DNA from: a virus
Taxonomy: Duplodnaviria > Heunggongvirae > Uroviricota > Caudoviricetes
Strand: one strand, 5' to 3'
Virus record (IMG/VR): IMGVR_UViG_3300049044_000033
Location: 222,796 to 286,795 of that record
DNA length: 64,000 nt
Shown here: positions 1 to 64,000 of the stretch, in pieces
How positions within the stretch are numbered: the first letter of the stretch is position 1
How the letters are laid out: every line of letters begins with the position of its first letter
Position numbers and translations under genes: made by a program
The notes under the pieces: generated by a model
What the model saw: only the letters and a program-made list of their open reading frames with translations
The model's database searches: none
What the model was told of the DNA's origin: nothing

Positions 1-138
1 TTGAATATGGAGGAACAGGAATGAACTTCTTATTCTTTACATCACGCAACTGATACTCGCCGGTCTCGGTGTCCATGATGACCACAACACCGAGAACCTT
101 GCGAGCAATTTCTGCATCAAGATCAGGACCAGGAAGCA
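1..138 (-). CDS. partial CDS (5' part only, runs off the window start), hypothetical
   Basis: Minus-strand ATG at 138-136 overlaps the rpsU stop as TAATG. Open frame MLPGPDLDAEIARKVLGVVVIMDTETGEYQLRDVKNKKFIPVPPYS reaches position 1 without a stop. Confidence 0.3.
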
Positions 139-402
139 TTAGGCAGGCTGCTGACGCAGACGCTTCTTCTGGCGACGAATCGCTTCCTGCTTCTTCTTGC
201 GACGAATCTGACCTTTCGTCTCAACATACTCCTTACGACGCATGTCGCGAATCAGACCTTCCTGAACGACACGACGCTTCAGCGTCCTCATTGCCTGATC
301 CAGGTTCTTCAGTGCCTGTTCTGGGGTATGTGCTGGCTTGACTTCAACAGCCAATCCACGCTTGTGGATTTCACGGCCGTTGCCATTGTAATGACTTCCC
401 AC
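139..402 (-). CDS. rpsU: ribosomal protein bS21 homolog
   Basis: 87 aa, basic and Arg/Lys-rich C-terminus. VEVKPxxxxEQALKxLxxxxxxxGLIRDMRRKEYVE pattern matches the bacterial S21 family. GTG start with AAGGAG 8 nt upstream. Confidence 0.75.
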   Translation of the reverse strand: MGSHYNGNGREIHKRGLAVEVKPAHTPEQALKNLDQAMRTLKRRVVQEGLIRDMRRKEYVETKGQIRRKKKQEAIRRQKKRLRQQPA

Positions 403-520
403 TGTGGGATCTCCTTGTTAGGTTTACTCTACTTGTTTAGCAAAAATGGATAGTAGATTTCAATATTCTGGTTGACGTTCTTGCACTAAGAAACTACGGC
501 ATTCCCGAAAGGAGATTCCA

Positions 521-886
521 ATGTATGCTATTGGCGATATTATCTTTGGTATAAATCTCACCACTGATAGCGATGTCGCAAAGGTCTTTCCGGGATTCGA
601 AGGCGATGAACTTGATGAATTCCTCGAGAGCGGCGAAATCGAAACAAGCTATTCCGGCAACGGTGACCAACCTCGCTATTTCGGCATTGACATGAGTCAG
701 ATTGACGAATGCGATAATGAAAGAGGTTCTGATATTATCGCAAGGTTTCAGGTCACCACACAAGTGAAAGCTGACTGGGACAAAAAGCTTGCAGACTTCC
801 TCGCTAATGAGGAATGGAGTCAGGAACTTCGGGATAAAATCAAAGCTTGTGAGCCAGACGTCTGGCTCCTTTGGGGTTCGAGTTAA
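521..886 (+). CDS. hypothetical acidic protein
   Basis: 121 aa ORF, ATG start preceded by AGGAG-like site, no recognisable motifs. Confidence 0.4.
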   Translation: MYAIGDIIFGINLTTDSDVAKVFPGFEGDELDEFLESGEIETSYSGNGDQPRYFGIDMSQIDECDNERGSDIIARFQVTTQVKADWDKKLADFLANEEWSQELRDKIKACEPDVWLLWGSS

Positions 887-899
887 GAGGGAGAATGAA

Positions 900-1241
900 A
901 TGAAAATCGTAAAGAGTATCGGCGTGGCTCTCGCACTAGCGAGTCTTGGAGCATGTAGCTTCCCTAAGAAGTATGACGAGCAAGTCCGCCAGGTCGAAGT
1001 GGGTGAGACTACTGTGGACGACTACGTGGAACCCGCAGATCTTCACGTAAGCATCACTGACGTTGAATCGGGCAAGAGCTGGGACGTAAATCTCGGCGAC
1101 GAATGTCGTCAGTATCCTCTACCCAAGGGCGAACGCTTTATGACTCGGTTTGACCTGAGCCGTTATGAGCAGCCCAATGAGGACAAGAATACCTATATTG
1201 AGCCGCAGACGACTCCGATCTGGAAATATTTGTGCGGCTAA
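900..1241 (+). CDS. putative lipoprotein
   Basis: ATG at 900 follows AGAGGGAG RBS. N-terminus MKIVKSIGVALALASLGAC has a signal peptide plus lipobox Cys. Confidence 0.5.
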   Translation: MKIVKSIGVALALASLGACSFPKKYDEQVRQVEVGETTVDDYVEPADLHVSITDVESGKSWDVNLGDECRQYPLPKGERFMTRFDLSRYEQPNEDKNTYIEPQTTPIWKYLCG

Positions 1242-1546
1242 TCGTCGGCCTGGCCGCACTCACATTGTTATCAGCATGTGATAACCCATGGGAACCATTG
1301 CCTGATATTCAGAAGGATGTCAAGGTAGTAGCTGTGAATCCTCCAAAGCGTCTATACGTCACGCTAAGGGATGAATCAAATGGTCAGGAGACTAAGGTAT
1401 ATGTGGCGAAACGATGTAACGGCTACGAGAGAGTTCCAGTAGGTTCTCGCTTTAAGATGCCGTTCATTGTATCTAGGCATAAAGAAACCAAAGAGGTCGT
1501 TGTCGAACCTAATAGGAATTTCCTCTACCAAAAGTTCTGTGGGTGA
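1232..1546 (+). CDS. putative lipoprotein
   Basis: GTG start overlaps the upstream stop. N-terminus LIVGLAALTLLSAC has a lipobox. Confidence 0.45.
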   Translation: MRLIVGLAALTLLSACDNPWEPLPDIQKDVKVVAVNPPKRLYVTLRDESNGQETKVYVAKRCNGYERVPVGSRFKMPFIVSRHKETKEVVVEPNRNFLYQKFCG

Positions 1547-1581
1547 TTACTAACTAAGTTCTCCACGAACTAAGGCAGTTA

Positions 1582-1631
1582 TATCCTCCTCGATTTTCTC
1601 CACGGAGATTATTGGGGAGGATATTATTTTG
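1582..1631 (+). terminator. rho-independent terminator
   Basis: Stem ATATCCTCC/GGAGGATAT with an inner TCTCC/GGAGA hairpin, followed by TATTATTTTGG, directly after the CDS ending at 1546. Confidence 0.5.
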
Positions 1632-2198
1632 GAATGGCGAAGCGACAAGTGAACGACAAGTGAGCGCGTTAGTGACTTGCAGTAGGCAAGAAAGACACAC
1701 CTTTATCCCCCGTTACAAAGAAACAGACAAAGAATCTGCTTCCTCATAACGAGGGACTCAGTATCTTGCAGTTAGAGGCTGTCAGATCACTTTGAAGCTA
1801 ACGCTGAATTACTTCAGCACCGGGGTCACATTGTCGGTCTTGCGGTTAGGAATCCTGGGATTGTGGCGGCGTCCTATTAGTAACACTTCAAATTGCTACT
1901 AACAGGCAGAGAGGTAGTTGCGGACGAACTAGAGCTCTCTTCCTACGAAGAGCCAGAGCTGAGGGGAAAGCATATTTGCACCCACAGTTGCCTCTCGGAC
2001 TACCATCCACGTTTTCCCCGTGGACTCTGTTTATACTGGTGCGTCACCCCCGAAGGGATCTCTAATGAGAATGCCAGTTCGCGCCTAGCCGCTACCATTC
2101 CGTCTTCTTCCGGACAAGGTTCAGGTAAAACTAGGATGTCGTGCCTATTTAAAGGCTAATAGAACTGAATAACGCATTAGACATCCCAATGTCAATTA

Positions 2199-2957
2199 TC
2201 AGTTTTGAACCCTACCTCTGCTTTCGATAAGGTCCCCATACATATCAACAAATTCAATCCAGGCCGGACAATCTTTGCCCTTAAGTGGTAATCTGTGAGT
2301 CATAATCACTGAACGCATAGCTAGGATTGCTAACTCAGGTTGAAGAGTCATCGTCCAAGTAATCAGACGGTTCATCTGCTCCCAGAAGAGGATATTGGGT
2401 TTGCCGTATTTCTCGATAAGAGCCTTCAAAGCAGTCGCTGCTTCTCCCACCACTCGGACATTCTCTTCAAAGGTTTCCGCAGGGCCCCTAGCTTGCCCGC
2501 TGAGAACAAGATCCCCTGTGAGCTGCTCGCTATCGAGATCAGTATCAATCTCTTCGAGCAGGGCTTCTAAGCGCTCCTCTTGGGTGCTGCCATCGAGGAA
2601 GACCTTTGGCCAGTGGTACTTGGTAATATTCTTATAGTTCAGAGCCTTGTAGGACTTGCCTTGGAAGACCTTTTCTTCCAGAGGTGCAAGACGAACGGTT
2701 GTTTTGTCATCGGCCAAGATTTCAACATCGTACCGACGACGAATCAATTGCCAGGCATAAACTTGGAAGTTAGGATGGATGCCGCCTAGCCAGAGGGCAA
2801 AGTTGTTAGCCCAGTTGCTATATTCTTCGCCGTTGCGACTTGCGATTGTGATCTTGTCGGCTGCTTCGTTTATAATCTCAAGCTGTACCTGAGGCTCGAT
2901 AGAACCTTCAGGCCATTTGCCTTCAAAAATCTGATCAACTGTTGAGCTAATATCCAT
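2199..2957 (-). CDS. hypothetical protein (252 aa)
   Basis: Long minus-strand ORF, no motif recognised. Confidence 0.5.
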   Translation of the reverse strand: MDISSTVDQIFEGKWPEGSIEPQVQLEIINEAADKITIASRNGEEYSNWANNFALWLGGIHPNFQVYAWQLIRRRYDVEILADDKTTVRLAPLEEKVFQGKSYKALNYKNITKYHWPKVFLDGSTQEERLEALLEEIDTDLDSEQLTGDLVLSGQARGPAETFEENVRVVGEAATALKALIEKYGKPNILFWEQMNRLITWTMTLQPELAILAMRSVIMTHRLPLKGKDCPAWIEFVDMYGDLIESRGRVQN

Positions 2958-3145
2958 AAGAAACCTCCTGTATCACATCACTGTAACACAGGAGGCTCTT
3001 TTGTCAACCCATTGTAGTGAATTCCATACCGTTTCTCGATCCCACATAAGGCTTTCGAGTATCGGTTCTATTGAGATTCAAAACAATGTCGGTTCCCTGC
3101 AATGCGACCCGCAGGCTTTTATCACTTCGCTTGAGAATGTCTGCC

Positions 3146-3541
3146 TTAACTGATCGGCCCGATTCCGTCGAGCTGACCAAGCAGGTCTCCAAAAAGTTCG
3201 TCCGTGTCGTCATGCTTTACTGGCTCCCCATAGCCGAGAGTGAGACGCAGCATATCAACAAATACGCTCCGATCCGATTTCTCTCCAGCGGATCGATCTA
3301 GCATACCTTGGACGACATAAGAGACGATCTTGTAGTCGTTGCGGACATTTTCACATTCAAAATCTACCCCATGGATAGCAAGAACGGTATGAATCTGCGC
3401 ATGAATTCCGGCCGATTTATCTACCGGCTTGCGGAACGAGCTAATCTGAACAACATTGTCCGATGCTACGTTTCCGTTAGCAGCCTCTCCTTTTGTGTCG
3501 TCGCTTTCCATTTTGCGACTTTCTAGATAAACAACAGTCAT
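3146..3541 (-). CDS. hypothetical protein
   Basis: 131 aa ORF. 5' end uncertain. Confidence 0.35.
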   Translation of the reverse strand: MTVVYLESRKMESDDTKGEAANGNVASDNVVQISSFRKPVDKSAGIHAQIHTVLAIHGVDFECENVRNDYKIVSYVVQGMLDRSAGEKSDRSVFVDMLRLTLGYGEPVKHDDTDELFGDLLGQLDGIGPIS

Positions 3542-3741
3542 AAGACACAGCGTCCCCCTTTAGGCTATTCATGTATGGATTTGAAAGGAGCGACCCTCTT
3601 CTCATCCCACAACACAAATCACACCCTCAATTGCGTCTGTGCTGTAAAGGGCAGACTATGCGCTGACCCCTTGGGAGTCAAGCAATTTTAACACAAATGA
3701 AGTGGAAAATTAGAACTTAGGAAAGCTATTAACCCTGTAAG

Positions 3742-3776
3742 AAGCTGAAATCTAAGCGTTTCGCAGCTTTTTTGTA
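3742..3776 (+). terminator. orphan rho-independent terminator (possible sRNA 3' end)
   Basis: AAGCTG...CAGCTT stem followed by TTTTTTG. No plus-strand CDS upstream. Confidence 0.4.
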
Positions 3777-3872
3777 GGTTAATGAAACTGTATTTTTAGA
3801 GTTAACAGGTAACTGGTGAGGTCCCTGTTAACTCTAATGATTAACTAAGGCGTTTCCTAGCTTATCAAGGCG

Positions 3873-4409
3873 TTAGTTTTGCGCACTTTTCTTGCCCGTG
3901 GGAGCAATAATCGCAAACAACTGCCGTTCGCTGCGTGCCACTGGGCGTTCAAACTTGAAATCCTCGAGATAGCTGAGGAATTCTTGCATTACAGATGCAC
4001 CAACATCCAAATGTGTAATCTCACGACCCTTGAACTTGATAACAACCTTGACTTTGTCACCTTCTTCTAGGAAGCCCTGAGCACGCTTTGCCTTGACCTT
4101 GAGGTCATTATTGTCTGTGGTAGGTCTCAGCTGAATTTCCTTCAGCTCAACTCTCGATTCCCTAGACTTCTTAGCAGCTTCCTTGGCACGACGACTCTCG
4201 TCATACTTGAACTTGCCATAGTCCAGAATCTTGCAGACCGGCATACCATTTGCCATGTTGATGGCAACTAGATCCAGTCCTACCTGACGGGCTCGGTTAC
4301 GAGCTTCAATCAGTGAGATAACACCAATCTGCTCGCCGGTGTCACCAATGAGACGTACTTCTTTAGCGCGGATCTGGTCGTTCACCGCATACTTAAAATT
4401 CACAGACAA
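3873..4409 (-). CDS. infC: translation initiation factor IF-3
   Basis: 178 aa. IRAKEVRLIGDTGEQIGVISLIEARNRARQVGLDLVAI...PVCKILDYGKFKYD and the C-domain KVVIKFKGREITH align along the whole length with bacterial IF3. Confidence 0.9.
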   Translation of the reverse strand: MSVNFKYAVNDQIRAKEVRLIGDTGEQIGVISLIEARNRARQVGLDLVAINMANGMPVCKILDYGKFKYDESRRAKEAAKKSRESRVELKEIQLRPTTDNNDLKVKAKRAQGFLEEGDKVKVVIKFKGREITHLDVGASVMQEFLSYLEDFKFERPVARSERQLFAIIAPTGKKSAQN

Positions 4410-4468
4410 TCGTTTCCTTTCATAATGGTAGAGTGGTCAATATATTCCAACCACTCTACCTGTCAATA

Positions 4469-5719
4469 TCATGCTACGTTGGGATTATCATACAGAACAA
4501 CAGGTTCTGCGTTACCCTCAATAACATCCTTTGTGACCTTAACAGTCACAGCACCCTGATCCTTAAGATCAGGAAGTTCGTATTGTACCTTGATGAGACG
4601 CTTTTCAATGACGCTCCTCAAGCCACGCGCACCAGTCTTTCGGGTGATGGCATCAACTGCCACTGCACGGAGAGCGTCTTCGTCAAACTCAAGAGCAATG
4701 TTCTCAAGCTGGAACATTTTGTTGAACTGCTTCACAAGAGCATTCTTAGGTTCAGTGAGAACCTTAATAAGCTGATCCTGGTCTAGCTCTTCCAAGCTAG
4801 TGATGACTGGTAGACGTCCGACTAGTTCAGGGATCAAACCGAACTTCTGAAGGTCTTCTGGTTCAACGCTACCTAGCAGCTTGCTAGACACCTTGTCCAA
4901 ATCATCCTTCACTGAAGCACCGAAACCAATGCTACCCTTGTTCTTGTTCATGCGCTTGGCAATGATTTCATCCAAGCCCACAAAAGCCCCGCCAACAATG
5001 AACAAGATGTTCTTTGTATTCACAACAGCCATTTCGGCGTTTGGATGCTTGCGGTTACCCTGTAGGGGAACTCGAACTTCACTACCTTCGATGATCTTCA
5101 GCAAAGCCTGCTGGACGCCTTCACCCGATACGTCGCGTGAGATGCTAGCCGAGTCGCCCCTGCGAGCCTTCTTATCAACTTCGTCCAAGTAAATGATGCC
5201 ACGCTCGGCCTTTGCAACATCATTGTCACAGACCTGTAGCAAGCGAGAGATAATCGTCTCAACGTCGTCACCCACGTAACCTGCTTCAGTAAGCGAAGTA
5301 GCGTCAGCGATTGTGAAGGGAACATCAAGCAACTTTGCGATGCTCTTTGCCATTAGGGTCTTACCCGAACCCGTTGGACCGAGGAGCAAGATGTTGCTCT
5401 TCTCAAGTTCAACGTCATCAACCACTGGGTTGGCAAGACGCTTATAGTGATTGTGGACAGCCACAGCCATGACCATTTTGGCATCATTTTGACCGATGAC
5501 ATACTGATCTAGGAATTCACGAATCTGACGAGGGCTTGGGATGGTGCCATCCTTAATAGCCATCTTAGTAGAAGATGAATCATCTTCTTTCAAGATATCA
5601 GCGCAGAGCTGAACGCAGTCATTACAGATGAAGACGTCAGGTCCAGCAATAAGCTTCTGGACATGCTCCTGCTTCTTTCCGCAGAAGCTGCAGGTTAGTG
5701 ATTTCTTATTCTCGCTCAT
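4469..5719 (-). CDS. clpX: ATP-dependent Clp protease ATP-binding subunit ClpX
   Basis: 416 aa. N-terminal C4 zinc finger (CSFCGK...CNDC), Walker A GPTGSGKT, ClpX-type AAA+ body including the LDEVDK Walker B region. Confidence 0.9.
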
Positions 5720-5830
5720 TACCGACCTCGAGTATTCAGTTTTACCTGATATTTAGTTTTTGTCGATCAAGGGACCCGAGGGCGTTTCCGAAGGGCACCT
5801 TTACTTTATGCCCTTCGGAACTAGATATCA

Positions 5831-7105
5831 TTATAATCCTGGTCGATTCTGTCGCATACTTTCTACGACCTGCACGATGTCATTGACGATGTCTGGATTG
5901 AGCTCCAGTAGCTCAATGATCAATTCCTTCGGCGTCCTGGGATCATCCTCAAAGGACGGTGTGTTGGATTCTGGTTTCCATGCGTTGATAGCATTCTGCT
6001 GCTGCGTCAGCTGGGCTTCCCACTGCTGTAGGAGTTCACGCTCGTCATTCAAACGAGCTTCCATGTCGAGCAGCTCTTGGTGCGCCTTTGAGAGACTCTG
6101 CTGATCAGACTGAATAGAGGCAGATACCGAAGCGTATTCTTGTGCAAATTCCTGACGCTCTTTGTCAAACGCCGCACGAGCTTCCGCGAGGTCGTTCTTG
6201 AGCTCATCATACTTTGTATCTTGCTCAATTAGGTCCTCAAGCTTCTCCTCAAGCTTCTCCTCAAAAGTCTCAGCTTCTTCCTCAACAGCTTCAATAGGAT
6301 GATCTAGAAGATCAGATACTGGAACCATTTCGACCGGAGGTATGACAGCTTCGACCTTAGTCGCTTTAGCTTTCTCCTCCCTGAGCTTTTGAAGAGATAT
6401 GCTACCCATGATAAACATAGAGATAGCAAGGGGATCAAACGCAGCCATGATAAGGGAAATGATAATCCTGATTGCTTTCTCACCGTCCATACCAAGAGCT
6501 TCGGCAATGAACTTTGCCACACCGAGTTCGCCCTCTACATTACCAGTTTTGATCTTTAGCGGAACAAGCTTCTGAGTAATGTCATTGATCACAGTATTGT
6601 TGGCGTCAATGGACTTCTGAATCTCTGCGGCTTCTTTCTTCGACTGGTTAGAAGCACGAAGACCTGCACGAGCATTGCCCTCTAGAACCTTATCGGTGAT
6701 CTTGCTAATTTGACCCAAGCGAGCTTCTAAGCGAACGTTCTCATCTTGCTTTTGCTTCAACTGGGTTTCCAACTGTGCGACCTGAATACCAAGACCTGCG
6801 AGGGGAGCCTGTTGCTCAAGGTGTCCCTTACTCAAATAGCCGTAGATACCAAGGCTCGTTATAGCCATGAGACACGCGACAAAAAAGCAAAGAAGACCTC
6901 GGAAGTACCAAGGTGCTGAAGGATTTCTCCAGTTAGTGTGAATCCACTTAGCAGTCACGATCTTGCCGACCTCAAGGGCGGCGCCCATAATGACTACGCC
7001 CCAGAAGGTAGCCGCAAAGATGCTACCTAGACCTACTAGGGAGAAATAAGCCGCTACACCACTGATGATTGCTGCTACGAAAAAGATGAATAAGATGAAT
7101 GCCAT
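5831..7105 (-). CDS. membrane protein with long coiled-coil region
   Basis: 424 aa. About four N-terminal TM helices, then Glu/Lys/Gln-rich heptad-like segments. Confidence 0.5.
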   Translation of the reverse strand: MAFILFIFFVAAIISGVAAYFSLVGLGSIFAATFWGVVIMGAALEVGKIVTAKWIHTNWRNPSAPWYFRGLLCFFVACLMAITSLGIYGYLSKGHLEQQAPLAGLGIQVAQLETQLKQKQDENVRLEARLGQISKITDKVLEGNARAGLRASNQSKKEAAEIQKSIDANNTVINDITQKLVPLKIKTGNVEGELGVAKFIAEALGMDGEKAIRIIISLIMAAFDPLAISMFIMGSISLQKLREEKAKATKVEAVIPPVEMVPVSDLLDHPIEAVEEEAETFEEKLEEKLEDLIEQDTKYDELKNDLAEARAAFDKERQEFAQEYASVSASIQSDQQSLSKAHQELLDMEARLNDERELLQQWEAQLTQQQNAINAWKPESNTPSFEDDPRTPKELIIELLELNPDIVNDIVQVVESMRQNRPGL

Positions 7106-7183
7106 AAATGCCTCTAGGGTTCTGAAAAGGGTATATAGACTACCGGAGTAGACTGTCTACTTATCTCTTCAGAACCCAGAGGT

Positions 7184-7606
7184 TCAGGCGAATAAAGCCT
7201 TTAGCTTCTGCCAGAAAGAAAGCTTTGGCTTAGGAGTGAGGTCCGTAAGACCATTATAGCGGTCAAGGAACTTCCATGAGATGTTCTTAGCGCCGAAGAC
7301 TTCCAGGGCCTTGAATGCCATCTGGGGATCGAGATCGCTACAGGTGTAGATATCGAACTCGATAAATGGCTGCTCACATTCGTCCCAAGTGTGAAGAATC
7401 ATGTGCGAAGTTGTGATGTAAACACCAGCGGTCATGCCGCGATTGCCTACCTGCTCACAATATTCCGCAGATGCTTCCTTGAGGACTTCCATGTCCATAG
7501 CGTGAACGATATCGGTGAGCCATTGCTCGACGAATCGCTCATCCTTCTTCAATGGTGGATTGTCCACGTGAGCGTGGACGATAAGGTGCTTGTGAAGCTT
7601 TGCCAT
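7184..7606 (-). CDS. speD: S-adenosylmethionine decarboxylase proenzyme (small pyruvoyl-dependent class)
   Basis: 140 aa. ITTSHMILHTWDE resembles the ESHIxIHTWPE self-cleavage/active-site motif of class 1 AdoMetDC. Confidence 0.7.
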   Translation of the reverse strand: MAKLHKHLIVHAHVDNPPLKKDERFVEQWLTDIVHAMDMEVLKEASAEYCEQVGNRGMTAGVYITTSHMILHTWDECEQPFIEFDIYTCSDLDPQMAFKALEVFGAKNISWKFLDRYNGLTDLTPKPKLSFWQKLKALFA

Positions 7607-7693
7607 TATAGACTCCTAATCAAAAGATCGCGCTGTGCGAATAAGCGTGTCTCAGGAAGATTAGGAGATCCGCTTCTTCCTTCGTTTCACCTT

Positions 7694-8161
7694 TCAGAAA
7701 AACTTTGCCGTAGCGGTGATATTTATCGGATTAGGAATTTTATCCCAACCATCCCGCAACAGGTCATTAGAATTCACTGGCTTGAAGCCAGCTTCGCGAT
7801 CTAACGACCAGGTACAATGATAGGTGCCCCCGTCCGGACGAACGGTAGAACCATCGACTTCTACGACTAAGCACTCGATGCCTGCGTCATTACAAGCATA
7901 GCCCACGACTCGAAAGTTGCTGGCTTCGGGCAGAGGTTGATCAGACTTTGCACCACGCTTGAACGTGATGTGATGTCCAACAAACTCCTCAAACTTGGGA
8001 GGGAAAATAGCTGCCAATTGAGAACGACTCGACGCGCTCAATTCGAAGGCCTGGTAACCTCCCTTTGGCTTGCCAATGATCTCATTTGCTTTCAATTCTT
8101 CCTCCAAAGTAGAGCATTGTCTATGCGAATTTTTCCAACCTGTGTCAACATCAATCTTCAA
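7694..8161 (-). CDS. hypothetical protein with two HxTx motifs (2H phosphoesterase-like?)
   Basis: 155 aa. GHHITFK and YHCTWSL, about 60 aa apart, resemble the duplicated H-x-T/S-x catalytic motifs of the LigT/2H (and Acb1-like) fold. Weak call. Confidence 0.3.
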   Translation of the reverse strand: MKIDVDTGWKNSHRQCSTLEEELKANEIIGKPKGGYQAFELSASSRSQLAAIFPPKFEEFVGHHITFKRGAKSDQPLPEASNFRVVGYACNDAGIECLVVEVDGSTVRPDGGTYHCTWSLDREAGFKPVNSNDLLRDGWDKIPNPINITATAKFF

Positions 8162-8246
8162 ACCGATAAATTAACCTGTATCCAATGTGAAAATTGACAC
8201 GTTGGGTTCTAAATCCATAACGTAAAACAAAGATCAAGGGTTAACC

Positions 8247-10118
8247 ATGTCCAACAATATTAAGAAACTTACAGATTACCAACATGCGCGTCTCAGGACA
8301 GAAATGTACCTGGGTAGTCGTGCGCCACATACACAGACGATTCTTCAGATTGTAGATGGCAATCCTCAACCTGTTGAAATGACCTGGGTGCCTGCACTAT
8401 ATACGGCTTTTCGTGAGGTTCTCGATAACGCACTCGACGAAGTGATTGGCCATGGACATGGTAGCACTGTTAGAGTTAGCTACAATCCTTTGAATCGTGA
8501 AATGTCTATCGAGGATGACGGTCGCGGTATTCCGATTGCATATGATGAAGCACATAAGATGCACCTAGCAACTCTTGTTATGACCGAAGCTCGTGCGGGT
8601 CGTAACTTTGAGGAACGTGGCGAAGTAGCAGGTACTAATGGTATCGGTGCTAGCGTGGTGAACTTCTGCTCCGAGTTTTTCCGCCTTGACATCCAAAAGG
8701 ACGGCGAACGTTTCCAGCAAGAGTTCACTCAGGGCAATGCAGTCTTTGGTGACGAGTTACAGTTTGGCAAGGCAAAGCTGTCCAAGAAGACAGGCACAAA
8801 TGGCACTAAGGTAACCTTCAAACTGAGTAGCGAAGTATTCCCTGATCTAACGCTGCCGGAAGAGTTCATTCAGAGTCGTGTTGTTGAAGTTGCAATCTGT
8901 AACCCACTGGTCAAGATCTTCTACAATGGCAAGCAGATCAAGGTTAAGCCACGAGCTGAGCAGACCCTCTTCCCCGGTAGGAAGCCAATATCCATTGAGA
9001 TCAAGGAAGGTAGCTTCCGTAGCCGTTTTTGGATTGTGCCTAACTGGACAACTGGCGGCGATCATGTTCACACCATCGTGAATAACATTCCGGCTTTCAA
9101 CGGCGGTGTCCACATCGACACTTTCCGTCGACTCTTCTATGGTAATTTGCTAACTGCGCTTGAGCGCGAAAGCAAGCGTCGTAAGCTCAGCCCGAACCGT
9201 AGTGATGTTACCGAAGGTGTTCTGATCTACAACATCACAAATATGCACGGTCCTAACTTTGATAGTCAGTCCAAGACACGACTAATCAATGAAGAAGTCG
9301 GTAAGACGATCAGGACCTATCTAGAAGATCCAGAACTCTACAAGGACTTCATCAAGAAGAACAAGGACTGGATTGAGGAAATCTATAAGCGTTGTGCTGA
9401 ACGCACGATGAAGAAGGATGCCGGTGATCTCGCTAGAGCGGCCAAGAAGAACCTGCGCAACAAGGTTCCCAAGCTTATGGACGCAAGTGGCAAGGATCGC
9501 TCTAAGTGTATTCTCTTCCTAGCTGAGGGTGACTCGGCTATTGCGGGCATGGGCAGCGTTCGTGATCCTGACTATCATGGCGGGCTTGGCATGAGGGGTA
9601 AGGTTCTCAACGTCAATGGCGAATCTCCTAAGAAGGTTGTCGATAACAAGGAACTTGCAGACATTATGAGCTGCTTGGGTCTGATTATCGGTCAGAAGGC
9701 AGACCGCAAGGAACTTCGCTACGGCAAGGTTTATGTGGCTCATGATATGGATCCAGACGGACTTAATATTGGCGCTCTCTTGATCAATTTCTTCCACACT
9801 TATTGGCCTGAGTTGTTTGAAGATCAGGATAATCCGTTCGTCCACATTTTCCGCACTCCCTTTATCATCGCAGAGAAGGGTAAGTCGCGCAAATACTGGT
9901 ATGCTCATAACTACCAGGACTTTAAGCCAGAAGACTACAGCGGATGGACGATCACTCGCGCAAAGGGTCTCGGCACTCTTACTCGTGAGGACTGGGAATA
10001 CTCTCTCAAGAATCCGGAAGTCTACCCAGTTGTGGATGATGGCAAGATGGGTGAGACACTGGACCTGATCTTTAACGGTAAGCGGTCAGACGATAGAAAA
10101 ACCTGGATTGGCCTTTGA
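8247..10118 (+). CDS. DNA topoisomerase II large subunit (T4 gp39-like, GyrB-type ATPase + TOPRIM)
   Basis: 623 aa. GHKL ATPase motifs (EVLDNALDE, GTNGIG) and TOPRIM LFLAEGDSAIAG. The TOPRIM region is contiguous with gene 39, so the T4 gp60 equivalent appears fused. Confidence 0.85.
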   Translation: MSNNIKKLTDYQHARLRTEMYLGSRAPHTQTILQIVDGNPQPVEMTWVPALYTAFREVLDNALDEVIGHGHGSTVRVSYNPLNREMSIEDDGRGIPIAYDEAHKMHLATLVMTEARAGRNFEERGEVAGTNGIGASVVNFCSEFFRLDIQKDGERFQQEFTQGNAVFGDELQFGKAKLSKKTGTNGTKVTFKLSSEVFPDLTLPEEFIQSRVVEVAICNPLVKIFYNGKQIKVKPRAEQTLFPGRKPISIEIKEGSFRSRFWIVPNWTTGGDHVHTIVNNIPAFNGGVHIDTFRRLFYGNLLTALERESKRRKLSPNRSDVTEGVLIYNITNMHGPNFDSQSKTRLINEEVGKTIRTYLEDPELYKDFIKKNKDWIEEIYKRCAERTMKKDAGDLARAAKKNLRNKVPKLMDASGKDRSKCILFLAEGDSAIAGMGSVRDPDYHGGLGMRGKVLNVNGESPKKVVDNKELADIMSCLGLIIGQKADRKELRYGKVYVAHDMDPDGLNIGALLINFFHTYWPELFEDQDNPFVHIFRTPFIIAEKGKSRKYWYAHNYQDFKPEDYSGWTITRAKGLGTLTREDWEYSLKNPEVYPVVDDGKMGETLDLIFNGKRSDDRKTWIGL

Positions 10119-10390
10119 TAAACGATCTTGGACCTAATTATGTTTATGTGAGCTTTAAAGGGGAGGATGAGGATTCCCTTGAAAGCCAGATATACCATTG
10201 GTTTAAGCCAACTGGTCACTGGATTCCATATCAGAAACTGATTTGGTCAGATGCACCTCGTGGCATAGACCGAAAACTCCTTGGCAAATGGTATAGCGTT
10301 GTACGCAATACAAAAGGTTTTATTTGGGACTACGAAGATTACGATCCCGATGTGGTTCTCATGTTCAAACTAACTTGGGGCGGGGCCTGA
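10115..10390 (+). CDS. FKLxWGG-family small protein, array member 1
   Basis: TTG start overlaps the topo II stop. C-terminus VLMFKLTWGGA. Confidence 0.55.
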   Translation: MINDLGPNYVYVSFKGEDEDSLESQIYHWFKPTGHWIPYQKLIWSDAPRGIDRKLLGKWYSVVRNTKGFIWDYEDYDPDVVLMFKLTWGGA

Positions 10391-10644
10391 TGGAAGTTTC
10401 TCTATGGTCCTTTGGAATTCATCCAACTACAAATGAATCCCTCGGGTGTGTGACTACTGACTCACCTGAGGTGTTTAAACTCTGGTTAAACTCTGCCTGT
10501 CCTAATCACCAGGTGATACTAGAATATGAACGCTCAGAAGGTGCCATTCGAGAAGAGGGTGGCCACCTTTGGAGATTGAATGTTAAGATGTTTTCTCGAA
10601 AAGAGGCAGTTCTATTCAAATTAAGATGGCATGATAACAAATGA
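10390..10644 (+). CDS. FKLxWGG-family small protein, array member 2
   Basis: ATG in TGATG overlap with member 1. C-terminus AVLFKLRWHDNK. Confidence 0.55.
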   Translation: MEVSLWSFGIHPTTNESLGCVTTDSPEVFKLWLNSACPNHQVILEYERSEGAIREEGGHLWRLNVKMFSRKEAVLFKLRWHDNK

Positions 10645-10895
10645 CCGAATGGTTTTCATCTGGACGTCTAGAAGTATCAGGCTTCTACCTTAATGAATCT
10701 GGTTGGCTTGTTAATCTCACGACAACTGATCCACTTGAAATTGAAGACTGGTGTTGTGATAACATTAGAGATGACTGGGAAATAAGAAAGATGCAAATGA
10801 GGAGCAGGTCTAAAGATCAGGAATGGTATGTCACCATCAAATTAGATTCTGACCGAGATTATATGCTTCTCAAACTTCGCTGGCAAAACGTATGA
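10641..10895 (+). CDS. FKLxWGG-family small protein, array member 3
   Basis: ATGA overlap. C-terminus YMLLKLRWQNV. Confidence 0.55.
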   Translation: MTEWFSSGRLEVSGFYLNESGWLVNLTTTDPLEIEDWCCDNIRDDWEIRKMQMRSRSKDQEWYVTIKLDSDRDYMLLKLRWQNV

Positions 10896-11161
10896 ACAAT
10901 CTTGATGAAACTTGGTATGAACCTTCGCCGGATGATCATATCGCGTATATCACTAGGCAGAGGATCATAGAGATCGGGAACAACCCTTCTGGTGATTTCC
11001 TCTTAATGGGAATCGCATATCGTCAAGGTTTCAGCATTTTATCCCGATGGTGTAGAGTTAATTGTAAGGACCCCGGCAAACCTGTTAATGTGCGCGGTGA
11101 GACAGGTTGGGCGTTTAACAACAAGGATGATGCCCTTCTCTTTAAGCTAACTTGGGGTTGA
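10892..11161 (+). CDS. FKLxWGG-family small protein, array member 4
   Basis: ATGA overlap. C-terminus DALLFKLTWG. Confidence 0.55.
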   Translation: MNNLDETWYEPSPDDHIAYITRQRIIEIGNNPSGDFLLMGIAYRQGFSILSRWCRVNCKDPGKPVNVRGETGWAFNNKDDALLFKLTWG

Positions 11162-11163
11162 GA

Positions 11164-11547
11164 ATGAAACGCACAAATACCCTCTATGATCTAGAAACCA
11201 CTGCCAAGTTCTGGTTGCTCCAACTGCGCGGTACAAAGATCCAAATTAACCGAGATAATGTTTCTTCTGCTTATGAGTGGTGTAGCTCTAATGTGAAGAA
11301 GCAATGGGCATGGCATCACAAGCCTGATCTAATTGATGATAAGACTCTAGTTCAAAATCTCAGATACCATTTCACCAGAGAATATACTGAAGATCAAGCT
11401 CTTAGTCGAATGGCTGAGGAAATAAGCGAAGATCTAGATCATGAGATCCTTTTCAACTTAGGAGTGGTTGCTTACAAGCAGGCATTTTTCTGGTTTGAAG
11501 ATGATAATGAGGCTATGCGGTTTAAGCTGTCGTGGGGTGAAAGGTGA
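11164..11547 (+). CDS. FKLxWGG-family small protein, array member 5
   Basis: ATG 3 nt after the previous stop. C-terminus EAMRFKLSWGER. Confidence 0.55.
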   Translation: MKRTNTLYDLETTAKFWLLQLRGTKIQINRDNVSSAYEWCSSNVKKQWAWHHKPDLIDDKTLVQNLRYHFTREYTEDQALSRMAEEISEDLDHEILFNLGVVAYKQAFFWFEDDNEAMRFKLSWGER

Positions 11548-11834
11548 AAGACTACGATTTCGTTACAGTCTATGTGCCTTACGCCGGTAGGACTGGTCGA
11601 ACTGAATTTAGCCATTTGATCTCTGAGGAAGTCATTGCTTGGCTAGATGAAAACATAGGTAAGGGAACAATCTCCTATCGTCACTGGCTCCTCGAGCACG
11701 ACAATGATACCTATGCTTGGACCTATAAGGGAACTTCCTACGACCCCTCGACCAACTATACCAAGATAGTTCGCGAGTTCTGTTTCCGTAACATGGATGA
11801 TGCTACTCGGTTCAAATTAGTCTGGGGCGGCTAA
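11544..11834 (+). CDS. FKLxWGG-family small protein, array member 6
   Basis: GTGA overlap. N-terminus DYDFVTVYVPYAG resembles member 7. C-terminus DATRFKLVWGG. Confidence 0.55.
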   Translation: MKDYDFVTVYVPYAGRTGRTEFSHLISEEVIAWLDENIGKGTISYRHWLLEHDNDTYAWTYKGTSYDPSTNYTKIVREFCFRNMDDATRFKLVWGG

Positions 11835-11841
11835 TTAATAG

Positions 11842-12141
11842 ATGAAAGCAGTAAATTACGAAGTCGTCACAGTCTACGTTCCTAATTCACCTAAAATTGG
11901 TAAGATGAATGGTAAGGATTCTTTCCTTTGTGCTGAGCTAATCGAATGGCTTACTATGATGTATGGCTATCAGGCTCCAAACAGCTATCATTTCATTGCC
12001 AACTTAGATAATAATGCCTATGGTTGGGCTTGGGGTCGTTCCTCAGAACCAATGTTCGTTCAATCCGATCCTTGCTGGACTTTCATGTTCAAGAAAGAGT
12101 CAGATGCCCTCATGTTCAAGCTAACTTGGGGTGGACATTGA
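11842..12141 (+). CDS. FKLxWGG-family small protein, array member 7
   Basis: N-terminus NYEVVTVYVPNSP. C-terminus DALMFKLTWGGH. Confidence 0.55.
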   Translation: MKAVNYEVVTVYVPNSPKIGKMNGKDSFLCAELIEWLTMMYGYQAPNSYHFIANLDNNAYGWAWGRSSEPMFVQSDPCWTFMFKKESDALMFKLTWGGH

Positions 12142-12146
12142 ATCAG

Positions 12147-12407
12147 ATGAGGTTCGACGCATTTGAGATTACTCGTGTTATGCGAGAGCTACAGTTACCT
12201 TGGGATCATGACTATAAATCTTGGGAACAAGAATGGACTGCTAATCTCACCAGAGTTATTGACGTTCTGACTCAATGGTGTAAGGATAGTGGCATAACGG
12301 GTCACTATAGCTTTGGCTTCACTCAGATCGAACTTTGCGTAACCTTTCAAGAGAAGAAGGACGCAATGTTGTTCAAGCTGAGGTGGCACAATGGAGCGAG
12401 AGCCTGA
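12147..12407 (+). CDS. FKLxWGG-family small protein, array member 8
   Basis: ATG 6 nt after the previous stop (the six-frame ORF 12024.. is an upstream read-through). C-terminus DAMLFKLRWHNGARA. Confidence 0.5.
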   Translation: MRFDAFEITRVMRELQLPWDHDYKSWEQEWTANLTRVIDVLTQWCKDSGITGHYSFGFTQIELCVTFQEKKDAMLFKLRWHNGARA

Positions 12408-12594
12408 ATCGGGTTATGTGAGATTTACCCCTCCTGTGGAAAACAGGAGTGATCGTTATTTCCGTGTCTGGGAAATACTAGACGAAATGAATCTCCGAAG
12501 ACTAGTAGCGTTCTGCTACGAGGGAAATATGAAATTGGTAGGTCTTTGCTTTCCCACTAAGCAGGAAGCAATGACTTTTAGGTTGAAACTCTAA
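12391..12594 (+). CDS. FKLxWGG-family small protein, array member 9 (divergent)
   Basis: 67 aa. C-terminus EAMTFRLKL. Confidence 0.45.
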   Translation: MEREPESGYVRFTPPVENRSDRYFRVWEILDEMNLRRLVAFCYEGNMKLVGLCFPTKQEAMTFRLKL

Positions 12595-12845
12595 TGGCTA
12601 CAGTTCACAGAAACGGTATTCCTCCTAAGCGTCTACTTCACAAGAAGATAGAGACCTTCTCCGATATGGAATTCAAAGAAGATCAGATTGTTGATTGGTT
12701 GAAAGAGAACATCGATCACCGTGTCCAATATGACTACACAGTATTCAACGGATCTAAGGGTAAGCTCAACCGAACAATTGAATTCACAGTTTGGTTCCAG
12801 ACCAAGCAGGATGCTGAAAAGTTCTCCGAGGTATGGAAGAAGTGA
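12594..12845 (+). CDS. array member 10 (divergent C-terminus)
   Basis: 83 aa, ATG in TAATG overlap. C-terminus QDAEKFSEVWKK keeps the D-A-x-x-F...W spacing. Confidence 0.45.
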   Translation: MATVHRNGIPPKRLLHKKIETFSDMEFKEDQIVDWLKENIDHRVQYDYTVFNGSKGKLNRTIEFTVWFQTKQDAEKFSEVWKK

Positions 12846-13138
12846 ATACTAGGATTTATATCGTTGATCGTGTTGATCAAGTAAAGTGGTATGTGGATGA
12901 AAGCCAAGCTACCACCTTCACACTTCAGCTTGAAGACAATCACAAAGCCATCAGGGAGTGGCTTGAGCTCATGACGCAAGATATTGTGGTTATCAGCGGC
13001 CAAGGCGTTATGCCTCGCGTGGGCACGGCTGATCATCCCACAAACGTCTATGCTGCTATCCAGCGCAACCAGTATCGTCTATATTTCGCCAACCCCGACG
13101 ACGCGATGCTATTCAAACTCAGATGGGGTGGTGAATAA
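12833..13138 (+). CDS. FKLxWGG-family small protein, array member 11
   Basis: C-terminus DDAMLFKLRWGGE. Stop overlaps the next ATG (TAATG). Confidence 0.55.
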   Translation: MEEVNTRIYIVDRVDQVKWYVDESQATTFTLQLEDNHKAIREWLELMTQDIVVISGQGVMPRVGTADHPTNVYAAIQRNQYRLYFANPDDAMLFKLRWGGE

Positions 13139-13320
13139 TGCCTAGTTGTAATCTCTATAAAGTAGCCCTACTGAGTGATAGAGTCGAGGGTCCTAATGTG
13201 CTGGTATTCTACGCCTATCACATGAGCGAAGCCAAAGCCAAAGCCGCAGCAATTCGTTGGGGACAAGCTCAACATCCTGGCGCTAATATCAGTGTGGATA
13301 GGATTGACAAAGCCACATAA
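13138..13320 (+). CDS. array member 12 (divergent, C-terminal extension)
   Basis: 60 aa. AKAAAIRWGQ resembles the family motif, followed by a 20 aa tail. Confidence 0.4.
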   Translation: MPSCNLYKVALLSDRVEGPNVLVFYAYHMSEAKAKAAAIRWGQAQHPGANISVDRIDKAT

Positions 13321-13356
13321 GACATTAATGTAGGCACATGAGCTTAAGAAGCTCTA

Positions 13357-13743
13357 ATGTTTAATCTTTGGCGGCCAGTGAAACTCAGCTATCATCCTTT
13401 CCTCAGTCCCTTCCGCCCTTATAAGGTTGTGTGGCGTCTTCCATATGACCTTGTAAGTTCGCACGAACGTGGATCTCCCTATGGGGAAAGGAATATTCAA
13501 GGTCATCGTTGGGTGATTCGGCGAGATGCTCAGGATTGGCTAATGGCTAGGGCTCCAGCAAAGTGGCTCAAGATCTTCAACATTGCATCTGTGAAATTCT
13601 ACATCAGAAGTGGCTTGATTCCTTTCACCCTCAAAGCTAATAATGGGCGATTGGAAATGGGAGGGAAGCCTCCTGCGATATGGTTTGCTCGAAAGGCAGA
13701 TGCTTTGATTTTTAAGTTGACCTATGGTGTTAGGGATGAATGA
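13357..13743 (+). CDS. FKLxWGG-family small protein, array member 13
   Basis: C-terminus DALIFKLTYGVRDE. Confidence 0.5.
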   Translation: MFNLWRPVKLSYHPFLSPFRPYKVVWRLPYDLVSSHERGSPYGERNIQGHRWVIRRDAQDWLMARAPAKWLKIFNIASVKFYIRSGLIPFTLKANNGRLEMGGKPPAIWFARKADALIFKLTYGVRDE

Positions 13744-14092
13744 AGATCCTGAGATTGAAGAGGTCTCAAAGGTATTCTGCCCCGCTGGATTGAAGTTCAC
13801 TCGTGGGTATCGTCTTCGGCTTCCAGTTGGGCCTGTTCCAATTAATCACAAGCAAAATGGCTACTTCAGACATGGCTTCAAAAATGAAGTCCGCCATTGG
13901 CTAAAAGCCAACGTGGGAGAGACGGTTAGTCACGCGGAGTGGGAACTTGAGGGTAAAGGCGACTGGTTGTTTGTAGGTAGTCAACAAGCCAGCTTTGAGA
14001 GTCAGTATGCTAGGCAAACTCTAGTCAACTTCTTATTTGCTGACAAGAGCAAAGCTATGATGTTTAAGCTGGTTTGGATGGGCAGGCTGTGA
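13736..14092 (+). CDS. FKLxWGG-family small protein, array member 14
   Basis: ATG in ATGAATGA overlap with member 13. C-terminus KAMMFKLVWMGRL. Confidence 0.5.
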   Translation: MNEDPEIEEVSKVFCPAGLKFTRGYRLRLPVGPVPINHKQNGYFRHGFKNEVRHWLKANVGETVSHAEWELEGKGDWLFVGSQQASFESQYARQTLVNFLFADKSKAMMFKLVWMGRL

Positions 14093-14337
14093 CAGTCTAC
14101 TGTGCTAAAACGGGCCAGGAGCTCATAGAAATCTCCGTAAACTTATGGGATAAGGGCTTCAAGTTTAAGGCTGATGAATTCTTCGACTTAGTAGATAGTT
14201 GGGCCATTAAACAAGGTTGGTCTATTCCTCGAGATTGTCACCATATTAGTTCAACCCATGGTTACCAACTCCGCTTGCAAACCTTCTGCTTCAGAGACCC
14301 TAACAAGGCTATGATGTTTAAACTAGCCTGGGCTTAA
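14074..14337 (+). CDS. FKLxWGG-family small protein, array member 15
   Basis: N-terminus MDGQAVTVYCAK. C-terminus KAMMFKLAWA. Confidence 0.5.
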   Translation: MDGQAVTVYCAKTGQELIEISVNLWDKGFKFKADEFFDLVDSWAIKQGWSIPRDCHHISSTHGYQLRLQTFCFRDPNKAMMFKLAWA

Positions 14338-14345
14338 CCAGTTTA

Positions 14346-14375
14346 TTGACATGCCTCCTGTGCGCTAAGTAAAAT
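14346..14375 (+). promoter_or_regulatory. sigma70-like promoter candidate upstream of topo II medium subunit
   Basis: TTGACA, then an 18 nt spacer, then TAAAAT. Located between the array end and the 14400 start. Confidence 0.3.
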
Positions 14376-14399
14376 ACGCACAGAAACAAAGGCATCTCA

Positions 14400-15749
14400 A
14401 TGACTCAAAATAGCTCTGATTATATCCTAGATACTTCACGTGAATATTCTATCTACGTCTGCGAATCTCGCGCCATCCCTAAAGTGACCGATGGTCTTAA
14501 GGATGCCCAACGCAAAGCACTCTGGCTTGTAAAGGGCAAAGCTGATAAGATCAAGACTGTTTCCCTTGCTGGTGAAATGATCTCAAGCGGTCTTTACCTA
14601 CATGGCGACGCATCGGCAGCATCTTCGATCTCTATGTTGGCAGCACCCTATGTGAACAATATTCCTTTGCTAGATGGCATTGGATCGTTCGGTACTCGTG
14701 TTGCGCCCGTAGATGGCATTGGTGCACCTCGTTACACCTACGTAAAGCGCGGTAAAGCAGCTCAGGAACTCATGTTTCCTGATATGGATATTGTCCCAGT
14801 TAAGGAGAACTATGATGGATCTACCATCGAGCCTCAGCACTTTCTTCCTCTTATTCCCACGGTTCTTCTCAACGGAGTCAGTGGCATCGCTGTCGGTTGG
14901 AGCACTGAAATTCTACCCCGCAGCTTTAAGAGTCTCCTCGACGCTACTCTAATGATCTTGGATGGGAAGAAGATCAAGCGTATCCCTCCTTCCTACGAAC
15001 TCTACAAAGTCGGTGTAAAGCACCTTGAGGAAAACTCTTGGGAGTTTACAGGTAAACTCAACATCGTTGATACCTCAACGATCAAGATCACTGAGTTACC
15101 GCCTGAACTGACTTTAGAGAAGTTCAAAGAGCGTTTGAATACGTTTGAGGATGAGAACAAGATTTCCTCCTATACTGATCGCTCTACTGACACCATCGAT
15201 ATTACGATCAAGATGGCACGAGGCGCCTGTAAGGGTTGGCACGAAACTAGAGCTATTGAGTATTTCAAGCTCAAGCAAAAGAAGTCAGAGCGTATCGTTG
15301 TCATCGACTGGAATGGCACTTCTATTCGCCAATATGAGAACGCTGAGAAGCTCATTGAAGATTTCGTGGCTTGGCGTTTGAACTGGTATGTTGTTCGTTA
15401 TGAGAACAAGGTAGCCAAAGATGATTATGAACTTGGCTTCTGGAAGGGTGTGAAGCTTTGCTTTGATAGCAAGCTGCCTGCTCGTTTGGGCACAATTAAG
15501 AGTCGAGCCGAACTAGATGCTGATGTTCAGACCACTACTGGAAAGCTTAACTTAGATTCAAAGCGTATTGACCGCATCGTAAATCTACCTGCTCATCGCT
15601 GGACCAAGGATGCGTATGGTGATGTGTTGGCTAAGATCAAGGAACTTGAAGCCAATATTAAGGAATACAAAGCCATCCTCAAGGATCCTGAACGTCGCAA
15701 GGCAATCTACCGTGAAGAGCTCGAAGCTCTGAAGAAAGTTAGGTTTTGA
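14400..15749 (+). CDS. DNA topoisomerase II medium subunit (T4 gp52-like, GyrA-type cleavage/religation domain)
   Basis: 449 aa. N-terminus ESRAIPKVTDGLKDAQRKALW is typical of GyrA/ParC/gp52 with the winged-helix and active-site Tyr region. Confidence 0.8.
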   Translation: MTQNSSDYILDTSREYSIYVCESRAIPKVTDGLKDAQRKALWLVKGKADKIKTVSLAGEMISSGLYLHGDASAASSISMLAAPYVNNIPLLDGIGSFGTRVAPVDGIGAPRYTYVKRGKAAQELMFPDMDIVPVKENYDGSTIEPQHFLPLIPTVLLNGVSGIAVGWSTEILPRSFKSLLDATLMILDGKKIKRIPPSYELYKVGVKHLEENSWEFTGKLNIVDTSTIKITELPPELTLEKFKERLNTFEDENKISSYTDRSTDTIDITIKMARGACKGWHETRAIEYFKLKQKKSERIVVIDWNGTSIRQYENAEKLIEDFVAWRLNWYVVRYENKVAKDDYELGFWKGVKLCFDSKLPARLGTIKSRAELDADVQTTTGKLNLDSKRIDRIVNLPAHRWTKDAYGDVLAKIKELEANIKEYKAILKDPERRKAIYREELEALKKVRF

Positions 15750-16414
15750 TGGCGTCTAACCCTCTTGGTGAAACTAGGGCCTTGTTTGAGATTGCCCACT
15801 TGAGTCTCAACATGCCTGCTCTTTTGAGAGATGCACCAAAGGGTGACGGTCATCCTGTTATTGTGCTGCCTGGTTTCTGCGCTGGGCAGCACAGCACATT
15901 AGTCCTCCGCTACCTACTCAACGAGTTAGGTTATAAACCGATCGACTGGGGACAAGGCGTCAACTTAGGTCCGAGTGATTCACAAGATGCTGCCTTAGAT
16001 GCACTCTTGGCTAAATCTTCTGAGCACCAGCAAGTCAGTTTGATTGGGTGGAGTCTCGGCGGAATGTATGCTAGAGCTCTAGCAAATGAGTTTCCCGATA
16101 AGGTGCGCAGAGTCTTTACCCTAGGAACCCCGCACAAGAGCGATCCAACATCTAGCAACCTACGTGCTATCTTTGAGCTAGTTAGTTCTAAGAAGCTCTC
16201 AGATTTGGATTTAGAAGAGGTTCTCAGGATGATCAAAGATCCCCCAGTCCCGCTAGTGAGCCTCTATACCAAAAGTGACGGCGTGGTAAACTGGAAGGAT
16301 TGTATCGCGGATGGTCCTTTGACAGAAAACGTCGAGGTCACAGGAAGCCACTTAGGACTTACCCACAACCTCGACGTCCTTAACGCCCTGTTGGAGCGGC
16401 TACCTCAACGGTAG
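15746..16414 (+). CDS. alpha/beta-hydrolase fold protein (lipase/esterase-like)
   Basis: 222 aa. GWSLGG nucleophile elbow (GxSxG). ATGA overlap with the upstream stop. Confidence 0.6.
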   Translation: MMASNPLGETRALFEIAHLSLNMPALLRDAPKGDGHPVIVLPGFCAGQHSTLVLRYLLNELGYKPIDWGQGVNLGPSDSQDAALDALLAKSSEHQQVSLIGWSLGGMYARALANEFPDKVRRVFTLGTPHKSDPTSSNLRAIFELVSSKKLSDLDLEEVLRMIKDPPVPLVSLYTKSDGVVNWKDCIADGPLTENVEVTGSHLGLTHNLDVLNALLERLPQR

Positions 16415-17709
16415 TAGGTAAACTCCAAACCGCTCGCAGTCTTAATCGTCCGCTTGAATCGGTGCATGTCGTTGGGCAGATCCTCAACTGAGGTATCAAT
16501 ATCCGTGCCTACTGTCTCGGTATAGTTCTGAGCGTAGTAGCCGCTACCACGAGAAGCACTTCTAGTTTCAGCTAGGATGTCACCGGTGTCTTTGAATACA
16601 TCTTCCAGGATATGAGTGTATCGTGTGGTCCAGTTGCCCTTGAGATAGTGGGGATGGTGATTCGAACCACCTGGCGCATATTGCTTCTTATACATGTAGT
16701 CGCCTACATCAACAAGAACCATCTGGCCATTGTAGTTCGAGAAGAAAGAACCTTGAACTAGATAGCGCCAGAAATACGTAGGGTTGGTCTTCAAATATAC
16801 TTCATTCTCTTTGCTGAGATTTGAGGTAATATCATCCAAGGTTGTGAGCTCAACTTCTTCCTCGAAGTTGTTCATATCCAGCAGTTCGATGGAGACCCCG
16901 ATAACACCAGCATAATGCTGCCCGGCTTCGTCAAAGCTAACGCCTTCCTTGATCTGGCGGTTAACTTCAGCTTCGGCTTCCTCATGGGTGAGTTCCTTCT
17001 CACCGGAGAATAGTTCAGAAAGCTTTGCCGAACTAGTGGCTTTGAAGAACTTATGAGACGAAATCCCATCTCTACCGGGAGTCTGCATCAAGAATACATG
17101 ACGCTTCTTACCAGTCGTAGAAGCCTGTTTCGTTAGACCGTTGCCATACTTCTCATAAGAAGTAACATAGAACGCACCATAGTAGATGCCTTCGTCGCCG
17201 TTCTGAAGAATCGCAGTATCACCCCGCTTGATATCCTTCATGCTAGCAGACTTGCTAATCCGTTCGGTATTTCGAGCAGCATTGCGATAAACGTCACTGT
17301 CTACGGGAACGAGAATGTTTTCATTGCCCAAACGAGCCCAAATACATTCTTCGAGAATCTCGCCCTTTTCGAGGGTGCAGAAGCTAATGATCTGCGCAAA
17401 ATTGGGAGAGGAAATCTCCAGCTCAAACCCACGAGGGTCTTCAATGCGCCACTTCACATTGCCCTGTCCCCAGCCGTAACCGTGACGAACGCTGCGACCC
17501 ATCTTAAAGCCGATCATAGGCGTGTTGTCATAGGTCTGCGCTTCTTTGGTCTTTGAAGCCCAACCATCTACAGTAGACTTGCGCTTCTCGAAAGCTTTGT
17601 CTGTACCATGTGGTGTCATAAAGCCAAGTGGAACCGAATCCTGGCCCTCTCGACTCTGGAACCCAACATAATGCTTTGCGGGAAACTTGATACTCTTGTT
17701 GTCAGACAA
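16405..17709 (-). CDS. hypothetical protein (434 aa)
   Basis: Long ORF, no motif recognised. Confidence 0.5.
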   Translation of the reverse strand: MSDNKSIKFPAKHYVGFQSREGQDSVPLGFMTPHGTDKAFEKRKSTVDGWASKTKEAQTYDNTPMIGFKMGRSVRHGYGWGQGNVKWRIEDPRGFELEISSPNFAQIISFCTLEKGEILEECIWARLGNENILVPVDSDVYRNAARNTERISKSASMKDIKRGDTAILQNGDEGIYYGAFYVTSYEKYGNGLTKQASTTGKKRHVFLMQTPGRDGISSHKFFKATSSAKLSELFSGEKELTHEEAEAEVNRQIKEGVSFDEAGQHYAGVIGVSIELLDMNNFEEEVELTTLDDITSNLSKENEVYLKTNPTYFWRYLVQGSFFSNYNGQMVLVDVGDYMYKKQYAPGGSNHHPHYLKGNWTTRYTHILEDVFKDTGDILAETRSASRGSGYYAQNYTETVGTDIDTSVEDLPNDMHRFKRTIKTASGLEFTYYR

Positions 17710-17835
17710 ATCTTTTCTCCGGATAACTTCAAGTTCAGTAGCGACGAATTGATAACATTGCTGTTACCTTGCTGGCGCCGCGTTTCCAGCCGATCTAATC
17801 TGAACCTTTAGTCACTCCGGTACTGGTAATCCTTT

Positions 17836-18075
17836 CTAACTTGTCAACTTGATGACTATCGCATAGCGACGTTCAATCTTCTCGATTGCTTCCAAGTAAG
17901 GCTTAGCTGCCTCGTCTGCGGCTTCCTTTTTGGCTTGATTCATCTCGCGCTTGAGATCCTGAATCTGACTCCAAAGAAGACGAGCCGCCCCTTCTTCCGC
18001 TAACGCACCTGCTTCGCCCGTAGAAGACGACATCAATTCCTTACGGACCTTTTCTAGAACCGAACCTGTCTTCAT
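17836..18075 (-). CDS. hypothetical small protein
   Basis: 79 aa, coiled-coil-like. Start overlaps the upstream stop. Confidence 0.4.
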   Translation of the reverse strand: MKTGSVLEKVRKELMSSSTGEAGALAEEGAARLLWSQIQDLKREMNQAKKEAADEAAKPYLEAIEKIERRYAIVIKLTS

Positions 18076-18650
18076 ACAAACTCTGCGTTAACTCCGCATT
18101 GACGGAGGTAGTTGACGCTTGACATGATCTTAGTCTGCCAAGACGATTGCTCAGTGCCTTCTGGCTTCACGGGTAGCGTGATATCTACCCAGTTACCTAC
18201 TGCGCTCTCAACCGCGTGTTTGGCATCAACCAATCCCATACCAGTCACAGCGCGAAGTTCCTTGATCGCATTAATCTTCTGGTACGAGTTATTGTGTGGA
18301 TCAATGCGGATCCGCAGATGACGAACGTTTGGGTATTTGTTGGACACAATGCCGAGAATCAAACGAGCCTTCCAGTCCTTACCCAAGACAGGAACCAGTG
18401 CCTCCATAGCATCAACCGCAGTATCGCGAGTGTAATGCTGCTTGATAGCCCGTAAGAACGCCGCAGAAGCCTCATCGAGGAATGCGAAACCGTCATCGGG
18501 TGTATCTGGATCAATCAGTGGCACAAAAACTCCTTTACCTGCACTCTCATTAGCACCTAGACTACCTGTGTCAACCCTTTCATATAAGTATTGTGCTGGA
18601 AAGAATAGCTTGTTAATATGAAGTATGGTTTGGACGTTTAAACAACGCAT
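18072..18650 (-). CDS. protein with ribosomal bL12 (L7/L12) C-terminal domain
   Basis: C-terminal about 70 aa, KINAIKELRAVTGMGLVDAKHAVESAVG...VKPEGTEQSS, matches the bL12 CTD signature ([25 protein letters not shown]). The N-terminal about 120 aa are unrelated. 5' end uncertain. Confidence 0.6.
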   Translation of the reverse strand: MRCLNVQTILHINKLFFPAQYLYERVDTGSLGANESAGKGVFVPLIDPDTPDDGFAFLDEASAAFLRAIKQHYTRDTAVDAMEALVPVLGKDWKARLILGIVSNKYPNVRHLRIRIDPHNNSYQKINAIKELRAVTGMGLVDAKHAVESAVGNWVDITLPVKPEGTEQSSWQTKIMSSVNYLRQCGVNAEFV

Positions 18651-19218
18651 CCATAGGGCATGCCAAGCCCTAATAGATCGGAGTGCTATTGAGGAGTCTC
18701 AAGTCGAGACACTCAAGCGACCGCTCTACTTTGGCAGATATGCCTATGGCGTAGGGCTTTCTCTCGATCTTAAGAAATGGGGAGATTGGTTCGAAGTCAA
18801 GGATCAAGTTCACGCTTTACTGTCTGATCTTGATTGTGCGATACAGAGCAACCGAAAAACCTACCAATTCAATGTATTCTCCAGCGATCCAAAGGTGCTG
18901 CGTTGTTTGATGAAGTCTAAGGATTTCACAATCAACCACGTTCGCATTGTGGATCAAACTTGTTGGCATCTCAAACTCCCGAAGCCAAAGCCCAAGGGCA
19001 AATTCTACGGAGAGTTCGGATGGCGGTTCGCTTTCAAGGACCGCCATTGGGGAGATAAGCCTGAAAATTTAGAAGTGCTGGAGACACTCTCGGGAAGCTA
19101 TAAACTCGTAGTTCAACCACGATCGTTTCTCTATCTTTCTAATATCTCAGACGTCCTGCTTTTCAAACTCGTCGCGAGCGAGCAACTGTTGAGCTTGGAT
19201 GATAGGCACACCTTGTAG
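18625..19218 (+). CDS. hypothetical protein, distant FKL-motif relative
   Basis: 197 aa. SDVLLFKLVASEQ near the C-terminus. Confidence 0.4.
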   Translation: MVWTFKQRIHRACQALIDRSAIEESQVETLKRPLYFGRYAYGVGLSLDLKKWGDWFEVKDQVHALLSDLDCAIQSNRKTYQFNVFSSDPKVLRCLMKSKDFTINHVRIVDQTCWHLKLPKPKPKGKFYGEFGWRFAFKDRHWGDKPENLEVLETLSGSYKLVVQPRSFLYLSNISDVLLFKLVASEQLLSLDDRHTL

Positions 19219-19286
19219 CCTAGGTTGACAACCTAATGTCCACCAAGTATAAAGAAAGATAGTATCAACAATTCATGAGGTGATGG

Positions 19287-19832
19287 TTGAAATTTTTAGG
19301 AGTGATAGTGCTCCTCTTGTTCTGTATGCTGACGCCAAAACCAGCCGAAGCCGGAACACTATATAGGTACCAAAATCTGCATACTGCGGTTCGTTCGATG
19401 GACACACTCATCCCAGAGGTCCGTCAAGCCAATCGAACCGATCAAGACCAAATGTTGTGCCTTGCGCTCAACATATATCATGAGATTCGTGGGGGGACAC
19501 CGCGTGATCAGTGGGCAGTTGCTTTCGTTACAGTAAATCGCACCAAGCGTAGCGCCTTCAATGCGCGCAATGTTTGTGATGTAGTTTGGGCACGAGGGCA
19601 ATTTAGTTGGACTGTATGGGCAATGAGAGCACAGTTGCCACGCGAGAAGGGTTCATGGATGGAAAGTCAAAGAAAAGCTGTCCTCGTTCTCGCTGGTGAG
19701 AAGATGAATGACCCTACGAACGGCTCAACGCATTTCTACCAGGCAAAGTTGAATCCTGGTTGGGCCCGGCGCTTAGTAGATAAGGTTCGTATCGGAGCAC
19801 ATATGTTTGCGAGACTTCCTGGCAGAAGTTAG
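19287..19832 (+). CDS. secreted SleB-like cell-wall hydrolase (lysis enzyme candidate)
   Basis: Signal peptide MKFLGVIVLLLFCMLTPKPAEA. LCLALNIYHEIRGG...AVAFVTVNR...QFSW...THFY pattern of the Hydrolase_2/SleB domain. Confidence 0.6.
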   Translation: MKFLGVIVLLLFCMLTPKPAEAGTLYRYQNLHTAVRSMDTLIPEVRQANRTDQDQMLCLALNIYHEIRGGTPRDQWAVAFVTVNRTKRSAFNARNVCDVVWARGQFSWTVWAMRAQLPREKGSWMESQRKAVLVLAGEKMNDPTNGSTHFYQAKLNPGWARRLVDKVRIGAHMFARLPGRS

Positions 19833-19862
19833 GGTATGCCCATTAACTCAAAAGAGAAAGGT

Positions 19863-19895
19863 AGAGCCCGCCGTTTCCGGCGGGCTCTTTGTTTC
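19863..19895. terminator. bidirectional rho-independent terminator
   Basis: 10 bp GC stem GAGCCCGCCG/CGGCGGGCTC with loop TTTC, followed by TTTGTTTCT. Separates convergent genes. Confidence 0.6.
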
Positions 19896-19912
19896 TGCAA
19901 AGCTGAGAAAGC

Positions 19913-20632
19913 TTACTTCTTAAAGTTCTCAATACAAGCTTTAATCTTGTCTATTGACAAGTTTCCAACATCAACGCTGAATACCTTACGGATACTATCA
20001 GCTGCTTGGGCAAAGAAGAGATCTTCCGTCATCGTCATTGGGTTAGTTTCTACTGGATCAACATCGCCGTAGTAGACGGCAGAATTAGCGCCATGTTCGA
20101 AGCATTCAACGCTCACTAGACGAACGTCAGGATTGACCGCATAACGACCGAGCTCGCCACTCTTCATCTTCTCAAGAAGCTCAACCGACTTCTCGTAAAC
20201 CAGCTTGGCGGTCAATTCACAGCCAACACCAGGAACAATTCGGAGAGCACAGAGACGACCGCGTTCGTAGGGCTTGGCAATCGTGCTATTGCCAACCTGG
20301 TCAGTTTCAACGCTAGACGGCTTCACACCATCATAGTCATCAATCGTAGATGCACGAGCAAGGGTCTTAAAGGTATCAAGAGCCGGATCATCCTCAGCAA
20401 CCAAGATCGTATGATCGAACATATAGTCCAGGTATTCCTTAATAGGCTTCATTCCGCCGAAATCAAAACACCAGTTCTTTTCATCAAGCGTCTCAGATTC
20501 CCAGACGAACTTGAAGCCTAGGCTGTAGCCGTGAAGGGTAGAGCAGTGTGAGTGATTAGCTTTCCATTGACGGAAGCAGCAAGATAGTCCACGGTCGTTG
20601 CCGTAGGTTTTAGTAGATTGAAACTTTGCCAT
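19913..20632 (-). CDS. T-fold protein, QueD/6-pyruvoyl-tetrahydropterin-synthase-like
   Basis: 239 aa. HSHCSTLHGYS resembles the CxxxHGH zinc motif of PTPS/QueD. Confidence 0.45.
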   Translation of the reverse strand: MAKFQSTKTYGNDRGLSCCFRQWKANHSHCSTLHGYSLGFKFVWESETLDEKNWCFDFGGMKPIKEYLDYMFDHTILVAEDDPALDTFKTLARASTIDDYDGVKPSSVETDQVGNSTIAKPYERGRLCALRIVPGVGCELTAKLVYEKSVELLEKMKSGELGRYAVNPDVRLVSVECFEHGANSAVYYGDVDPVETNPMTMTEDLFFAQAADSIRKVFSVDVGNLSIDKIKACIENFKK

Positions 20633-20764
20633 TTTTGTTCTCTTTATCTGGCAACCAGAATCTTTAGAGAGGGTTGAGTAAATGTCCTCTATACCTCTTT
20701 ATAACAAAACAGGTGATTAAGGTCAAATATTGAACTCCAGAGTAGACGGCGTTATAGAAGTCTT

Positions 20765-21142
20765 ATGAGCAAGGGTTTGTCAAAGGATGATCTAGAGGCT
20801 TGGAAGCAGGTGACCAAGGATGTGACACCCCTTGGTAGTGCCCCTGTGAGCCCCGTAGAAGGCCTGCCCTGTGTTAGGGTGTCAGCGCCTCGCTCAGTAG
20901 AGTATCACCCCCGTATGGACTTACACGGGGCAACAATCCATAATGCTTACGCGATGGTACAAGAGCATGTGCTTAAAGGTGCTATGCTGGGTTATAGAAC
21001 TCTGACCGTTATCAGTGGGAGGTCTGGTCAGATCAACATTGAGATGCCCCGGTGGCTTGAAAGAAATCCGCACGTTAGATCGGTCAACCCTAAAAACGGC
21101 GGCGGAGCCTGGGAAATATGTCTCAAGAGAAAAGATACGTAG
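20765..21142 (+). CDS. Smr (small MutS-related) domain protein
   Basis: MDLHGATIHNAYAMV...LTVISGRSG fits the Smr LDLHG...HGKG core. Confidence 0.6.
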   Translation: MSKGLSKDDLEAWKQVTKDVTPLGSAPVSPVEGLPCVRVSAPRSVEYHPRMDLHGATIHNAYAMVQEHVLKGAMLGYRTLTVISGRSGQINIEMPRWLERNPHVRSVNPKNGGGAWEICLKRKDT

Positions 21143-21393
21143 ACGTCAATAAGCTGAAGAATGCCCTATTGGGTATGTATCCTGCGGTTAGTTCAGGTTC
21201 ATATTCTAGTGGCCAGTTGGATCAACAGGTCCAGCAACTTATTTCGTCGGCCCTGATATCAACCCTTAACGATTTCAAGATGCAGCTCGCCAGGGCTATT
21301 GAAGAGGCTGCAGAGCCCTATAGTCAATGTATGCTTTGCACCCGCAAGTCACATGACTTTGTTCCCGAGCACCCTTTGGGCGAAAATCGCTAA
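21118..21393 (+). CDS. hypothetical protein
   Basis: 91 aa ORF overlapping the upstream stop. Confidence 0.35.
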   Translation: MSQEKRYVDVNKLKNALLGMYPAVSSGSYSSGQLDQQVQQLISSALISTLNDFKMQLARAIEEAAEPYSQCMLCTRKSHDFVPEHPLGENR

Positions 21394-21749
21394 CTGATTA
21401 AGATCTCAATATCACCGCCGACTTCCTTAAGGTCTTTCATAATTTCAAGACCGAAGTCGGTGAAGTGATAGGTACTCTTATAGAAACTATCATTGACAGG
21501 TCGCTTGTCTTGCCAAAAGTGCCGGTACTCGATAAGGCCAATGCTTATCAAACGGTTCAAACTCTCGATCTTAAAACCCTTACAAAGAGGGGCTACTTCC
21601 TGGACGGTGAGGAAAATCTCCTCACCTGGCTCGCTAGAAAGCTTCTTCATTAGAAGCTTTGAGTTCATGGCCTTTAGGAAGCGATGGGCAGATGAGTCTT
21701 CACAGATGATTGCGTAATTGCGACCGTCAATTACTTCAATGTCGTACAT
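21390..21749 (-). CDS. hypothetical protein
   Basis: 119 aa ORF. Confidence 0.4.
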   Translation of the reverse strand: MYDIEVIDGRNYAIICEDSSAHRFLKAMNSKLLMKKLSSEPGEEIFLTVQEVAPLCKGFKIESLNRLISIGLIEYRHFWQDKRPVNDSFYKSTYHFTDFGLEIMKDLKEVGGDIEILIS

Positions 21750-21752
21750 TAC

Positions 21753-22061
21753 TCAACCTTCAAAAGGCGGGCATGTTAAATCGCCGCTATGAGTGAGCTT
21801 AAACAGCACAGCATCGTTGGCTACCTCGAAGCTCACATTGCGTTGAGTCAAGCTGATCTTATCAACTGAATACTTTCCAGTCGTGTTGTCATTGAGCCAT
21901 ACTATATCAACAAAGCTGAGGTTTCGCTTAATCCCTACTCGATATGTGAACTTAGCGTTGATTCTGCGATGAGGATGACGAAAGGTATTGATCTTCTTTT
22001 GATCAGCCTTTGTCATCTTCTTAAGGATAGATGTGATCGATCCCTTCACTTGCCACCCCAT
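21753..22061 (-). CDS. FKLxWGG-family small protein (second cluster)
   Basis: C-terminal region DAVLFKLTHSGD. Confidence 0.5.
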   Translation of the reverse strand: MGWQVKGSITSILKKMTKADQKKINTFRHPHRRINAKFTYRVGIKRNLSFVDIVWLNDNTTGKYSVDKISLTQRNVSFEVANDAVLFKLTHSGDLTCPPFEG

Positions 22062-22411
22062 GCTAATTTGAATAACAGGGCATCACTAGCAGATTCAAAC
22101 TGGATGTAAAGCTCAAAGTGGGAGACAACTGGGAAATTAAAGATCGAATCCTTTGCTTCTGCCTTAGCAGGTTCAAAGATAGCAATCCAGGTTGACAAAT
22201 AGGCCATTTTAGTCTGGTTGCTAGCTAACCAATCAATCAAGAGTTGAGTTGGGCAGACTTGCTTCTCAACTTCATCCCAGAAGGTAAGAGGACCGAAGTT
22301 GTCAAGCATGACCTTATGGAGAGTTTTATCCTTAAACTCATCAGTCTTAAAGTCGCCATCCAGGCAGCCAACCCGCAAGCGGGGCAAGTTGTCTATTTTT
22401 CTCACTAGCAA
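22046..22411 (-). CDS. FKLxWGG-family small protein (second cluster)
   Basis: C-terminus DALLFKLAWGGK. Confidence 0.5.
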   Translation of the reverse strand: MLVRKIDNLPRLRVGCLDGDFKTDEFKDKTLHKVMLDNFGPLTFWDEVEKQVCPTQLLIDWLASNQTKMAYLSTWIAIFEPAKAEAKDSIFNFPVVSHFELYIQFESASDALLFKLAWGGK

Positions 22412-22755
22412 TACCTAAGCTTAAACAACATCGCATCCCGCTTCCTCACAAACGCAAACCGAAGGTGGCTCGCGATGTAGGGGAGAATGAAGATCTTATT
22501 ATCAAAGAGATTGATCTGAAGATATGCCCAACGAGCATATCTATAATCCGTGTGACCATTCCAGGCCTTCTGACCTGTCATAGTCTCACAGAACGAGGCC
22601 AACTCTGGATTAATCAAGTCAATGTTTTCTTCATGATCATCTGCGATATATCGGGTAATAATCTCAGGACCAATAGGAACGTCAAAGAAAAACCGATACC
22701 TCTTTGAATCGAAGATCTGTGAGTTCGGCGTTGAAGCCGGAAGCATTGAGCTCAT
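22405..22755 (-). CDS. FKLxWGG-family small protein (second cluster)
   Basis: C-terminus DAMLFKLRYC. Confidence 0.5.
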   Translation of the reverse strand: MSSMLPASTPNSQIFDSKRYRFFFDVPIGPEIITRYIADDHEENIDLINPELASFCETMTGQKAWNGHTDYRYARWAYLQINLFDNKIFILPYIASHLRFAFVRKRDAMLFKLRYC

Positions 22756-23087
22756 TTGCCACCGAACGTGAGCTTAAACATCGCTGCGATATCCCCTTTA
22801 GACTTGGGAAAAAGGAAGAAGGTGAAATCCCGATAAGAGCTATCAAGCATCATGAGAACTGGCAGATTATGCTGTTCATAAAACTCAGTAGCCTCTGGTC
22901 CACAAATCCTATCGGCCGTATCCGGATAGTCCGTTCTCGGTCGAAGGACAGTGAGTTCGTATCCCTTAATTGGAACGACATGGAATTGTTGCTCCATAGT
23001 GGATACGAACTCAGTATAATCGCAATGGTCAGTCATTCGACCTCCAACAGTTCTTCCTTCGACTTGGACCAGCGCGAGAAGGTCCAA
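22752..23087 (-). CDS. FKLxWGG-family small protein (second cluster)
   Basis: C-terminus AAMFKLTFGGK. Confidence 0.5.
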   Translation of the reverse strand: MDLLALVQVEGRTVGGRMTDHCDYTEFVSTMEQQFHVVPIKGYELTVLRPRTDYPDTADRICGPEATEFYEQHNLPVLMMLDSSYRDFTFFLFPKSKGDIAAMFKLTFGGK

Positions 23088-24187
23088 GCCTGCTTCATGC
23101 GATTCAGCCTCTGACCCATTGCCGGACCAGGCTTCATACCAGTTTCCAGCAGGTCCTTGCCCGAAACCGGGAAGGTCGGGATCACGAAGTTCCTCGCATA
23201 GTCGGCCAGGATAGTTTCACCCTGAACTTCAGCAAAGCTTACAACATGATCCCGAGGAAATTCGTCCCGAGTCAGCAGCACTTCAATCTTCTGCTCATCC
23301 AGGAAGACACCCCGATTGCGGATCATATTCCGAACCTTGGCTTCCTCGTGCGAGCTCATCTTCCAGAACTTGAAGAACTTCTCTTCGTCAGAGCTGGCAA
23401 CCAGTGTCGACAGAGCAGCCAGGGCATCATCGGCGCGAGACAGTTCAGCAGGATTGAAGCGGAACAGACCCAGTGCCCGATTAACCCGAGTCTTGAAGAT
23501 TGCATCAACAATGCGAGTCCGACCCGGCATCTTGGGATCCAGCAGCTTCTGCATTTCCAGCCAGAACCGCTCGACACTAACGACGTTCAGCTTATCCAGC
23601 ACCTCACCCTCGGCGAAGATATCCAGCGTCTCCTGATCCATCTTAGCATCGAAACGGGCTGCGAACCGGAAGAAGCGCAGAATACGCAGGTAGTCCTCTT
23701 CGACCCGCTTGCGCGCATCGCCTACGAATCGAACCACACGATTCTTCAGATCTTCCTGGCCCTTGAAGTAGTCGAATACGTTACCTTCAAAGTCCATCGA
23801 CATTGCGTTGAAGGTCAGGTCACGTCGCTCTGCATCCTCTTCAAACGACCTCGTGAATTCAACCTCAGCATGACGACCGTCAGTCTCGACGTCGATCCGC
23901 AGCGTCGTAACTTCGAAGGGTTCTTTGTCCACAACCAGCGTAGCCGTGCCGTGCTGGATACCAGTGGGAATAAAGCCGAACTTGTTGGTATCGGCGATCA
24001 CCTTCATCTCATCCGGCGTTGCGTCGGTGCAGAAGTCCACATCCTTAGCTTCGACGCCCAGCATGGCATCGCGGACACAACCGCCCACAAAACGAATCTG
24101 GAAGCCTGCTGCTTCAAAAGCAGCACCCAGCTTGTTCGTTTCCGGGGTCATCAGTTTGTCCAGCACGTCGATCTCCTTGTTGTTCAT
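23033..24187 (-). CDS. tRNA nucleotidyltransferase (CCA-adding enzyme) / poly(A) polymerase family
   Basis: 384 aa. GGCVRDAMLG...DVDF head-domain motif of class II nucleotidyltransferases. The plus-strand 322 aa ORF opposite is a shadow. Confidence 0.8.
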   Translation of the reverse strand: MNNKEIDVLDKLMTPETNKLGAAFEAAGFQIRFVGGCVRDAMLGVEAKDVDFCTDATPDEMKVIADTNKFGFIPTGIQHGTATLVVDKEPFEVTTLRIDVETDGRHAEVEFTRSFEEDAERRDLTFNAMSMDFEGNVFDYFKGQEDLKNRVVRFVGDARKRVEEDYLRILRFFRFAARFDAKMDQETLDIFAEGEVLDKLNVVSVERFWLEMQKLLDPKMPGRTRIVDAIFKTRVNRALGLFRFNPAELSRADDALAALSTLVASSDEEKFFKFWKMSSHEEAKVRNMIRNRGVFLDEQKIEVLLTRDEFPRDHVVSFAEVQGETILADYARNFVIPTFPVSGKDLLETGMKPGPAMGQRLNRMKQAWTFSRWSKSKEELLEVE

Positions 24188-24210
24188 GCTTTGCTTCTAG
24201 CACAAACAGG

Positions 24211-24465
24211 TTAGGAGTCAACCGCTTTGTGGCACCAAGTATCCCAAGAGAGTCTAGCCAACATAGCGGCTTTTGGATCTAAGAAGAGATGCCAAGACAT
24301 TATGCCATCCTCCTCTGCCATTGATTTATACCACCTCAGGTTCACATCACGCTTGCCACTATAATGGAAGTCCCACGTAGGGTCGTTAGCTTCAAGCCAG
24401 TCGCAGAATGAATCAAATTCGTCCGAGGGGACGTTGACTGTGATGTGAACCTTGTTAGCTGACAT
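24211..24465 (-). CDS. small protein, distant FKL-family relative
   Basis: Internal ATG (MSANK...) avoids overlap with the HNH gene. C-terminus AAMLARLSWDTW. Confidence 0.35.
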   Translation of the reverse strand: MSANKVHITVNVPSDEFDSFCDWLEANDPTWDFHYSGKRDVNLRWYKSMAEEDGIMSWHLFLDPKAAMLARLSWDTWCHKAVDS

Positions 24466-25219
24466 CGACGAGATCCACAGGACTATTGCGGACCTTCTTT
24501 TCCCAATTGTCTCGTCGAACTTGATCCCTACGGGCAATCTCAGCCAAGACTTCATCCACGGCAGACTTCCACTCGGGTTTCACGTAGAGCAAGACCGCAA
24601 TCTTCCACGTGAGGAGTTCCCTCTTCGTGACCTTCTTCTCGTCTGTCTTAACTTTGCGTTCCTTGAGCTTGGCAGCTTTCATCTTACAATAGATGCGCCA
24701 TGCCTCTGGATTCTGTCGTAGCTTGAGGAACTTATTGAATTTCATTTCGCCGCGCAGGTTATTACAACCCGAACAGGTCATAACCACATTGCTCATGTGG
24801 TCAGTGCCACCTCGACTCTGGCACACAATATGCTCAAGAGTAGCACGTCGATTATTCGAAAGAGGAGTTTGACCCGGAAGCCAAGTCTGCTGACCACAGA
24901 AGTAACAGAGCCCACTTTGCTTTTCGAAAAGCTTGCTGGTCTTGTTCCGCCGGGCAATGGTGAACTTAGCGTACCACCACTCCTTATCCTCAGGCGTATG
25001 CCACTTTCTGCGGACTGCTCTGCCTACGACTTTACCGTAACTCTGTCCATCAGGCCGTTTAGCAGGTGCGCTGTTTGAAACTCGAGCAAAGCTGAACGGG
25101 TAGCTTAATGAGGTCGACGAGACCGATAACGGTGTTGACGACAACGGAACCGATGACAGATCCGGCCACGATACCGAGGAAGAGGACGAGCCTTCCAAAA
25201 CCGATCCGCTTACGTCCAA
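24455..25219 (-). CDS. HNH endonuclease (homing-endonuclease-like)
   Basis: CYFCGQQ...ATLEHIVCQSRGGTDHMSNVVMTCSGCNNLRG is an HNH/zinc-finger core. The Ser-rich N-terminus suggests the true start is downstream of 25219. Confidence 0.65.
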   Translation of the reverse strand: MDVSGSVLEGSSSSSVSWPDLSSVPLSSTPLSVSSTSLSYPFSFARVSNSAPAKRPDGQSYGKVVGRAVRRKWHTPEDKEWWYAKFTIARRNKTSKLFEKQSGLCYFCGQQTWLPGQTPLSNNRRATLEHIVCQSRGGTDHMSNVVMTCSGCNNLRGEMKFNKFLKLRQNPEAWRIYCKMKAAKLKERKVKTDEKKVTKRELLTWKIAVLLYVKPEWKSAVDEVLAEIARRDQVRRDNWEKKVRNSPVDLVDVS

Positions 25220-25247
25220 GATTTTCTACTCCCATAAGTACCTCCAT
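25059..25247 (-). CDS. small hydrophobic protein (possible)
   Basis: 62 aa with one TM helix. Overlaps the annotated 5' end of the HNH ORF, so only one of the two is likely real there. Confidence 0.25.
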   Translation of the reverse strand: MEVLMGVENLGRKRIGFGRLVLFLGIVAGSVIGSVVVNTVIGLVDLIKLPVQLCSSFKQRTC

Positions 25248-25264
25248 TTCACCTACCCTTTAAG

Positions 25265-25468
25265 CTATTCTCCACCCCATGTCAACTTGAACATGAGTGC
25301 ATCCTCAGGTTTGGTAAAACTGAAGATTTCCTTATTATCCTTATGTCCTGCGTAGGTATAATCATCAGGTGACTTAAGGTTCTTCTCATTAAGCCAGATG
25401 ACAACTAGACCAATTCGGTGACTGTCTAGGATCTCAACCACATGCCCTGGAAGCCCTTTAATCAGCAT
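25265..25468 (-). CDS. FKLxWGG-family small protein
   Basis: 67 aa. C-terminus DALMFKLTWGGE. Confidence 0.5.
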   Translation of the reverse strand: MLIKGLPGHVVEILDSHRIGLVVIWLNEKNLKSPDDYTYAGHKDNKEIFSFTKPEDALMFKLTWGGE

Positions 25469-26096
25469 GGTTGTGGTCCTCTCTTATGAGGGTGTCAATC
25501 CATTTGTCGTCGTCTTCGTCAATTTCAACTTGCCAACGAGGATCATTAGCGTCGGTCATTTGAAAATCACGTTCTAAGATGGAACATGAAAATACATAAG
25601 CTGGCGAGCCGTCATGGTAGGTATAAATTGAGGAGTCAGCGTATATACCTAGACTACAAAGACCTGCCTTCATGGTCTTATAGTTAAAGCCTGTATCAAC
25701 TAACGCAATAAGGTCAAAGGTCCAACCTCGCCCCTCGACTACTTCTTCCAAGCCTTCATACATTACGATATCAATATCTACATCAGAGCAGACATTGCTA
25801 ATCGTCACTTTCTGAAAAGATGAGTAGAGACGCTTGGAATCAATGATACTAGCCGGATTAGCCTGAGTCTCAAACCGATGCTCACACATCCAACGCTCGA
25901 GAGCCTCGAAAGTAGTGAGAGACTGAACGTGGTCTCTGATTGCAACATATTGTTTCGTAGCTAGTCGAAGCCTACGATACTGGTCAGCATCCCTGCCCCA
26001 ATCGCCAAGTTCTCTGAATTCCCAGAACCAGTCTCGATAATATCGGACTAGATCTTCGCGATCTTCTACTCGGACGTTTGAGAGAACGTTCCTCAC
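25458..26096 (-). CDS. hypothetical protein (212 aa)
   Basis: ORF with ATGA-type coupling to its neighbours. Confidence 0.5.
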   Translation of the reverse strand: MRNVLSNVRVEDREDLVRYYRDWFWEFRELGDWGRDADQYRRLRLATKQYVAIRDHVQSLTTFEALERWMCEHRFETQANPASIIDSKRLYSSFQKVTISNVCSDVDIDIVMYEGLEEVVEGRGWTFDLIALVDTGFNYKTMKAGLCSLGIYADSSIYTYHDGSPAYVFSCSILERDFQMTDANDPRWQVEIDEDDDKWIDTLIREDHNHAD

Positions 26097-27274
26097 TTGA
26101 CTTCCTTCACACGGGTGAGAAGAGTTGACTTCTTGTCCTTGTAGACTTCGTGCTTCTTGACCGTGCCCTTGATCCTAACGCTCTTGCCAATCTTGTCTCC
26201 AAAGACCCGCTTAGTTGCGAACCACTTGTAGGCATTACCATGTGCGTCATGGAACATATGGAGGTAGCTGTTGTCAAGGGTGCGAATCTGATCGACCATA
26301 ACTTCAACTTCTATCTTCTGTCCCTGAACGCCTTGGAAATGACTTTCCAACTTTGCGGGACGATTGCGAGAATAATACACGCCTACGATAGAAGCCGCAA
26401 TGCCAATGCTCCGTTCTTCCAGGGATTCACTATTTGCGACCACATAGCAGTTGTGCTCATACTCGGAAAGTTCACCCTCGAGTCCCCGTGCCCAGTCAAG
26501 AGCCGCATGAGCGAGGTTCTGAGCTGCGTTACTCACGATGGGAAGCTGATAGCTCATTGATCCCCATACGTCATCTGCGGTGCTAGGCCGGCCAGTTTCC
26601 TTGCTGGACTTCTTGCTCGTAAATCCATGCTGGAGAATAGACTCAGCACAGAGCATCATAAAGTCCTCGGTATCGATCCAGCGGTAATCCCGAAGATCTC
26701 CTTGAACTCCGGTGTTGCGACTACCACGCACAAACTCGCCAATGCTAGCGACGACCTCGGCCATCTTGGCCCATTTCTCTGCATCGCCGTGACCCAGGAA
26801 GTCCTTGAGGCATGAACTGCCAACTTGCTTGAAGCCCTGCTCTTCATGGAAGACCACGAAAGTATCACGACGACGGCGCTTGTGATTACAATGATCGCAA
26901 GAGGGATCAGAATGTCTGTAGTGTTCGGGAAGGTCACGAAGACCAGTGGTGCGCACAATATTGCCTGCTTCACTGGCATGATCGATTCGAGCCACAAACT
27001 CCCAGCCGTCAAGCTTGGGTTCAGGGAAGGCCACGAATACTTCGTTGATGCGCTGATTATAGAATTTGGAAGTTTTATCCTCTTCCTTGTGGAAGCCCAC
27101 AACAGTGAGGAACAGGCGTTCGCCCGTAAGACGCTTGGCGCGCTTTGCGAGAGTCTCGAGCTTGGTCTTGAACCATTCAAAACCAGCAGCGGGAATTTCG
27201 TAAGTTTTGCCTTCGGCCACGTTCGATCTCCTGTTGTTATGCTTATAACATAACGCCAGTTTGGCAAACGTCAA
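26093..27274 (-). CDS. hypothetical protein (393 aa)
   Basis: Long ORF, Cys/His cluster CDHCNHK, no confident domain. Confidence 0.5.
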   Translation of the reverse strand: MTFAKLALCYKHNNRRSNVAEGKTYEIPAAGFEWFKTKLETLAKRAKRLTGERLFLTVVGFHKEEDKTSKFYNQRINEVFVAFPEPKLDGWEFVARIDHASEAGNIVRTTGLRDLPEHYRHSDPSCDHCNHKRRRRDTFVVFHEEQGFKQVGSSCLKDFLGHGDAEKWAKMAEVVASIGEFVRGSRNTGVQGDLRDYRWIDTEDFMMLCAESILQHGFTSKKSSKETGRPSTADDVWGSMSYQLPIVSNAAQNLAHAALDWARGLEGELSEYEHNCYVVANSESLEERSIGIAASIVGVYYSRNRPAKLESHFQGVQGQKIEVEVMVDQIRTLDNSYLHMFHDAHGNAYKWFATKRVFGDKIGKSVRIKGTVKKHEVYKDKKSTLLTRVKEVK

Positions 27275-27321
27275 CCAGATAAGGTGAACCCCCGCTATGG
27301 ACTAGCAGGGGTTCTAAAGGA

Positions 27322-27705
27322 TTAGACTTCTTCTTCTGGAGTGAAGTCGTCAGTGTCGACTTCTTCAGCTTCCATTACGCCTTCCGATGCGGCTGCGAAG
27401 GACCATGCCGAAGCAGTACCGTCGCCGAAAGTAGCCATGTGAGCCTTGATCTTTACAGCGTTCTTGACGTTGTCATCTGCATCCTTGAGCGCGATGGTCA
27501 TATCGCCAGCAGCGAGGGTGCCTTCTACCTTGTCAACTAGATAGCAAACGCCGGTATCAGAACCGACCTTAACAACAAAACGCTTCGAACCAGTCTGCTT
27601 TACGATGAAACCATCGCCTTCAGCAGCAGAACCGATCTTAGCGCGAACCTTGAACTGATTGCCAGCACCAGTACCGAAAAGCGACTTCTTAAGTGGACGT
27701 CCCAT
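27322..27705 (-). CDS. hypothetical protein (127 aa, acidic C-terminus)
   Basis: ORF with clean start context. Confidence 0.45.
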   Translation of the reverse strand: MGRPLKKSLFGTGAGNQFKVRAKIGSAAEGDGFIVKQTGSKRFVVKVGSDTGVCYLVDKVEGTLAAGDMTIALKDADDNVKNAVKIKAHMATFGDGTASAWSFAAASEGVMEAEEVDTDDFTPEEEV

Positions 27706-27764
27706 GATAATCTCCTAAATAGGCGTGGGTTTAACCTATTTAGTGGATTTTCGGAGTAGAATGT

Positions 27765-28208
27765 CTATATGGTTAAGCGAAACAAGACCATATGCTTCGG
27801 GGTATCGGACAATGGGGAATCAATCATCTGAACAATCAAAGGGGTGACCTTAATAGCTCGTTCGCTACAAACTTCATTGCTTCTCTTTAGGTCATTGCTG
27901 ACCATACCCAAATCAATCCAGCGACAATAACCCATATCTGTAAAGCTACTAGGTGATACCTTTATAGCATAGAGGTAAGCGTGAAGATACGCAGCAACTT
28001 TAGATTGCCCATGCTTCTCGTGAAGTTCCCAGAGGTTCCTACCCAATCGAGTGCAGGTCTTCTTCAATCGACCTTTCTCGTAAGGCGTGATACCTAGAGT
28101 GTTTACAGATACCTCTTCACATTCCATCTTGTCCTTGATATCAAGAGCTAGGTTACGGATAAGACGGAGGTCTTTGATAATAGTCTTATAGAGCTCTGCA
28201 ATATCCAT
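27765..28208 (-). CDS. hypothetical protein (147 aa)
   Basis: ORF. Its stop overlaps the upstream gene's start. Confidence 0.45.
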   Translation of the reverse strand: MDIAELYKTIIKDLRLIRNLALDIKDKMECEEVSVNTLGITPYEKGRLKKTCTRLGRNLWELHEKHGQSKVAAYLHAYLYAIKVSPSSFTDMGYCRWIDLGMVSNDLKRSNEVCSERAIKVTPLIVQMIDSPLSDTPKHMVLFRLTI

Positions 28209-28699
28209 TACCGGTATCCCAATTCCTTGATATCATTGCGCACCTGAGTCTCAATCTCGCCTAAGTCGTTAGAACCTTGCCAAGTGGATCGGCTCAAAGC
28301 CCGAGGATCATTGGCCGCCAAGCCAATACCCCAAACTCTGTCCCATGGGGACGCTTCCACTAGAGTCGTGCCATCCGTAGCCAGTAGCCAATTCAGGCAA
28401 TTGGTATCCTGAGTGAACTTGGCAAAGTTGGCTCGATATACGATCAGCTTCCGGTTAGCCTCCCATTTGGACGACACAAAACCTCGTACCAAGCGACCAG
28501 TGGCTTTCTGAACCTTGGGATTGTCACTTTTCATAATGATGTCAAGGGCGTCATCATCACCAAACAGTCGGGCTTTCTCAGCCATCATGAACTGTTCCGC
28601 GCAGTTGTATTCCACACCCTCTATGGTAAACCAGCTAGGATACCACTGGCTTCCAGGTCCACCATAGAAGAATGTGAATTGCTCGCTCACTGGCACCAA
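28208..28699 (-). CDS. NADAR / YbiA-like (DUF1768) domain protein
   Basis: FFYGGPGSQWYPSWF...CAEQFMMAEKARLFGD...LVEASPWDRVWGIG matches the NADAR family signature. Confidence 0.75.
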   Translation of the reverse strand: MVPVSEQFTFFYGGPGSQWYPSWFTIEGVEYNCAEQFMMAEKARLFGDDDALDIIMKSDNPKVQKATGRLVRGFVSSKWEANRKLIVYRANFAKFTQDTNCLNWLLATDGTTLVEASPWDRVWGIGLAANDPRALSRSTWQGSNDLGEIETQVRNDIKELGYR

Positions 28700-29130
28700 C
28701 CTGCCCGCTTGCCGCCAATATAGGGACGAGCATAACCACGAGCAATCAACATATTAGTGAGGCTCTCTCCGCCCACGAACACATCAGCATCAACGCGCCC
28801 GCCATACTTGTCCCACTTGAGGTTGGTCAGCGTAACCTTGCGACCAGCAGTGAGGATCACGCGAGTTGTAAATGCCTTGGCCGCTTGTGCGTTATACTTT
28901 TCTGAAGGGCACTTGCCGCGCATCTCAGGGGTATCAACACCACGAACCCGGACGCCAATCCGGCTCAGTTCAGGCGGCAGACCAGTCATCTTAATGTAAA
29001 AGGTATCTCCGTCATAGATACCCACAACATCGTAGGTATAGGTCGGAGCAGCGATTGCTGGGGTTGCGACAAAAGCCGCAAGAGCAAAAAGGGCGTTACG
29101 AATAATCTTCATAACACCCTTTTTACACAT
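28687..29130 (-). CDS. secreted staphylococcal-nuclease-like (SNase/thermonuclease) protein
   Basis: Signal peptide, then VVGIYDGDTFYIK...RVRGVDTPEMRGKC...YGGRVDADV...LIARGYA, the SNase GDT...R.GIDTPE pattern. Confidence 0.65.
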   Translation of the reverse strand: MCKKGVMKIIRNALFALAAFVATPAIAAPTYTYDVVGIYDGDTFYIKMTGLPPELSRIGVRVRGVDTPEMRGKCPSEKYNAQAAKAFTTRVILTAGRKVTLTNLKWDKYGGRVDADVFVGGESLTNMLIARGYARPYIGGKRAGWCQ

Positions 29131-29152
29131 TTAGGTTAGGCTGTCAATACCC

Positions 29153-30352
29153 TTAGCGGGCATTAAGCTGTGCCTGTCGCTGTGCTGCCGAGGCCAGCGA
29201 TTCCTTGAGCTTCTGCTCTGCTGCGATCAAACGCTGCTCAGCATCGGCGCGCTTGGCCTTACCTTGCTCTGCGAGATCGATGGACTCATTGATCGTAGCG
29301 ATCAAGAGTTCATTAGCCTGTTCCGCTGCCTCAACATCGAAGATGCCGCGCTCGATTTCCTTGCGGGCAACTGCGTTGCTAGTATTGAGCTGCTTCGCGG
29401 ACTGAACGATCAGCTCGTTGGTGAAATCAGTAGCCGTCTTAGTGGCCTTGCCGGCTTCTTCTGCGCGCCATGCTGCAATGGAAACAGCCATAGTGCGCTT
29501 CCAGAGGGGCAAAGTATTGAGCAGCTGACTCTGGATCTTCTCTGCGAGACCCTTATCATTTGCCTGGACGATGCGGATGCTAGGTAGCGCCTGGATGGTC
29601 AGGTTACGCGTCAGCAAGAGATCAGCCCGCTTGCGTTCCAGAGAATCACGAGCTTCGGTCAAGTCCCGCAGATCCTGCACATCTGCCATATCACCGCTGG
29701 CATCGGACTTAGCCTTGGCGGCCGGGATCATATTCGTGTTAACGTCCTCGAGCAGGTAGTCCATAGCGGCAATCTGCTCATCGAGCGAATCCAGCAGACC
29801 CAACGTGGCTTCGTATTGCTTGTCGAGTGCCACAATATCCTTGAGCATCTGGACGCGATGCCCTTCAAGAACGTTGTAGGTCTTGAGAATCTGACCTTCG
29901 ACCGTCTGGTAGCGATCCAGGAACTTCTGCAGGACGCTGGCCTTACCTAGCAGCTTTTGGAAGAAGCCAGGCTTCTGACCAGTAGCAAGAGCCGCAAAAT
30001 CCAGCCCCTTCATTTCGCGGACCATCTGGTTCATCGCGTCGCCGACTGGACCAGTATCCTTGGTACGAACGCCCTGGAGCATTTGTTCGGAAACTTGCGT
30101 AGTTGCCTTCTGTGCTTCAACGCCGAAGGTGATAATCGACTGACTATCCTTGAGGTTGATCTTGCTTGCGAGCTCCTTGGCACGTTCGCGCGACACCTTG
30201 TTGGGAATACGTCCGGCCTGACCATTGAGGCTGACAATATCCTGAGATCCGATCTCAGGCACGGTCAGAGCATTTTCAGCCGTCGGTGTGGGGAGAAGTT
30301 CACCGGTCAACGACGGGGTCGCCGTACCGATCTTTGTAGGATCACTTGCCAT
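29153..30352 (-). CDS. TelA-like (toxic anion resistance family) protein
   Basis: 399 aa alpha-helical protein. Family-level resemblance only. Confidence 0.4.
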   Translation of the reverse strand: MASDPTKIGTATPSLTGELLPTPTAENALTVPEIGSQDIVSLNGQAGRIPNKVSRERAKELASKINLKDSQSIITFGVEAQKATTQVSEQMLQGVRTKDTGPVGDAMNQMVREMKGLDFAALATGQKPGFFQKLLGKASVLQKFLDRYQTVEGQILKTYNVLEGHRVQMLKDIVALDKQYEATLGLLDSLDEQIAAMDYLLEDVNTNMIPAAKAKSDASGDMADVQDLRDLTEARDSLERKRADLLLTRNLTIQALPSIRIVQANDKGLAEKIQSQLLNTLPLWKRTMAVSIAAWRAEEAGKATKTATDFTNELIVQSAKQLNTSNAVARKEIERGIFDVEAAEQANELLIATINESIDLAEQGKAKRADAEQRLIAAEQKLKESLASAAQRQAQLNAR

Positions 30353-30354
30353 TT

Positions 30355-31071
30355 TTAGATTCCCTCGTTGTTGAGTCGGTTCTTCATAACAGTCATGTTG
30401 ACATCAAAGTCCATGACATCATTTGCCAAAAGCTTGTCGAGCAGCTTTTGGAAATTATCATCGATGGTGTCGAGCATTTCGTCGAACTGTGCCATCTGCT
30501 TCTGTGCTTCGAGATTGCGAGCACCGGTCCGGCTCAGCTGAGCATAGCCCTTGACTAGTGTGATCGTTTCATCCAAGTAACTGTTGAGCCAGCTTTGAGC
30601 CAGCAAAACGTCCTTGGGATCAACGCGGAAATCCTCGATGATCTTACGACCAATAGCATCAATATGCTTGATGCGTCGGATTGTGTTGGGGCTCTTGATC
30701 TGGGTAGCTTCCATGAGGATCCGGTCCAGCTTGTCACTGCCCATCTTGATCGCTTCCACGACCAGCTTCGTATCCACGCCCGAAGTACCTGCTGCGATAT
30801 CGTCAATATGCCGGTAGAGATCCTTAATGTCTTGTGCGGTTGCCGGGCGCCGACCAGGGAAGAAGTACCAAATCCCTAATCCAGTTGCTGCGCTCAACGG
30901 GCCAGCTAGTGCGAGATCACCGATAAAGGAAAGTGGGAAAGCAGCCATGCCGCTTACAAAGACACACGTTGCGCCTCCAAATGCTGCTAACTTACTCACT
31001 AGATCTTTGTTCATCGGTTCCTCGCTTAACACTGGCTCCTTTATAGCAAGGTTTACCAATGTGTCTACCAC
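30355..31071 (-). CDS. hypothetical membrane-associated protein (238 aa)
   Basis: ORF with hydrophobic N-terminal segments, coupled to its neighbours. Confidence 0.45.
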   Translation of the reverse strand: MVDTLVNLAIKEPVLSEEPMNKDLVSKLAAFGGATCVFVSGMAAFPLSFIGDLALAGPLSAATGLGIWYFFPGRRPATAQDIKDLYRHIDDIAAGTSGVDTKLVVEAIKMGSDKLDRILMEATQIKSPNTIRRIKHIDAIGRKIIEDFRVDPKDVLLAQSWLNSYLDETITLVKGYAQLSRTGARNLEAQKQMAQFDEMLDTIDDNFQKLLDKLLANDVMDFDVNMTVMKNRLNNEGI

Positions 31072-31129
31072 TGATTAGAAAAGAAAGGGCGACATTGCTG
31101 CCGCCCCTTCTCCTATAGGTTAGTCCAAC

Positions 31130-32869
31130 TTAGTCTTCTGGGTTAATACCAGCAAGCTTCTGGATCTCAGCCTTCTCGCTAGGAGCAAGAGGAGCCTCGA
31201 TTACCGTCTTAGCTACGCGACGTGCTGCTGGCTTTGCAACCTGCGGAGCACCCACGACTGCCAGACCTTCATCATCCAGAGGAGCAGCAACCGATTCGAC
31301 CAGACCATTAAGGCCACGGCTCAGGTCAACGCCAAGCTCGCGAGCCAGTTCGTCAACAACCGGAACCTGCAGTCGGTAGCCCAGCATCGAGTTGGTCAGG
31401 TCAGTAGCGAGGTTTCCTGTAGGAGCCGACTGACCGCCGAAACCTTCGCCATTGGAATGACCGCCCAGGCCACCCATCTGAACTACGCGGATGCTGTCGA
31501 CCTTCTCCATCGGCTTGGTCATCTTTTCCATGATGGCCGGCAGAGCTTCAATCAGAGCCTTGCGCATGTTGTATGCCATCTGGGCAGAGCTTGTCACGTT
31601 AGCAGCTTCGTTGAGGGCGCGCTGACCTTCCGATTCAACTTCGTAACGCTTTGCGTCAGCGTCGATGAGGCGTTCCTTGGCCTGTGCGCTTGCGTCAGCA
31701 GCAGCCAGTTCAGCTTCAGCACGGATACGAATACCCGCAGCTTCTTCCTGAGCCTTAGTCTCAGCCGCAATAACAGCAACCTTCTGGCTACGTTCTGCCT
31801 GTGCCTGTGCCTCAACAGTCTTCACCGCTTCAGCAGCCTTAACAGCTTCCGCGCGAGCAGCATCAGCAGCCGCACGGGCCTTGGATTCCTGCTCCGACTT
31901 CTCAGCAACCGCAATACGTGACTGCTGGCTAGCAATCTCGAGAGCCTGCGCTGCTTCAGTTTCGGCTACCTGGATAGCGCGCTTCTGTTCGACGCGAGCC
32001 TGCTCAGTAGCACGAGCAGCTTCAATTTCTGCCAGATCAGATTCACGCTTACGGTCGGCGCGGGTCTGGGCCAGTTCAGCTTCCTGCTGGGCACGACGGG
32101 TTTCAACTTCGCGCTCCTGCTCCAGGGTAGCGAATTCGTCCTGCTGCTTAATATCCAGCGAGCGCTTGTTGGCTTCGAAGTTCTTCTGCTCAATCGCAAC
32201 GCGGTTGTCAGCTTCGATGTCGTTACGCTCCTTCTTGCGAGTCTCAGTAACCTGAGTCAGCTTCGCAAGACCTTCAGCGTCGAAGGCGTTGTTGGGGTTG
32301 AAGAATTCAACCGAAGTCTGGTCCAGACCAGTTAGCGACACCGATTCAAGTTCCAGACCGTTCTTGCGCAGGTCTTCAGCAACAGTTGCCTGAACCTTCT
32401 GAACAAACTCAGCGCGCTTTTCGTGAAGGTCCTGCATATCCATACCAGCTGCCGCAGCACGGAGAGCGTCGATGAACTTGCCTTCAATTAGCGAAGCCAG
32501 CTGATCAGGAGCCAAGGTGCGGCGACCAAGCGTCTGTGCCGCAGCCGCAATGCTCTGCTCATCTGGAGCAACACGAACATAGAACTCTGCCTTCACGTCA
32601 ACGCGCAGACGGTCCTTAGTGATCAGCGAATCACGACCCTTACGTTCGACACCGAGACGCAGCGTCTGCATGTTGATGGGGATGGTTTCGTGGAACACTG
32701 GCAGAATAACAGCGCCACCGTCCTTAACGACCTTCTGTCCACCCATACCAGTACGGACAAAAGACTGTTCCTTGCTTGCGCGATGGAACATTTTGGTCAT
32801 GATCAAACCGATGACCATGAAACCTACTAGGAAGACGCCTAGCAGAATACCTGCAAATTGAAGAGTCAC
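31130..32869 (-). CDS. SPFH/band-7 flotillin-like protein (YqiK-like)
   Basis: 579 aa. N-terminal TM, SPFH core (VRTGMGGQKVV...), then a long Ala/Glu-rich repetitive coiled coil (AEAELAAADASAQAKE). Confidence 0.75.
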   Translation of the reverse strand: MTLQFAGILLGVFLVGFMVIGLIMTKMFHRASKEQSFVRTGMGGQKVVKDGGAVILPVFHETIPINMQTLRLGVERKGRDSLITKDRLRVDVKAEFYVRVAPDEQSIAAAAQTLGRRTLAPDQLASLIEGKFIDALRAAAAGMDMQDLHEKRAEFVQKVQATVAEDLRKNGLELESVSLTGLDQTSVEFFNPNNAFDAEGLAKLTQVTETRKKERNDIEADNRVAIEQKNFEANKRSLDIKQQDEFATLEQEREVETRRAQQEAELAQTRADRKRESDLAEIEAARATEQARVEQKRAIQVAETEAAQALEIASQQSRIAVAEKSEQESKARAAADAARAEAVKAAEAVKTVEAQAQAERSQKVAVIAAETKAQEEAAGIRIRAEAELAAADASAQAKERLIDADAKRYEVESEGQRALNEAANVTSSAQMAYNMRKALIEALPAIMEKMTKPMEKVDSIRVVQMGGLGGHSNGEGFGGQSAPTGNLATDLTNSMLGYRLQVPVVDELARELGVDLSRGLNGLVESVAAPLDDEGLAVVGAPQVAKPAARRVAKTVIEAPLAPSEKAEIQKLAGINPED

Positions 32870-32885
32870 TTAATTCTCCTATGAA

Positions 32886-33530
32886 TTAGATCTTACGCAC
32901 CATGTGGGCGTGATTAATTGACCTATGTGGACCGGTTAGCACCGCAGTTTCACCCACATCAATATTTTCTTCACCATCGGCAAAGACATAAACGTAATGA
33001 TCAGTACCATACTGATCGGTTACCCGGATTGAACCACTCTGGGTATTTGAGACTGGTCCGACAACAATAGGACCGGATAGATTAGATAAACTTTCCAGAG
33101 ATACCGCGGATGTAATATCTCTAGGCATTAATTGTGCAGCCACAATCGACCCCCAACGAACAAAGGGGAGCGTCAATGAGAACACAATAGGACAACTGAG
33201 CAACATAGGAGCATAGGCACCTGTCAGGCCTTCATAGACCCACTGTGCGCTATATCCAAGGATTGTGAACACTGTGCTGAAGATCACAAGGAAGATCATC
33301 ACTGGAACACTTCCAGGATTAAACCAACCTAAGATGTGAGAGTCTACTTCTAAGTAGTCGGGAATGCCGTTCCCGTTCAGATCCGCAGAGAAATCTATAT
33401 CATGATGGAATGAGCTAAAGCCCAAAATCAATCCGATGATTTCAAGAACCAAAATAGCACCGAGGAGACACGCACTCACAAGGAATGGTGTGTTGGCTTG
33501 TGCTAGTAAGAAAGTAGAAATGTTGTCCAT
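32886..33530 (-). CDS. NfeD-like membrane protein (YqiJ-like partner of flotillin)
   Basis: 214 aa. Multiple TM helices plus a C-terminal beta-rich segment, immediately upstream of the SPFH gene in the same orientation, as in yqiJK operons. Confidence 0.5.
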   Translation of the reverse strand: MDNISTFLLAQANTPFLVSACLLGAILVLEIIGLILGFSSFHHDIDFSADLNGNGIPDYLEVDSHILGWFNPGSVPVMIFLVIFSTVFTILGYSAQWVYEGLTGAYAPMLLSCPIVFSLTLPFVRWGSIVAAQLMPRDITSAVSLESLSNLSGPIVVGPVSNTQSGSIRVTDQYGTDHYVYVFADGEENIDVGETAVLTGPHRSINHAHMVRKI

Positions 33531-33565
33531 ATACCGGCCATAACGAACCGATATCTAAACTGTCA

Positions 33566-33865
33566 TTATTCTTTTGGTGGGAGAGAGTCAGCTAATCGTG
33601 CGAGGACGTTACCGTGACAAGGAGAGGGTGAACACCAGCAACCTAACTTTTTGCCTTTGAGTTCATAGAGGGCATCCATAAGAGCTTTTTGCTCTACTAC
33701 CCACTCAGCATATTGCTGGATACATTCTTCTCGGGTGCCGTCACGCCCGACCACGAAGGGATTGCCCCACTTTGTCTTCCGGTCGATACGAACGTCGTAG
33801 TGATCTTCTTTGAGATTAACTACCGAGGTTCCGGGCGGGGGCCATGAAAAGAGATCGTCTGCCAT
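33566..33865 (-). CDS. DUF4326-like small protein
   Basis: 99 aa. WGNPF...LGCWCSPSPCHG motif. Confidence 0.5.
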   Translation of the reverse strand: MADDLFSWPPPGTSVVNLKEDHYDVRIDRKTKWGNPFVVGRDGTREECIQQYAEWVVEQKALMDALYELKGKKLGCWCSPSPCHGNVLARLADSLPPKE

Positions 33866-34052
33866 CCTAATACTTATAAGGTGACCCAGAAGTTTTTCAA
33901 CCCCTGGGTCTGCTTCCGCAGTGCTTGAGGGTAACTGCTCGGCAGGTCAAATATGTATTACTACGGAAGTATTAGCAAGGGCAGATTGTGCTTTAGGTGC
34001 GTTAAAACGCATATCATAAGAAAAGGTAGACCTAGGTCTACCTTTTCTTACT

Positions 34053-34124
<72 letters not shown>

Positions 34125-34170
34125 CATGTTGTGTGCTCTCTTTGTAGCACCTACATACCTATTTAGCAAT

Positions 34171-34530
34171 TTAAACTTTGAACTCTTTCTTCAAAGCTTC
34201 TTCCATTTGAGAAAAGGAGAGTGGCTTTTCTAAGACTGTGAAGCCATGGAAGGCTTCCGGAAGCTTATGGGGATCACCGGTGCAAACAATCACAGGGGTG
34301 AGGCTATGCCGGAGGTGCTCTGCTACTTCTTCAGTAGTGCCATCTGTGAGCGTCACATCAAGGACCACCCCGGCGAATCTGCTATTTTCCACAAGCTTTA
34401 TGGCTTCAGGAACTGTTGAGGCAAATCCCGCTACTGTGAGACCGACCTCATCGCATACTTCTTCCCAGTAGATTTGAAGATATGCTTCATCTTCAATAAT
34501 CAGGACTTGTTTGCGATTTATTCCAAACAT
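34171..34530 (-). CDS. stand-alone response-regulator receiver (CheY-like REC) domain protein
   Basis: VLIIEDE acidic pocket, VVLDVTLTDG phospho-acceptor Asp region, PVIVCTG, LEKP Lys. 119 aa with no output domain. Confidence 0.7.
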   Translation of the reverse strand: MFGINRKQVLIIEDEAYLQIYWEEVCDEVGLTVAGFASTVPEAIKLVENSRFAGVVLDVTLTDGTTEEVAEHLRHSLTPVIVCTGDPHKLPEAFHGFTVLEKPLSFSQMEEALKKEFKV

Positions 34531-34538
34531 ATGAACCC

Positions 34539-35063
34539 CTAGAACATACTCAGCTTTGCTAACATGACTTGGTTAACTGTGCCGCCGTCTAGGATCATCG
34601 CGCTAGTTGGCTTACCAACACGAACAAGATCGCCGGCTTTGTTTCCCTGGGCGCTCTTAAAGAGCTTGGCGTAAATTGCTCCCTTGTCAGAGATCTTCTT
34701 CACCGTGCCCATAACCATATCAACTCGGGCGCCTTCTGTGCCGCGAGGGAAAAGGATAGTATGACCAATCTCAATAGTGCGTCCCATGAGATCATTGAAG
34801 CGCGGAGTGGTTTCGCGATCTTCTACAAAATGCGTCCCGCCCTTCCAATCGGCCAGATGCTCGAGCTCACTGCCCTTCATCCAAAAGCTGCGGCGGCCAT
34901 TCACAGATAGCTGATAATCATGAGCGCTGTAATATTTGGAGCGGACGCTAACGACTCGTCCAACAGTGCCTTCCCGGACGCCTGAAATGATCCGCACAAA
35001 CTGTGGACCATCTTCCATGCTTTTAATCAAAGACGTTGCTGCGTGATAGTTATTGAGATTCAT
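34539..35063 (-). CDS. hypothetical protein (174 aa)
   Basis: ORF, no motif recognised. Confidence 0.45.
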   Translation of the reverse strand: MNLNNYHAATSLIKSMEDGPQFVRIISGVREGTVGRVVSVRSKYYSAHDYQLSVNGRRSFWMKGSELEHLADWKGGTHFVEDRETTPRFNDLMGRTIEIGHTILFPRGTEGARVDMVMGTVKKISDKGAIYAKLFKSAQGNKAGDLVRVGKPTSAMILDGGTVNQVMLAKLSMF

Positions 35064-35270
35064 GCGAAACCCCTCGTAGTCCGATCTAGCAACGATCTTT
35101 GGGAAGGACCCTAGGAACGCTTATTTTTATTCGCAACAAAAACAACGCTTTGTGCGTTATTTGCGTTGTGCAGCAAGTTACGATAACTCTCCACGCCAGT
35201 CTAGTCTACACCTATAAAAAATCTAGACTTATCAAGTCTTTCCATATTTGTTGGACTTATAGTCACAAAG

Positions 35271-35303
35271 AAACGTGAATTGCGCCAGCAATCCACGTTT
35301 TTC
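35271..35303. terminator. hairpin terminator candidate
   Basis: AACGTG...CACGTT stem followed by TTTTCT. Sits between convergent or adjacent transcription units. Confidence 0.35.
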
Positions 35304-35314
35304 TGTTAACCCTT

Positions 35315-35506
35315 TTATTTGATTAGGGCTTCGTCAAACTGTAGTCGAAAACGGAAAGCGTCACTGATTTCAGAGAAGATCAATTCAACTGACTCATCGT
35401 CAACATCAACAATGGCCTCAAGATCGCCCTGCTCTTCAACGAGCCATTCTTCGACTTCATTTTTAGATGCGGCATCAACCCGCAATGTCCATGTGCTTGC
35501 GACCAT
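35315..35506 (-). CDS. small acidic protein, possible distant FKL-family relative
   Basis: 63 aa. C-terminus SDAFRFRLQFDEALIK echoes DALRFKLSF of the 62941 member. Confidence 0.3.
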   Translation of the reverse strand: MVASTWTLRVDAASKNEVEEWLVEEQGDLEAIVDVDDESVELIFSEISDAFRFRLQFDEALIK

Positions 35507-35604
35507 TTGTCCCTCGTCTGTGTTGCTAATAAGTCTTAATTAGCGTCCTACAGCCCTTTTTATCAATATATAGTTTACCAATAAAATTAGGGATAGGTGA
35601 TCAA

Positions 35605-35975
35605 GCCAAAAGAAAATGCCCCGTTTCCGTTGATCAGTCGGGGCCACACTGCACCTAGAGAGTTGATCCTCTAGGGATTGTGAGGCATAGGAGTCTACCG
35701 AAGCTTCTTCCTAACCTCGCCGCAATCAAGCAGCGAGCGCCTCGACAACATTGTTGTCATTTGCATTTACATGCTTGGTCTTTTAGAGGAACCACCCTCG
35801 TCATCTCTCGCAGCCGTTTGCTCCCACGTCGATCCTAAGCTCAGGCCCATCATAACCGCTCTTTGCAGAGCCAAGCCACTCCTTAGGTAAAGTGACTCTC
35901 AGTTATGGTGGACCTGCCGGGTACCGCCCCCGGGTCCGCTAGTCGCTATTAAGCTTTGGTCATCAATAACATCAC
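35605..35975 (-). ncRNA. ssrA: tmRNA (ssrA), circularly permuted two-piece type
   Basis: On the minus strand, an acceptor segment GGAC-CCGGG-GGCGGTA-CCCGG-CAGGTCC-ACCA (T-arm plus 3' acceptor strand plus CCA, ending at plus 35906) lies upstream of a coding segment. That segment starts GGGCCTGAGCTTAGGATCGACGTGGG at plus 35848 (compare E. coli GGGGCUGAUUCUGGAUUCGACGGG) and gives a G3-U wobble with the 3' strand. A PK1-like CGAGGGTGGTTCCTCTAAAAGACC follows, then tag ORF GCA AAT GAC AAC AAT GTT GTC GAG GCG CTC GCT GCT TGA = ANDNNVVEALAA-stop (plus 35765-35727). The terminator hairpin GCCCCG...CGGGGC plus TTTTCTTTT lies at about 35606-35644. The 5' limit of the acceptor piece is not defined. Confidence 0.75.
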
Positions 35976-36009
35976 TCTTATAACATTGGTTTGCCAATGC
36001 GTCAAGAGC

Positions 36010-36306
36010 TTATTCAGCTACTGCCTGCCTATATTGCTCAGCAGCATCTTCCCTTGCGATTGCGGCGCCAACAATGTGTTGTTCGCGGATATCAATTTTA
36101 CCCTTGTTCGCAGCAACCATCCAGGGTGTAAACATTACTCGAGTCTGTGCCGGATTCTCAGGGTTCTCTGCCATGACCATAGCGAGTGGGTTCTTGACCT
36201 CAATAAAGCCCTGAAGCACATCTACTTGCTCGGCAATGATTTCCTCACCGGTGATCAGCTTATAGGCCATAATGAGTGGCGTAGCCGGTGCCTTTTCCTT
36301 CAACAT
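36010..36306 (-). CDS. hypothetical protein (98 aa)
   Basis: ORF. Confidence 0.4.
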   Translation of the reverse strand: MLKEKAPATPLIMAYKLITGEEIIAEQVDVLQGFIEVKNPLAMVMAENPENPAQTRVMFTPWMVAANKGKIDIREQHIVGAAIAREDAAEQYRQAVAE

Positions 36307-36315
36307 ATCTTTTCC

Positions 36316-36831
36316 TTATATTTTGTGTTTCTGGTTCAGCAGGGCACGGTGGAACCCCTTGTAGAGATCAAGAGTCATATAGCCTACGAACTTGCTATTC
36401 TGCATCAAAGGGTAACGATCAAATGCACCAACGACGACTACACTGTCACCGAAACGCACATAGTCGTCATCTACAATGAGAAAGCTATCTTGAGGTTCGA
36501 CTAGGATTTTCCAATCTTTGTCGCCGCGATTGCTGCCGAGGTAAGCTTCTCCGCAATCCCAGATCCGAACTTCATAAGTTGCTGGGGGGATTGACTTTGC
36601 GACTTGATCAGCTCTATCGCATTCTTCCAAGATATCATTTAATCTTTCCTTTTGACCCTTACCGCCCGAGGCTTTGAGGATTTTTAGTGCCTCTCGCACC
36701 CATAGGGGCTCACTCAGAACATCTATCTCTTCTTGCGACATTTGCCCCACTGAATCAACCAGAGCTTGTAACCGTGGCTTTTTCTTTGCCACGGCTAACA
36801 ACATCTCATCTTTTGAGTAGTAGGATCTCAT
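36316..36831 (-). CDS. hypothetical protein (171 aa)
   Basis: ORF coupled to the glutaredoxin gene. Confidence 0.45.
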   Translation of the reverse strand: MRSYYSKDEMLLAVAKKKPRLQALVDSVGQMSQEEIDVLSEPLWVREALKILKASGGKGQKERLNDILEECDRADQVAKSIPPATYEVRIWDCGEAYLGSNRGDKDWKILVEPQDSFLIVDDDYVRFGDSVVVVGAFDRYPLMQNSKFVGYMTLDLYKGFHRALLNQKHKI

Positions 36832-37187
36832 GCGTTCTTAAAGTGAGCATCCAGTTCAGTAAAGCCACCGATATATTGCTCACCTAGCCAAATCTGAGGG
36901 ACTGTGCGAGGGGCTGCGCCAGTAGCAGCAGTGACCTTTTCAATCAATTCTTCGCGCAAGTCAACTGCGCTTAGTTCAACATATTCGATACCCTTGCTCT
37001 CAAGCAAATTCTTAGCGCGAACGCAGAATGGGCAATTGGGCTTGCTATAAACTGTTGCTGACATAATATCTTTCCTTGAGTTTTCTTCATACCAGACGAA
37101 TGTCTTACGTTTGGTTAGATCAACCGGGCCAGCTTCCAAGAGTGCTTTCTTGGTTGCTGCCCAGTCTGATTCAAATAGTTTGCTCAT
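36828..37187 (-). CDS. glutaredoxin (NrdC/NrdH-like redoxin for RNR)
   Basis: CPFC active site in YSKPNCPFCVRAKNLL, Grx fold. Immediately downstream of nrdB. Confidence 0.7.
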   Translation of the reverse strand: MSKLFESDWAATKKALLEAGPVDLTKRKTFVWYEENSRKDIMSATVYSKPNCPFCVRAKNLLESKGIEYVELSAVDLREELIEKVTAATGAAPRTVPQIWLGEQYIGGFTELDAHFKNA

Positions 37188-38317
37188 CAGAGCTTGAAAG
37201 TGCTGAAATCGTCGTCACTGGCATCCTGCTTGACGCCGCCAACCACATAGCTCGAAATCTCAGTTTCCTGAGGAGCCACCTGAACCGACTTGCTGGCGAT
37301 CCAGCTAGAAGTCCATGGCAGAGGATTACGAGCAGGAACACTGAACGGAGCCTTGAGACCAACACCGCGCATACGAGTGCCTGCGATATAGTCCACATAC
37401 TCATTCAGCAGAGCTTCGTTGAGACCGATGATGCTACCATCCTTAAACAGGTACTTGGCCCAAGTCTTTTCCTGATCAATAGCAGACAGATACATCTGAA
37501 CCGCTTGTTCCTCAGTTTCCTGAGCAATCTTGATGTAGTCAGCATCATCTGACTTCAAGATGTTACGAAGCAGGTTCTGAGTGGCTGCTAAGTGGAGGTT
37601 TTCGTCACGCGCAATGAACTTGATGATCTTTGCGTTACCTTCCATTCGCTTGTTTTCCGCGAACGCCCACGAGCAAGCAAAGGAAACATAGAAGCGAACA
37701 CCCTCAAGAATGTTGACGCTCATCAGGGTCAACCAAAGCTTCTTCTTCAGTTCATAGGTATCAACCTTAACTGTTTCGCCGTTGACCGTGTGAGTACCTT
37801 CACCTAAGAGTTGATACCACTTAGAAGCCTCAATCAAGTCATCATAGTTGGCAGAGATATCTTTAGCGCAATCTACAATTTCCTGGATTTCCTTCATTGT
37901 GTCGAAGACTTCGCCGGGATTGCTGTAGACGTTACGAATAATGTGGGTATAGGAACGACTGTGGATCGTTTCAAAGAACGCCCAAGTCTGTGCCCAAGTT
38001 TCCATTTCAGGCAAGCTCGTGATACCGCCGAACGCTTGAGTGGGCGAACGACCCTGAACCGAGTCAAGCAGAATCTGACGCTTGAGGTTCGAGGTAAAGA
38101 TGTGCTTCTCATGATCAGTCAGCTTCGCGAAGTCACCACGATCAGTGTTGAGATCGACTTCTTCAGGACGCCAGAAGAAGCCCAGCTGCTGACTGGTCAG
38201 ATGTTCCAGTTCAGGATACTTGACCTGATCGAATCGCTGAATGTCTACAGGACCCGAGGGATCGAAGAACATTCTAGCCGTTAAGTGATCGACCTTATTT
38301 AGGTTAAAGACGCTCAT
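37187..38317 (-). CDS. nrdB: ribonucleoside-diphosphate reductase beta subunit (class Ia)
   Basis: 376 aa. Diiron/tyrosyl ferritin-like motifs EGVRFYVSFA...ARDENLH. Confidence 0.9.
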   Translation of the reverse strand: MSVFNLNKVDHLTARMFFDPSGPVDIQRFDQVKYPELEHLTSQQLGFFWRPEEVDLNTDRGDFAKLTDHEKHIFTSNLKRQILLDSVQGRSPTQAFGGITSLPEMETWAQTWAFFETIHSRSYTHIIRNVYSNPGEVFDTMKEIQEIVDCAKDISANYDDLIEASKWYQLLGEGTHTVNGETVKVDTYELKKKLWLTLMSVNILEGVRFYVSFACSWAFAENKRMEGNAKIIKFIARDENLHLAATQNLLRNILKSDDADYIKIAQETEEQAVQMYLSAIDQEKTWAKYLFKDGSIIGLNEALLNEYVDYIAGTRMRGVGLKAPFSVPARNPLPWTSSWIASKSVQVAPQETEISSYVVGGVKQDASDDDFSTFKL

Positions 38318-38544
38318 TTGGCCCCTTTCAGTTTGTTGATTTCATATTCGATTGTGCGGAGACGAACAGAGATATAGATTGCCAGACTTCCTGCTAGGCA
38401 TTCACGACCATTGGCCAAAATGTCATTGGGAACCTTCTGGTTATCAATGGCTACCATGAAGGGTAAATCTGGTTGACCCACTTTGTAGATCATCTGTTTC
38501 AAATATTCTCGCTCTTCTTCGAGAGCTTTTATCTGGGCGTTCAT
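38314..38544 (-). CDS. hypothetical small protein between nrdA and nrdB
   Basis: 76 aa ORF overlapping the nrdB start. Confidence 0.4.
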   Translation of the reverse strand: MNAQIKALEEEREYLKQMIYKVGQPDLPFMVAIDNQKVPNDILANGRECLAGSLAIYISVRLRTIEYEINKLKGAK

Positions 38545-38641
38545 CGCCTTCTCCTTTTCACCAGAATACTAGAAACTGGTGGGAAAGTCTATCTTTGACA
38601 GACAAGCCCGCGAGCGAAAATCACCCGCGGGCTCATTGACC

Positions 38642-40954
38642 TCAAAGCTTACAAGAGTCGCAGTCGTCGTCTTCAAGAAGTTCCAACTGACCTTCCTCAG
38701 TTTCAACCTCAGGAGTATCCTTCAAAAGAGTGATATCTTCCTGACCATCATAGGTGTTGAAGTAGTAGAGGTTCTTACCGCCATACTTGTAGAAAGTTAG
38801 CAAGTCAGTGATCATATCCTTCATCGAGATCTCACGATCAGGATAATGCTCTGGATTGTAGGAAGTGTTGATGCTCGCACTCTGATCCAGGTACTTATTC
38901 AACACACAAGCAATCTTCAGATAACCACGCGGGCTCTTCTGATCCCAAAGGAGTTCATACTTGTTCTTCAGCTTGCCAATCTCAGGAACAACCTGCTTCA
39001 AAACACCGTGCTTGCTAACCTTCTCACTAACTAGCGCACGAACTGGCTCAATGCCGTTTGTGGAGTTCGAGAGCTGTGCAGAAGTCTCAGCTGGCATGAG
39101 TGCCATCAGTGTGGTGTTGCGAATGCTAGTGTTGAGCAACTGAGTGCGAAGCTCTTCCCATGGCATACGGAACTCGGGAGCAACTAGCTCGTTGACTTCT
39201 TCCTTGTAGGTGTCGATAGGCAGAATACCCTTGGAGTATTTGCTCATGTCAGCCCTTGGAGCAGCACCTTTTTCTACTGCCAAATCAGCCGAAGCCTTGA
39301 TCAGATAGTAGGACATGCCTTCCATGTATTCATCAACTAGAGGCAACGCACCGTCATCATACTTCAAGCCATTCTTAGCCAAGAAGTAAGCTAGGTTAAT
39401 GATGCCCACGCCTAAGGGACGAAGTTCCTTGGTCGCAAGTTCAGCTGCCTTAACGGGGTAGTTCTGATAGCTGAGGATCTCATCGAGGAATCGAACAACC
39501 AGCTTGGCTGGCTTTTCGAAATCGTGAGGTGTCTTAACTCGACCCCAATTGAGAGCACTTAAGGTGCAAAGGCTGATACGACCATTAGGGTCATCAAAGC
39601 TCTGCATTGGCACTGTGGGAAGAGTGATTTCCTGACACAGGTTGGACTGTGTGATTGGCGCTAGTTCAGGAATATAAGAGCCATGCGAGTTGGCATGGTC
39701 AATATTCATGAGGTAGATACGACCAGTTTCCTTACGCTCGGTCATGAACGTAACGAACACATCCAAAGCCTTCATGGACTTCTTACGGATCGTTGGATCG
39801 TTCTCATACTGAACGTAGAGTTCGTCGAACTTGTCCTGATCAGCGTAGAAAGCATCTAGGAGACCTGGCACATCCTTAGGGCTGAAGAATGTGATGTTAC
39901 CACCTTCAACGAGACGCTTATACATCATGCGGTTGAAGAGGAAGCTGTAGTCCAACTGACGGATACGATTGAATTCAGTACCCTTGTTGTTCTTCAGAAC
40001 GACCAGATCCTCAAACTCGTAATGCCATAGCGGGAAGTGAACCGTAGCAGCACCACCACGAACGCCACCCTGCGAACAGCTCTTAACTGCTGCTTGCATC
40101 CAGCGCACGAAAGGCAGAAGACCAGTATGCTCTGCATCACCGTTCCTGATCTTGCTACCAAGAGCACGAACACGACCCATGTCAATACCTAGGCCGGCCT
40201 TCTGGCTGATATACTTGATCACGCTGCTATTCGTGGCAACCAGAGAATCCAAGGAGTCATCAGTCGCGATAGTAACGCAAGAGCTGAACTGCTTCTGGGG
40301 AGTCCTCAGTCCTGCCATAATGGGCGTAGGCAAGCTGATGTCAAACTGGCTAACTGCGTCGTAGAAGTCCTTAACATAATCCATACGAGTTTCGCGTGGA
40401 TAAGCCATGAACCCGATTGCGCTGATGAGAACCAGAGCAATCTGTGGAGTCTCGAAGAACTGACCAGAAACGCGATCCTTGACAAGGTATTTGCCGCGCC
40501 ACTGTTCCATGCCCGCATAGGCGATCAAGTCATCGCGCTGATGCTTGACAATCTTCTCAATCTTCTTCCAATCATCTTCGGAATAGTTGTCGAGCAGTTC
40601 CTGGGTATAATGACCCAGCGAAACGTTCTTCTCAACAACCTGCTTGACTGTCCATGGTTCATAGCGGCCATAGACTTCCTTACGAAGCTGATAAGATGCG
40701 AGACGACTCGCAACATACTGATAGTTTGGAGTATCTTCACTGATCAGTTCACTAGCACTCTTAACGAGCAGCTCGTGAATCTTAGTGCTCAAAACACCGT
40801 CTTCCAACTGTAGCTTGGCGCGGAGTTCAATCTCCGAAGGCGAAACGCCTGCAAGTTCTTCACAAGCCCAGAAGACAACCTTATGGATTTTCTCGAGGTC
40901 CAATGCCTCTTTTCGGCCGTCCCGCTTGACGACCATAATTGGTGTGTTGCCCAT
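38642..40954 (-). CDS. nrdA: ribonucleoside-diphosphate reductase alpha subunit (class Ia, with ATP-cone)
   Basis: 770 aa. N-terminal ATP-cone (VVKRDGRKE), catalytic Cys/Asn/Glu region, C-terminal CxxC tail (CDSCKL). Confidence 0.9.
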   Translation of the reverse strand: MGNTPIMVVKRDGRKEALDLEKIHKVVFWACEELAGVSPSEIELRAKLQLEDGVLSTKIHELLVKSASELISEDTPNYQYVASRLASYQLRKEVYGRYEPWTVKQVVEKNVSLGHYTQELLDNYSEDDWKKIEKIVKHQRDDLIAYAGMEQWRGKYLVKDRVSGQFFETPQIALVLISAIGFMAYPRETRMDYVKDFYDAVSQFDISLPTPIMAGLRTPQKQFSSCVTIATDDSLDSLVATNSSVIKYISQKAGLGIDMGRVRALGSKIRNGDAEHTGLLPFVRWMQAAVKSCSQGGVRGGAATVHFPLWHYEFEDLVVLKNNKGTEFNRIRQLDYSFLFNRMMYKRLVEGGNITFFSPKDVPGLLDAFYADQDKFDELYVQYENDPTIRKKSMKALDVFVTFMTERKETGRIYLMNIDHANSHGSYIPELAPITQSNLCQEITLPTVPMQSFDDPNGRISLCTLSALNWGRVKTPHDFEKPAKLVVRFLDEILSYQNYPVKAAELATKELRPLGVGIINLAYFLAKNGLKYDDGALPLVDEYMEGMSYYLIKASADLAVEKGAAPRADMSKYSKGILPIDTYKEEVNELVAPEFRMPWEELRTQLLNTSIRNTTLMALMPAETSAQLSNSTNGIEPVRALVSEKVSKHGVLKQVVPEIGKLKNKYELLWDQKSPRGYLKIACVLNKYLDQSASINTSYNPEHYPDREISMKDMITDLLTFYKYGGKNLYYFNTYDGQEDITLLKDTPEVETEEGQLELLEDDDCDSCKL

Positions 40955-41046
40955 ACTTTTCCTTGTTCTCTTTTATCTTAGGGCAGATATTTAGTGAACC
41001 CAATTTCTCATTCTGTAGCAGGTTAAAGTGCTTATAGAACTGCTAA

Positions 41047-41499
41047 TTAGACTTCTTCGTGGCCGCCCTCAGGGTTAACACGATAGCTTACCAAATATGC
41101 ACAATCCAGGCGCTCGTTGTCAAAATTGATAACGCGAGCATGGAGATAATTTAGCGCCCACTTGTTATCGACCAGGAGAACCATAGTTTGGAATGACTCT
41201 TTGGAATTACGAACATAATGTAGGCGCAAACGCTCAGGTGCCCATCCGGCTAGGACGAGGGTCTGCTCCATCAGATATGCCTTGGCAGTATCATCGAAAT
41301 CACCTTGGTTCAAAAGTTCCCAAGGAGTTGGCCATGCGGCCGGTTGATCATAATCTAGAACGTACACAGACGTCGGTGCTTGGGATACCCATTCCGTAAC
41401 CGCTTTTAGCTGGTCAGCTTCTTCTAAGTTGGTTAGACTTTGACGGAATTCTCTCCAAGCAGTGAGTCGCTCACTAGGAGACTGTAGAAAGGGATTCAT
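41047..41499 (-). CDS. hypothetical protein (150 aa)
   Basis: ORF. Confidence 0.45.
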   Translation of the reverse strand: MNPFLQSPSERLTAWREFRQSLTNLEEADQLKAVTEWVSQAPTSVYVLDYDQPAAWPTPWELLNQGDFDDTAKAYLMEQTLVLAGWAPERLRLHYVRNSKESFQTMVLLVDNKWALNYLHARVINFDNERLDCAYLVSYRVNPEGGHEEV

Positions 41500-41524
41500 G
41501 ATAATTCTCCTGGGAGAAAGACGT

Positions 41525-42160
41525 TTAGACTATAGGGGTGGACCATTCTCGACCACTCAGCGAAAGCGTTAGTTGAACACCGAAGTTGTTCCTAAACGCA
41601 AGCCAAGTTGTTCCAGTGTCACTACCTGTTAGATCATTACGGGTGAGCTGGAAATGTGCCGACGAACTTGTTGGTAGATTGGCAGTACCGCCTGGCCAAT
41701 TCATTGCGCACATCGATCCAGGGGTAAGATTGACCACGGATGCATCTGGGTTACTGGGATGGACACATACTGTCATAATACCCATTAGCTTCACAGTGCC
41801 ATTAGCATCAGAGAGACTAAAATCATAGGTAGCAAAGTCTCGTTCATGGTGAGTGAATAGAGGAATAACACTCGTCATCTGATTATTAGCTAGACACTTA
41901 ACAGCAACCAGCGGTCCGTGATAATAAACATCACCACCAATACTACGCTGAACATCTAGTTCAGTCAGAAGCTTAATATTTTGGTAAGGATATGATTTCC
42001 TACCAGAGACGCTTGGGTGATTTTGCGCACCAATGAATACCTCTCCGGTATCCGTTGTCATGCCAATCTCACCATCAGCTAGAGCAGTAGGGAGTTCCCC
42101 ACTTGTTCCTCGCCTATGCTGAACCCTCGAGATTTGGTAAACAGCCATGTTATCCTCCAA
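41525..42160 (-). CDS. hypothetical protein (211 aa)
   Basis: ORF. Confidence 0.45.
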   Translation of the reverse strand: MEDNMAVYQISRVQHRRGTSGELPTALADGEIGMTTDTGEVFIGAQNHPSVSGRKSYPYQNIKLLTELDVQRSIGGDVYYHGPLVAVKCLANNQMTSVIPLFTHHERDFATYDFSLSDANGTVKLMGIMTVCVHPSNPDASVVNLTPGSMCAMNWPGGTANLPTSSSAHFQLTRNDLTGSDTGTTWLAFRNNFGVQLTLSLSGREWSTPIV

Positions 42161-42219
42161 TTTACCCTATATTTATTCACTTGGCTTGACTTCTATCCAA
42201 AACTTGCTACAAAGTTCAT

Positions 42220-42621
42220 ATGAGCAATTTTGTTGTGCCAGCGATCGGAACCCGAGTCGAAGTTCTTTCAAGGTATCGGCTACCTTGGATGAATGAATAC
42301 CGTAAGCCAACTATTGGCACAGTAGCCCATAGTAACAAGTGGGATGCACCCGGGACGTTCAGACTCATCAATGTCCAACATGGCCCCTTCGAAGTTACTA
42401 TTTCACTTGACCGAATAGAATACATCAAGGTTGTGAATACATCCAAGACTTCCGACAAGCCACTAGTCTCGGATGTTGCTTCCTTTGAAATCGAGGGAAG
42501 CAAAGGAGACATCTATATTGTGACGCTCGACGGAGACAAGTCCAAATGTACCTGCCCCGCCGGGACACATGGGCGGGAATGTAAGCATGTCAAGAAGGCG
42601 CGGGAAGAGCTCCATTCTTAA
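42220..42621 (+). CDS. SWIM zinc-finger protein
   Basis: C-terminal CTCPAGTHGRECKH fits the CxCxnCxH SWIM signature. Confidence 0.5.
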   Translation: MSNFVVPAIGTRVEVLSRYRLPWMNEYRKPTIGTVAHSNKWDAPGTFRLINVQHGPFEVTISLDRIEYIKVVNTSKTSDKPLVSDVASFEIEGSKGDIYIVTLDGDKSKCTCPAGTHGRECKHVKKAREELHS

Positions 42622-43285
42622 AGAATATGTCTAGGCGGTCTAGCCATTCCTTAACAGCCGCTTCAAACTCGTCACCTTCAAAGACATATTCCTGATAGCT
42701 TAGATCTCTAGCTACCATGAAGATCACGCCACGCTTGATTTCGGTGTCGAATAGCTCATTATGGGCTAAAGCATAGGCGGCGAGCTGACAAGCATAGTTG
42801 TTGATCTTGTCCTTGCTCTTCATCTTATTGGTTGTCTTGTAGTCCATAATGGCAGGTTGACCATCATGGATGCCAATTAAGTCAGCGGTGCCTGCATACA
42901 ATCCTGGGAAGTAGAGCATCTCTTCCATAGCCCATACTTCAGACACTTGGGTTAAGCCTTGGGCAATAATGACATCGGCCATATTACTAGCCATTTGCCT
43001 TACTACATTTGAACCACGTGGGCGTTCTTCACCCATCATGTAATTTTCCAAATGTGTATGCATCAAGGAGCCTAGACCAGCAGCTTCGTCACGAATCTGA
43101 TCAGCTTTCTTGTCACCAACCCAAGCCCGCCATTCCATGAGACCCTTCTTATCCTCAGTAGCACCAAGGATTGTGGTCACACTCGCATGTGGGATTTGTT
43201 GGTCACAAATATAATGACGGGTGCCATTTTCCTGCGTGACTCGTTCAAGGGTGGGATATTTGTAAAGTTTGTTTAAAGGTATCAT
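42590..43285 (-). CDS. PD-(D/E)XK family nuclease (RecB/Cas4-like exonuclease fold)
   Basis: GTADLIGIHDGQPAIMDYKT carries the D...(D/E)xK catalytic triad. C-terminal Q-L-A-Y-A motif. Confidence 0.55.
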   Translation of the reverse strand: MIPLNKLYKYPTLERVTQENGTRHYICDQQIPHASVTTILGATEDKKGLMEWRAWVGDKKADQIRDEAAGLGSLMHTHLENYMMGEERPRGSNVVRQMASNMADVIIAQGLTQVSEVWAMEEMLYFPGLYAGTADLIGIHDGQPAIMDYKTTNKMKSKDKINNYACQLAAYALAHNELFDTEIKRGVIFMVARDLSYQEYVFEGDEFEAAVKEWLDRLDIFFKNGALPAPS

Positions 43286-43388
43286 GTCTTTTCTCTTTAG
43301 CTTACGGATTTTGGGTGTTTCTTGTCTATATCCGATCTAGCCCAGACATGGTAGGGGCGGGGAATTGCCTCCCCGCTCCCTATTTACC

Positions 43389-45011
43389 TTAACGATCGTA
43401 GGACGTCTTGGTGATCTTCTTGGATTTACCAAATTCCTGACGAGCAGCCTTCTTGAGCTCATCCAAGCTGCCATATTCTAGCTCAGCTTGCTTGATGATT
43501 GCTTCGTGGATTGTTTCGTTATCCTGAAAGTGCTTTTGACATACTGCCCTAATGGCCTGGTAGACACTCGCGTGTGGATTTGCCTTGATGGTTTCACGGA
43601 CAATACGTAGAGCTTGGGCCAACTGTCCTTGGGTCAAATTATGACCAGCAGCTTCCTCTAGTTCTGCCTCTTCCTCTTCAAGTGCTTCAACGAGCCCCTT
43701 AGACAGGGCCTCAAGACGGGCACGAGTTTCATGGACGCTAGGTGTACCCTGGTTCTGATAGGACCCTTGCTGAACGCCTGCGAGCTTCTGAACCTCTTGG
43801 ATCTGCTGAGAGAAGAATACATCATCAGTCGTATCTTCTTCGACCTTTTCTTCCTCTTCGACTTCCTCGTGGAACTGACGGTATTCACTAGTTGGCATAA
43901 CATCAATACCTAGGACGTAAGCGCCTTCCTTAATGTCGACTTCTACTTCTCCAGCAGCAACCTTGGCCGCGATAGAACGAGCAGCGCCATAATCAGCGAA
44001 GCCTTCCTGGATTAGCTGAACCTTAGTACCAGCAGTAGCCCAGCTTGGATTCTCAGCCGTGCCAATGTTTTCCATCATCTGGGTGTGGACCACCACAACA
44101 AAATTATTGGCCTCCATTACAGGCTCCTCCTCTGTTTCTTCTAGTGATTCCTCGATATCAGCCAATGGCATGTTATCGTTGTCGTAATCATCACGGATCT
44201 CTTCATTAAGACTCTCGTGGATTTCATCTTCAATATCAGTTGCGAGCGCATCTTGTTCCATCACATAGTTGAGAACTAACTGATGAAACTCTGCTTCGCC
44301 GAGTATGCCATTTTCCTGCATATATGGCGTATTGACATAATGTCCATAAGCACGGGAGAGCACGGTCTCAATTGGAAAGCCCTCATTATACCCTGACCAA
44401 TCCAAGCATTCTACCAAGTCACCCTTGTAGATTACATCACCGATAGACTGAAGACCTTCTGAAAGACTCTCGCTGATCTTCTTAGCAATCATAATTGGAC
44501 TCTTGATCCCAGTAGTGATCAGACCCTTCTTCTTGAATTCGCTGTAGGTCTTTTCGTCAGTCAACATCGCGCTGCTATTCGAGGCAGAGAATGCAATGAC
44601 CTGAAAGTGTTCCATATCGAACTCAGTGCAGCCACCATACATGACATTTGGCTTAAAGGTAACTTCCTTGAATGCCTTGATAGCTTCTCCTTTGCTCGAA
44701 TAACCAAGCATGACTTTGTCTTCGTCAAACTTGCTTCCATCAACAGTCAGCTGATGCATCACATAAACCCTAGCATCTTTCTTGGGGTTCTTCCTCAGAT
44801 AACAATCGAGGTGTTCTCCGTCAGGGCTATGAGTGCCTTTGATATAGCCATAGTGGGCTGGGATCTTTATAGCCCATTCCTCACCGGTCTTTTTGTTTTT
44901 GCCGCGGCGATAACCGTCGGCGGGCACCTCAACTGAGATATCTAGGCCTTCAAAATGTTGACGGCTGTGAAGTTTTGCCTCATTGAGGCTCTTGAAAAAT
45001 TCCATGCTCAC
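43389..45011 (-). CDS. protein with N-terminal inorganic-pyrophosphatase-like domain and long acidic C-terminal extension
   Basis: IPAHYGYIKGTHSPDGEHLDCYL and VYVMHQLTVDGSKFDEDKVMLGY parallel the family I PPase NYGYI..T...DGDPLDVLV and V..M.D..G.D.K motifs. Total 540 aa. Confidence 0.4.
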   Translation of the reverse strand: MSMEFFKSLNEAKLHSRQHFEGLDISVEVPADGYRRGKNKKTGEEWAIKIPAHYGYIKGTHSPDGEHLDCYLRKNPKKDARVYVMHQLTVDGSKFDEDKVMLGYSSKGEAIKAFKEVTFKPNVMYGGCTEFDMEHFQVIAFSASNSSAMLTDEKTYSEFKKKGLITTGIKSPIMIAKKISESLSEGLQSIGDVIYKGDLVECLDWSGYNEGFPIETVLSRAYGHYVNTPYMQENGILGEAEFHQLVLNYVMEQDALATDIEDEIHESLNEEIRDDYDNDNMPLADIEESLEETEEEPVMEANNFVVVVHTQMMENIGTAENPSWATAGTKVQLIQEGFADYGAARSIAAKVAAGEVEVDIKEGAYVLGIDVMPTSEYRQFHEEVEEEEKVEEDTTDDVFFSQQIQEVQKLAGVQQGSYQNQGTPSVHETRARLEALSKGLVEALEEEEAELEEAAGHNLTQGQLAQALRIVRETIKANPHASVYQAIRAVCQKHFQDNETIHEAIIKQAELEYGSLDELKKAARQEFGKSKKITKTSYDR

Positions 45012-45370
45012 CAGAGGATCCTCCAGAAGAATGTGTTACCCGTGCTAGTGTTCTTTAGCGGAGTGACCTGGTAGCCGAGATCAACAAAGTTTTTCTGCAC
45101 AATGTCAATCTGCTCTTTGAGGCTGCGGTTATCAACTTCGGCGAATAGAACGCCATAATAGTCACGGGCGTCGGTTTTGGCTTCATTGGAGGGATCGTAG
45201 CTCTGTGGATCAGTCATCGGGCTGACTACAGTTTTACCAACATCGACGGATAGTTCACCTTCCTCAATGGCTTGGTAGATTGCCTGTTCAATGGCACGGA
45301 TCTCCGCATGAACCGCAAGGTTGTTGCGCGATCCAGCTCTAGCTTCGGAAGCCGTAGGGAAAGTCCTCAT
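45008..45370 (-). CDS. hypothetical protein (120 aa)
   Basis: ORF coupled to its neighbours. Confidence 0.4.
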   Translation of the reverse strand: MRTFPTASEARAGSRNNLAVHAEIRAIEQAIYQAIEEGELSVDVGKTVVSPMTDPQSYDPSNEAKTDARDYYGVLFAEVDNRSLKEQIDIVQKNFVDLGYQVTPLKNTSTGNTFFWRILW

Positions 45371-45735
45371 AGTTCATCACCCTTCCTGTCAATCGAACGG
45401 AGAGCAGCGCTCTTGATCGCTTTATCATCTTTCTCAGCTTGCTTTTGATCTACTTGACGACCAGCAGCTGGATTGTCGATAAAGATGCTCATCTGACCAG
45501 TCTCTGGATCGGGGGTAACATTAATACCCTGGACTCCATCTAGAGCTTGATTAACTAGCTCAGGGGAGGCAGCTGTTCCTTCGAGTTCTGGATTAACCGA
45601 AAGCTGATCTACGACTTGTTGAACCGTGATAGTTTTGGCACCCTGAGCCTTTAGAGAAGCCATAATATCAAGGATGAGGTTTTTAGCAAGCTCTACCACT
45701 CCTATATCTTCGGCAAGAATCTCATTCCAACGCAT
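45367..45735 (-). CDS. hypothetical protein (122 aa)
   Basis: ORF. Confidence 0.4.
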   Translation of the reverse strand: MRWNEILAEDIGVVELAKNLILDIMASLKAQGAKTITVQQVVDQLSVNPELEGTAASPELVNQALDGVQGINVTPDPETGQMSIFIDNPAAGRQVDQKQAEKDDKAIKSAALRSIDRKGDEL

Positions 45736-45809
45736 AGCGCCCTCCTAATTTATCCACTATTTACTATAGTCATGGTAAAGCCCCAGCGTTTCCACCGGGG
45801 CTCCACTTC

Positions 45810-48002
45810 TTACTTGTTCAGCTTAGGATTAATCGAAACTTTCTTCGAAGGTGTAGGGTTAATTGAAACCTTCTTCGAAGCAGTTGGATTAATTGAGACC
45901 TTCTCAGAACCCTTTGGATCAATACGGACTTTTTCAGAACCAGTTGGATTGATCGAGACCTTATGCGAAGGGGTCGGGTTGATTCTAGTTGCAGCACCTG
46001 CTGAAGCACCGGCCATAGCAGCGGCAGCGCCCATGCCAAGAGCTGCCTTCTTCAGCTTGTCCTTCAGACCTTCTTCGAGATCTTCAGACTCTTCGACCTT
46101 CTCTTCCTTTGGCTCTTCGGCCTTTGGCTCTTCCTTCTTTTCCCAAGGCTTACCACCTTCTGGAGCCGAAGAGCCCTTGACTTCTTCAGCCTTTGGTTCA
46201 GCAGCTTTTTCGCCACCTTCGGTCTTAGCAGAACCTGCTGGGTTAGACTTTAGCTTCTGGTAATCAGTTGAGAATGGCTCACCCTTATACTGACCCATAG
46301 TATCTACTGGCCAGTGAGCAGCATTGATGTTCTCTTCCAAGGACTCGTTAGTTTCATCATCAACCATAGCTGAACCGTTAGTCGCGAAGTCACCAACGTT
46401 CTTTGGGTTCTGACCGTCCTTCTTCATGTTGTTGATCATCTTCTGAGCAACACTACGTTCTTGACCATCGAGACCCTGCATTGCAGTAGAGATGCCCTTG
46501 TTTGCTGCGCTCTTGTCCTTAGACATGTTAGCAGCAACCTTGCCCATCACGCCAGCAGCGACTTTCTTGTCCTGGCTAGATAGAGCGTTGAACTCACGAA
46601 GCTTGCTTACGCTGTAGGATGCTGGGCTCATACCGTATTCGGCCATGAAGGACTCAACAACCCAAGTGTGGCAGTTTTCAGCGCCTTCCATCAGACCGCC
46701 GGCACTTGCCATCTTATTAGCAAATTCGGTGACAGTCTTGCTTGCCATGCCCTTACCGAACTTCTTGAGGTTACCCTCAATCAAGCCAGCGAGAGTGCGA
46801 GCAACTAGAGCGCCTTCAGAAACAGCGTCATCACCCTTCTGCTTCTCGCGACGTGCCGACTTGCGAGCCTTGAACTTTTCTTCCTTGTCGGAATCTTCAT
46901 CATCAGAATGACGGAAGGTCTTACCTTCTTCTAGTTCATCATCGCCCTTCTGCTTTTCCTTACGGGCAGATTTGCGAGCTGCGAAACGATCAGCCTTGTC
47001 TTCGTCTTCGTCGTCACCCTTGCGGAAAGTCTTGCCTTCCTCGAGTTCGTCTTCGCCCTTACCCTTTTCCTTGCGAGCAGACTTACGAGCCTTGAAGCGA
47101 TCTTCCTTATCGGAATCCTCATCATCGTTCTTCTTGAAGGTCTTACCTTCAACTAGGTCAAGGTCAGCAGACTGGGTGAAGGTTGGCTCAGCGAGCTGTG
47201 CCATTGCGGCCATACCGTGCTTCTTCTTACCAATCCAACCAGCAAGCTTAACTGGATCCTGAGCAGCCTTCTTGGCAACGCTCGAAGCAAAGCTCTTGAA
47301 GTGATCTTCTGGCATACCGAGAGCAGCTTCATTGAGAACCCAATCAATCAGTGCGTCAAGACCTTCGGTCTCAATCAGCTTCTGACCAGCAGCTTCAAGG
47401 ATGATGGACTCGTTGAGAGCCTTGCCGCCTTCAACGCTTTCCTTCTTAGCACGACCCAGTGGCTCTTCAACTGGACCAGCAGCCGCATCAGCAGCACCAA
47501 AATCGTCCATTGCGCCATCGATGTCAGCTTCGCCGCCCATGTCATCACCGGCTGGTTCAGCAAATGGTTCAGCAGCAGGTTCTGCGCCAACATCAGCAGC
47601 CATGTCGTTAGCTGGCAGCTTGCCCTCTAGACGCATAATTGCGTTGCCCATTTCGTCCTTAGCGGAACGAACGCTATTCATAGCAGCAGTGATAACACCC
47701 TGAGCTGATTCCTCAAACTGGTGGGCACCGTCCTGGCCGAAAGTTGCCTTCATCTTGTCCACTAGTGGGAAAAGATCCTGTGCGTTCATCTTAGCGAGAT
47801 CTTCAGCCATGTTCTGCAACTTGTGCATCATGTCCTGTGCTGCTAGGATGAGTTCTGCCTGGTCTAGGTCATTTTCAAGAAGGGTTGCCATGCCGGTTGG
47901 CTGAGCAGCTTCTTCCAGCTTACGAGCAGCGACGAGACGAGCCTGCACGGTTGCAACCTCCTCCTTGATCGCCTGAAGCCTGTCAATCTTGTTCTTGTTC
48001 AT
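45810..48002 (-). CDS. large repeat-containing protein (coiled coil plus tandem repeats)
   Basis: 730 aa. Three tandem 36-aa repeats (EGKTF[KR]K.DDED.DKE[DE][KR]F[KA]ARKSAR[KR]EK.KG.DEL). A C-terminal run of 9-aa repeats (S.KVSINPT) is repeated six times. Confidence 0.55.
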   Translation of the reverse strand: MNKNKIDRLQAIKEEVATVQARLVAARKLEEAAQPTGMATLLENDLDQAELILAAQDMMHKLQNMAEDLAKMNAQDLFPLVDKMKATFGQDGAHQFEESAQGVITAAMNSVRSAKDEMGNAIMRLEGKLPANDMAADVGAEPAAEPFAEPAGDDMGGEADIDGAMDDFGAADAAAGPVEEPLGRAKKESVEGGKALNESIILEAAGQKLIETEGLDALIDWVLNEAALGMPEDHFKSFASSVAKKAAQDPVKLAGWIGKKKHGMAAMAQLAEPTFTQSADLDLVEGKTFKKNDDEDSDKEDRFKARKSARKEKGKGEDELEEGKTFRKGDDEDEDKADRFAARKSARKEKQKGDDELEEGKTFRHSDDEDSDKEEKFKARKSARREKQKGDDAVSEGALVARTLAGLIEGNLKKFGKGMASKTVTEFANKMASAGGLMEGAENCHTWVVESFMAEYGMSPASYSVSKLREFNALSSQDKKVAAGVMGKVAANMSKDKSAANKGISTAMQGLDGQERSVAQKMINNMKKDGQNPKNVGDFATNGSAMVDDETNESLEENINAAHWPVDTMGQYKGEPFSTDYQKLKSNPAGSAKTEGGEKAAEPKAEEVKGSSAPEGGKPWEKKEEPKAEEPKEEKVEESEDLEEGLKDKLKKAALGMGAAAAMAGASAGAATRINPTPSHKVSINPTGSEKVRIDPKGSEKVSINPTASKKVSINPTPSKKVSINPKLNK

Positions 48003-48014
48003 ACGATTTGCTCC

Positions 48015-48317
48015 TTAAGCGGAAGTCTTTGTTCGCTTGATACGCTTTGGCGCTACTTCACTGAGAAAAATGGAAATGGCTCCCTGGATCAAAACAGCCT
48101 CACTATAGTGGGGATTGTCATTGTAGGAATTAAAAGCAGACTCAGAAATGATACTGCTACGCTTTTGACCATATGCCTCATAGACACTCTGGAGTTCAGC
48201 CAAGCTATTAGCTGCTTCAAAGTCAATCGTTACCCCATGGGTAGATTCTAGGATATTTAGAATCCTAGACAAACGATAACTTGAGCTAGTGTTGAGGTCA
48301 TCGATGACCATAAGCAT
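48015..48317 (-). CDS. hypothetical protein (100 aa)
   Basis: ORF. Confidence 0.4.
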   Translation of the reverse strand: MLMVIDDLNTSSSYRLSRILNILESTHGVTIDFEAANSLAELQSVYEAYGQKRSSIISESAFNSYNDNPHYSEAVLIQGAISIFLSEVAPKRIKRTKTSA

Positions 48318-48413
48318 CCTTCCAGTTAGCGCGCTGCGTTAGTTCACATATTTAGCGCGGATGCCGTTCAGTCAGCAGGAAACAGCTAACATTATGCTAG
48401 CCGTTCCTTTCTA

Positions 48414-49142
48414 TTAGCGGAGGGATTCGTTAATGGACTTGATAGTATCCTGAGCCACTAGCGCATTTGCTTTAGCGGCATTGAATCGGTCCTTGAACAC
48501 GTTAGCGGCAGCCGTTTCACCTAGTTCCATAGAACGCTGGTAACGAGCTTTGTGCCTACCAGTTTCGATGCGATTACGGTTGAAGTCCTCTTCTAGTTCC
48601 AGGACTTCCTGAACCTTGGATGAAGAGAGGTCATGACCCTTGTTCATCAGCTTCATGATCGCAGTAGCAGATTCCTTAATAACTAGGTCACCTACTACGT
48701 CCTGACGAGAAGCATCAACAACAGAATAACGGTTTACTTCTTTGCCATTGCTTTCCTGGATGGTTGCAAGAACCGTGAAAGGTCCATTACCCTTAGGTGC
48801 TGAGGTAAACTGAGAAGATTCAATCAATGGCTGCGTCTGGCGAGGAGCCGAAACTTCATCACCGCCTAGAGCATTCATCTTCTCTAGCAGGTTCTTCATT
48901 GCATCTACTTCTTCACGACTAGTTCCGTAGCTTGGCATATATGGCTGCGCCGGAGGTGCCTGACGAGATTCGTGGAGAGGACGCTGAGTTCCTGCGTATC
49001 CACCGCTGTATTGGCCCTGCTGTGGTTGCTGAACTGCAGGAACATTTGTACCGCCGCCATTGCCACCATTCATGATTTGTAGAAGACGAGCCATCTCTGC
49101 CTTATCAGCGTTACTAGGGCCCATAGGAATTAGGTTTGACAT
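48414..49142 (-). CDS. hypothetical protein (242 aa, Gly/Gln-rich N-terminus)
   Basis: ORF. Confidence 0.45.
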   Translation of the reverse strand: MSNLIPMGPSNADKAEMARLLQIMNGGNGGGTNVPAVQQPQQGQYSGGYAGTQRPLHESRQAPPAQPYMPSYGTSREEVDAMKNLLEKMNALGGDEVSAPRQTQPLIESSQFTSAPKGNGPFTVLATIQESNGKEVNRYSVVDASRQDVVGDLVIKESATAIMKLMNKGHDLSSSKVQEVLELEEDFNRNRIETGRHKARYQRSMELGETAAANVFKDRFNAAKANALVAQDTIKSINESLR

Positions 49143-49143
49143 G

Positions 49144-49374
49144 TTATCTCCAAAGATCGTCGAGTCGACTCACTATATAGAAGAGAGCACCATCACGCTG
49201 GGTTCTTTCCAAAACACCACGGCTGACCATCTTTCTGGCAACCTCACGTTGACGTTCATCCAACTCACTACGTTGGATAAAGCCTCCTTCTTGAGATTCA
49301 ATCAAGTCAATCAGTCCCTGTTCCTCAGAGGAAACAGGGATCTGAATCCCGCCACGAATCTCTCGGAATCGCAT
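49144..49374 (-). CDS. hypothetical small protein
   Basis: 76 aa ORF tightly packed between neighbours. Confidence 0.4.
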   Translation of the reverse strand: MRFREIRGGIQIPVSSEEQGLIDLIESQEGGFIQRSELDERQREVARKMVSRGVLERTQRDGALFYIVSRLDDLWR

Positions 49375-49377
49375 AGT

Positions 49378-50718
49378 TTACTTCTTACGGCGTTCGCCGA
49401 GGTAGTCACGACCCATCATCTGCACCTGATTAGTCAGATCCTGCAGCTTCTGGATCAAGCTTTTGTATTCGGAAAGGCGAATGTCTGCCAGCATGGTCTG
49501 AATGTTATTCAAGCCATCTTCAATCTGCGACATTGCTTCACTCTGAGTTGGAGCCATTGGCATCTCACCTGGCATACCAACTGGTTCAATTGGGTCAGTA
49601 CCAATAGCGCCTGGAATACCGGCATCGTCTGGAAGATCTGAACCTAGTTCAGCATCAAGATCGCCACCCATATCTACTGGTTCTTCGCCCGCCGGCGCCA
49701 TCTCAGGAGCATCAAGGTCACCAAGGTCGTCAGCTACATCACCAACCGGACCAGCAGCTAGAATACCCTCTGGATCAATCTCAGGGGCATCTGCAACTTC
49801 AATACCTGCGATGTCATCGTCCATGAGAGGAAGACCTGCGAGTTCGCGCAGGCGGAAGAGTGGATTTACTTTGTTCATACCAATTACTCCTTCGTCTAGG
49901 CGGCTCACTTCAGTCTCAGCTACCATTTCAAGCTGGCCGTTCATAATAACGCCGATGGTTCCGTTTGGTCCGTGAGGGATCTTGACCTGGCCAGAAACTT
50001 CACCGACCATTACATCCTCACCAATTGCGAATTCGATCTCCTCGTCAAAACGACGACCCTTGTGCTTTACGCCACGGCCATATTTGTCAGACTTACGAGG
50101 GTCCTTACCATCAGCATGGGCGCCTGAACGACCAGCTACTGGCATTGCTGCTAGAGGGTTACGTGGCTTCATATCAGCCATCTTTGCCTTAGCGTCATTG
50201 ACACGCTTATTAGAATTCTTGCTCATCTTTTCCTCAATTTCCACGGAATCACGCACCGTTGGCTTACGGAGGATCTCCGATAGAGCGCGACCAGTGCGAT
50301 ACGCTGCCTCGCGATCCATACACTCAATGTTGTAGGAAAGCGGGCTAGTAGCCTGATACTCTACTTGGTTTTCATCCAACCAGTCAAGAACTCGGTCGCG
50401 GGTCTGTTCGGAAACTTCAACAGCATAGCTGAAGCCTTCATCCACTCGGGTCATCACACCAAAGGTCTCGTCTAACGCTTTACCTTCGCGGATGCTTTCC
50501 CATTGTGCGTTCAGAAGATCGTCGCTCATTGCTGCCTCACTCATAATCTTGATACCATATTTACCTAGTCGTGAATTGACTCGAGCAGTTCGACCAGACT
50601 TTATGTCATCGACAAGACCCATTAGTTCATTGCCGTCAATCTGAGCCTTAACTTCGGTTGCCTTCTTCTCGTCAACACCCTTGCTCACAAGATAATCAGC
50701 TAAGTCGAACTTATCCAT
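49378..50718 (-). CDS. hypothetical protein (446 aa, acidic C-terminal region)
   Basis: ORF. It is the last minus-strand gene before the divergent intergenic region 50719-51025. Confidence 0.5.
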   Translation of the reverse strand: MDKFDLADYLVSKGVDEKKATEVKAQIDGNELMGLVDDIKSGRTARVNSRLGKYGIKIMSEAAMSDDLLNAQWESIREGKALDETFGVMTRVDEGFSYAVEVSEQTRDRVLDWLDENQVEYQATSPLSYNIECMDREAAYRTGRALSEILRKPTVRDSVEIEEKMSKNSNKRVNDAKAKMADMKPRNPLAAMPVAGRSGAHADGKDPRKSDKYGRGVKHKGRRFDEEIEFAIGEDVMVGEVSGQVKIPHGPNGTIGVIMNGQLEMVAETEVSRLDEGVIGMNKVNPLFRLRELAGLPLMDDDIAGIEVADAPEIDPEGILAAGPVGDVADDLGDLDAPEMAPAGEEPVDMGGDLDAELGSDLPDDAGIPGAIGTDPIEPVGMPGEMPMAPTQSEAMSQIEDGLNNIQTMLADIRLSEYKSLIQKLQDLTNQVQMMGRDYLGERRKK

Positions 50719-51025
50719 TCTTCTTGCCCTTTCTTACGTGGATGCGGGTTTTGATCTTTGGACCACGGCTTTCCTGAATGATCAGCTCAAACTGGTGAGC
50801 CCAAAGACTTTTAGCCTGCTCAAATGTAGCGGCAGACAATTTTAAAGGCTCATCGCCAAATAGCTCAGAAAGAGTCATCTAATACTCACTCAGTTCATGT
50901 TGGATCTAGTGGTATTTAGCTTATTGCCTACTCTTCGGAGCAAACTTGCTAGTTAAAGCAACACACCCGAAATCAACACTTTACGGTAAATAATCGTAAC
51001 AGCTCGCGAACTAAGGAGACTACAA

Positions 51026-51271
51026 ATGGGCGATCTATTTAAAAGTGTAGTCGAAATGATCGCGAAGGGCGAAGCAGGTTCACTGACGGCTATCCTTCTA
51101 GCTATCATCGGGGTTCTGGGATGGTATTGCTACCGTCTTATGAAGCAGGTGGAAAAGAAGGACGAGAAGATCTACAAGATCATCGACGAATATTCCAAGA
51201 ACAACATTACCATCACTGATGCGTTGAATGGTCTAAAGACTGTGTTGATCGAGATTAAGGCAAAGCTCTAA
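51026..51271 (+). CDS. small membrane protein
   Basis: 81 aa, one TM helix (SLTAILLAIIGVLGWYCY). AAGGAG RBS 8 nt upstream. Confidence 0.45.
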   Translation: MGDLFKSVVEMIAKGEAGSLTAILLAIIGVLGWYCYRLMKQVEKKDEKIYKIIDEYSKNNITITDALNGLKTVLIEIKAKL

Positions 51272-52938
51272 TGTGGTTCAATAAGGATAAAAAGGCTAAG
51301 AAGCAGCAAAGGGAAGCAGTTCTAAAAGCTGCGATGGAATCTAGCGAAGCTTTGGAAAAGGCCGCTAAGGGGACCATGAATCTAGCCGAAGATGTTACTA
51401 AGACTCTTCAGAGCCGAATTGATGATTATGCCCAGCAGATTGACCAAACAGCCCGCCTCCTAAGTGATGCCCTCATGCTTGTTGATGATCACGGAATCAT
51501 TGAAAGCTTCAACCAAGCAGCTGAAAGCATGTTTGGTCATGCTCGTCGTTCAATTAGAGGCAAGAATCTTTCTACCCTTTTTGAATTCCAACAAGACACA
51601 AAGATCACCCCAGACTTCATGGAAGAGCTGATGAACAAGGTGAGCGAGAATGATCTCTCTGCTACTGTTCATTATGAAGACTTTATGGGAGTCCGCAAGG
51701 ATGACACGAAGTTCTATGTTGATGTAGGCGTAAGCAAAATCATCCGTAGCAATTCAAAAGTCAAGTATATCATCCTGGTTCGTGACGTAAGCCAAAAGGT
51801 CATGAATAGCAAGATGCTAGAAGAATTAGCTCAGAGGAACCAAGAACTCCTAGCAACTATCGATGCTTCAAATACTGGGTTCATCATTATTAGTCCTGAT
51901 GGTAGTGACTTCAAGATCAACTTCGTGAATGAAGGCTTTAGTCGCCTAACTGGTTATTCGAGAACTCAAATACGTAACATGAGTCTAATGGACCTTCTTG
52001 GCATAGAGCAGACATTCTGGTCAGTGCGCCGCAGTCTATTGGAGCACGTAGAAGCACGTCATGAAGTTCAGCTAGAAATCGGCAACTGTCAGACTATTTG
52101 GTTCGACGTTCAGATTACACCGGTCTTTCAGAATGGTGTGTTGAACCAGTGGATTCTAGTATTCTATGATACTACCGCACTCAAGAAGGCCTATCACGAC
52201 CTACGCAAAAGCGAGTCGCACTTTAAGGCATTCAGTGACGCTAGCTCTGAAAGTATGTTGATTCACAACTTTGGCCAGGTGATTGATTGGAATGATCGAC
52301 TCAATAAGCTGACCGGCTACTCTGACGAAGAGATCGAGCAACTCGGTCCACTAGATTTGGTTCATCCTTTAGAGCGTGAAAAGATTCGTGACGAAGTTCA
52401 TCTTCTAGGTAGTAACAGCTACGAAACCCTCTTCATGACCAAGCAGGGAGACGTTCGAGAAGTAGCAGTGAATAGTCGTTCAATTGAATGGGAAAATGCT
52501 GACGCTCGTATTGCTATCGTGCGTGATGTAACTGAATACAAGGATATCGAGACTCAGCTAAAAACAGCTAGAGAGCGTTACCGCACTGTCATTGATAACA
52601 CAATCGACATGGTGATCTGCTTTAATGCCAATTTCGAGATCACTTTTAGCAACCAGACCTTCCGAGACTACTATGATGTAGAACTCGAAGATATTAATGG
52701 ATTCTCCCTCCTAGAGATTATCCCAGAGCCTGATCACCGCAAGTTCATGGAGTATATGTTGAGCATTACTCCTGATATGCAAGTTCGTCGTGGAATTCAT
52801 CGCGTTCAGCGTCACGATGAGGTTAGAATGCAGGATTGGATCGATCGTGGTATCTTTGATGAAGATGGCACCTTGATCGAAATCCAAAGCATTGCTCGAG
52901 ATGTAACGAGTCTACTTCCTCCCCCAAATCAGACTTGA
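51271..52938 (+). CDS. multi-PAS domain protein without recognisable output domain
   Basis: 555 aa. About four PAS-like modules (for example LMLVDDHGIIESFNQAAESMFGH, FIIISPDGSDFKINFVNEGFSRLTGYS, MLIHNFGQVIDWNDRLNKLTGYS, MVICFNANFEITFSNQTFRDYY). ATG overlaps the upstream stop. Confidence 0.65.
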   Translation: MWFNKDKKAKKQQREAVLKAAMESSEALEKAAKGTMNLAEDVTKTLQSRIDDYAQQIDQTARLLSDALMLVDDHGIIESFNQAAESMFGHARRSIRGKNLSTLFEFQQDTKITPDFMEELMNKVSENDLSATVHYEDFMGVRKDDTKFYVDVGVSKIIRSNSKVKYIILVRDVSQKVMNSKMLEELAQRNQELLATIDASNTGFIIISPDGSDFKINFVNEGFSRLTGYSRTQIRNMSLMDLLGIEQTFWSVRRSLLEHVEARHEVQLEIGNCQTIWFDVQITPVFQNGVLNQWILVFYDTTALKKAYHDLRKSESHFKAFSDASSESMLIHNFGQVIDWNDRLNKLTGYSDEEIEQLGPLDLVHPLEREKIRDEVHLLGSNSYETLFMTKQGDVREVAVNSRSIEWENADARIAIVRDVTEYKDIETQLKTARERYRTVIDNTIDMVICFNANFEITFSNQTFRDYYDVELEDINGFSLLEIIPEPDHRKFMEYMLSITPDMQVRRGIHRVQRHDEVRMQDWIDRGIFDEDGTLIEIQSIARDVTSLLPPPNQT

Positions 52939-52989
52939 CGTTCTGGAAATTGGTGCTATTCCTATCTTATAGACAGATAGGAGGCAACT

Positions 52990-53187
52990 TTGGACGACGA
53001 CAAGATTATCGAAGATACGTTCGACGATGCATTCGAGATCATTCGGGACGGCAAGTTCCGAGTGCGGAAGAATAATGCGCTTCTAGCTGATATAGCTCGA
53101 GAACGCCGACTGAACCAGCTAAAGCAAGAAAGCCGATACCGGCATGATGTAAATCGTTTTGCCGACCAGGTCAGGAAGGTCGCTTAA
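52990..53187 (+). CDS. hypothetical small protein
   Basis: 65 aa ORF followed by a terminator. Confidence 0.35.
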   Translation: MDDDKIIEDTFDDAFEIIRDGKFRVRKNNALLADIARERRLNQLKQESRYRHDVNRFADQVRKVA

Positions 53188-53196
53188 AGACAAGAA

Positions 53197-53235
53197 ACCC
53201 CGGTAGTTGCCTACCGGGGTTCTTTGTTTCGTTTC
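53197..53235 (+). terminator. rho-independent terminator
   Basis: AACCCCGGTAG/CTACCGGGGTT stem followed by CTTTGTTTCGTTTC. Confidence 0.55.
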
Positions 53236-53245
53236 TAAGTAGAAC

Positions 53246-53578
53246 TTAGAAAGTGAAAGCTGCTACCACAACAGTGAAGCCGCAAGCGTTCGAAACTTCA
53301 GTGCTGAACGCAGTCAGGTCACCGAAAACTTCGTTGTGCTCAACAGCAAAACGCAGGGTGCCAGTGGTGGTGTTACCAGCTGGGGTGCCCATGATCACTG
53401 GCTGTGCGCGGATCGAAAGTGCTTCGATCAGCTTGTCCAGCTTAACGTTGTGACCTGCAGTTGCGGTCAGGATGTCACCAGTTACGGTGGCAGTGAACAT
53501 CTTCATTGCGCCCGAAAGGAACTGGTCTGGGGTAGCAACGAAGCCGTTTACCTTATCAGTCATTGTAAATCTCCTCAA
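53246..53578 (-). CDS. hypothetical protein (110 aa)
   Basis: ORF, Thr/Ala/Gly-rich. Confidence 0.4.
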   Translation of the reverse strand: MRRFTMTDKVNGFVATPDQFLSGAMKMFTATVTGDILTATAGHNVKLDKLIEALSIRAQPVIMGTPAGNTTTGTLRFAVEHNEVFGDLTAFSTEVSNACGFTVVVAAFTF

Positions 53579-53616
53579 AGAGAGTTTCTATTTCTCTTAT
53601 TTATACAAGAGCGGAT

Positions 53617-53802
53617 TTAACGACGGATAATTACGGTCTCATTCTTAGCTTTACGCTTCTTTTTGCGCTCAGCTGCGTCGTAGATTCCTTTGTGCCCATT
53701 TGGATCAAATCCAGCACCGATGCCACCGATACTAGTGGCCACGCTACCTGCTGCTGAGGCGCCCGCAGACGCTGTCTCGTTTATAATTTCTGCCCAACGC
53801 AT
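53617..53802 (-). CDS. hypothetical small protein
   Basis: 61 aa ORF. Confidence 0.3.
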   Translation of the reverse strand: MRWAEIINETASAGASAAGSVATSIGGIGAGFDPNGHKGIYDAAERKKKRKAKNETVIIRR

Positions 53803-53803
53803 A

Positions 53804-54709
53804 TCACACCCTCAAGCCCATCTTTCTAAACTTATCGACAGGGATTTCTGCCTTCAGACTATTTAAGCGCTCAAGATAGATTTTCTTAATTGTTGCTACT
53901 TCTTGGACTGAGAAGCAGCGAGTGACTGAATACCAGATCGCTTCAAGAGAATCTAGGTCAGAGTTACGGAAATAGTTTCCACGAAAGATGAACTCTTCAA
54001 CTTCCTTGGGGTTATCAATGACGGTCGCCGAAGCTGTCAAGGCCGAGGGGTAGATAGCCAAGAAGTCATCCTTAGCTAGTTCAGCAAAGTCCTTCACTCG
54101 ACCCTTTCCATCTTTCCTCATAGGGCGGTGACGATAACGCCAAACTATACCACGATCATGGAAGAAGGTCGGACCCACTCGGGCAATGACTTCTTCATTC
54201 TCTTCCAAAACCCAGTCACTATTGAAGGCAACTAGAGCCTTGATTAATTCTGTTCGATAAAGACCCTTAAAGTTAGACTCGCCAGATCCCAAATGCCACC
54301 AGTGGGCAGGCTTAATAGGCATACTAGGAGAATAATAGGAAAACGCTTGCCAGGCATAGTTTCCAAACATGAAGTCTACTTGAACGTAACCATGCTTCTC
54401 ATTGCCTCTAATGGGCACCGCAGTGAAGATCTGATTATTACCAGGGCGAGGCTTAACATGATCTTCTCCCAAGAGCGTAGTCAATGCGTTAGCTACCTCT
54501 TCTTGGTTATAGAGTTCAATATTCATGTTGAGGTCCAGGTCACCAGAATCGATGTTCTTACCCGCACTGCCTAGGAGGTGATCAATATAGTCACCGCCTT
54601 GAATCTTAGACCCAGACCAGTTAGCTGTTAGCCAATTAAGAGTCGGCTTGATCTCTTCCTTTAGGATGCGACGGGTAATCCCCTCAAATGCCTTACCGCC
54701 CATTTTCAA
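53804..54709 (-). CDS. Pol-beta-superfamily nucleotidyltransferase
   Basis: LGSAGKNIDSGDLDLNM fits the [GS]-x(7-13)-D-h-D-h NTase signature. 301 aa. Start overlaps the stop of the ligase gene. Confidence 0.5.
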   Translation of the reverse strand: MKMGGKAFEGITRRILKEEIKPTLNWLTANWSGSKIQGGDYIDHLLGSAGKNIDSGDLDLNMNIELYNQEEVANALTTLLGEDHVKPRPGNNQIFTAVPIRGNEKHGYVQVDFMFGNYAWQAFSYYSPSMPIKPAHWWHLGSGESNFKGLYRTELIKALVAFNSDWVLEENEEVIARVGPTFFHDRGIVWRYRHRPMRKDGKGRVKDFAELAKDDFLAIYPSALTASATVIDNPKEVEEFIFRGNYFRNSDLDSLEAIWYSVTRCFSVQEVATIKKIYLERLNSLKAEIPVDKFRKMGLRV

Positions 54710-55859
54710 TTCTCTTTCTTGTATCGTAAAACATACCTAGGGTTCGTAGATGTAGAGACCCGTCATACCTAATAGACCACTTCTTTCTAAGGAGATGAAT
54801 TTCCTTAGTCAGTTTTGTGTGATGCTTCAAATACCGCTCTAATAGCATATCTAAGCGGGCTAGTCGCTCTGCTTTTGGCCAATCCTTTGTTCGACTCAGA
54901 AAGCTTGATCGAGCAGGACGGCGACCTCCAACAATCCAGTATTTTACCCTGTGGGTAAACAGATTCAGGTCCGGAAAGACCTCACGATTGACGATCTTAA
55001 AAGTCACGTCGTCAGCTTGAACCACAAAGCCTTCCTGGAGGCCAGTAGTGCTCTTGACCGAACCTATCCCCTGTCGAGTAAAGGATTCAAAAACACTTCG
55101 TATGAAATCATATAAGATATCATCATATGACTCTTTTAGGAGAGCCTTCTCAGTTTTGATCTCTTCTTTTAGTTCGGCCCACTTTCGGTCACCTGTCATA
55201 GGATGCTTTTTAGCCAAACTAGCTTCCATAACATCGAGAGCTGTTAAGCCAGTTATGTTACTTTTCCGAAAGAGGAACTGCTTTAAATTAGATTCCAACA
55301 CAGATATCGGATGGAAGAGGTTAGCGTTATATTCACTGAACTTGCTAAGGATTGAGAACTTCCAGTTCCACTCAAGGCAGTAGGTTTGCGGGTTTCTTCC
55401 ATCAAGGGTAAACAATGCCCCTGGAGGGGACATAACGCTGAATGACCGTAATATGATCTCCACATCAGTAGAGATTTCAACATTAGAGCCAATGATAACA
55501 ATCCGCGCAGATTCACCCGCCCCTAGTGTGTAGGGGATGGTGTTGGGCATAGTTCCATGGATAATTTCAGCCTGGAACTTGTGACCTTTGTCTATCAGGT
55601 CCTGGCTAATCAGTTCAGCTATTAAAGAGCCTGCACAATGGTGAGCCATCCGATAGGTAGAAGCCCAACACTCAAGAGGCCATTCATCAATTGAATAACA
55701 TGCAGGAGCGCCTTTGCGCTTGGAGAAGAAACGACCGTCATCGTCGAGACCGAACTCGAAAGAGGATCCGTCAAGCTTTTCACTGATAGTCCAGCTACCA
55801 TGAACTAGCCTCAAAAGCGTTCGAGGAGGAAGATCACCTATGTGCGGTATGCTGGTCAT
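54693..55859 (-). CDS. ATP-dependent polynucleotide ligase (DNA/RNA ligase nucleotidyltransferase family)
   Basis: Motif I EKLDGSS (KxDG), motif Ia-like FSKRKG, motif IV-like EGFVVQ. 388 aa. Confidence 0.55.
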   Translation of the reverse strand: MTSIPHIGDLPPRTLLRLVHGSWTISEKLDGSSFEFGLDDDGRFFSKRKGAPACYSIDEWPLECWASTYRMAHHCAGSLIAELISQDLIDKGHKFQAEIIHGTMPNTIPYTLGAGESARIVIIGSNVEISTDVEIILRSFSVMSPPGALFTLDGRNPQTYCLEWNWKFSILSKFSEYNANLFHPISVLESNLKQFLFRKSNITGLTALDVMEASLAKKHPMTGDRKWAELKEEIKTEKALLKESYDDILYDFIRSVFESFTRQGIGSVKSTTGLQEGFVVQADDVTFKIVNREVFPDLNLFTHRVKYWIVGGRRPARSSFLSRTKDWPKAERLARLDMLLERYLKHHTKLTKEIHLLRKKWSIRYDGSLHLRTLGMFYDTRKRIENGR

Positions 55860-55895
55860 GCCTGGCTAATAGCACAAGCATGACCAAAGATCAAA

Positions 55896-56831
55896 TTAGG
55901 TTCGGCTGCGAAGGAGTGCAAAGCCGATCATTGCCAAGGTTTTCTTTTCCTTGTCGGTGAATTCGCTAGGCTTGTTGGTCATACTGGCCTTGCGCAACAT
56001 AGCAGAAACAGTTTGTGGTTTGATGCCCATAGCATCAAGAGCGCGCATCATTTCCTTAGTGTCATACTGTCCGCTTGGCTTCTTACCGCCTTCGTTCGGA
56101 CCTAGATCAGGATCTCGACTCGAACCAAAAGTTTTTGCCTTGCCGGCAAGACCCATCTTAGTAGCCTGAGCAATTGCATCAGCCTGGTCGTTTTCTGGAC
56201 CATTATAGAGATACTGGTCATTGATACGAGCTGCAGAAAAGTTCATGATAGCATCAACGACGTTGCTGGACAGAACATCGCCATCACCAACAGCAACCTT
56301 TTCTTCAAGATCAATTGACTCTTTGGCAGGTTGACCGACCTTACCGTAGTCACTCAACTTAGTATTGAGATCCTTGGGAATTGGACGACCATCTTCCTTG
56401 TCAGCAGTGCTAGAAGGAGTCTTAGGAGAGGGTGCGGGTTTCTTTTCATCTGCTGAATCATTAGAAGCCTCGGGAGAAATCTCTGCCTTATGCATCACAA
56501 AATCAATGTCTTCATCATCGAAGCCAATCCTGTGAGTCATGAAACGATCCATGTCATCTAGAGTTCCTTGACGATCAGTCTGACCCAACCAAGTCGTCCA
56601 CTGTTGCTTCAGATTCTTAGCAAGTTCCTTGCGCTCTTTGTCGCCGAGATTACGATGAATCTTGTTCTTGAGGTTGTCTACCCAACCTTCAAGCAAAGTC
56701 TCTTCTCGAGTTTCGAGGAGGTCTAGAACTCGACGCATGTCTTGACTGTCATTTGCCATTCTTTTTCTCCTCTTTTCTGAACTCGCGAATCTTCCTATTA
56801 AATTTGTCAGGATCTCGGTTCTTGATTGCAC
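55896..56831 (-). CDS. hypothetical protein (311 aa)
   Basis: ORF with acidic segments. Confidence 0.45.
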   Translation of the reverse strand: MQSRTEILTNLIGRFASSEKRRKRMANDSQDMRRVLDLLETREETLLEGWVDNLKNKIHRNLGDKERKELAKNLKQQWTTWLGQTDRQGTLDDMDRFMTHRIGFDDEDIDFVMHKAEISPEASNDSADEKKPAPSPKTPSSTADKEDGRPIPKDLNTKLSDYGKVGQPAKESIDLEEKVAVGDGDVLSSNVVDAIMNFSAARINDQYLYNGPENDQADAIAQATKMGLAGKAKTFGSSRDPDLGPNEGGKKPSGQYDTKEMMRALDAMGIKPQTVSAMLRKASMTNKPSEFTDKEKKTLAMIGFALLRSRT

Positions 56832-57015
56832 CTAAGAGACGACGCTGAAGTTCGTCTGCTTCCTCTTCACTGAAGCTTTCAGCAATAAGGTTCATTAGGT
56901 TGACCGCACTAGCGATGACATTGCTCGCTCGGGCCTCTAGAATTTGGTGCTTATCCCTCTGGGGGACGAAGAGATCAAGCTCTTCAATTAAGCTTTTGAC
57001 TCGAGCGTCTTTCAT
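56749..57015 (-). CDS. hypothetical small protein
   Basis: 88 aa ORF. 3' end overlaps the 5' end of the downstream ORF, so boundaries are uncertain. Confidence 0.35.
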   Translation of the reverse strand: MKDARVKSLIEELDLFVPQRDKHQILEARASNVIASAVNLMNLIAESFSEEEADELQRRLLGAIKNRDPDKFNRKIREFRKEEKKNGK

Positions 57016-57020
57016 AGCTC

Positions 57021-57341
57021 TTACTCCTTGGAGAATCCAGAATAGCGTTCCAATAACCTTTCCAGCATATTGGCAGCGAGTGCTAAACCCTCTTCGACGC
57101 CGCGAGCATAGTCCAGATTACCATCGGGTTCACTGTAACTGCGGAGTTTAAAAATCATATCATTTACATCTTCAACTAGGTATGGAGTACCATCGAGGTC
57201 AGGGACCTCGATGCTCTCTAGAATCATGTCATCCTCAAGAGACATGGAAGTGCTTTCAGTTAATCTGAAATACCTCCTAATGTCATCTGGTTGGCTGTCC
57301 ATCCATGACTCTCCTAACTGGCGCGCAACCCTATTTAGCAA
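57021..57341 (-). CDS. hypothetical protein (106 aa)
   Basis: ORF immediately downstream of the helicase gene. Confidence 0.4.
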   Translation of the reverse strand: MLNRVARQLGESWMDSQPDDIRRYFRLTESTSMSLEDDMILESIEVPDLDGTPYLVEDVNDMIFKLRSYSEPDGNLDYARGVEEGLALAANMLERLLERYSGFSKE

Positions 57342-58865
57342 TTACCTACGGAGGTTCTTTGCAAGATTCCGTAGATTAGCGCCATCTGCTTGAGCCTTAC
57401 CTACATCACCTGCTGCTACTGGAGCAGAATGTTTCTGTAATATGGGATTATTAGCCGCTGGTCCCTTGAGGGCAGTTGGATCTTTCTCTTGATTATACGA
57501 GGTGCCGATATTCTTAGGCACTACCGTTGAGATGTTTGCCTTCAGACCTTGTGTAATTGCCGAAACCCCTGAGCTGCGCCCTTCTGCCATTTCAGCAGGT
57601 GCGTCAGTGATCCTAAGGGTGTTGGGATCAATCTTCAAGAAGATCTTCTGACCTACACCAGAGGATGAACGCGTCTTGAGGAACTGAATCTGGTACTCAC
57701 CACGTTCCTTCATAGCAGCCGTAGTCAAGATGGCCATCACGTTATCTGCCGTGTTGATCTTCGAAATACCACCTGCAATGTGACTTGCGTCAAAGTCTTG
57801 TTCCTGAATAGAAGCACGATTAAGCTGAGAAGCTGTCGCGCACAAGATGTTCCATTCAACTGCTAGGGCTCGTAGTTCTTCAGAGGTGAACTTATCCTTG
57901 ATGAACTGATCCGAAACGTTGATCTTACCACTATTGGGATGCATCAAGTCCAAGTAGTCGACCACGATTGCGTCGGGACGAGCACCGGTCTGGATCTCAA
58001 ATTCCTGCAAGTAGGCTCGGATATCATTAGCAGTCGTACCAGCCATGGGCAGCTTCTTAATCTGAAGCTTGCCCCACTTATGAGCCTTACCACCTTGCTT
58101 GCGCATCATACCGAGGCGCATCGCAACTTCATCAATGTCTTTGAAGATCTGCTTAGTGGGCATCTCAGTGATCATTGCGTCATAACGCAAGCCCACCAGT
58201 TCTTCAGAAAGTTCCATTGTGATGTAGATAACGCTAAGACCCATCTGAACCCAGTTGAGTGCTAGGTTCTGAAGGAAGAGCGATTTACCCGTACCAGGTC
58301 CACCACAGAAGAAGCTGATTTCACCGCGGTTAAAACCACCATACAGCTTGGAGTCAATATCCTTCCAACCCGTCGGAGTAGTGTCAGTCTTATCCCTCAT
58401 GCGCTCAAGGCGCTCCTTGGGATCCATGAAGTAATCCGTACCGAGTTCAGTCTGTAGACTGATCAGCATGTTCTCTTTGGACCGGCGTTCAAGCTCTGCG
58501 TAGTCACCCTTGGAGATCAACTGTGGACCTTCAAAGACAAGGGCTTCCATGGCTTTGTGTCGACAAAAATCCGCAATTGTGTTTAGGAACCATTCAACGT
58601 GATTCGATTGAACATTGGGGATCGTAGGAGTATCAACACCTGTCTCTGCCTTTACCTGTTCAGGTGTGGGAAGAGCACGGTATTCGTTTGTGAACTTCTG
58701 GATATAACGAACAACCGGGCGAAGGCGCTCATTCCAGTAATCGGGCTTTACAATATTCTGACAGCGAACGTATGCGCTGTTATCGGTAAGCATGAACTGA
58801 ATGAGGACCTTCTGGACCTCTTCGCTATATTCCTTGAGCTCTGTTTCTTCTTTTCTTTGGCTCAC
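57342..58865 (-). CDS. DnaB-family replicative DNA helicase (T4 gp41-like)
   Basis: 507 aa. Walker A FFCGGPGTGKS, RecA-like DnaB C-terminal domain motifs. Confidence 0.85.
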   Translation of the reverse strand: MSQRKEETELKEYSEEVQKVLIQFMLTDNSAYVRCQNIVKPDYWNERLRPVVRYIQKFTNEYRALPTPEQVKAETGVDTPTIPNVQSNHVEWFLNTIADFCRHKAMEALVFEGPQLISKGDYAELERRSKENMLISLQTELGTDYFMDPKERLERMRDKTDTTPTGWKDIDSKLYGGFNRGEISFFCGGPGTGKSLFLQNLALNWVQMGLSVIYITMELSEELVGLRYDAMITEMPTKQIFKDIDEVAMRLGMMRKQGGKAHKWGKLQIKKLPMAGTTANDIRAYLQEFEIQTGARPDAIVVDYLDLMHPNSGKINVSDQFIKDKFTSEELRALAVEWNILCATASQLNRASIQEQDFDASHIAGGISKINTADNVMAILTTAAMKERGEYQIQFLKTRSSSGVGQKIFLKIDPNTLRITDAPAEMAEGRSSGVSAITQGLKANISTVVPKNIGTSYNQEKDPTALKGPAANNPILQKHSAPVAAGDVGKAQADGANLRNLAKNLRR

Positions 58866-58881
58866 AGGACCTCCTGGTCTC

Positions 58882-59913
58882 TTATATTAGACGTTGCCGC
58901 CTTACACCTATTTCTAGCTTATTCTTTGTCATGGCATCAATAATTGACCACACCGTGTAGAGTTTTCCGTAAGCTTTTACGGCATCCGCAGCGTCCTTGA
59001 TGCCCTGGTCCCAGCGAGGGAAGCTAACGTGCCAGCCTTCACTGAGCGCAACATCAACAAGCTTACCGCCTTGTTCTACGCGATCGGGAACAACGATGAT
59101 CTTTTTGCCAGTTTGATTAAGCCAGCGTGCCTGGTCAGGCATGACTTTGTCACCTAGCATCGCTATACCATTTATCGCAATACCGTCGAAGGGACCTTCA
59201 CAGATGAAGATATATTCCCAGTCATTCTTGATTGCGTCGGTATTGAATAGATAGCGAGGCTGAACCTCACTGAAGTACCGCATAGGTGACGAATTGTCGA
59301 TCACACGAGCAGTCCAACCTACGACTTCGTTTTCCCAGTAGAAGGGAATAATGATTCGTCGGTTGAGACTGTTCGCTTTGTTTGGTGTCCAGTAGAAATC
59401 CCCACCTAAGAGGATGTCATCTCCTCGACTAGACAAATAGGTCAGTGCGTCTTGGAAATCCGGATCTTCCAGTCCATGCTCTAACCAATACGAGATCGGC
59501 TTGGCATCCTTAGGCAAAGCTACTGACTTGAACGTCAGTTTCTCTAGGAGCTCACGAGGGGCTAACGAGATAGCTTCGCCCTTGTTGAGCATATCCTTTC
59601 GGAGTTCATCAACATAGAAGCCCAGCCAGTCGAGTTCCTCCTTGGGCATTCCCAGCCACTGAAAATAGCTGCGCCATTTAGAAGTTAATCGACTGCCCGG
59701 AGACCAAGACGTCTTAAATCCACAGTTGAAGCAGGAGATTGTTGTTCGACCATCAAAGTCAAACATCAAGCCTCCACGCTTCTTAGTATCAGGACGAGAC
59801 TGACCGTTGTGAATACAGCATGGTCCATTAAACCTCATCCACCTACTAGGGGTGACTTGCGCCCTAGATATGTGTTTGATCAACGCATCGTAGACAAGGG
59901 TTAAATGGGACAT
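58882..59913 (-). CDS. DNA primase (zinc-binding plus TOPRIM, gp61/DnaG-like)
   Basis: N-terminal Cys cluster CCIHNGQ...CFNCGFK and TOPRIM IFICEGPFDGIAI. Adjacent to and coupled with the helicase gene. Confidence 0.8.
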   Translation of the reverse strand: MSHLTLVYDALIKHISRAQVTPSRWMRFNGPCCIHNGQSRPDTKKRGGLMFDFDGRTTISCFNCGFKTSWSPGSRLTSKWRSYFQWLGMPKEELDWLGFYVDELRKDMLNKGEAISLAPRELLEKLTFKSVALPKDAKPISYWLEHGLEDPDFQDALTYLSSRGDDILLGGDFYWTPNKANSLNRRIIIPFYWENEVVGWTARVIDNSSPMRYFSEVQPRYLFNTDAIKNDWEYIFICEGPFDGIAINGIAMLGDKVMPDQARWLNQTGKKIIVVPDRVEQGGKLVDVALSEGWHVSFPRWDQGIKDAADAVKAYGKLYTVWSIIDAMTKNKLEIGVRRQRLI

Positions 59914-61616
59914 TAGAAATCAAACAATCCATTGTTGACAATCTGAGCTTCTTCCTTTTCCTTAGGATTAGCCAAAATAGTCATCTTCTCTTCAGTTTTA
60001 ATAGCCTTAACGACATTTCGGTGAACCTTAATGTCAGGCATATCGAAGTCCACTAGAACCTGCGTTCCCTTTTCAGCATTGTCGCTTGCTAGGTAATTAA
60101 GGACCTTACGATTCCTTTCCAGGTAATCGTAATAGTTCTCAACCTGAAAGGCATCTTCCACTACACCCTTAAGCTCTAGCAATTGAGCTGGAACTTTAGC
60201 AGGATCACCTTCGTCGTAGAGATCCTGAGACTCATAAACCCCTTCCAAGTGAACTTGGACGTTGTGATTCATGAGCATCGCGTAGGTCACAACGTCCCAT
60301 GTCGATGTGAACTTAGGATCCACATTAACACAGATGTCACCCATTGTCAGCTTTTCGCCGATTGCGGTGCGAACAAAACGTGAACCTTCCACACCATCTA
60401 GACGTGCATGAAACATCTCTTCCAAGACATTAAGGAAAGGACGATCAGCCTCTGGCCCACGTGGAGGAAGAGGAATCTTCTCACCATTTGCATCAAGCTT
60501 GTATTTGACTCGACCTTTACCCGTACCTAGCATCTCATGACCAATGAGCTCAACTTCGTGCTCATCATCTTCATTGATCTTACCCATGTAGGTATTAGTT
60601 GGCAAGTAATGACGTCCGTCTAACTTCTCGCCCTGAATACTCCAGCTTTCCTTATTCAAGTTGTAGCCGAGGAAGACTTTTCCATAAGCTGCTAGAGTGA
60701 ATGGAGAGCTCACATCATAGGAGATAGTGAAGTTTGGATTTATGCTCTCACGTACCTTGCGCTGGATAGTTGTGTAGACACAACCATGCTGGAACTTACC
60801 AACACCTAAGAAGTGCATCCAATCCTTGTCCTGGAGAAGACCATCTTCCCGCATATCCAAAATACGTCCAAGAGCCATCTCAAAGTTTTCCTTGTGATGA
60901 CTTGCTAGCGACCAACCCTCAAAGGGATAGTGCTTGACATTTTCATACCAGTTCTTGGATTCGTGCTTGTTACGACCCTGCACAACATTCAAAAACTTTG
61001 TAGCCCCCGGAACCCGGTTAGCCACAAAATAATCATTGTTGATCAAAGTCTGTAACATACAGGTGTAGAAGAGACGATCGTTAATATCGTTGATATCTCC
61101 ACCGTTCTTAATGATCAGAGCATCAAGTGCGTCTTTGTTTCCAGAATCAACAACTGCTGGATCCAAAGGATGTTCTAGACGCTTCAAGTGCTGGTCAATA
61201 TTACCAAGACCGATACCACCAGTAGGAAAGTCGAGAACCATTGACCAATCACAGTTGGCTTCCATCCAGCGCATCATCTTCTCGCGGGTCTTATCACCCT
61301 CGAACTTGATTGCACCAGTCTGGATCTGGAAGCCTCCCGAGTCACCCAACACTGTGGTCGGAGCGCGATCTCGTCCAGTAACCATATCCTTGCGATGCGT
61401 CACAGCATTGCCCTTAGCTGCCTGTCCTGCAGAATACAGAGCACAAGGTAGGTAGAACAAAGAAGTGGTTGGATCAAAGAAGTTTAGTTCTTTGCGAGGG
61501 ATAGGTGGTTCCCTCTTAGGGTTTTCCGCATTCACATAGCGGACATACATTTCCGATATGGCCGGAGTGAATCGCGCATAATCGCGATAACGCTTGGAAT
61601 AATCAATTCCGGACAT
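59913..61616 (-). CDS. tRNA-guanine-transglycosylase (TGT) superfamily protein, DpdA-like DNA transglycosylase candidate
   Basis: 567 aa. VLGDSGGFQIQ matches the TGT catalytic DSGGFQ and HFLGVGKFQHG matches LxGVGxP. Sits beside the replication genes. Confidence 0.55.
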   Translation of the reverse strand: MSGIDYSKRYRDYARFTPAISEMYVRYVNAENPKREPPIPRKELNFFDPTTSLFYLPCALYSAGQAAKGNAVTHRKDMVTGRDRAPTTVLGDSGGFQIQTGAIKFEGDKTREKMMRWMEANCDWSMVLDFPTGGIGLGNIDQHLKRLEHPLDPAVVDSGNKDALDALIIKNGGDINDINDRLFYTCMLQTLINNDYFVANRVPGATKFLNVVQGRNKHESKNWYENVKHYPFEGWSLASHHKENFEMALGRILDMREDGLLQDKDWMHFLGVGKFQHGCVYTTIQRKVRESINPNFTISYDVSSPFTLAAYGKVFLGYNLNKESWSIQGEKLDGRHYLPTNTYMGKINEDDEHEVELIGHEMLGTGKGRVKYKLDANGEKIPLPPRGPEADRPFLNVLEEMFHARLDGVEGSRFVRTAIGEKLTMGDICVNVDPKFTSTWDVVTYAMLMNHNVQVHLEGVYESQDLYDEGDPAKVPAQLLELKGVVEDAFQVENYYDYLERNRKVLNYLASDNAEKGTQVLVDFDMPDIKVHRNVVKAIKTEEKMTILANPKEKEEAQIVNNGLFDF

Positions 61617-61672
61617 TAACTGCCTCTCTCTTTATAGGGTTAACCACACTATAGGCTAACCCTACTGGACAG

Positions 61673-62593
61673 TCAATTTCTAAACGCTATTTTGGTGATT
61701 TTACCTAGGTCAGCAGGAAGGGGCTGAGGCATTTCATCTAACTGTTCAAAGCGGTTATAAACCCAGACACGAACCCACATTAAGTTTGCTTCAAAGGTAA
61801 AAGCTTCAGTAGAGGTTTGATGGTCATATTCTTTGATCTCAATATCAAACCAGTTCGATTCAGTAGGAGTGCTTGGTTCCAAACTACCTTGAATTCTGAT
61901 CTTACCAGAGAAGTTATCTAAGGTGGCTACTAAGGTGTGAACCCCGGAGGTGTTATTCCTCTGGAGAGAACCCTGTAGAGCAGACGAAACACGAATAGAT
62001 GTATCTACACCGTCGATCTCTTCACTTGTTTGCGACAGAGCTTCGTAGGGAATCTCAATGCTAGGTTGGGGATCAAAGATCGGCCCTTGTGCTAACTCGA
62101 AGAAGCCAGTCTGACTCTCGAAGGTATCCATATAGAGCAAGTGAGTGCTGCCATCAACATTGGTGACTTGAACGCTATAGGAATAGGTCTGTAGAAACCA
62201 GTCGGCCGTAACATCAGGTAGAAGCACTAGCTTACAGATACCCTTAGCTTCGTTAATGACTTTAAGGTCTTGCTGATGCAAGAGGGTATTGGTCTTCTGA
62301 TCAAATAGATTGATCTTAGCCGATCTACCCATCATATTAACAGGCTTGCGATCTGCATTCCTAACCACAAACTCGACGTCATTTTGGACGTCCTTGAAGA
62401 CACGGAAATCGTTGCTATTCATAGGGAGGTTCCAATTCACGACACCGCTGGGAAATTCCCTCAGGGTCAGTTCAACTCGTCGCTTTTTATCGTAGAGAAA
62501 AACTGTCATATGGTCCCCTAGGAAGCCCAAACTAGGATAGGCTAAATACCCCGTATTTATAGCAATATGTAGGTCGTTATAGTGTTGCCTCAA
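61673..62593 (-). CDS. hypothetical protein (306 aa)
   Basis: ORF. Confidence 0.45.
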   Translation of the reverse strand: MRQHYNDLHIAINTGYLAYPSLGFLGDHMTVFLYDKKRRVELTLREFPSGVVNWNLPMNSNDFRVFKDVQNDVEFVVRNADRKPVNMMGRSAKINLFDQKTNTLLHQQDLKVINEAKGICKLVLLPDVTADWFLQTYSYSVQVTNVDGSTHLLYMDTFESQTGFFELAQGPIFDPQPSIEIPYEALSQTSEEIDGVDTSIRVSSALQGSLQRNNTSGVHTLVATLDNFSGKIRIQGSLEPSTPTESNWFDIEIKEYDHQTSTEAFTFEANLMWVRVWVYNRFEQLDEMPQPLPADLGKITKIAFRN

Positions 62594-62944
62594 TTAGAGA
62601 AATTTCCATTTTTGACCCTAGGTCGATACCTTGATCAAGAATACCTTGGTATCGTGGGCAACAGTGATAACCAAATCACATCAATGTATATCTACAACAT
62701 GTTGCCAGACGAAGAGCACAAGAAGCTCTTTCTTCAGCTAGGTGACGAATGGTGGTGGGAAACGAATAGAGAAATGCCTATCAACGTTACCTTAAAGGAT
62801 CGTTGGACTGTATTTCGCCCATACTTGAAAACATTCATAACAAGCGACTTTCAGATCATCCAGGGGCCTTGTGTGAGCCTGGATACCGTTATGGTCAAGC
62901 GAGTTCGCCGTCGTCAGATTCAGCTTGTTCGTAAGCAGGACTAA
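62582..62944 (+). CDS. hypothetical protein (120 aa)
   Basis: ORF on the opposite strand in a divergent intergenic context. Confidence 0.35.
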   Translation: MLPQLEKFPFLTLGRYLDQEYLGIVGNSDNQITSMYIYNMLPDEEHKKLFLQLGDEWWWETNREMPINVTLKDRWTVFRPYLKTFITSDFQIIQGPCVSLDTVMVKRVRRRQIQLVRKQD

Positions 62945-63357
62945 AAGGACAGTTTGAACCTCAAGGCATCTGAAGAATCTTCAAACGTCCAATAAATTTT
63001 CAGATCATGAAGATGTTCCATTGTTATCGTGAAACTCCAACCACTGTTCGTATTGGCTGCTATCCAATTCACTCGCTCTTCAAAGAGCGAGTAAAGTTGA
63101 CGAACAGTATCGAGGTGATCAAAGTTAACAGTCGTGATCACTAAATTGTCTTGAGCCTCTTCCCTGAAATGAATGAAACGATTACAATTTAGACTACGTT
63201 CGTCTTCCTTCAGCTTCAGCATCTTTACGCTGTAGAGCGTCTGAGAATGTGGATAGAGTGTTGAAATAACATCGACCGCTAGCCAGGGTCCTTCTGGCCA
63301 CTGAGTGCTTATTACCTTCTCATACCGTCGGTTCTGAACCATTGGCCTTTTCCACAA
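62941..63357 (-). CDS. FKL-family related protein (dispersed copy)
   Basis: 138 aa. C-terminus SDALRFKLSF. Confidence 0.4.
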   Translation of the reverse strand: MWKRPMVQNRRYEKVISTQWPEGPWLAVDVISTLYPHSQTLYSVKMLKLKEDERSLNCNRFIHFREEAQDNLVITTVNFDHLDTVRQLYSLFEERVNWIAANTNSGWSFTITMEHLHDLKIYWTFEDSSDALRFKLSF

Positions 63358-63934
63358 GAAGGTTTAGCTGAACCACAATCACAAGCGCATAACTCAGGGC
63401 ATGAGCTCTCTTAAAGCCATAGAGACTATCGTCACCGGCTTGCCAGATCTCTGCTTTGATCTCGTCCCACTCTCTACCTATAAGGTGCTTCTTACGCGGG
63501 CGGAGAAGTGCTAGGAAGATTGCTAGGTCATCTAGAGTTTGTGGCTTATAGGCTTCGATGAGATCATAGGTAGGGATACCGTCGATCGTACCACCTAGCT
63601 GGAAGAGCTGCTCACAAATATCTTTGTCATAGAGCAAATCCCACAAGGGTGGCCTAGCGACTAGTTGATTAAGATGCTCTTCATCCCTGACATCTTTGTA
63701 GACGTTTAGGTTTAGGAAATCCAGCTTGAAATAGCCTCGCTCCTCAGCTTCCTCGTAGGGAAGGCTAGAAAACCCCGTAAGAGGATCCTGAGGGATGGCT
63801 TGGAAATATACACCCACGTTATGTCGGCGTAGCTCTCCGTTCTGTATCATGCTCGCAGGGATAGATAGAAGCCCCTTAAGAGCTTCTTCTCGATTAGCAA
63901 AATCGATGTCAACGTCAGGGACAAACTTGCCCAT
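63320..63934 (-). CDS. compact protein carrying DnaE (Pol III alpha)-like palm/finger motifs
   Basis: VPDVDIDF (compare DnaE PDIDIDF), GYFKLDFLNL (compare GLLKMDFLGL) and YGFKRAHALSYALV (compare YGFNKSHAAAYAL), in the same order but within 204 aa. The upstream end may extend beyond the window. Confidence 0.45.
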   Translation of the reverse strand: MGKFVPDVDIDFANREEALKGLLSIPASMIQNGELRRHNVGVYFQAIPQDPLTGFSSLPYEEAEERGYFKLDFLNLNVYKDVRDEEHLNQLVARPPLWDLLYDKDICEQLFQLGGTIDGIPTYDLIEAYKPQTLDDLAIFLALLRPRKKHLIGREWDEIKAEIWQAGDDSLYGFKRAHALSYALVIVVQLNLLVEKANGSEPTV

Positions 63935-64000
63935 TAGATAAACCTTAGCTTGAATAGAGCCGCGAGGGCGGGCATAGTCTGAAAATCGAGAACGACAATG

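Follow-up and report, generated by a model that had tools for sequence, protein, structure and literature searches.

Related Bacterial and Phage Systems

The gene pairs yqiJ-yqiK of Escherichia coli and yuaF-floT of Bacillus subtilis encode a flotillin built of membrane anchor, SPFH domain, Glu/Ala-rich coil and Flot domain, and a partner with three transmembrane (TM) segments and an OB-fold; the same two families and gene order, and the same architecture with the OB-fold being a predicted one, are found in one half of the phage locus described here. FloA-NfeD was reported to stabilize unfolded proteins when cells are stressed and depleted of ATP (PMC11222466), and SPFH proteins form cages around client proteins, with HflK/C regulating FtsH (PMC10434171). 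Deletion of E. coli yqiK gave no clear phenotype (PMC2636767, PMC10434171), which counts against the membrane-integrity reading proposed below. The other half of the locus corresponds to xpaC-telA (yaaN) of Firmicutes (Listeria lmo1966-1967, Enterococcus faecium) and Proteobacteria, in which the same families, in the same order and with a near-abutting junction, are associated with membrane stress. In E. faecium, xpaC/telA was reported to mediate daptomycin tolerance and the distribution of phospholipid microdomains (PMC6811118), and in Listeria the genes were induced by a membrane-active bacteriocin, with a telA mutant being nisin-sensitive and 2-fold more sensitive to tellurite (PMC12791056). 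A shared logic, combining an SPFH scaffold, membrane partners and a soluble membrane-acting coiled-coil protein, is seen in the B. subtilis pspA-ydjGHI operon, which also has an internal terminator, and in the proteobacterial (CesT)-PspA-YqiJ-flotillin operons. PspA is recruited to the membrane by the SPFH protein YdjI (PMC8581546) and is associated with YqiJ/flotillin operons (PMC11237479).

Solo telA genes are common in large phage genomes, as in the jumbo phages Pectobacterium CBB, Xanthomonas XbC2, Erwinia Kaldavass and Salmonella SE_PL (PHROG 5890), but these are only 23–30% identical to the telA studied here, have no flotillin or YqiJ gene nearby, and XpaC is absent or faintly detectable. 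The identical four-gene order, including the spacer terminator and a TAGAC element, was found in the cultured Sinorhizobium phage Phosso (469 kb; gp491-494, PV764938) and in uncultured phage contigs of ~460–480 kb. The Phosso genes are labeled in GenBank only as hypothetical, SPFH domain-containing or toxic anion resistance proteins, and a literature search found no publication on the module.

A Composite Module on a Jumbo-Phage Genome

The window, i.e., the whole stretch of 64,000 nucleotides that was analyzed, encodes a virion structural protein along with T4-type topoisomerase II, RNR and DnaB, and the exact module proteins were found on a contig of 462,455 bp; with the Phosso module, these findings upheld the phage-borne origin given in a preliminary description. 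An ORF check of the window yielded four minus-strand ORFs at 29153-33530, encoding YqiJ-like, flotillin, XpaC-like and TelA proteins, all strongly supported by Pfam and all with a predicted topology that agrees with the family assignments. Two pairs of bacterial type, yqiJ-flotillin and xpaC-telA, thus make up this composite region of a jumbo-phage genome, with gaps of 16 nt within the first pair, 2 nt within the second and 115 nt between them. The first combines an SPFH scaffold, anchored in the inner membrane, and its NfeD-type partner; the second combines a membrane protein with two TM helices and a soluble partner of coiled-coil type. None of the four proteins is a PspA/IM30 (ESCRT-III fold) protein as in the phage-shock system, and none matched the PADLOC-DB 2.0 defense models.

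The yqiJ-like gene (32886..33530, minus strand) encodes a short NfeD-type inner-membrane protein of 214 aa (YqiJ_N PF21001, E 7.3e-22) with about three TM segments (hydrophobic at residues 11-43, 66-97 and 106-124), in keeping with its earlier description as polytopic, and a soluble C-terminus predicted to form an OB-fold. The YqiJ_OB profile (PF07290) scored 19.9 bits against the window protein alone, under the cut-off of 25.4 bits, and was matched by 12 of 12 aligned family members (E <= 0.01, best 1.5e-27); the window YqiJ was aligned end to end with bacterial YqiJ, the C-terminus throughout. The flotillin gene (31130..32869, minus strand, GTG start) follows in the same orientation, and this canonical nfeD-flotillin order recurs in the relatives. 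[quoted passage not shown] Homologues number ~8000, and alignment extends to human flotillin-1 chains 9l3g and 9bq2. Assignment as an equivalog of B. subtilis FloT (NCBIfam NF058507) was rejected, with 80 bits against a cut-off of 700 bits, the protein being a flotillin and not a FloT orthologue. Ala and Glu make up 0.46 of residues 241-400 and 0.45–0.55 over residues 281-400. The A/E-rich coiled coil, previously regarded as unusually long, is not so: at 160 aa it falls 11 residues short of the coil in bacterial homologues (171 aa), and such a coil is a trait of the family.

The xpaC-like gene was assigned to Halogen_Hydrol/XpaC (PF10112, E 1.3e-28; 100.8 bits, cut-off 29.8 bits) on an ORF of 238 aa starting from GTG at 31071 (30355..31071, minus strand), the length originally given for the TelA partner. 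Its start is most likely the ATG at 31014 (30355..31014, minus strand), giving 219 aa, judging from the gene callers and all homologues, which begin at MNK, and from a GAGGA located 6 nt before this ATG; the GTG lies upstream of a conserved promoter-like element. Most of the 62 XpaC homologues have ~219 aa, whereas the closest bacterial proteins have 285–307 aa. In the AF2 model (pLDDT 76), helices 3-25 and 30-50 are followed by a bundle at 82-216, and the protein is predicted to consist of two N-terminal TM helices and a cytoplasmic helical bundle. The telA gene (29153..30352, minus strand) lies directly downstream, starting 2 nt past the xpaC stop codon, and encodes a soluble all-alpha protein of 399 aa that covers positions 2-331 of the 332 of the TelA profile (PF05816, E 1.5e-88) and matches phrog_5890 (E 1e-39, annotated "tellurite resistance"). 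The N-terminus is disordered in its AF2 model (pLDDT 65), in which helices 140-219 and 222-301 form an 80-residue helical hairpin, and hydrophobicity windows over the protein revealed no hydrophobic segment. A ClyA-family alpha-pore-forming toxin, which combines a long helical bundle with a hydrophobic membrane-inserting head or tongue, was considered for TelA and rejected. Overall, profile searches and relatives bore out the TelA, SPFH/flotillin and NfeD-like assignments of the preliminary description.

Transcriptional Architecture and Neighboring Genes

The spacer between flotillin and xpaC contains a strong intrinsic-terminator-like hairpin with a U-rich tail (31075..31114, minus strand; MFE −24.6 kcal/mol, z −6.25), and none of 200 shuffled sequences folded equally well. 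Equivalent hairpins with differing stem sequences were present in 7/7 phage loci, with energies between −21 and −32 kcal/mol and z scores between −4.4 and −7.1. A sigma-70-like promoter-like element, GTAGACA-N16-TATAAA (31040..31068, minus strand), lies upstream of xpaC and is conserved in the same number of phage loci, with TAGAC invariant and a TATA-like hexamer 16–17 nt downstream. Its role as a promoter is only presumed, because the motif was not enriched across the window. The module is predicted to form two transcription units, split between flotillin and xpaC by the hairpin and this element; of the operon-like run initially proposed, the two tight pairs stand, but not the continuity between them.

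A DUF4326 gene (33566..33865, minus strand; PF14216, E 1.5e-28) is found 35 nt upstream of yqiJ and is probably co-transcribed with the yqiJ-flotillin pair; it occupies this position in all window-type relatives, at ~80% identity, and is absent from Phosso-type loci. Downstream of telA, with no terminator in between, are a gene for an SNase-like nuclease (28687-29130, minus strand; E 9.6e-8) and a NADAR gene (28208-28699, minus strand; E 3.2e-43), whose synteny is retained in window-type relatives only. The PADLOC matches came from these neighbors only, NADAR to PDC-M42C (6.8e-36) and SNase weakly. By eye, the N-terminus of the SNase-like protein appears hydrophobic and signal-like.

Conservation and History

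The four-gene order was common to every phage locus examined (the window, Phosso L001, L003, L005, L008-L010, L023 and L030-L032), which answers the question, raised at the outset, whether homologous modules occur in related phages. Phages of ~460–480 kb that form a diverse clade retain the arrangement of yqiJ-flotillin, terminator, promoter-like element and xpaC-telA, and the module occupies either of two positions in their genomes: window-type phages carry the module amid nucleotide-metabolism and accessory genes, whereas in Phosso-type phages it adjoins PAAR and tail-fiber genes and, in Phosso itself, a giant ORF. Identities between Phosso and the window are 31% for YqiJ, 52% for flotillin, 25–30% for XpaC and 44% for TelA. 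The 62 XpaC clusters, and many flotillin and TelA relatives, were located on contigs of 182–481 kb. Purifying selection acts on each of the four genes, with dN/dS values of 0.06–0.19 for pairs with usable dS. With relatives reaching down to 25–52% identity, the module is old within the phage lineage, and the comparison of GC and codon usage gave no coherent foreign signal of a recent acquisition from a host, the origin raised beforehand (GC3 of 0.43–0.63 in the module genes and 0.49 +/- 0.05 in the others). In the TelA tree, the two phage subclades are not resolved as having one origin. Each pair was also found alone, both in bacteria and in other phages.

The bacterial sample comprised about 17 loci, many from one order (Methylococcales), and in it yqiJ-flotillin and xpaC-telA were never adjacent. 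The closest bacterial yqiJ-flotillin copies are ~52–54% identical to the jumbo-phage-borne pair, and xpaC-telA, which follows the latter, was unseen beside them. In 10/12 bacterial loci with the closest TelA, xpaC-telA is directly followed by an SPFH protein of Band_7_1+GYF_2 composition; locus L063 has the same set with one gene between. The SPFH neighbor of xpaC-telA differs between the two settings, being a flotillin with YqiJ upstream in the phages and a Band_7_1/GYF_2 protein downstream in bacteria. The PspA-YqiJ-flotillin arrangement was seen in one bacterial locus (Solimonas L062) and two viral contigs (L055 and L059).

Proposed Function and Alternatives

The likeliest role of the module, by association, would be to preserve the integrity of the host inner membrane in infected cells, to which we give a probability of about 0.45. 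The comparison favors a role in membrane stress or integrity because both halves have counterparts in bacteria with ties to PspA and to the tolerance of envelope stress, and the retention of the four-gene set by the whole group of ~460–480 kb phages suggests that these carry their own kit for host-membrane upkeep. The flotillin/YqiJ assembly would act as a scaffold or microdomain stabilizing the membrane and its proteins, and TelA, brought to the membrane by XpaC, would be a helical stress effector, resembling PspA by analogy and not by homology. Together, the four proteins could keep the membrane of the infected cell sealed and energized over the long jumbo-phage cycle, the likely insults being genome injection, a high burden of membrane proteins, holins that accumulate early, and abortive-infection effectors of the host that attack the membrane. 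Since bacterial xpaC-telA adjoins another SPFH protein and YqiJ-flotillin adjoins PspA, the phage module can be read as a new combination of a recurring SPFH scaffold with a helical membrane-stress effector. Bacteria show a 2 x 2 theme, in which either PspA or XpaC-TelA is joined to either a YdjI-like SPFH protein or YqiJ-flotillin, and the phage module supplies its fourth combination.

Two functions put forward in the preliminary description, membrane remodeling for replication or assembly and superinfection exclusion, gained no specific support from the findings. Along the lines of the first, the module may be a membrane scaffold for the replication, assembly or lysis timing of the phage itself, with flotillin cages concentrating or sequestering membrane proteins such as phage holins, assembly factors or, as with HflK/C, host FtsH, and with TelA/XpaC being accessory. 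Client-enclosing SPFH cages, the regulation of FtsH by HflK/C (PMC10434171), the existing flotillin cage structures and the PAAR and tail-fiber genes beside the module in Phosso-type phages are in its favor. Nevertheless, this role is considered unlikely, as the window-type module is surrounded by nucleotide-metabolism and accessory genes and not by structural or lysis genes, synteny links the module to no client, holin or endolysin, and it would not explain why bacteria repeatedly pair TelA/XpaC, and likewise YqiJ-flotillin, with stress effectors.

The two pairs could also act independently, since a terminator separates them and each occurs alone elsewhere, and it is conceivable, if rather doubtful, that they are unrelated accessory cassettes whose adjacency has no functional meaning. 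The separate promoter-like element, the occurrence of either pair alone in bacteria and other large phages, and the unequal GC3 of the four genes agree with this; adjacency, order and spacer architecture are, however, shared by the two subclades, which have diverged deeply and carry the module at different places in the genome, and bacteria independently join xpaC-telA to an SPFH gene. Still less probable is a function in superinfection exclusion or inter-phage competition, in which an altered inner membrane would block DNA delivery by a second phage. There is a historical link between Ter/Tel loci and resistance to phages and colicins, and the apparent sigma-70-like element and the early/accessory gene neighborhood are compatible with early expression. 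Against this, there was no similarity to known exclusion proteins or, for any of the four proteins, to PADLOC models; the four soluble domains are predicted to be cytoplasmic, from flanking charges, whereas incoming DNA is intercepted in the periplasm; and in bacteria the homologues are stress genes located on the chromosome. An auxiliary toxic-anion (tellurite) resistance set, helping the infected host under metal or oxyanion stress as the family name, the PHROG annotation and the 2-fold sensitivity of the Listeria telA mutant might imply, is very improbable, as no TerC, TerD, TehA or TehB gene lies in the annotated neighborhood of the module, membrane-active agents dominate the reported TelA phenotypes and the flotillin pair is left unexplained.

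The maintenance of the host inner membrane can be extended to a more specific and speculative proposal, which we regard as doubtful: TelA/XpaC may be a PspA-analogous repair effector recruited by SPFH scaffolds, and the phage module a self-contained membrane-repair kit, assembled by a jumbo-phage clade, that would preserve a sealed and energized cell and would neutralize, in particular, abortive-infection effectors permeabilizing the inner membrane. If true, such a kit would represent a new, repair-based class of phage counter-defense and would offer a first way into the function of the TelA family, long an enigma.

Gene Content and Predicted Topology

The module was found to consist of four minus-strand ORFs arranged head to tail at precisely the coordinates first assigned to it (29153-33530), and Pfam profile searches supported the TelA-like, SPFH/flotillin and NfeD-like families of the preliminary description, whose annotation was essentially right. 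In transcription order, these are a yqiJ-like gene (32886-33530; 214 aa; YqiJ_N, E = 7.3e-22), a flotillin gene (31130-32869; 579 aa; Band_7, E = 2.2e-18, and Flot, E = 6.4e-36), an xpaC-like gene (30355-31071; 238 aa when read from a GTG; Halogen_Hydrol/XpaC, E = 1.3e-28) and telA (29153-30352; 399 aa; TelA, E = 1.5e-88, over the full profile length). That this four-gene anatomy is real, far past chance, is close to certain. The window YqiJ scored 19.9 bits against YqiJ_OB, under the Pfam cut-off of 25.4 bits, a weak OB-fold match that appears to be made good at the family level: YqiJ_OB was matched at E <= 0.01 by 12 of the 12 aligned YqiJ family members (best 1.5e-27), and the window protein can be aligned over its whole length with YqiJ proteins of phages and of bacteria. 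Hydropathy and AlphaFold models agreed with the topologies expected for all four proteins, with about three TM segments in YqiJ, a single N-terminal anchor in the flotillin, two N-terminal helices and a confident helical bundle in XpaC, and, in TelA, no hydrophobic segment, a disordered N-terminus and an 80-residue helical hairpin. No solved relatives of TelA, XpaC or YqiJ were found in PDB sequence searches, NCBIfam returned for the four proteins only a far sub-threshold FloT match, and PADLOC returned none. The possibility that the soluble domain of XpaC is a diverged TelA domain was ruled out (hhalign probability 0.5%). The loop after TM1 in the YqiJ of window-type phages (residues ~50-61; 33348-33383) carries a D-L-N/D-G-N-G-I-P-D-Y-L-E motif resembling thrombospondin-type-3 calcium-binding loops; in the protein alignment, this motif was missing from bacterial YqiJ and from that of the Phosso-type phages, the second subclade, in which the module occupies a different genome position.

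Two details were corrected. The TelA partner, described as 238 aa, is most likely 219 aa, starting at the ATG at 31014: the MNK start is found in gene callers, in Phosso and in essentially all 62 homologues, GAGGA lies 6 nt before this ATG, and the alternative GTG (31071) is upstream of a conserved promoter-like element. The Ala/Glu-rich coil of the flotillin, first called unusually long, has an aligned segment of 160 aa in the window protein and most phage relatives vs 171 aa in bacterial homologues; it is a feature of the flotillin family and is not of unusual length. Among homologues, the length of this coil (residues 241-400; 31670-32149) steps by 11 residues, from 160 aa in most phage copies through 171 aa in those of bacteria to 182 aa in the homologue P0016, which looks like a change in hendecad units and could set the height of the flotillin cage.

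Transcriptional Arrangement

The genes are tightly paired, with gaps of 16 nt (yqiJ-flotillin) and 2 nt (xpaC-telA), and the pairs are separated by 115 nt. In seven phage loci, a U-rich tract in this spacer is preceded by a strong hairpin (-21 to -32 kcal/mol, z = -4.4 to -7.1, 0/200 shuffles folding equally well), the stem sequence of which varies between lineages. Next come an invariant TAGAC and, 16-17 nt further downstream, a TATA-like hexamer. Since the spacer holds a terminator-like hairpin and a promoter-like element, the module is read as two transcription units, with terminator and promoter functions inferred from sequence. The "operon-like run" reported initially therefore holds for each pair and not for a single operon. 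The TAGAC-N16-TATA element showed no window-wide enrichment, and a generic promoter/terminator scanner found sites no more often than expected by chance and missed the spacer hairpin. No terminator was found after telA, and for this reason the genes that always follow it in window-type phages, encoding an SNase-family nuclease and a NADAR protein (28208-29130, minus strand), may be co-transcribed with xpaC-telA. The former has, on reading, a hydrophobic, signal-like N-terminus, and the latter is the PADLOC candidate PDC-M42C (E = 6.8e-36).

Phage Setting and Distribution

Among the genes of the window are those for both subunits of a T4-type topoisomerase II, for a class I RNR, for a DnaB-type helicase and for a virion structural protein. 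Identical flotillin, XpaC and TelA proteins were found on a 462,455-bp metagenomic contig, and relatives of the three on contigs of 182-481 kb, several of them listed in IMG/VR. The sole cultured relative is Sinorhizobium phage Phosso (469 kb; PV764938), whose virion protein is 39% identical to that of the window and whose gp491-494 are the same four genes in the same order. The order yqiJ-flotillin-xpaC-telA was seen in every examined phage locus of the clade. In the window-type setting, the module lies between DUF4326 and the SNase-NADAR pair, near RNR and glutaredoxin; in the Phosso-type setting, its neighbours are PAAR, tail genes and a giant ORF. A Megablast search of 50,697 phage records with the module gave no match, the relatives being too diverged for this method, and protein searches were therefore used. 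Among cultured phages, full-length close flotillin homologues occurred in Phosso only, solo telA was common in jumbo phages, a PspA query retrieved no PspA, and a Band_7_1 query matched short unannotated fragments only.

Several other features of the window were recorded. A tRNA-Thr (GGT; 34053-34125, minus strand) lies upstream of DUF4326, the gene adjoining the module on its upstream side. Signalling parts encoded by the phage are a stand-alone response-regulator receiver domain (34171-34530, minus strand) and a 555-aa protein with four PAS domains (51271-52938, plus strand); the relative L023 has a PAS-HATPase-receiver hybrid kinase at the syntenic position (3176-4894). The topoisomerase II subunit genes (8247-10118 and 14400-15749, plus strand) are separated by ~4.3 kb of small ORFs, where GC falls to 43% vs ~47% elsewhere, a stretch that may have been inserted as a cassette. 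Of the long ORFs that were compared, the one that departs furthest in codon usage, and whose GC3 is highest (0.65), is a CCA-adding enzyme/poly(A) polymerase-family gene (23033-24187, minus strand). A 540-aa protein (43389-45011, minus strand) has an N-terminal InPase (inorganic pyrophosphatase-like) domain that matches domains within giant virion and DarB-like phage proteins (PHROGs).

Arrangements in Bacteria and Other Large Viral Contigs

The closest bacterial flotillins (loci L002, L026 and L062) are ~52-54% identical and have yqiJ upstream, with no xpaC or telA within 6-10 kb. The closest bacterial TelAs, from Methylomonas, Methyloprofundus, Lamprocystis, Competibacteraceae and Roseospirillum, are 41-46% identical and have xpaC directly upstream wherever upstream sequence exists, with no flotillin or yqiJ within 10 kb. 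Directly downstream of telA, 10 of these 12 loci (L011, L013-L020 and L022; about 10-12.3 kb where flanks are full) carry a gene for an anchorless SPFH protein of ~370 aa that belongs to another family (Band_7_1 + Band_7 + GYF_2, E down to 1e-102). A bacterial contig (L063, 8001-13296) carries TerC, xpaC-telA-DUF2927 and then an SPFH protein of this type. No description of the bacterial xpaC-telA-SPFH triad was found in the literature searched. A PspA-YqiJ-flotillin triad was found in Solimonas (L062, 8606-11680) and on two IMG/VR contigs (L055, 104 kb, 6649-9707; L059, 241 kb, 6630-9746), so that the flotillin module seems to have a PspA-containing version in some large phages. On other large viral contigs, yqiJ-flotillin stands by itself, or telA is present, either singly or accompanied by a faint XpaC. 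Two very large phage-like contigs have yqiJ-flotillin and no xpaC-telA (L024, 869,618 bp; L052, 543,035 bp, IMG/VR), with two Gad2-domain proteins, SspB, HNH endonucleases and DUF4376 encoded nearby. The arrangements form a 2 x 2 pattern, in which PspA or XpaC-TelA is paired with a YdjI-like SPFH protein or YqiJ-flotillin; bacteria have three of the combinations, and only in this phage clade was the remaining one, XpaC-TelA with YqiJ-flotillin, seen.

Age, Selection and Origin

All four genes are under purifying selection, with dN/dS values of 0.06-0.19 where dS was usable, dS often being near saturation. The GC3 values of the four genes (0.63, 0.58, 0.54 and 0.43, vs 0.49 +/- 0.05 for the remaining genes) were inconsistent and gave no coherent foreign signal, and the raw GC of the flotillin is raised by Ala codons; the comparison proposed for recognising recent acquisition from a host is thus evidence neither way. 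In neighbour-joining trees with bootstrap, each phage subclade had 100% support, and the two flotillin subclades were joined at 64%, apart from a Sphingomonadales-type bacterial clade supported at 100%; the TelA subclades were not resolved as sisters. The module is thus old and maintained in this phage lineage; it was likely, though not provably, assembled once.

Proposed Function

To our knowledge, bacterial flotillin/NfeD pairs have no agreed function. In Enterococcus faecium, xpaC/telA are up-regulated by envelope-stress regulators and affect daptomycin binding and phospholipid microdomain distribution (PMC6811118). In Listeria, a membrane-active bacteriocin induces the xpaC-telA pair, and sensitivity to nisin was seen in a telA mutant, the TelA/XpaC mechanism being described as unknown (PMC12791056). 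YqiJ/YuaF-flotillin operons have been linked with PspA (PMC11237479), the SPFH protein YdjI influences fluidity and is required for PspA to reach the membrane (PMC8581546), and in stressed cells depleted of ATP, unfolded proteins are stabilised by FloA-NfeD (PMC11222466). E. coli yqiK mutants showed no clear phenotype (PMC2636767, PMC10434171). In the proposed mechanism, XpaC would dock TelA at the membrane, and flotillin/YqiJ and XpaC-TelA would jointly cushion the membrane against damage and keep the cell energised for the length of the infection cycle; they might also protect against membrane-attacking abortive-infection effectors. That the module protects the host membrane during infection is a tentative reading, with a probability of roughly 0.45. 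Counted against it were the terminator between the pairs, the occurrence of each pair alone elsewhere, the yqiK mutants and the absence of structural similarity between TelA and PspA.

The preliminary description had proposed membrane remodelling or superinfection exclusion, and the comparative evidence points more towards protection than towards either. A scaffold for the phage's own membrane processes or for lysis timing would be in keeping with the biology of SPFH cages, but neither a client gene nor a lysis gene is syntenic with the module, and this role was considered unlikely. Somewhat less probable is that the two pairs are unrelated cassettes, as the intervening terminator and their separate occurrence elsewhere might suggest, whereas their adjacency is kept at two genome positions and bacteria link TelA with SPFH proteins. 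Superinfection exclusion is more doubtful still, the module proteins being unlike known exclusion or defence proteins and their soluble domains appearing cytoplasmic, while tellurite resistance, suggested by the family name only, is very improbable.

Relation to Known Systems and Significance

Both pairs are canonical members of known bacterial ones, yqiJ-yqiK/yuaF-floT and xpaC-telA, telA of phages has an existing catalogue entry (PHROG 5890), and two of the four genes already carry labels in the GenBank record of Phosso. The module appears to work like the PspA-SPFH envelope-stress system, but PspA, which that system requires, was sought in the module and is absent, and the module was therefore placed outside it. 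No paper on this module or on phage Phosso was found, nor any published account of the conserved four-gene composite in the jumbo-phage clade or of how it relates to the xpaC-telA-SPFH and PspA-YqiJ-flotillin arrangements of bacteria. The component parts are familiar.

TelA and XpaC are widespread proteins, and their gene pair is locked together with yqiJ-flotillin in a diverse clade of jumbo phages. Since this clade joins the pairs, the closest bacterial xpaC-telA genes are usually found with an SPFH gene and YqiJ-flotillin can adjoin PspA, SPFH scaffolds and helical effectors (PspA or TelA) may be interchangeable membrane-integrity modules. As Phosso is cultured, the conserved combination gives a testable route to the function of TelA. 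If phages do carry membrane-repair kits of this kind, this would bear on the long infection cycles of jumbo phages and on how phages withstand membrane-targeting host defences.

Follow-up and report, generated by a model that had tools for sequence, protein, structure and literature searches.

A stand-alone receiver domain encoded by a jumbo phage, and a phage clade in which its gene is found with or without an adjacent CckA-like kinase

A 119-residue open reading frame in the 64-kb stretch of phage DNA analysed here (hereafter, the window) encodes a genuine receiver (REC) domain in which all of the catalytic residues are present. The gene belongs to the genome of a jumbo phage of approximately 450 kb, and the features of its product suggest a phosphorylatable Rec-only response regulator of the Sma0114/SdrG/MrrA type, in which D58 is the predicted site of phosphorylation. 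On balance, we favour a role for this protein as a phosphotransfer node, either a relay or a sink, which would dock on kinases or phosphotransferases of the host or on unlinked kinases of the phage. The receiver domain family itself is textbook knowledge; the addition made here is a module, recognized at the level of a phage clade, that consists of a kinase and a Rec-only protein and that has natural variants devoid of the kinase.

The REC ORF begins with an ATG, and the coordinates listed in Table 1 take in the TAA stop codon. Its translation matched the Pfam family Response_reg (PF00072) over profile positions 1–110 of 111 with a score of 33.5 bits (E = 5.1e-8), which is above the curated gathering cutoff of 30.2 bits. 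An earlier note on this DNA had listed the hallmarks of a receiver, namely an EDE acidic pocket, a phospho-acceptor Asp within VVLDVT, and a conserved Thr and Lys. All of these aligned at their canonical positions, and the acceptor Asp on which that reading depended is present and corresponds to D57 of CheY. The residue equivalences were derived from alignments to solved receivers and to Escherichia coli CheY. At E ≤ 1e-3, an exhaustive HMMER search of 1.84 billion representative proteins returned 2743 relatives; among the matches listed, lengths of 110–160 aa predominate. Residues E13, D14, E15, D58, G85, K102 and P103 are invariant in the family alignment; E13, D14, D58, a Thr or Ser at position 84, and the K102-P103 pair are preserved in 25 family members. 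The β4 strand and the loop that follows it contain the motif P79-VIVC-T84-G85-D86.

Structure prediction agreed with this assignment. The AlphaFold2 (AF2) model, for which a 25-sequence alignment served as input, had a pLDDT of 96.1 and a pTM of 0.89 and displayed the alternating β/α topology of receivers, in the order β1-α1-β2-α2-β3-α3-β4-(α4 degenerate)-β5-α5. When the model was submitted to Foldseek, 494 PDB matches were obtained at E ≤ 1e-3, and the best 50 of the 494 were all receiver-type. The top matches were PhyR receiver domains, a receiver from Sinorhizobium medicae and SdrG, and TM-scores of 0.76–0.83 were recorded against many solved receivers. As the earlier note had stated, no output domain is attached to the receiver: stop codons bound the ORF and the upstream gene lies in another frame. 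The composition of the gene is indistinct from that of its surroundings.

Table 1. Features of the window and residues of the REC protein
Feature	Position	Strand	Evidence or remarks
Stand-alone receiver (REC) gene, 119 aa	34171..34530	minus	ORF, Pfam, AF2, Foldseek, family alignment
tRNA-Thr(GGT)	34053..34125	minus	ARAGORN; Rfam tRNA, 64.5 bits
174-aa conserved gene directly upstream of REC	34539..35063	minus	8 nt from its stop to the REC start
Acidic 63-aa ORF, first of the 63aa-174aa-REC block	35315..35506	minus	60–63 aa ORF at the same place in L003–L013
Empty variable slot	35515..35617	minus	blastn colinearity with L009, L004 and L003
Permuted two-piece tmRNA, alphaproteobacterial type	35687..36009	minus	Rfam RF01849, 84.7 bits (GA 50); RF04321, 96.2 bits (GA 47)
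Four-PAS protein, 555 aa, no kinase or other output domain	51271..52938	plus	Pfam PAS_9, PAS, PAS_4, PAS_3; NCBIfam sensory_box (four times)
REC acidic pocket (E13-D14-E15 loop)	E13/D14		CheY D12/D13
REC phospho-acceptor, in VVLDVT	D58		CheY D57
REC D+2 position	T60		CheY N59
REC conserved Thr	T84		CheY T87
REC switch residue, aromatic absent	V99		CheY Y106
REC conserved Lys-Pro	K102-P103		CheY K109-P110

A protein identical to the REC protein is encoded on contigs of 406,756 and 462,455 bp. The size of these contigs, the phage genes in the window and the synteny with Sinorhizobium phage Phosso support the phage origin of the gene. The earlier note described a single-domain response regulator of a phage, and this description, together with the intact acceptor site, holds in full. 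Among the genes of the window is one for a virion structural protein (phrog_14154). Its replication and nucleotide genes specify a primase and a DnaB-like helicase, a CCA-adding enzyme, a T4-type split topoisomerase II, the α and β subunits of a class Ia RNR, and a glutaredoxin. The window also contains a TelA/XpaC/flotillin/YqiJ block, genes for SNase, NADAR, DUF4326 and IF3, and a ClpX homologue composed of zf-C4_ClpX, AAA_2 and ClpB_D2-small domains. Phosso (469 kb) is the nearest deposited phage for both the virion protein and the 174-aa neighbour of REC, and the next match of the virion protein is Agrobacterium phage Atu_ph07. The gene order 174aa-YqiJ-SPFH-XpaC-TelA is common to Phosso and the window; neither REC nor the tRNA-Thr nor DUF4326 is found in Phosso. 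The clade to which our phage belongs is made up of uncultured jumbo phages of 435–480 kb that are distant relatives of Phosso. The host is probably an alphaproteobacterium, in view of the alpha-type tmRNA, the relatedness to Phosso and Atu_ph07, and the alphaproteobacterial affinities of the kinase and the receiver.

The 174-aa gene is always directly ahead of REC in the relatives, at a spacing of 8–16 nt. Its homologues fall into 33 clusters with 56–86% identity, on contigs of up to 958 kb, and no match was found to the protein in Pfam, NCBIfam or PADLOC. Tandem KOW/SH3-like β-barrels were predicted by AF2 (pLDDT 83), and the structure matches of the model were weak and limited to Spt5-KOW/KIN17-like proteins. 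An Hpt- or ChpT-like phosphotransferase was considered as an identity for this neighbour and rejected, since the fold is β-rich and KOW/SH3-like with no confident structural match. The 63-aa ORF had no family match. Beyond it, the tmRNA flanks the variable slot and fills what looks like a 500-nt gap upstream of that ORF. Its DNA sequence is conserved at every related locus, and its tag reading frame is ANDNNVVEALAA followed by a stop codon, with a tag ending in LAA; ARAGORN did not call a tmRNA at this position. On the other side of REC, the tRNA-Thr(GGT) gene lies 45 nt past the stop codon in the window and 40–46 nt past REC in L004, L005, L006 and L009, making five lineages with the window, and it accompanies the REC gene in most relatives. 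DUF4326 follows 305 nt downstream of REC, and the NADAR gene is about 5.5 kb off. PADLOC gave only a trivial partial match of 17 bits. A promoter and terminator scan around the REC operon yielded nothing over the shuffled expectation, and the CtrA box TTAA-N7-TTAA showed no enrichment (one site vs. 0.93 expected).

Using REC and its 174-aa neighbour, we fetched syntenic loci from approximately 10 contigs of related phages, which are metagenomic in origin and up to 435–480 kb in size. The order along the gene strand is RNR α/β, Grx, 171aa, 98aa, tmRNA, the variable slot, 63aa, 174aa and REC, and then tRNA-Thr(GGT), DUF4326, YqiJ, flotillin, XpaC and TelA; in L004, the REC gene is present without an adjacent DUF4326. 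It is the content of the slot that distinguishes the loci. A hybrid histidine kinase of 565–572 aa, with the architecture PAS-HisKA(HDFNNML)-HATPase_c-REC, is encoded there in L004, L005, L009 and L010, and small ORFs together with a GIY-YIG endonuclease gene are found in L006–L008. In the window and in L003 the slot is effectively empty, and blastn comparison gave a size of about 100 nt for the window vs. about 2.07 kb for L009. The loci L011–L013 carry DUF7217 and PAAR genes, which are positioned ahead of the tmRNA-homologous DNA and not after it. In at least four related loci, the kinase sits between the tmRNA and the 63-aa ORF, about 1 kb upstream of REC.

The kinase of the sister phages is CckA-like, as it scored 311 bits against the Brucella CckA model and 401 bits against PRK13557, both values being under the equivalog cutoffs; its own REC domain scored 74 bits against the CpdR model (cutoff 180). 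The nearest named cellular relatives of the kinase share 35–44% identity with it; most of them come from alphaproteobacteria (Sphingosinicella, Azospirillum, Aureimonas, Agrobacterium, Rhizobium and Sulfitobacter) and a few from betaproteobacteria. The phage-type kinase family comprises approximately 28 clusters with 45–100% identity, found on contigs of up to 470–958 kb, and a metagenome scan with the kinase alignment retrieved two phage-type fragments, the rest being bacterial kinases, a result with no bearing on the genome of this phage. Since the REC orthologues of the sister phages adjoin this phage-encoded hybrid kinase, the phage lineage has, or had, a kinase of its own.

Within the 64-kb window, neither a histidine kinase nor an Hpt protein nor a second receiver was found. 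The search was carried out with Pfam on 50 of the larger ORFs, by tblastn with the kinase of the relatives, and by hmmsearch with kinase and REC profiles on every ORF of 40 aa or more in the six frames. The only HATPase_c match in the window is the ATPase subunit of topoisomerase II, and the sole other signalling-type protein seen there is the 555-aa PAS protein, which has no similarity to the kinase of the relatives. None of the longest contigs of the roughly 28 kinase clusters listed matches the contigs of this phage in length. On this indirect evidence, the phage appears to lack the sister-type kinase. The assertion that no cognate kinase is encoded nearby is borne out for the window, and the label "orphan" fits the gene within these 64 kb; beyond them it has to be qualified, given the CckA-like hybrid kinase beside the sister-phage orthologues.

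We next consider the class to which the receiver belongs. Sequence comparison with the PDB ranked Sma0114 first (2lpm, 9.1e-9) and SdrG second (5ieb, 2.8e-7), with weaker matches to PhyR-REC (1e-6 to 7e-5), CheY (2.7e-4) and Spo0F (0.07). The best NCBIfam matches, PRK13435 (55.9 bits, cutoff 151) and PhyR (45 bits), were both far under the cutoff. The NCBIfam equivalog model for CpdR gave no match at E ≤ 1e-3, and the identification of REC as a CpdR-like adaptor is unsupported by NCBIfam. The Rec-only phosphotransfer intermediaries MrrA, SdrG and Sma0114 are marked by the lack of α4, the lack of an aromatic residue, and the FATGUY motif, and the receiver of CckA has these traits too (Brüderlin et al., 2023, PMC9981736). 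Receivers of the FATGUY type are thought to be passive and not to work via the allosteric 4-5-5 face, and the FATGUY-like Rec-only proteins include the ClpXP adaptor CpdR (PMC9981736). In the AF2 model of the phage protein, α4 is degenerate, with DSSP assigning two 3-residue turns between β4 and β5. Measured against the FATGUY consensus PFxFATG[G/Y], the sequence PVIVCTGD of REC keeps the Pro, Thr and Gly; both Phe residues are replaced by Val or Ile, the Ala by Cys, and the final Gly/Tyr by Asp. The motif PFVFATGY is present in bacterial family members, P0021 being an example.

The pattern of conservation bears on the same question. The syntenic REC orthologues are 113–119 aa in length and share 30–59% mutual identity, and the catalytic residues (E/D-D, D58, T/S84 and K-P) are kept in seven out of seven, irrespective of whether a kinase is adjacent. 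The mean pairwise identity among the phage orthologues is 0.5–0.9 in the active-site loops, 0.49 in α1, 0.29 in β5 and 0.20 in α5, and the α4-β5-α5 face is the least conserved part. With the active-site face being conserved and the would-be output face the least so, the pattern fits the passive Rec-only class. The nearest cellular relatives are also orphan Rec-only genes, some of which are located in clusters of several Rec-only genes or beside GGDEF genes, and their surroundings offered no clue to function.

In the role that we favour, Asp58 would be phosphorylated by a histidine kinase or a phosphotransferase. The donor in the sister phages would probably be the adjacent phage kinase, and in this phage it might be a host kinase, a phosphotransferase of the ChpT or PhyT type, or a phage kinase encoded outside the window. 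Because α4 is degenerate, β5 carries no aromatic residue and the α4-β5-α5 face is poorly conserved, the protein would probably not be an allosteric switch that binds an effector, but rather a passive node that relays or drains phosphoryl groups. By this means, an alphaproteobacterial phosphorelay of the host could be re-routed during infection, be it the general stress response or the CckA-ChpT-CtrA control of the cell cycle. Given an alphaproteobacterial host, CckA-ChpT-CtrA/CpdR and the PhyR stress response are plausible targets, and CtrA is already exploited by phages of Alphaproteobacteria, in which CtrA-binding sites have been described (PMC9437464). The proposal in the earlier note of a sink or decoy that taps into host phosphorelays is compatible with the Rec-only class and with the conserved docking face, and it is retained here as something we infer. 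A more elaborate scenario is put forward only tentatively, as we consider it rather doubtful: the clade would carry its own module of CckA-like kinase and Rec-only protein, and in the members without the kinase the REC protein would be wired into ChpT-, PhyT- or HWE-kinase-type proteins of the host, acting as a phospho-sponge or relay of viral origin to reset the CtrA (cell-cycle) or PhyR (general stress) programme during infection. If this is true, a bacterial phosphorelay would contain a node encoded by a virus. Some observations count against a relay or sink: REC retains just part of the FATGUY motif, the window contains neither a kinase nor an Hpt protein, and a relay, a sink and an effector-binding protein look alike by sequence.

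A different possibility is that REC ends a signalling chain as a Rec-only effector, in the manner of CheY, DivK or CpdR, and that phosphorylation alters the binding of a protein target. We regard this as unlikely; candidate targets would be ClpX of the host or the phage, or the 174-aa neighbour. The presence of CpdR among the FATGUY-like Rec-only proteins (PMC9981736) lends itself to such a reading, as do the ClpX homologue of the window, whose N-terminal zinc finger is the part bound by CpdR-type adaptors, and a tmRNA tag that ends in LAA. However, it is the REC domain of the sister kinase that matches CpdR, whereas the stand-alone receiver gave no match at the threshold applied, and the α4-β5-α5 face with its missing aromatic switch is the least conserved. 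As for the neighbour, the constant position of REC 8–16 nt downstream of the 174-aa gene would favour a functional link, but the 174-aa gene is found without REC in Phosso and evolves independently of it.

The REC gene could also be a decaying passenger, the functionless remnant of a two-component module after the loss of its kinase, and the mode of its evolution was informative in this respect. In all pairs, pN (0.28–0.47) was lower than pS (0.70–0.88); saturation of dS in almost every pair limits the comparison to the statement that pN < pS. Since pN is well below pS, the coding sequence indicates that the gene is under purifying selection. Non-synonymous evolution of REC is about three times faster than that of the 174-aa neighbour (pN of 0.087 for the neighbour, window vs. 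L003), and a population variant of L013 carries a TGG-to-stop nonsense change in the REC gene. These two observations and the absence of the gene from Phosso also count against a relay or sink. They agree with decay, as does the empty kinase slot of the window and L003. Nevertheless, we consider decay quite improbable: no lineage devoid of the kinase (the window, L003, L006 and L012) has lost a catalytic residue despite the low identity among orthologues, pN lies well below pS in all pairs, the full-length ORF yields a very confident model, and the place and length of the gene are kept across the clade. REC is best described as a maintained, positionally fixed accessory gene, which is dispensable for the core cycle of the phage, as the cultured relative Phosso does without it.

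The least probable reading by far is a cREC-type enzyme, a divergent receiver-fold domain acting on cyclic phosphates or on derivatives of ADP-ribose together with the DUF4326 and NADAR neighbours: such domains have been described in jumbo phages in linkage with NAD+/ADPr enzymes and, according to the authors, are never linked to histidine kinases (PMC7824862), but PF20274 scored 12.7 bits over a partial stretch (cutoff 27) and Response_reg scored above its cutoff, the closest relatives are classical two-component receivers, orthologues adjoin a classical histidine kinase, and L004 has REC with no DUF4326 beside it. The cREC identity was rejected on the basis of the PF20274 score and the histidine-kinase context of the orthologues.

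It is well established that phages eavesdrop on the signalling of their hosts, for example by means of quorum-sensing receptors. The REC protein matched two PHROG families of unknown function, phrog_5982 (7e-7) and phrog_731 (3e-6). A tblastn search of 50,697 deposited phage records returned nothing at E ≤ 1e-3, a single-protein pattern scan of IMG/VR revealed no relative of REC, and a word-index protein search retrieved only the protein itself. No characterized phage-encoded Rec-only phosphotransfer protein was found in the literature searched, and a published survey of huge phages makes no mention of two-component genes. As the clade carries a kinase and Rec-only module with kinase-less variants, the idea of a sink or relay is directly testable, and these natural kinase-plus and kinase-minus variants offer a ready comparison. 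The clade is thus a concrete system in which to ask whether viruses insert nodes of their own into bacterial phosphorelays. Should REC do no more than drain or relay phosphate, it would also provide a small, naturally occurring means of perturbing two-component networks of alphaproteobacteria.

Two-component parts borne by phages have been reported previously. They include the agr histidine kinase of the Clostridium difficile phage phiCDHM1 (PMC3901668), histidine kinases in the T8SS clusters of pelagiphages (PMC9599517) and the PHROG families 731 and 5982; a characterized Rec-only protein is not among them. Another receiver-fold domain of jumbo phages, cREC (PF20274), is found near NAD+/ADPr genes; the phage REC, in contrast, is a classical receiver. 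CheY and Spo0F are stand-alone receivers with the same catalytic residues as the phage protein, and Spo0F is also a passive phospho-shuttle, but their likeness in sequence is much weaker, and the switch residue Y106 of CheY is a Val in the phage REC. No chemotaxis genes (che/fli) were seen among the scanned ORFs of the window, and no sporulation genes were seen in the window. The receiver of PhyR, the anti-anti-sigma factor in the general stress response of alphaproteobacteria, is similar to the phage REC in sequence and in fold; PhyR possesses an N-terminal sigma-like output domain that the phage protein does not have.

The closest counterparts are Sma0114 of Sinorhizobium meliloti (PDB 2LPM/2M98) and SdrG of Sphingomonas melonis (PDB 5IEB), each of which consists, like the phage REC, of a single receiver of about 120 aa; the FATGUY Rec-only class to which both belong also includes MrrA of Caulobacter. 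Sma0114 and SdrG have in common with the phage protein the EDE loop, an LDVxL acceptor strand, the P-x-x-x-x-T-G stretch after β4 and the KP pair after β5, as well as a degenerate α4 and the lack of an aromatic switch residue. They differ from it in being bacterial proteins with an identity of only about 30% to the phage-encoded REC. Sma0114 is associated genetically with HWE/HisKA_2 kinases and SdrG with general-stress-response genes, an association not seen for the phage REC, as no kinase was found in the window; and the kinase that does stand beside the REC orthologues of the sister phages is of the HisKA type and CckA-like.

The phage encodes a permuted, alphaproteobacterial-type tmRNA whose tag reads ANDNNVVEALAA*, and a ClpX homologue; this tag ends in LAA, and the two together suggest that the phage supplies its own ribosome-rescue and degradation parts. 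ARAGORN did not report the tmRNA, though the Rfam models match it. The gene is kept in all related phage loci, and its neighbourhood is a hot spot for insertions, the occupants of which are included in the table below. A TTGAC...TATAA-like element precedes the tmRNA.

Features of the window and of syntenic loci (L) on related metagenomic phage contigs
Feature	Position	Strand	Details
Translation initiation factor IF3 homologue, full	3873..4409	-	IF3_N, IF3_C, each above cutoff
ClpX homologue	4469..5719	-	zf-C4_ClpX, AAA_2, ClpB_D2-small
Protein with ribosomal L7/L12 C-terminal-like segment	18072..18650	-	
PTPS/QueD-like	19913..20632	-	
CCA-adding enzyme	23033..24187	-	
NADAR	28208..28699	-	close to REC
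SNase	28687..29130	-	close to REC
TelA, XpaC (Halogen_Hydrol), flotillin/SPFH, YqiJ (NfeD-like)	29153..33530	-	membrane-stress block
DUF4326	33566..33865	-	close to REC
Perfect hairpin	34004..34066		AAAAGGTAGACC-TAGG-TCTACCTTTTC region; directly downstream of tRNA-Thr
tmRNA, permuted (two-piece)	35687..36009	-	RF01849 84.7 bits; RF04321 96.2 bits
Protein with Mtd_N (major tropism determinant N-terminal) domain	41525..42160	-	
540-aa protein with InPase domain	43389..45011	-	
555-aa protein	within 51026..52938	+	four PAS domains only
GIY-YIG homing-endonuclease-like gene, small ORFs	L006:3599-5553		near tmRNA in L006-L008
DUF7217 and PAAR genes	L011/L012:3623-5013		near tmRNA in L011-L013
CckA-like hybrid histidine kinase, sister jumbo phages	L004:7238-8935, L009:3739-5457, L005:2-811, L010:2-700		PAS-HisKA-HATPase_c-REC

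Downstream of the stand-alone receiver gene (REC), the hairpin is probably a bidirectional terminator, which would close the unit formed by the 63-aa ORF, the 174-aa ORF, REC and the tRNA; it is not among the sites listed by a simple terminator scan. The membrane-stress block is conserved: every related contig has it, as does the cultured Sinorhizobium phage Phosso. DUF4326 is absent beside REC in L004 and is absent also in Phosso; together with NADAR, it belongs to the NAD+/ADP-ribose-linked families that have been discussed for jumbo phages (PMC7824862).

A natural nonsense variant of the REC orthologue was found in a related phage, where a G-to-A change at L013:6597, relative to L012, converts a conserved Trp codon to a stop. 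Across a stretch of 7.2 kb in which the REC gene lies, the two contigs are 98.7% identical.

The 555-aa PAS protein has no output domain of any kind, neither kinase nor GGDEF, and is a stand-alone sensor without a visible transmitter. An 81-aa ORF on the same strand overlaps and precedes its gene, and the hydrophobic stretch in its product makes it look like a membrane protein.

The CckA-like kinase of the sister phages carries PIIFTTGH in its receiver, and about 28 clusters of it are present in public metagenomes. The named cellular proteins closest to it share 35-44% identity and come mostly from Alphaproteobacteria.

What the first reader, a model, noticed from the sequence alone, without database searches (positions are those of the whole stretch)
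35605..35975. Phage-encoded circularly permuted (two-piece type) tmRNA gene
The minus strand of a 400 nt ORF-free gap contains every hallmark of ssrA, but in permuted order.

1. A T-arm/acceptor-3'-strand/CCA module GGAC-CCGGG-GGCGGTA-CCCGG-CAGGTCC-ACCA, architecturally parallel to E. coli GGAC-GGGGG-UUCAACU-CCCCC-CAGCUCC-ACCA.
2. 57 nt downstream, a 5' acceptor strand GGGCCUG that pairs with CAGGUCC through a G3-U wobble (the AlaRS identity element). It is followed by AGCUUAGGAUCGACGUGGG (compare E. coli AUUCUGGAUUCGACGGG) and a PK1-like CGAGGGUGGUUCCUCUAAAAGACC.
3. A resume-codon-initiated tag frame GCA AAU GAC AAC AAU GUU GUC GAG GCG CUC GCU GCU UGA encoding ANDNNVVEALAA-stop, with the canonical ALAA degron ending.
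4. A terminator hairpin plus U-run.

Because the CCA-bearing piece precedes the coding piece, this has the gene organisation of two-piece tmRNAs known from alphaproteobacteria and marine cyanobacteria, which hints at host range. A phage carrying its own trans-translation RNA, alongside its own ClpX, IF3, bS21 and a bL12-domain protein, suggests deliberate control of ribosome rescue and tag-directed proteolysis during infection.
Basis: partly seen in the sequence, partly recalled or inferred. Interest (0 to 1): 0.85.

Follow-up and report, generated by a model that had tools for sequence, protein, structure and literature searches.

The report
Phage-encoded two-piece tmRNA gene
A giant phage related to Sinorhizobium and Agrobacterium jumbo phages carries a complete, structurally conserved gene for the alphaproteobacterial "two-piece" ribosome-rescue RNA (tmRNA); the call is correct, but phages with such genes are already documented, so it is a new example rather than a new kind of thing.

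Summary
On the minus strand, window 36005-35608 holds a complete circularly permuted (two-piece) tmRNA gene. Two Rfam covariance models score far above their curated thresholds: tmRNA_permuted at 96.2 bits (threshold 47) and alpha_tmRNA at 84.7 bits (threshold 50).

- T-arm, 3' acceptor strand and CCA
- a 57-nt intervening segment
- the 5' acceptor strand, with G3-U70
- pseudoknot PK1
- resume codon GCA with the conserved A at -4
- tag ANDNNVVEALAA
- stop codon in the loop of helix P5
- terminator

Related viral sequences show compensatory changes in the acceptor stem, P2a, PK1, P5, a 3' hairpin and the precursor stem. The gene is therefore under selection as an RNA.

The window is a jumbo phage related to Sinorhizobium phage Phosso and Agrobacterium phage Atu_ph07. 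ClpX, IF3, an S21-like protein and an L12-domain protein are all really present in it.

It is not new in kind. Two-piece phage tmRNAs were surveyed in 2022, and the related Sinorhizobium phage AP-J-162 is reported with one tmRNA.

Useful side results:
- ARAGORN misses this gene.
- Phosso has an unannotated homologue.
- The gene sits downstream of nrdA-nrdB-glutaredoxin in many viral contigs.

Function (ribosome rescue plus tagging for ClpXP) is inferred, not shown.

The parts
35977..36005 (-). Sigma-70-like promoter: -35 TTGACG (36005-36000), 17-nt spacer, -10 TATAAG (35982-35977). It predicts a transcript start near 35971.
   Evidence: Read from the sequence. TTGAC-N16/17-TATAxx sits at the same place upstream of the homologues in L006, L014, L018, L053, L086 and Phosso. 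The consensus scan did not list it because the last base of the -10 is G, not T.
35906..35971 (-). Acceptor piece (about 66 nt). It contains the 5' strands of helix P2 (UGUUA 35971-35967, AAGC 35956-35953, GCG 35939-35937), the T-arm (stem CCGGG 35933-35929 / CCCGG 35921-35917, loop GGCGGUA 35928-35922), the 3' acceptor strand CAGGUCC 35916-35910, discriminator A 35909 and CCA 35908-35906.
   Evidence: Rfam alignments. T-arm and acceptor stem are recovered by MFE folding. The acceptor stem and P2a covary in 19 viral sequences.
35849..35905 (-). Intervening segment (57 nt), to be excised from the precursor. Its ends UAACUG / CGGUUA pair and extend the acceptor stem. Inside it are two hairpins: AGUCACU...AGUGGCU, and GCUCU-GCAA-AGAGC. 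The leader UGAU precedes G1.
   Evidence: The terminal stem of this segment covaries strongly across 19 viral sequences; alignment columns 88-98/164-173 each have 1-9 sequences changed on both sides. Segment length ranges from 5 to 410 nt in 109 viral homologues.
35612..35848 (-). Coding piece. It contains the 5' acceptor strand GGGCCUG 35848-35842 (G3 at 35846 pairs with U70 at 35912), the conserved AGGAUCGAC 35836-35828, the 3' strands of P2, then PK1, the tag reading frame, P5 and the 3' domain.
   Evidence: Rfam alignments and sequence. The 3' end of the mature RNA is not known.
35776..35799 (-). Pseudoknot PK1. Stem 1 is GAGG 35799-35796 / CCUC 35789-35786. Stem 2 is UGGUU 35794-35790 / GACCA 35780-35776. 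It ends 11 nt before the resume codon.
   Evidence: Stem 1 is the hairpin in the Rfam tmRNA_permuted alignment. There are two compensatory pair changes in stem 1 between the window and L006/L208/L209 (A-U to G-C and G-C to A-U), and stem 2 is kept.
35726..35764 (-). Tag reading frame. Resume codon GCA is at 35764-35762, with A at -4 (35768) and U at -5 (35769). Twelve codons encode ANDNNVVEALAA. The stop UGA is at 35728-35726.
   Evidence: The A at -4 is invariant in 19 viral homologues (alignment column 300). This position corresponds to E. coli A86, which is required for frame selection (PMC2481249).
35716..35737 (-). Helix P5: CUCGCUGC 35737-35730 / GCGGCGAG 35723-35716, 8 bp, with the stop codon in the 6-nt loop UUGAUU.
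   Evidence: MFE and centroid structures. The homologous helix in L006/L208 (CUGGCCGC / GCGGCUAG, stop UAA in the loop) keeps all 8 pairs despite three changed positions.
35654..35718 (-). Clade-specific 3' domain. Hairpin a spans 35718-35682 (loop with GAAGCUUCGGU). Hairpin b spans 35675-35654 (CCUAGAG / CUCUAGG). It replaces the GAAACAGAA-containing 3' region of other alpha-type tmRNAs.
   Evidence: Hairpin b shows a compensatory A-U to G-C change in L006/L208/L209. The GAAACAGAA motif is present in Phosso, L107, L014, L018, L053 and L086 but absent here and in L006.
35608..35644 (-). Terminator-like hairpin GCCCCG 35644-35639 / CGGGGC 35623-35618, followed by AUUUUCUUUU 35617-35608.
   Evidence: The consensus scan does not list it because the loop is 15 nt. 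The hairpin is conserved in L006, but there it is not followed by a U-run, so it may also belong to the mature RNA.

Best explanation
This is a functional, phage-encoded ssrA gene of the alphaproteobacterial circularly permuted type.

Proposed mechanism:
1. The gene is transcribed from its own sigma-70-like promoter as a precursor of about 360 nt.
2. In the precursor, the ends of a 57-nt intervening segment pair and extend the acceptor stem.
3. Host tRNA-processing enzymes release two RNAs. RNase P cuts at G1 (35848). A 3' processing activity trims after the encoded CCA (35906).
4. The products are an acceptor piece of about 66 nt and a coding piece. They stay together through the 7-bp acceptor stem and helix P2.
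5. The complex is charged with alanine by host AlaRS, using G3-U70 and A73.
6. With host SmpB, it enters ribosomes stalled on broken or stop-less mRNAs.
7. Translation switches to GCA at 35764, and (A)ANDNNVVEALAA is added to the nascent chain.
8. The ribosome is released at UGA.
9. The C-terminal LAA tag delivers the product to ClpXP. The phage supplies its own ClpX.

The likely benefit to the phage is more rescue capacity. Host mRNA is being destroyed and the translation apparatus is saturated, so extra rescue keeps ribosomes and amino acids available.

What is shown: the identity, completeness and selective conservation of the RNA.

What is inferred from what is established for bacterial two-piece tmRNA: transcription, processing, charging, the SmpB partnership, tagging and the benefit.
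For: **Identity**
- RF04321 scores 96.2 bits and RF01849 84.7 bits. Both are full length and both are above their gathering scores.

**Completeness**
- G1-C72, G2-C71, G3-U70, A73 and an encoded CCA are present.
- The alpha-type T-loop GGCGGUA is present.
- PK1 ends 11 nt before the resume codon.
- U(-5) and A(-4) precede GCA. A(-4) is the position required in E. coli (PMC2481249) and is invariant in 19 viral homologues.
- The 12-codon tag ends in ALAA, and the stop codon lies in the loop of an 8-bp P5.

**Selection on structure**
- RNAalifold on 19 viral sequences finds 28 pairs, 14 of them with changes on both sides. These cover acceptor-stem positions 2-4, P2a and the stem formed by the intervening segment.
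- Against the closest relatives (L006, L208, L209; about 70% nt identity) there are compensatory changes in PK1 stem 1 (two pairs) and in 3' hairpin b, and pairing is kept in P5.
- The precursor fold has z = -3.6.

**Own transcription unit**
- A TTGAC-N17-TATAAG promoter is conserved in relatives.
- A hairpin plus U-run follows the gene.

**Phage context, not a host fragment**
- The window encodes T4-type topoisomerase II, NrdAB, DnaB and virion proteins. Its best matches are jumbo phages Phosso and Atu_ph07.
- L006 is syntenic over 14 genes.
- Phosso has a homologous gene at 113 bits.
- 109 IMG/VR contigs carry complete genes of this type.
- 62 of 119 loci have nrdB upstream on the same strand.

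**Partner for the tag**
- The window's ClpX keeps the zinc finger, Walker A, GYVG, RKH and IGF motifs.
Against: - There are no expression or processing data.
- ARAGORN does not call the gene.
- In the Rfam alignment, P2 has two non-standard pairs and is short.
- The 3' domain does not match the alpha consensus and lacks the GAAACAGAA motif. The usual second pseudoknot of two-piece tmRNAs is therefore not evident.
- The -10 hexamer ends in G, and the consensus promoter scan misses it.
- No SmpB or ClpP gene is in the window. No Sinorhizobium or Agrobacterium phage appears among the phage records with an SmpB match that were listed. The RNA must therefore rely on host SmpB, and compatibility is untested.
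- The benefit to the phage is conjecture.
Confidence: 0.88

Rival explanations
1. The RNA is made but acts mainly as a competitor or re-programmer of host trans-translation, not as extra rescue capacity. In this reading it displaces host tmRNA on SmpB and ribosomes. Stalled products then receive the phage's tag, whose middle residues differ from host tags, and are routed to the phage ClpX or escape host adaptor proteins. Alternatively it counters host defences that cut mRNA or tRNA.
For: - The middle of the tag (NVVE) differs from the A. tumefaciens tag (NAKEY), while both ends are kept.
- The phage encodes its own ClpX with an intact RKH loop, plus IF3, an S21-like protein, an L12-domain protein, an Smr-domain protein and a CCA-adding enzyme. 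That looks like broad takeover of translation.
- The acceptor stem GGGCCUG/CAGGUCC occurs in 5 viral sequences but in none of 185,579 bacterial or archaeal species genomes together with the alpha T-loop. This suggests a virus-adapted lineage.
- A coding-less phage tmRNA (DS6A) is reported to inhibit host tmRNA (PMC11915505).
Against: - All elements needed for ordinary tagging and release are intact and conserved, and the degron end ALAA is canonical.
- Nothing in the sequence distinguishes 'more of the same' from 'replacement'.
- The host and its tag are unknown.
Confidence: 0.08
2. The gene is a passenger. Either it is a recently captured host ssrA copy, or it is a leftover of recombination with an element that integrates at ssrA. 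In either case it has no role in the phage life cycle and is decaying.
For: - ssrA is a common integration site, and fragments of it occur in prophages (PMC9004378; PMC12595487).
- The 3' domain departs from the alpha consensus.
Against: - Both pieces, the promoter and the terminator are present.
- None of the 93 window ORFs scanned (of 98 candidates) matches an integrase family.
- Homologues sit at the same syntenic position in L006 and downstream of nrdAB-grx in 49-62 other viral loci.
- Compensatory changes maintain helices at about 70% nt identity. That is the signature of purifying selection on structure, not decay.
- No bacterial genome shares the acceptor variant, which argues against recent capture.
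Confidence: 0.03
3. The region resembles tmRNA by chance and contains no RNA gene.
For: ARAGORN is negative.
Against: - Covariance-model E-values are 2e-17 and 2e-21.
- Homologues score 82-130 bits.
- Covariation is present.
- ARAGORN misses 44% of this class.
Confidence: 0.01

Closest known systems
Two-piece (circularly permuted) tmRNA of Alphaproteobacteria, Rfam RF01849. The type case is Caulobacter crescentus (Keiler, Shapiro and Williams 2000, cited in PMC3985003 and PMC11915505).
   Same: - Gene order: acceptor piece, intervening segment, coding piece.
- T-loop GGCGGUA, G3-U70, A73 and an encoded CCA.
- The AGGAUCGAC motif and PK1 before the tag.
- A tag beginning ANDN and ending LAA. 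The model consensus reads ANDNYAPVALAA.
- Stop codon in the P5 loop.
   Different: - It is encoded by a phage.
- The acceptor stem GGGCCUG/CAGGUCC was not found in bacterial genomes.
- P2 is shorter.
- The 3' domain is replaced by three hairpins and lacks the GAAACAGAA motif. The score is therefore only 84.7 bits on a 355-position model.
Two-piece tmRNAs of marine phages: OM43 phage Melnitz, pelagimyophages such as Mosig, and some cyanophages (Buchholz et al. 2022, PMC9004378).
   Same: - A phage-borne, complete, alpha-type permuted ssrA in T4-like myoviruses with no integrase.
- The proposed roles are the same: maintaining the hijacked translation machinery, or tagging proteins for recycling.
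- Many IMG/VR homologues share the nrdA-nrdB-glutaredoxin neighbourhood with the window.
   Different: - No glutamine riboswitch is attached. Rfam finds only the tmRNA and one tRNA in the window.
- The phage is of the jumbo rhizobiophage lineage, whereas 50 of the 53 two-piece phage tmRNAs in that survey came from marine or aquatic phages.
- ARAGORN, the tool used in that survey, does not detect this one.
tmRNA of Sinorhizobium jumbo phages AP-J-162 (PMC11242549) and Phosso (PV764938).
   Same: - Same phage lineage. Topoisomerase II is 69% identical to Phosso's. The clpX-IF3-topoisomerase, S21 and L7/L12 gene set matches the one described for AP-J-162.
- AP-J-162 is listed with one tmRNA.
- Phosso has an alpha-type permuted tmRNA at 349.5-350.2 kb (113 bits).
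   Different: - Phosso's gene is not annotated. It has a 410-nt intervening segment, the tag ANDNVSTKVALAA, the acceptor stem GGGGCUG/CAGCUCC and the canonical GAAACAGAA 3' region.
- There is no detectable nucleotide similarity to the window outside the T-arm.
- Atu_ph07 is reported with no tmRNA.
One-piece tmRNA genes of other phages (349 of 402 tmRNA-carrying phage genomes in PMC9004378) and the coding-less tmRNA-like RNA of mycobacteriophage DS6A (PMC11915505).
   Same: A phage-borne ssrA-type RNA with a tRNA-like domain.
   Different: - Those genes are in standard order, not permuted.
- DS6A lacks a tag reading frame and is reported to inhibit host tmRNA, whereas the window gene has a complete tag frame.

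Membership tests
tmRNA, circularly permuted alpha type (Rfam RF04321 / RF01849) | Covariance-model score at or above the curated gathering score, over the full model length | tested here: met
   96.2 bits against 47 (model 1-213 of 213), and 84.7 bits against 50 (model 1-355 of 355).
tmRNA, circularly permuted alpha type (Rfam RF04321 / RF01849) | Permuted gene order: T-arm, 3' acceptor strand and CCA lie upstream of the 5' acceptor strand and the tag frame | tested here: met
   CCA ends at 35906 and G1 is at 35848, 57 nt downstream on the same strand.
tmRNA (any form) | tRNA-Ala-like acceptor stem of 7 bp with G3-U70, discriminator A73 and a 3' CCA | tested here: met
   GGGCCUG and CAGGUCC pair 7/7, with G3 (35846) opposite U70 (35912), followed by A and CCA. 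The stem covaries at positions 2-4 in 19 viral sequences.
tmRNA (any form) | T-arm of 5 bp with a 7-nt loop (alpha type: GGCGGUA), and a D-loop analogue AGGAUCGAC | tested here: met
   CCGGG-GGCGGUA-CCCGG at 35933-35917. AGGAUCGAC at 35836-35828.
tmRNA (any form) | Helix P2 joining the tRNA-like domain to the rest of the RNA. In two-piece forms it also holds the pieces together. | tested here: inconclusive
   The Rfam alignment pairs four short segments, with two non-standard pairs. Only the innermost three pairs (P2a) are supported by covariation. MFE cofolding prefers a partly different pairing.
tmRNA (any form) | Pseudoknot PK1 shortly upstream of the resume codon | tested here: met
   Stem 1 GAGG/CCUC and stem 2 UGGUU/GACCA end 11 nt before GCA. 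There are two compensatory changes in stem 1 against L006/L208/L209. The pseudoknot itself was assembled by hand, not by a pseudoknot-aware program.
tmRNA (any form) | Resume codon (usually GCN) preceded by the conserved A at -4 (E. coli A86). Short tag frame ending in a hydrophobic xAA degron. Stop codon in the P5 loop. | tested here: met
   U(-5), A(-4) and GCA are present, the tag is ANDNNVVEALAA, and UGA lies in the loop of an 8-bp P5. The A at -4 is invariant in 19 homologues. The requirement for A86 is from PMC2481249.
Two-piece tmRNA (mature form) | The precursor is cut into a separate acceptor piece and coding piece, which stay base-paired | not testable with these tools
   There is only indirect support. 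The precursor stem of the intervening segment is conserved and covaries, and the leader UGAU before G1 is conserved.
Two-piece tmRNA (mature form) | A second pseudoknot (PK2) after the tag frame, typical of alpha two-piece tmRNAs (PMC3985003) | tested here: not met
   The 3' region aligns poorly to RF01849 and lacks the GAAACAGAA motif of relatives. It folds as three hairpins. This feature is typical of the family rather than defining.
Trans-translation system | Alanylation by AlaRS, binding to SmpB and EF-Tu, and tagging of stalled nascent chains | not testable with these tools
   No SmpB is encoded in the window. Host SmpB is assumed.

The most novel reading that the evidence does not exclude
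The gene belongs to an old, virus-specific lineage of two-piece tmRNA.

In this reading the lineage has been inherited vertically, next to nrdA-nrdB-glutaredoxin, in T4-like and jumbo phages of Alphaproteobacteria. It would not have been captured repeatedly from hosts.

In the window's clade the RNA has an acceptor stem not seen in any bacterial genome, and a rebuilt 3' domain. It would work with the phage's own ClpX (RKH loop intact), Smr-domain nuclease, CCA-adding enzyme, IF3, S21 and L12-domain protein as one phage-run ribosome-rescue and proteolysis circuit.
Probability: 0.25. Interest if true: 0.5.

Novelty: new member of a known kind. Interest (0 to 1): 0.3.

Why it matters
The finding adds a well-supported example of a lytic jumbo phage carrying its own ribosome-rescue RNA. 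The lineage is that of soil rhizobiophages, whereas nearly all two-piece phage tmRNAs surveyed so far were marine or aquatic.

Practical points:
- The standard detector (ARAGORN) misses this gene, misses the homologue in the published Phosso genome, and misses about 44% of comparable viral genes. Phage tmRNA counts in the literature are therefore underestimates. Covariance models should be used instead.
- The tmRNA type and its tag give a cheap host-class hint (Alphaproteobacteria, with a Rhizobiaceae-like tag).

Biological points:
- A complete tmRNA sits in one genome with a phage ClpX that keeps the tag-recognition loop, an Smr-domain protein and a CCA-adding enzyme. This makes a testable case that large phages manage stalled ribosomes themselves.
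- None of this changes what tmRNA is understood to be.

Tried and rejected
- **ARAGORN**, both as the tool and run locally with -m and thresholds lowered to 80%, finds nothing at the locus. I rejected this as evidence against the gene after seeing that ARAGORN misses 47 of 108 clear homologues, and Phosso's gene as well.
- **blastn of the 421-nt region against 50,697 phage records** gave no match at E 1e-5. Only a relaxed search with the T-arm gave short hits, which led to Phosso.
- **The Atu_ph07 region syntenic with the upstream ORF** (10-30 kb) holds no tmRNA. I did not scan the rest of that genome. The literature lists none.
- **Host search by exact pattern in 185,579 species genomes.** The 32-mer gave zero hits. 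The looser 23-mer gave 86 hits, all of them chance matches without a T-stem or coding piece. No donor or host was identified, and no bacterial alpha tmRNAs were available for a tree.
- **RNAalifold on 19 sequences** did not recover P2b-d or PK1, because that region aligns badly. Those helices rest on the Rfam alignment and on hand comparison with the closest clade.
- **The consensus promoter/terminator scan** lists neither the promoter nor the terminator on the minus strand, because of its strict rules on the last base of the -10 and on loop size.
- **Integration-site remnant idea:** rejected. None of the 93 window ORFs scanned matches an integrase family, and both pieces are present.
- **Riboswitch control as in phage Melnitz:** no Rfam riboswitch hit in the window.
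- **The jumbo-phage transduction paper** concerns islands at the host tmRNA gene and is not relevant here.
- **The original two-piece papers** (PMC16621, PMC516066) are not held in the library.
Full report
**1. The observation**

- The T-arm, 3' acceptor strand and CCA module GGAC-CCGGG-GGCGGTA-CCCGG-CAGGTCC-ACCA occupies 35937-35906.
- Exactly 57 nt further on, GGGCCTG (35848-35842) pairs 7/7 with CAGGTCC, with G3 opposite U70.
- AGGAUCGAC follows. A PK1-like element lies at 35799-35776.
- The frame GCA...GCU UGA (35764-35726) encodes ANDNNVVEALAA.
- A hairpin plus U-run closes the unit at 35644-35608.

Rfam cmscan of the whole window returns three matches above the gathering score:

| Family | Position (strand) | Bits | Gathering score | E-value |
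|---|---|---|---|---|
| tmRNA_permuted RF04321 | 35971-35726 (-) | 96.2 | 47 | 2e-17 |
| alpha_tmRNA RF01849 | 36009-35687 (-) | 84.7 | 50 | 2e-21 |
| tRNA-Thr | 34054-34125 (-) | 64.5 | 29 | 1e-11 |

The 364-nt predicted precursor folds with z = -3.6 against dinucleotide shuffles. The minimum-energy fold recovers the T-arm, the acceptor stem, P5 and the terminator.

**2. ARAGORN**

It does not report the gene, either in the tool run or locally with relaxed thresholds. I tested whether that matters.

ARAGORN finds only 61 of 108 complete alpha-type permuted tmRNAs that I extracted from viral contigs. It also misses the gene in phage Phosso. This is a sensitivity limit of the program, not evidence against the gene.

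**3. What genome this is**

Profile searches of the large ORFs give:
- T4-type topoisomerase II subunits
- ribonucleotide reductase NrdA and NrdB
- a DnaB-type helicase
- virion structural proteins

tblastn places the window next to Sinorhizobium phage Phosso (469 kb) and Agrobacterium phage Atu_ph07 (490 kb). The topoisomerase large subunit is 69% and 60% identical to theirs, respectively. No nucleotide-level match exists in 50,697 phage records. The window is therefore a distinct jumbo phage of that lineage.

- ClpX at 4469-5719
- IF3 at 3873-4409
- a protein with an L12 C-terminal domain at 18072-18650

The window also holds a CCA-adding enzyme at 23033-24187 and an Smr-domain protein, probably at 20765-21142. 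There is no SmpB, no ClpP and no integrase in the window.

The published description of Sinorhizobium phage AP-J-162 gives 471.5 kb, 47.1% G+C, clpX next to IF-3 and topoisomerase, S21, L7/L12 and one tmRNA. That matches this layout closely (PMC11242549). The gene spacing differs, however, so the window is a relative and not that phage.

**4. Anatomy**

*Promoter.* The promoter is TTGACG (36005-36000), a 17-nt spacer, then TATAAG (35982-35977). The same arrangement precedes the homologues in L006, L014, L018, L053, L086 and Phosso.

*Acceptor piece (35971-35906).* It carries the 5' strands of P2, the T-arm with the alpha-type loop GGCGGUA, the strand CAGGUCC, A73 and CCA.

*Intervening segment (35905-35849).* Its ends (UAACUG / CGGUUA) pair, extending the acceptor stem. 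It holds two internal hairpins.

*Coding piece (from G1 at 35848).* It contains, in order:
- PK1, with stem 1 GAGG/CCUC and stem 2 UGGUU/GACCA, ending 11 nt before the resume codon
- U at -5 and A at -4 before GCA. These are the equivalents of E. coli U85 and A86, and A86 is required for frame choice (PMC2481249)
- the tag frame
- the stop codon in the 6-nt loop of an 8-bp P5 (35737-35716)

*3' domain.* Three hairpins follow (35718-35682, 35675-35654, 35644-35618). The last is followed by AUUUUCUUUU.

*Weak points.* P2 is short and has two non-standard pairs in the Rfam alignment. The 3' domain does not resemble the alpha consensus and lacks the GAAACAGAA motif that Phosso and other viral homologues have.

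**5. Relatives and selection**

A scan of IMG/VR for the alpha T-arm returned more than 119 contigs. In 109 of 121 T-arm hits (IMG/VR loci, Phosso and the window) I could locate the complementary 5' acceptor strand plus GGAUYGAC downstream. The intervening segments run from 5 to 410 nt, and the tags are of the ANDN...LAA type.

The closest relative is L006 (IMGVR_UViG_3300017694_000020). It is 70% identical over 416 nt and syntenic over 14 genes at 48-89% amino-acid identity. Two further members of that clade, L208 and L209, came from pattern scans.

RNAalifold on 19 viral sequences predicts 28 pairs, 14 of them with changes on both sides. These cover acceptor-stem positions 2-4, P2a and the long stem made by the ends of the intervening segment.

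Between the window and the L006 clade:
- PK1 stem 1 shows two compensatory changes.
- Hairpin b shows one.
- P5 keeps all eight pairs despite three changed positions.

The RNA is therefore under purifying selection for structure in phages.

**6. Origin**

The acceptor stem GGGCCUG/CAGGUCC occurs in five viral sequences. The 32-mer joining the alpha T-arm to this strand is absent from one genome each of 185,579 bacterial and archaeal species. A looser pattern gave 86 hits, none of which is a tmRNA.

nrdA, nrdB and glutaredoxin lie upstream on the same strand as the tmRNA in 49, 62 and 55 of 119 viral loci, respectively. The window shows the same order.

Both observations favour long residence in phage genomes over recent capture. 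I could not build a tree with bacterial sequences to test this.

**7. Mechanism**

*Shown:* a complete, conserved, independently promoted alpha-type permuted ssrA gene in a phage.

*Inferred from what is established for bacterial two-piece tmRNA.* The precursor is probably processed by RNase P and a tRNA 3' processing enzyme, and the Caulobacter two-piece RNA is functional (PMC3985003). On that basis:
1. The precursor is cut at G1 and after the CCA.
2. The two pieces stay paired.
3. Host AlaRS charges the RNA.
4. Host SmpB delivers it to stalled ribosomes.
5. (A)ANDNNVVEALAA is added to the nascent chain.
6. ClpXP degrades the tagged product.

The phage ClpX keeps the zinc finger, Walker A, GYVG, RKH and IGF motifs. 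By my own knowledge of ClpX, these are the pore, tag-contacting and ClpP-docking loops.

The likely benefit is extra rescue capacity while host mRNAs are degraded. The same idea has been proposed for marine phages (PMC9004378). A re-programming or decoy role cannot be excluded. A relic or integration-site origin is unlikely, and chance is excluded.

**8. Comparison and novelty**

The gene is a member of the permuted alpha tmRNA family by score and by all sequence-testable defining features. P2 is inconclusive and the typical second pseudoknot is absent.

Phage-borne two-piece tmRNAs are documented. In a survey of 18,146 phage genomes, 402 carried a tmRNA. Of 133 unique structures, 53 were two-piece, and 50 of those came from marine or aquatic phages (PMC9004378). 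AP-J-162 is listed with one tmRNA and Atu_ph07 with none. Phosso has an unannotated one.

The window's gene is thus a new member of a known kind. It has a clade-specific 3' domain and acceptor stem. The tag shares ANDNN and ALAA with A. tumefaciens ANDNNAKEYALAA (PMC12493166), which fits a Rhizobiaceae-like host.

**9. Verdict**

The finding is real and correctly interpreted, but of modest novelty. Interest is 0.3.

The most novel reading still open is a virus-specific tmRNA lineage that operates with the phage's own ClpX, Smr-domain protein and CCA-adding enzyme as a rescue circuit. Its probability is about 0.25, and it would deserve an interest of about 0.5 if true.

Noticed in passing
L120 5554-6243 (-), which is PV764938.1 about 349553-350242: Sinorhizobium phage Phosso has a permuted alpha-type tmRNA (RF04321 113.3 bits, RF01849 108 bits) in a 752-bp gap with no annotated feature. 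Its intervening segment is 410 nt, the longest of 109 viral examples, and its tag is ANDNVSTKVALAA. ARAGORN does not find it.
   Followed up: partly
L001-L119 (IMG/VR loci): ARAGORN -m detects only 61 of 108 complete alpha-type permuted tmRNAs in these viral contigs. Surveys and annotations that rely on it undercount phage two-piece tmRNAs.
   Followed up: partly
window 36828-40954 (-) and L001-L119: nrdA, nrdB and glutaredoxin lie upstream of the tmRNA on the same strand in 49, 62 and 55 of 119 viral loci, respectively. The median distance from nrdB is about 2.3 kb, and the window shows the same order. This synteny is widely conserved, and I have not seen it described.
   Followed up: partly
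window 35848-35842 and 35916-35910; L006, L010, L018, L107: The acceptor stem GGGCCUG/CAGGUCC (C4-G69 instead of G4-C69) occurs in five viral tmRNAs. Together with the alpha T-loop, it was not found in any of 185,579 bacterial or archaeal species genomes.
   Followed up: partly
window 35956-35951 and 35706-35701 (-): The self-complementary hexamer AAGCUU occurs both in the acceptor piece (where Rfam assigns it to P2) and in the conserved loop GAAGCUUCGGU of 3' hairpin a. Both copies are conserved in L006, L208 and L209. This could be a contact between the two pieces; it has not been tested.
   Followed up: no
L006 about 14180-14215, L210, compared with L208 and L209: Near-identical contigs differ by a 14-nt insertion after PK1 and a rewritten resume region. 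L006/L210 have GUC at the homologous resume position (ARAGORN tag VNDNTVVEARLAA). L208/L209 have GCA (tag ANDNTVVEARLAA).
   Followed up: no
window 4469-5719 (-): The phage ClpX (416 aa) has an intact zinc finger, Walker A, GYVG pore loop, RKH loop and IGF loop. IF3 lies immediately downstream at 3873-4409 (-). No ClpP is in the window.
   Followed up: partly
window 20765-21142 (+) and 23033-24187 (-): There is an Smr-domain ORF (DLHG motif; a Pfam Smr hit at E 6e-7 within the ORF set) and a CCA-adding enzyme (PolyA_pol head plus tRNA_NucTran2_2). Both activities could feed into or support tmRNA and tRNA function.
   Followed up: partly
window 142-417 (-) and 18072-18650 (-): There is an S21-like small ORF (phmmer E 1.4e-5 against E. 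coli S21) and a 192-aa protein with only a partial L7/L12 C-terminal domain (Pfam E 1.6e-7, 27 residues matched).
   Followed up: partly
window 29153-33530 (-): A cluster of membrane-stress-type genes: TelA (toxic anion resistance), a Halogen_Hydrol/XpaC-like protein, an SPFH/flotillin protein of 579 aa, and a YqiJ-like protein. Phosso has SPFH and TelA genes near its tmRNA as well.
   Followed up: no
window 34171-34530 (-) and 34053-34125 (-): There is a stand-alone response-regulator receiver domain protein (119 aa) next to tRNA-Thr(GGU). This is the only tRNA in 64 kb, although relatives carry 33-66 tRNAs.
   Followed up: no
window 24455-25219 (-): An HNH endonuclease ORF (254 aa) lies among small unknown genes. 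It may be a homing endonuclease.
   Followed up: no
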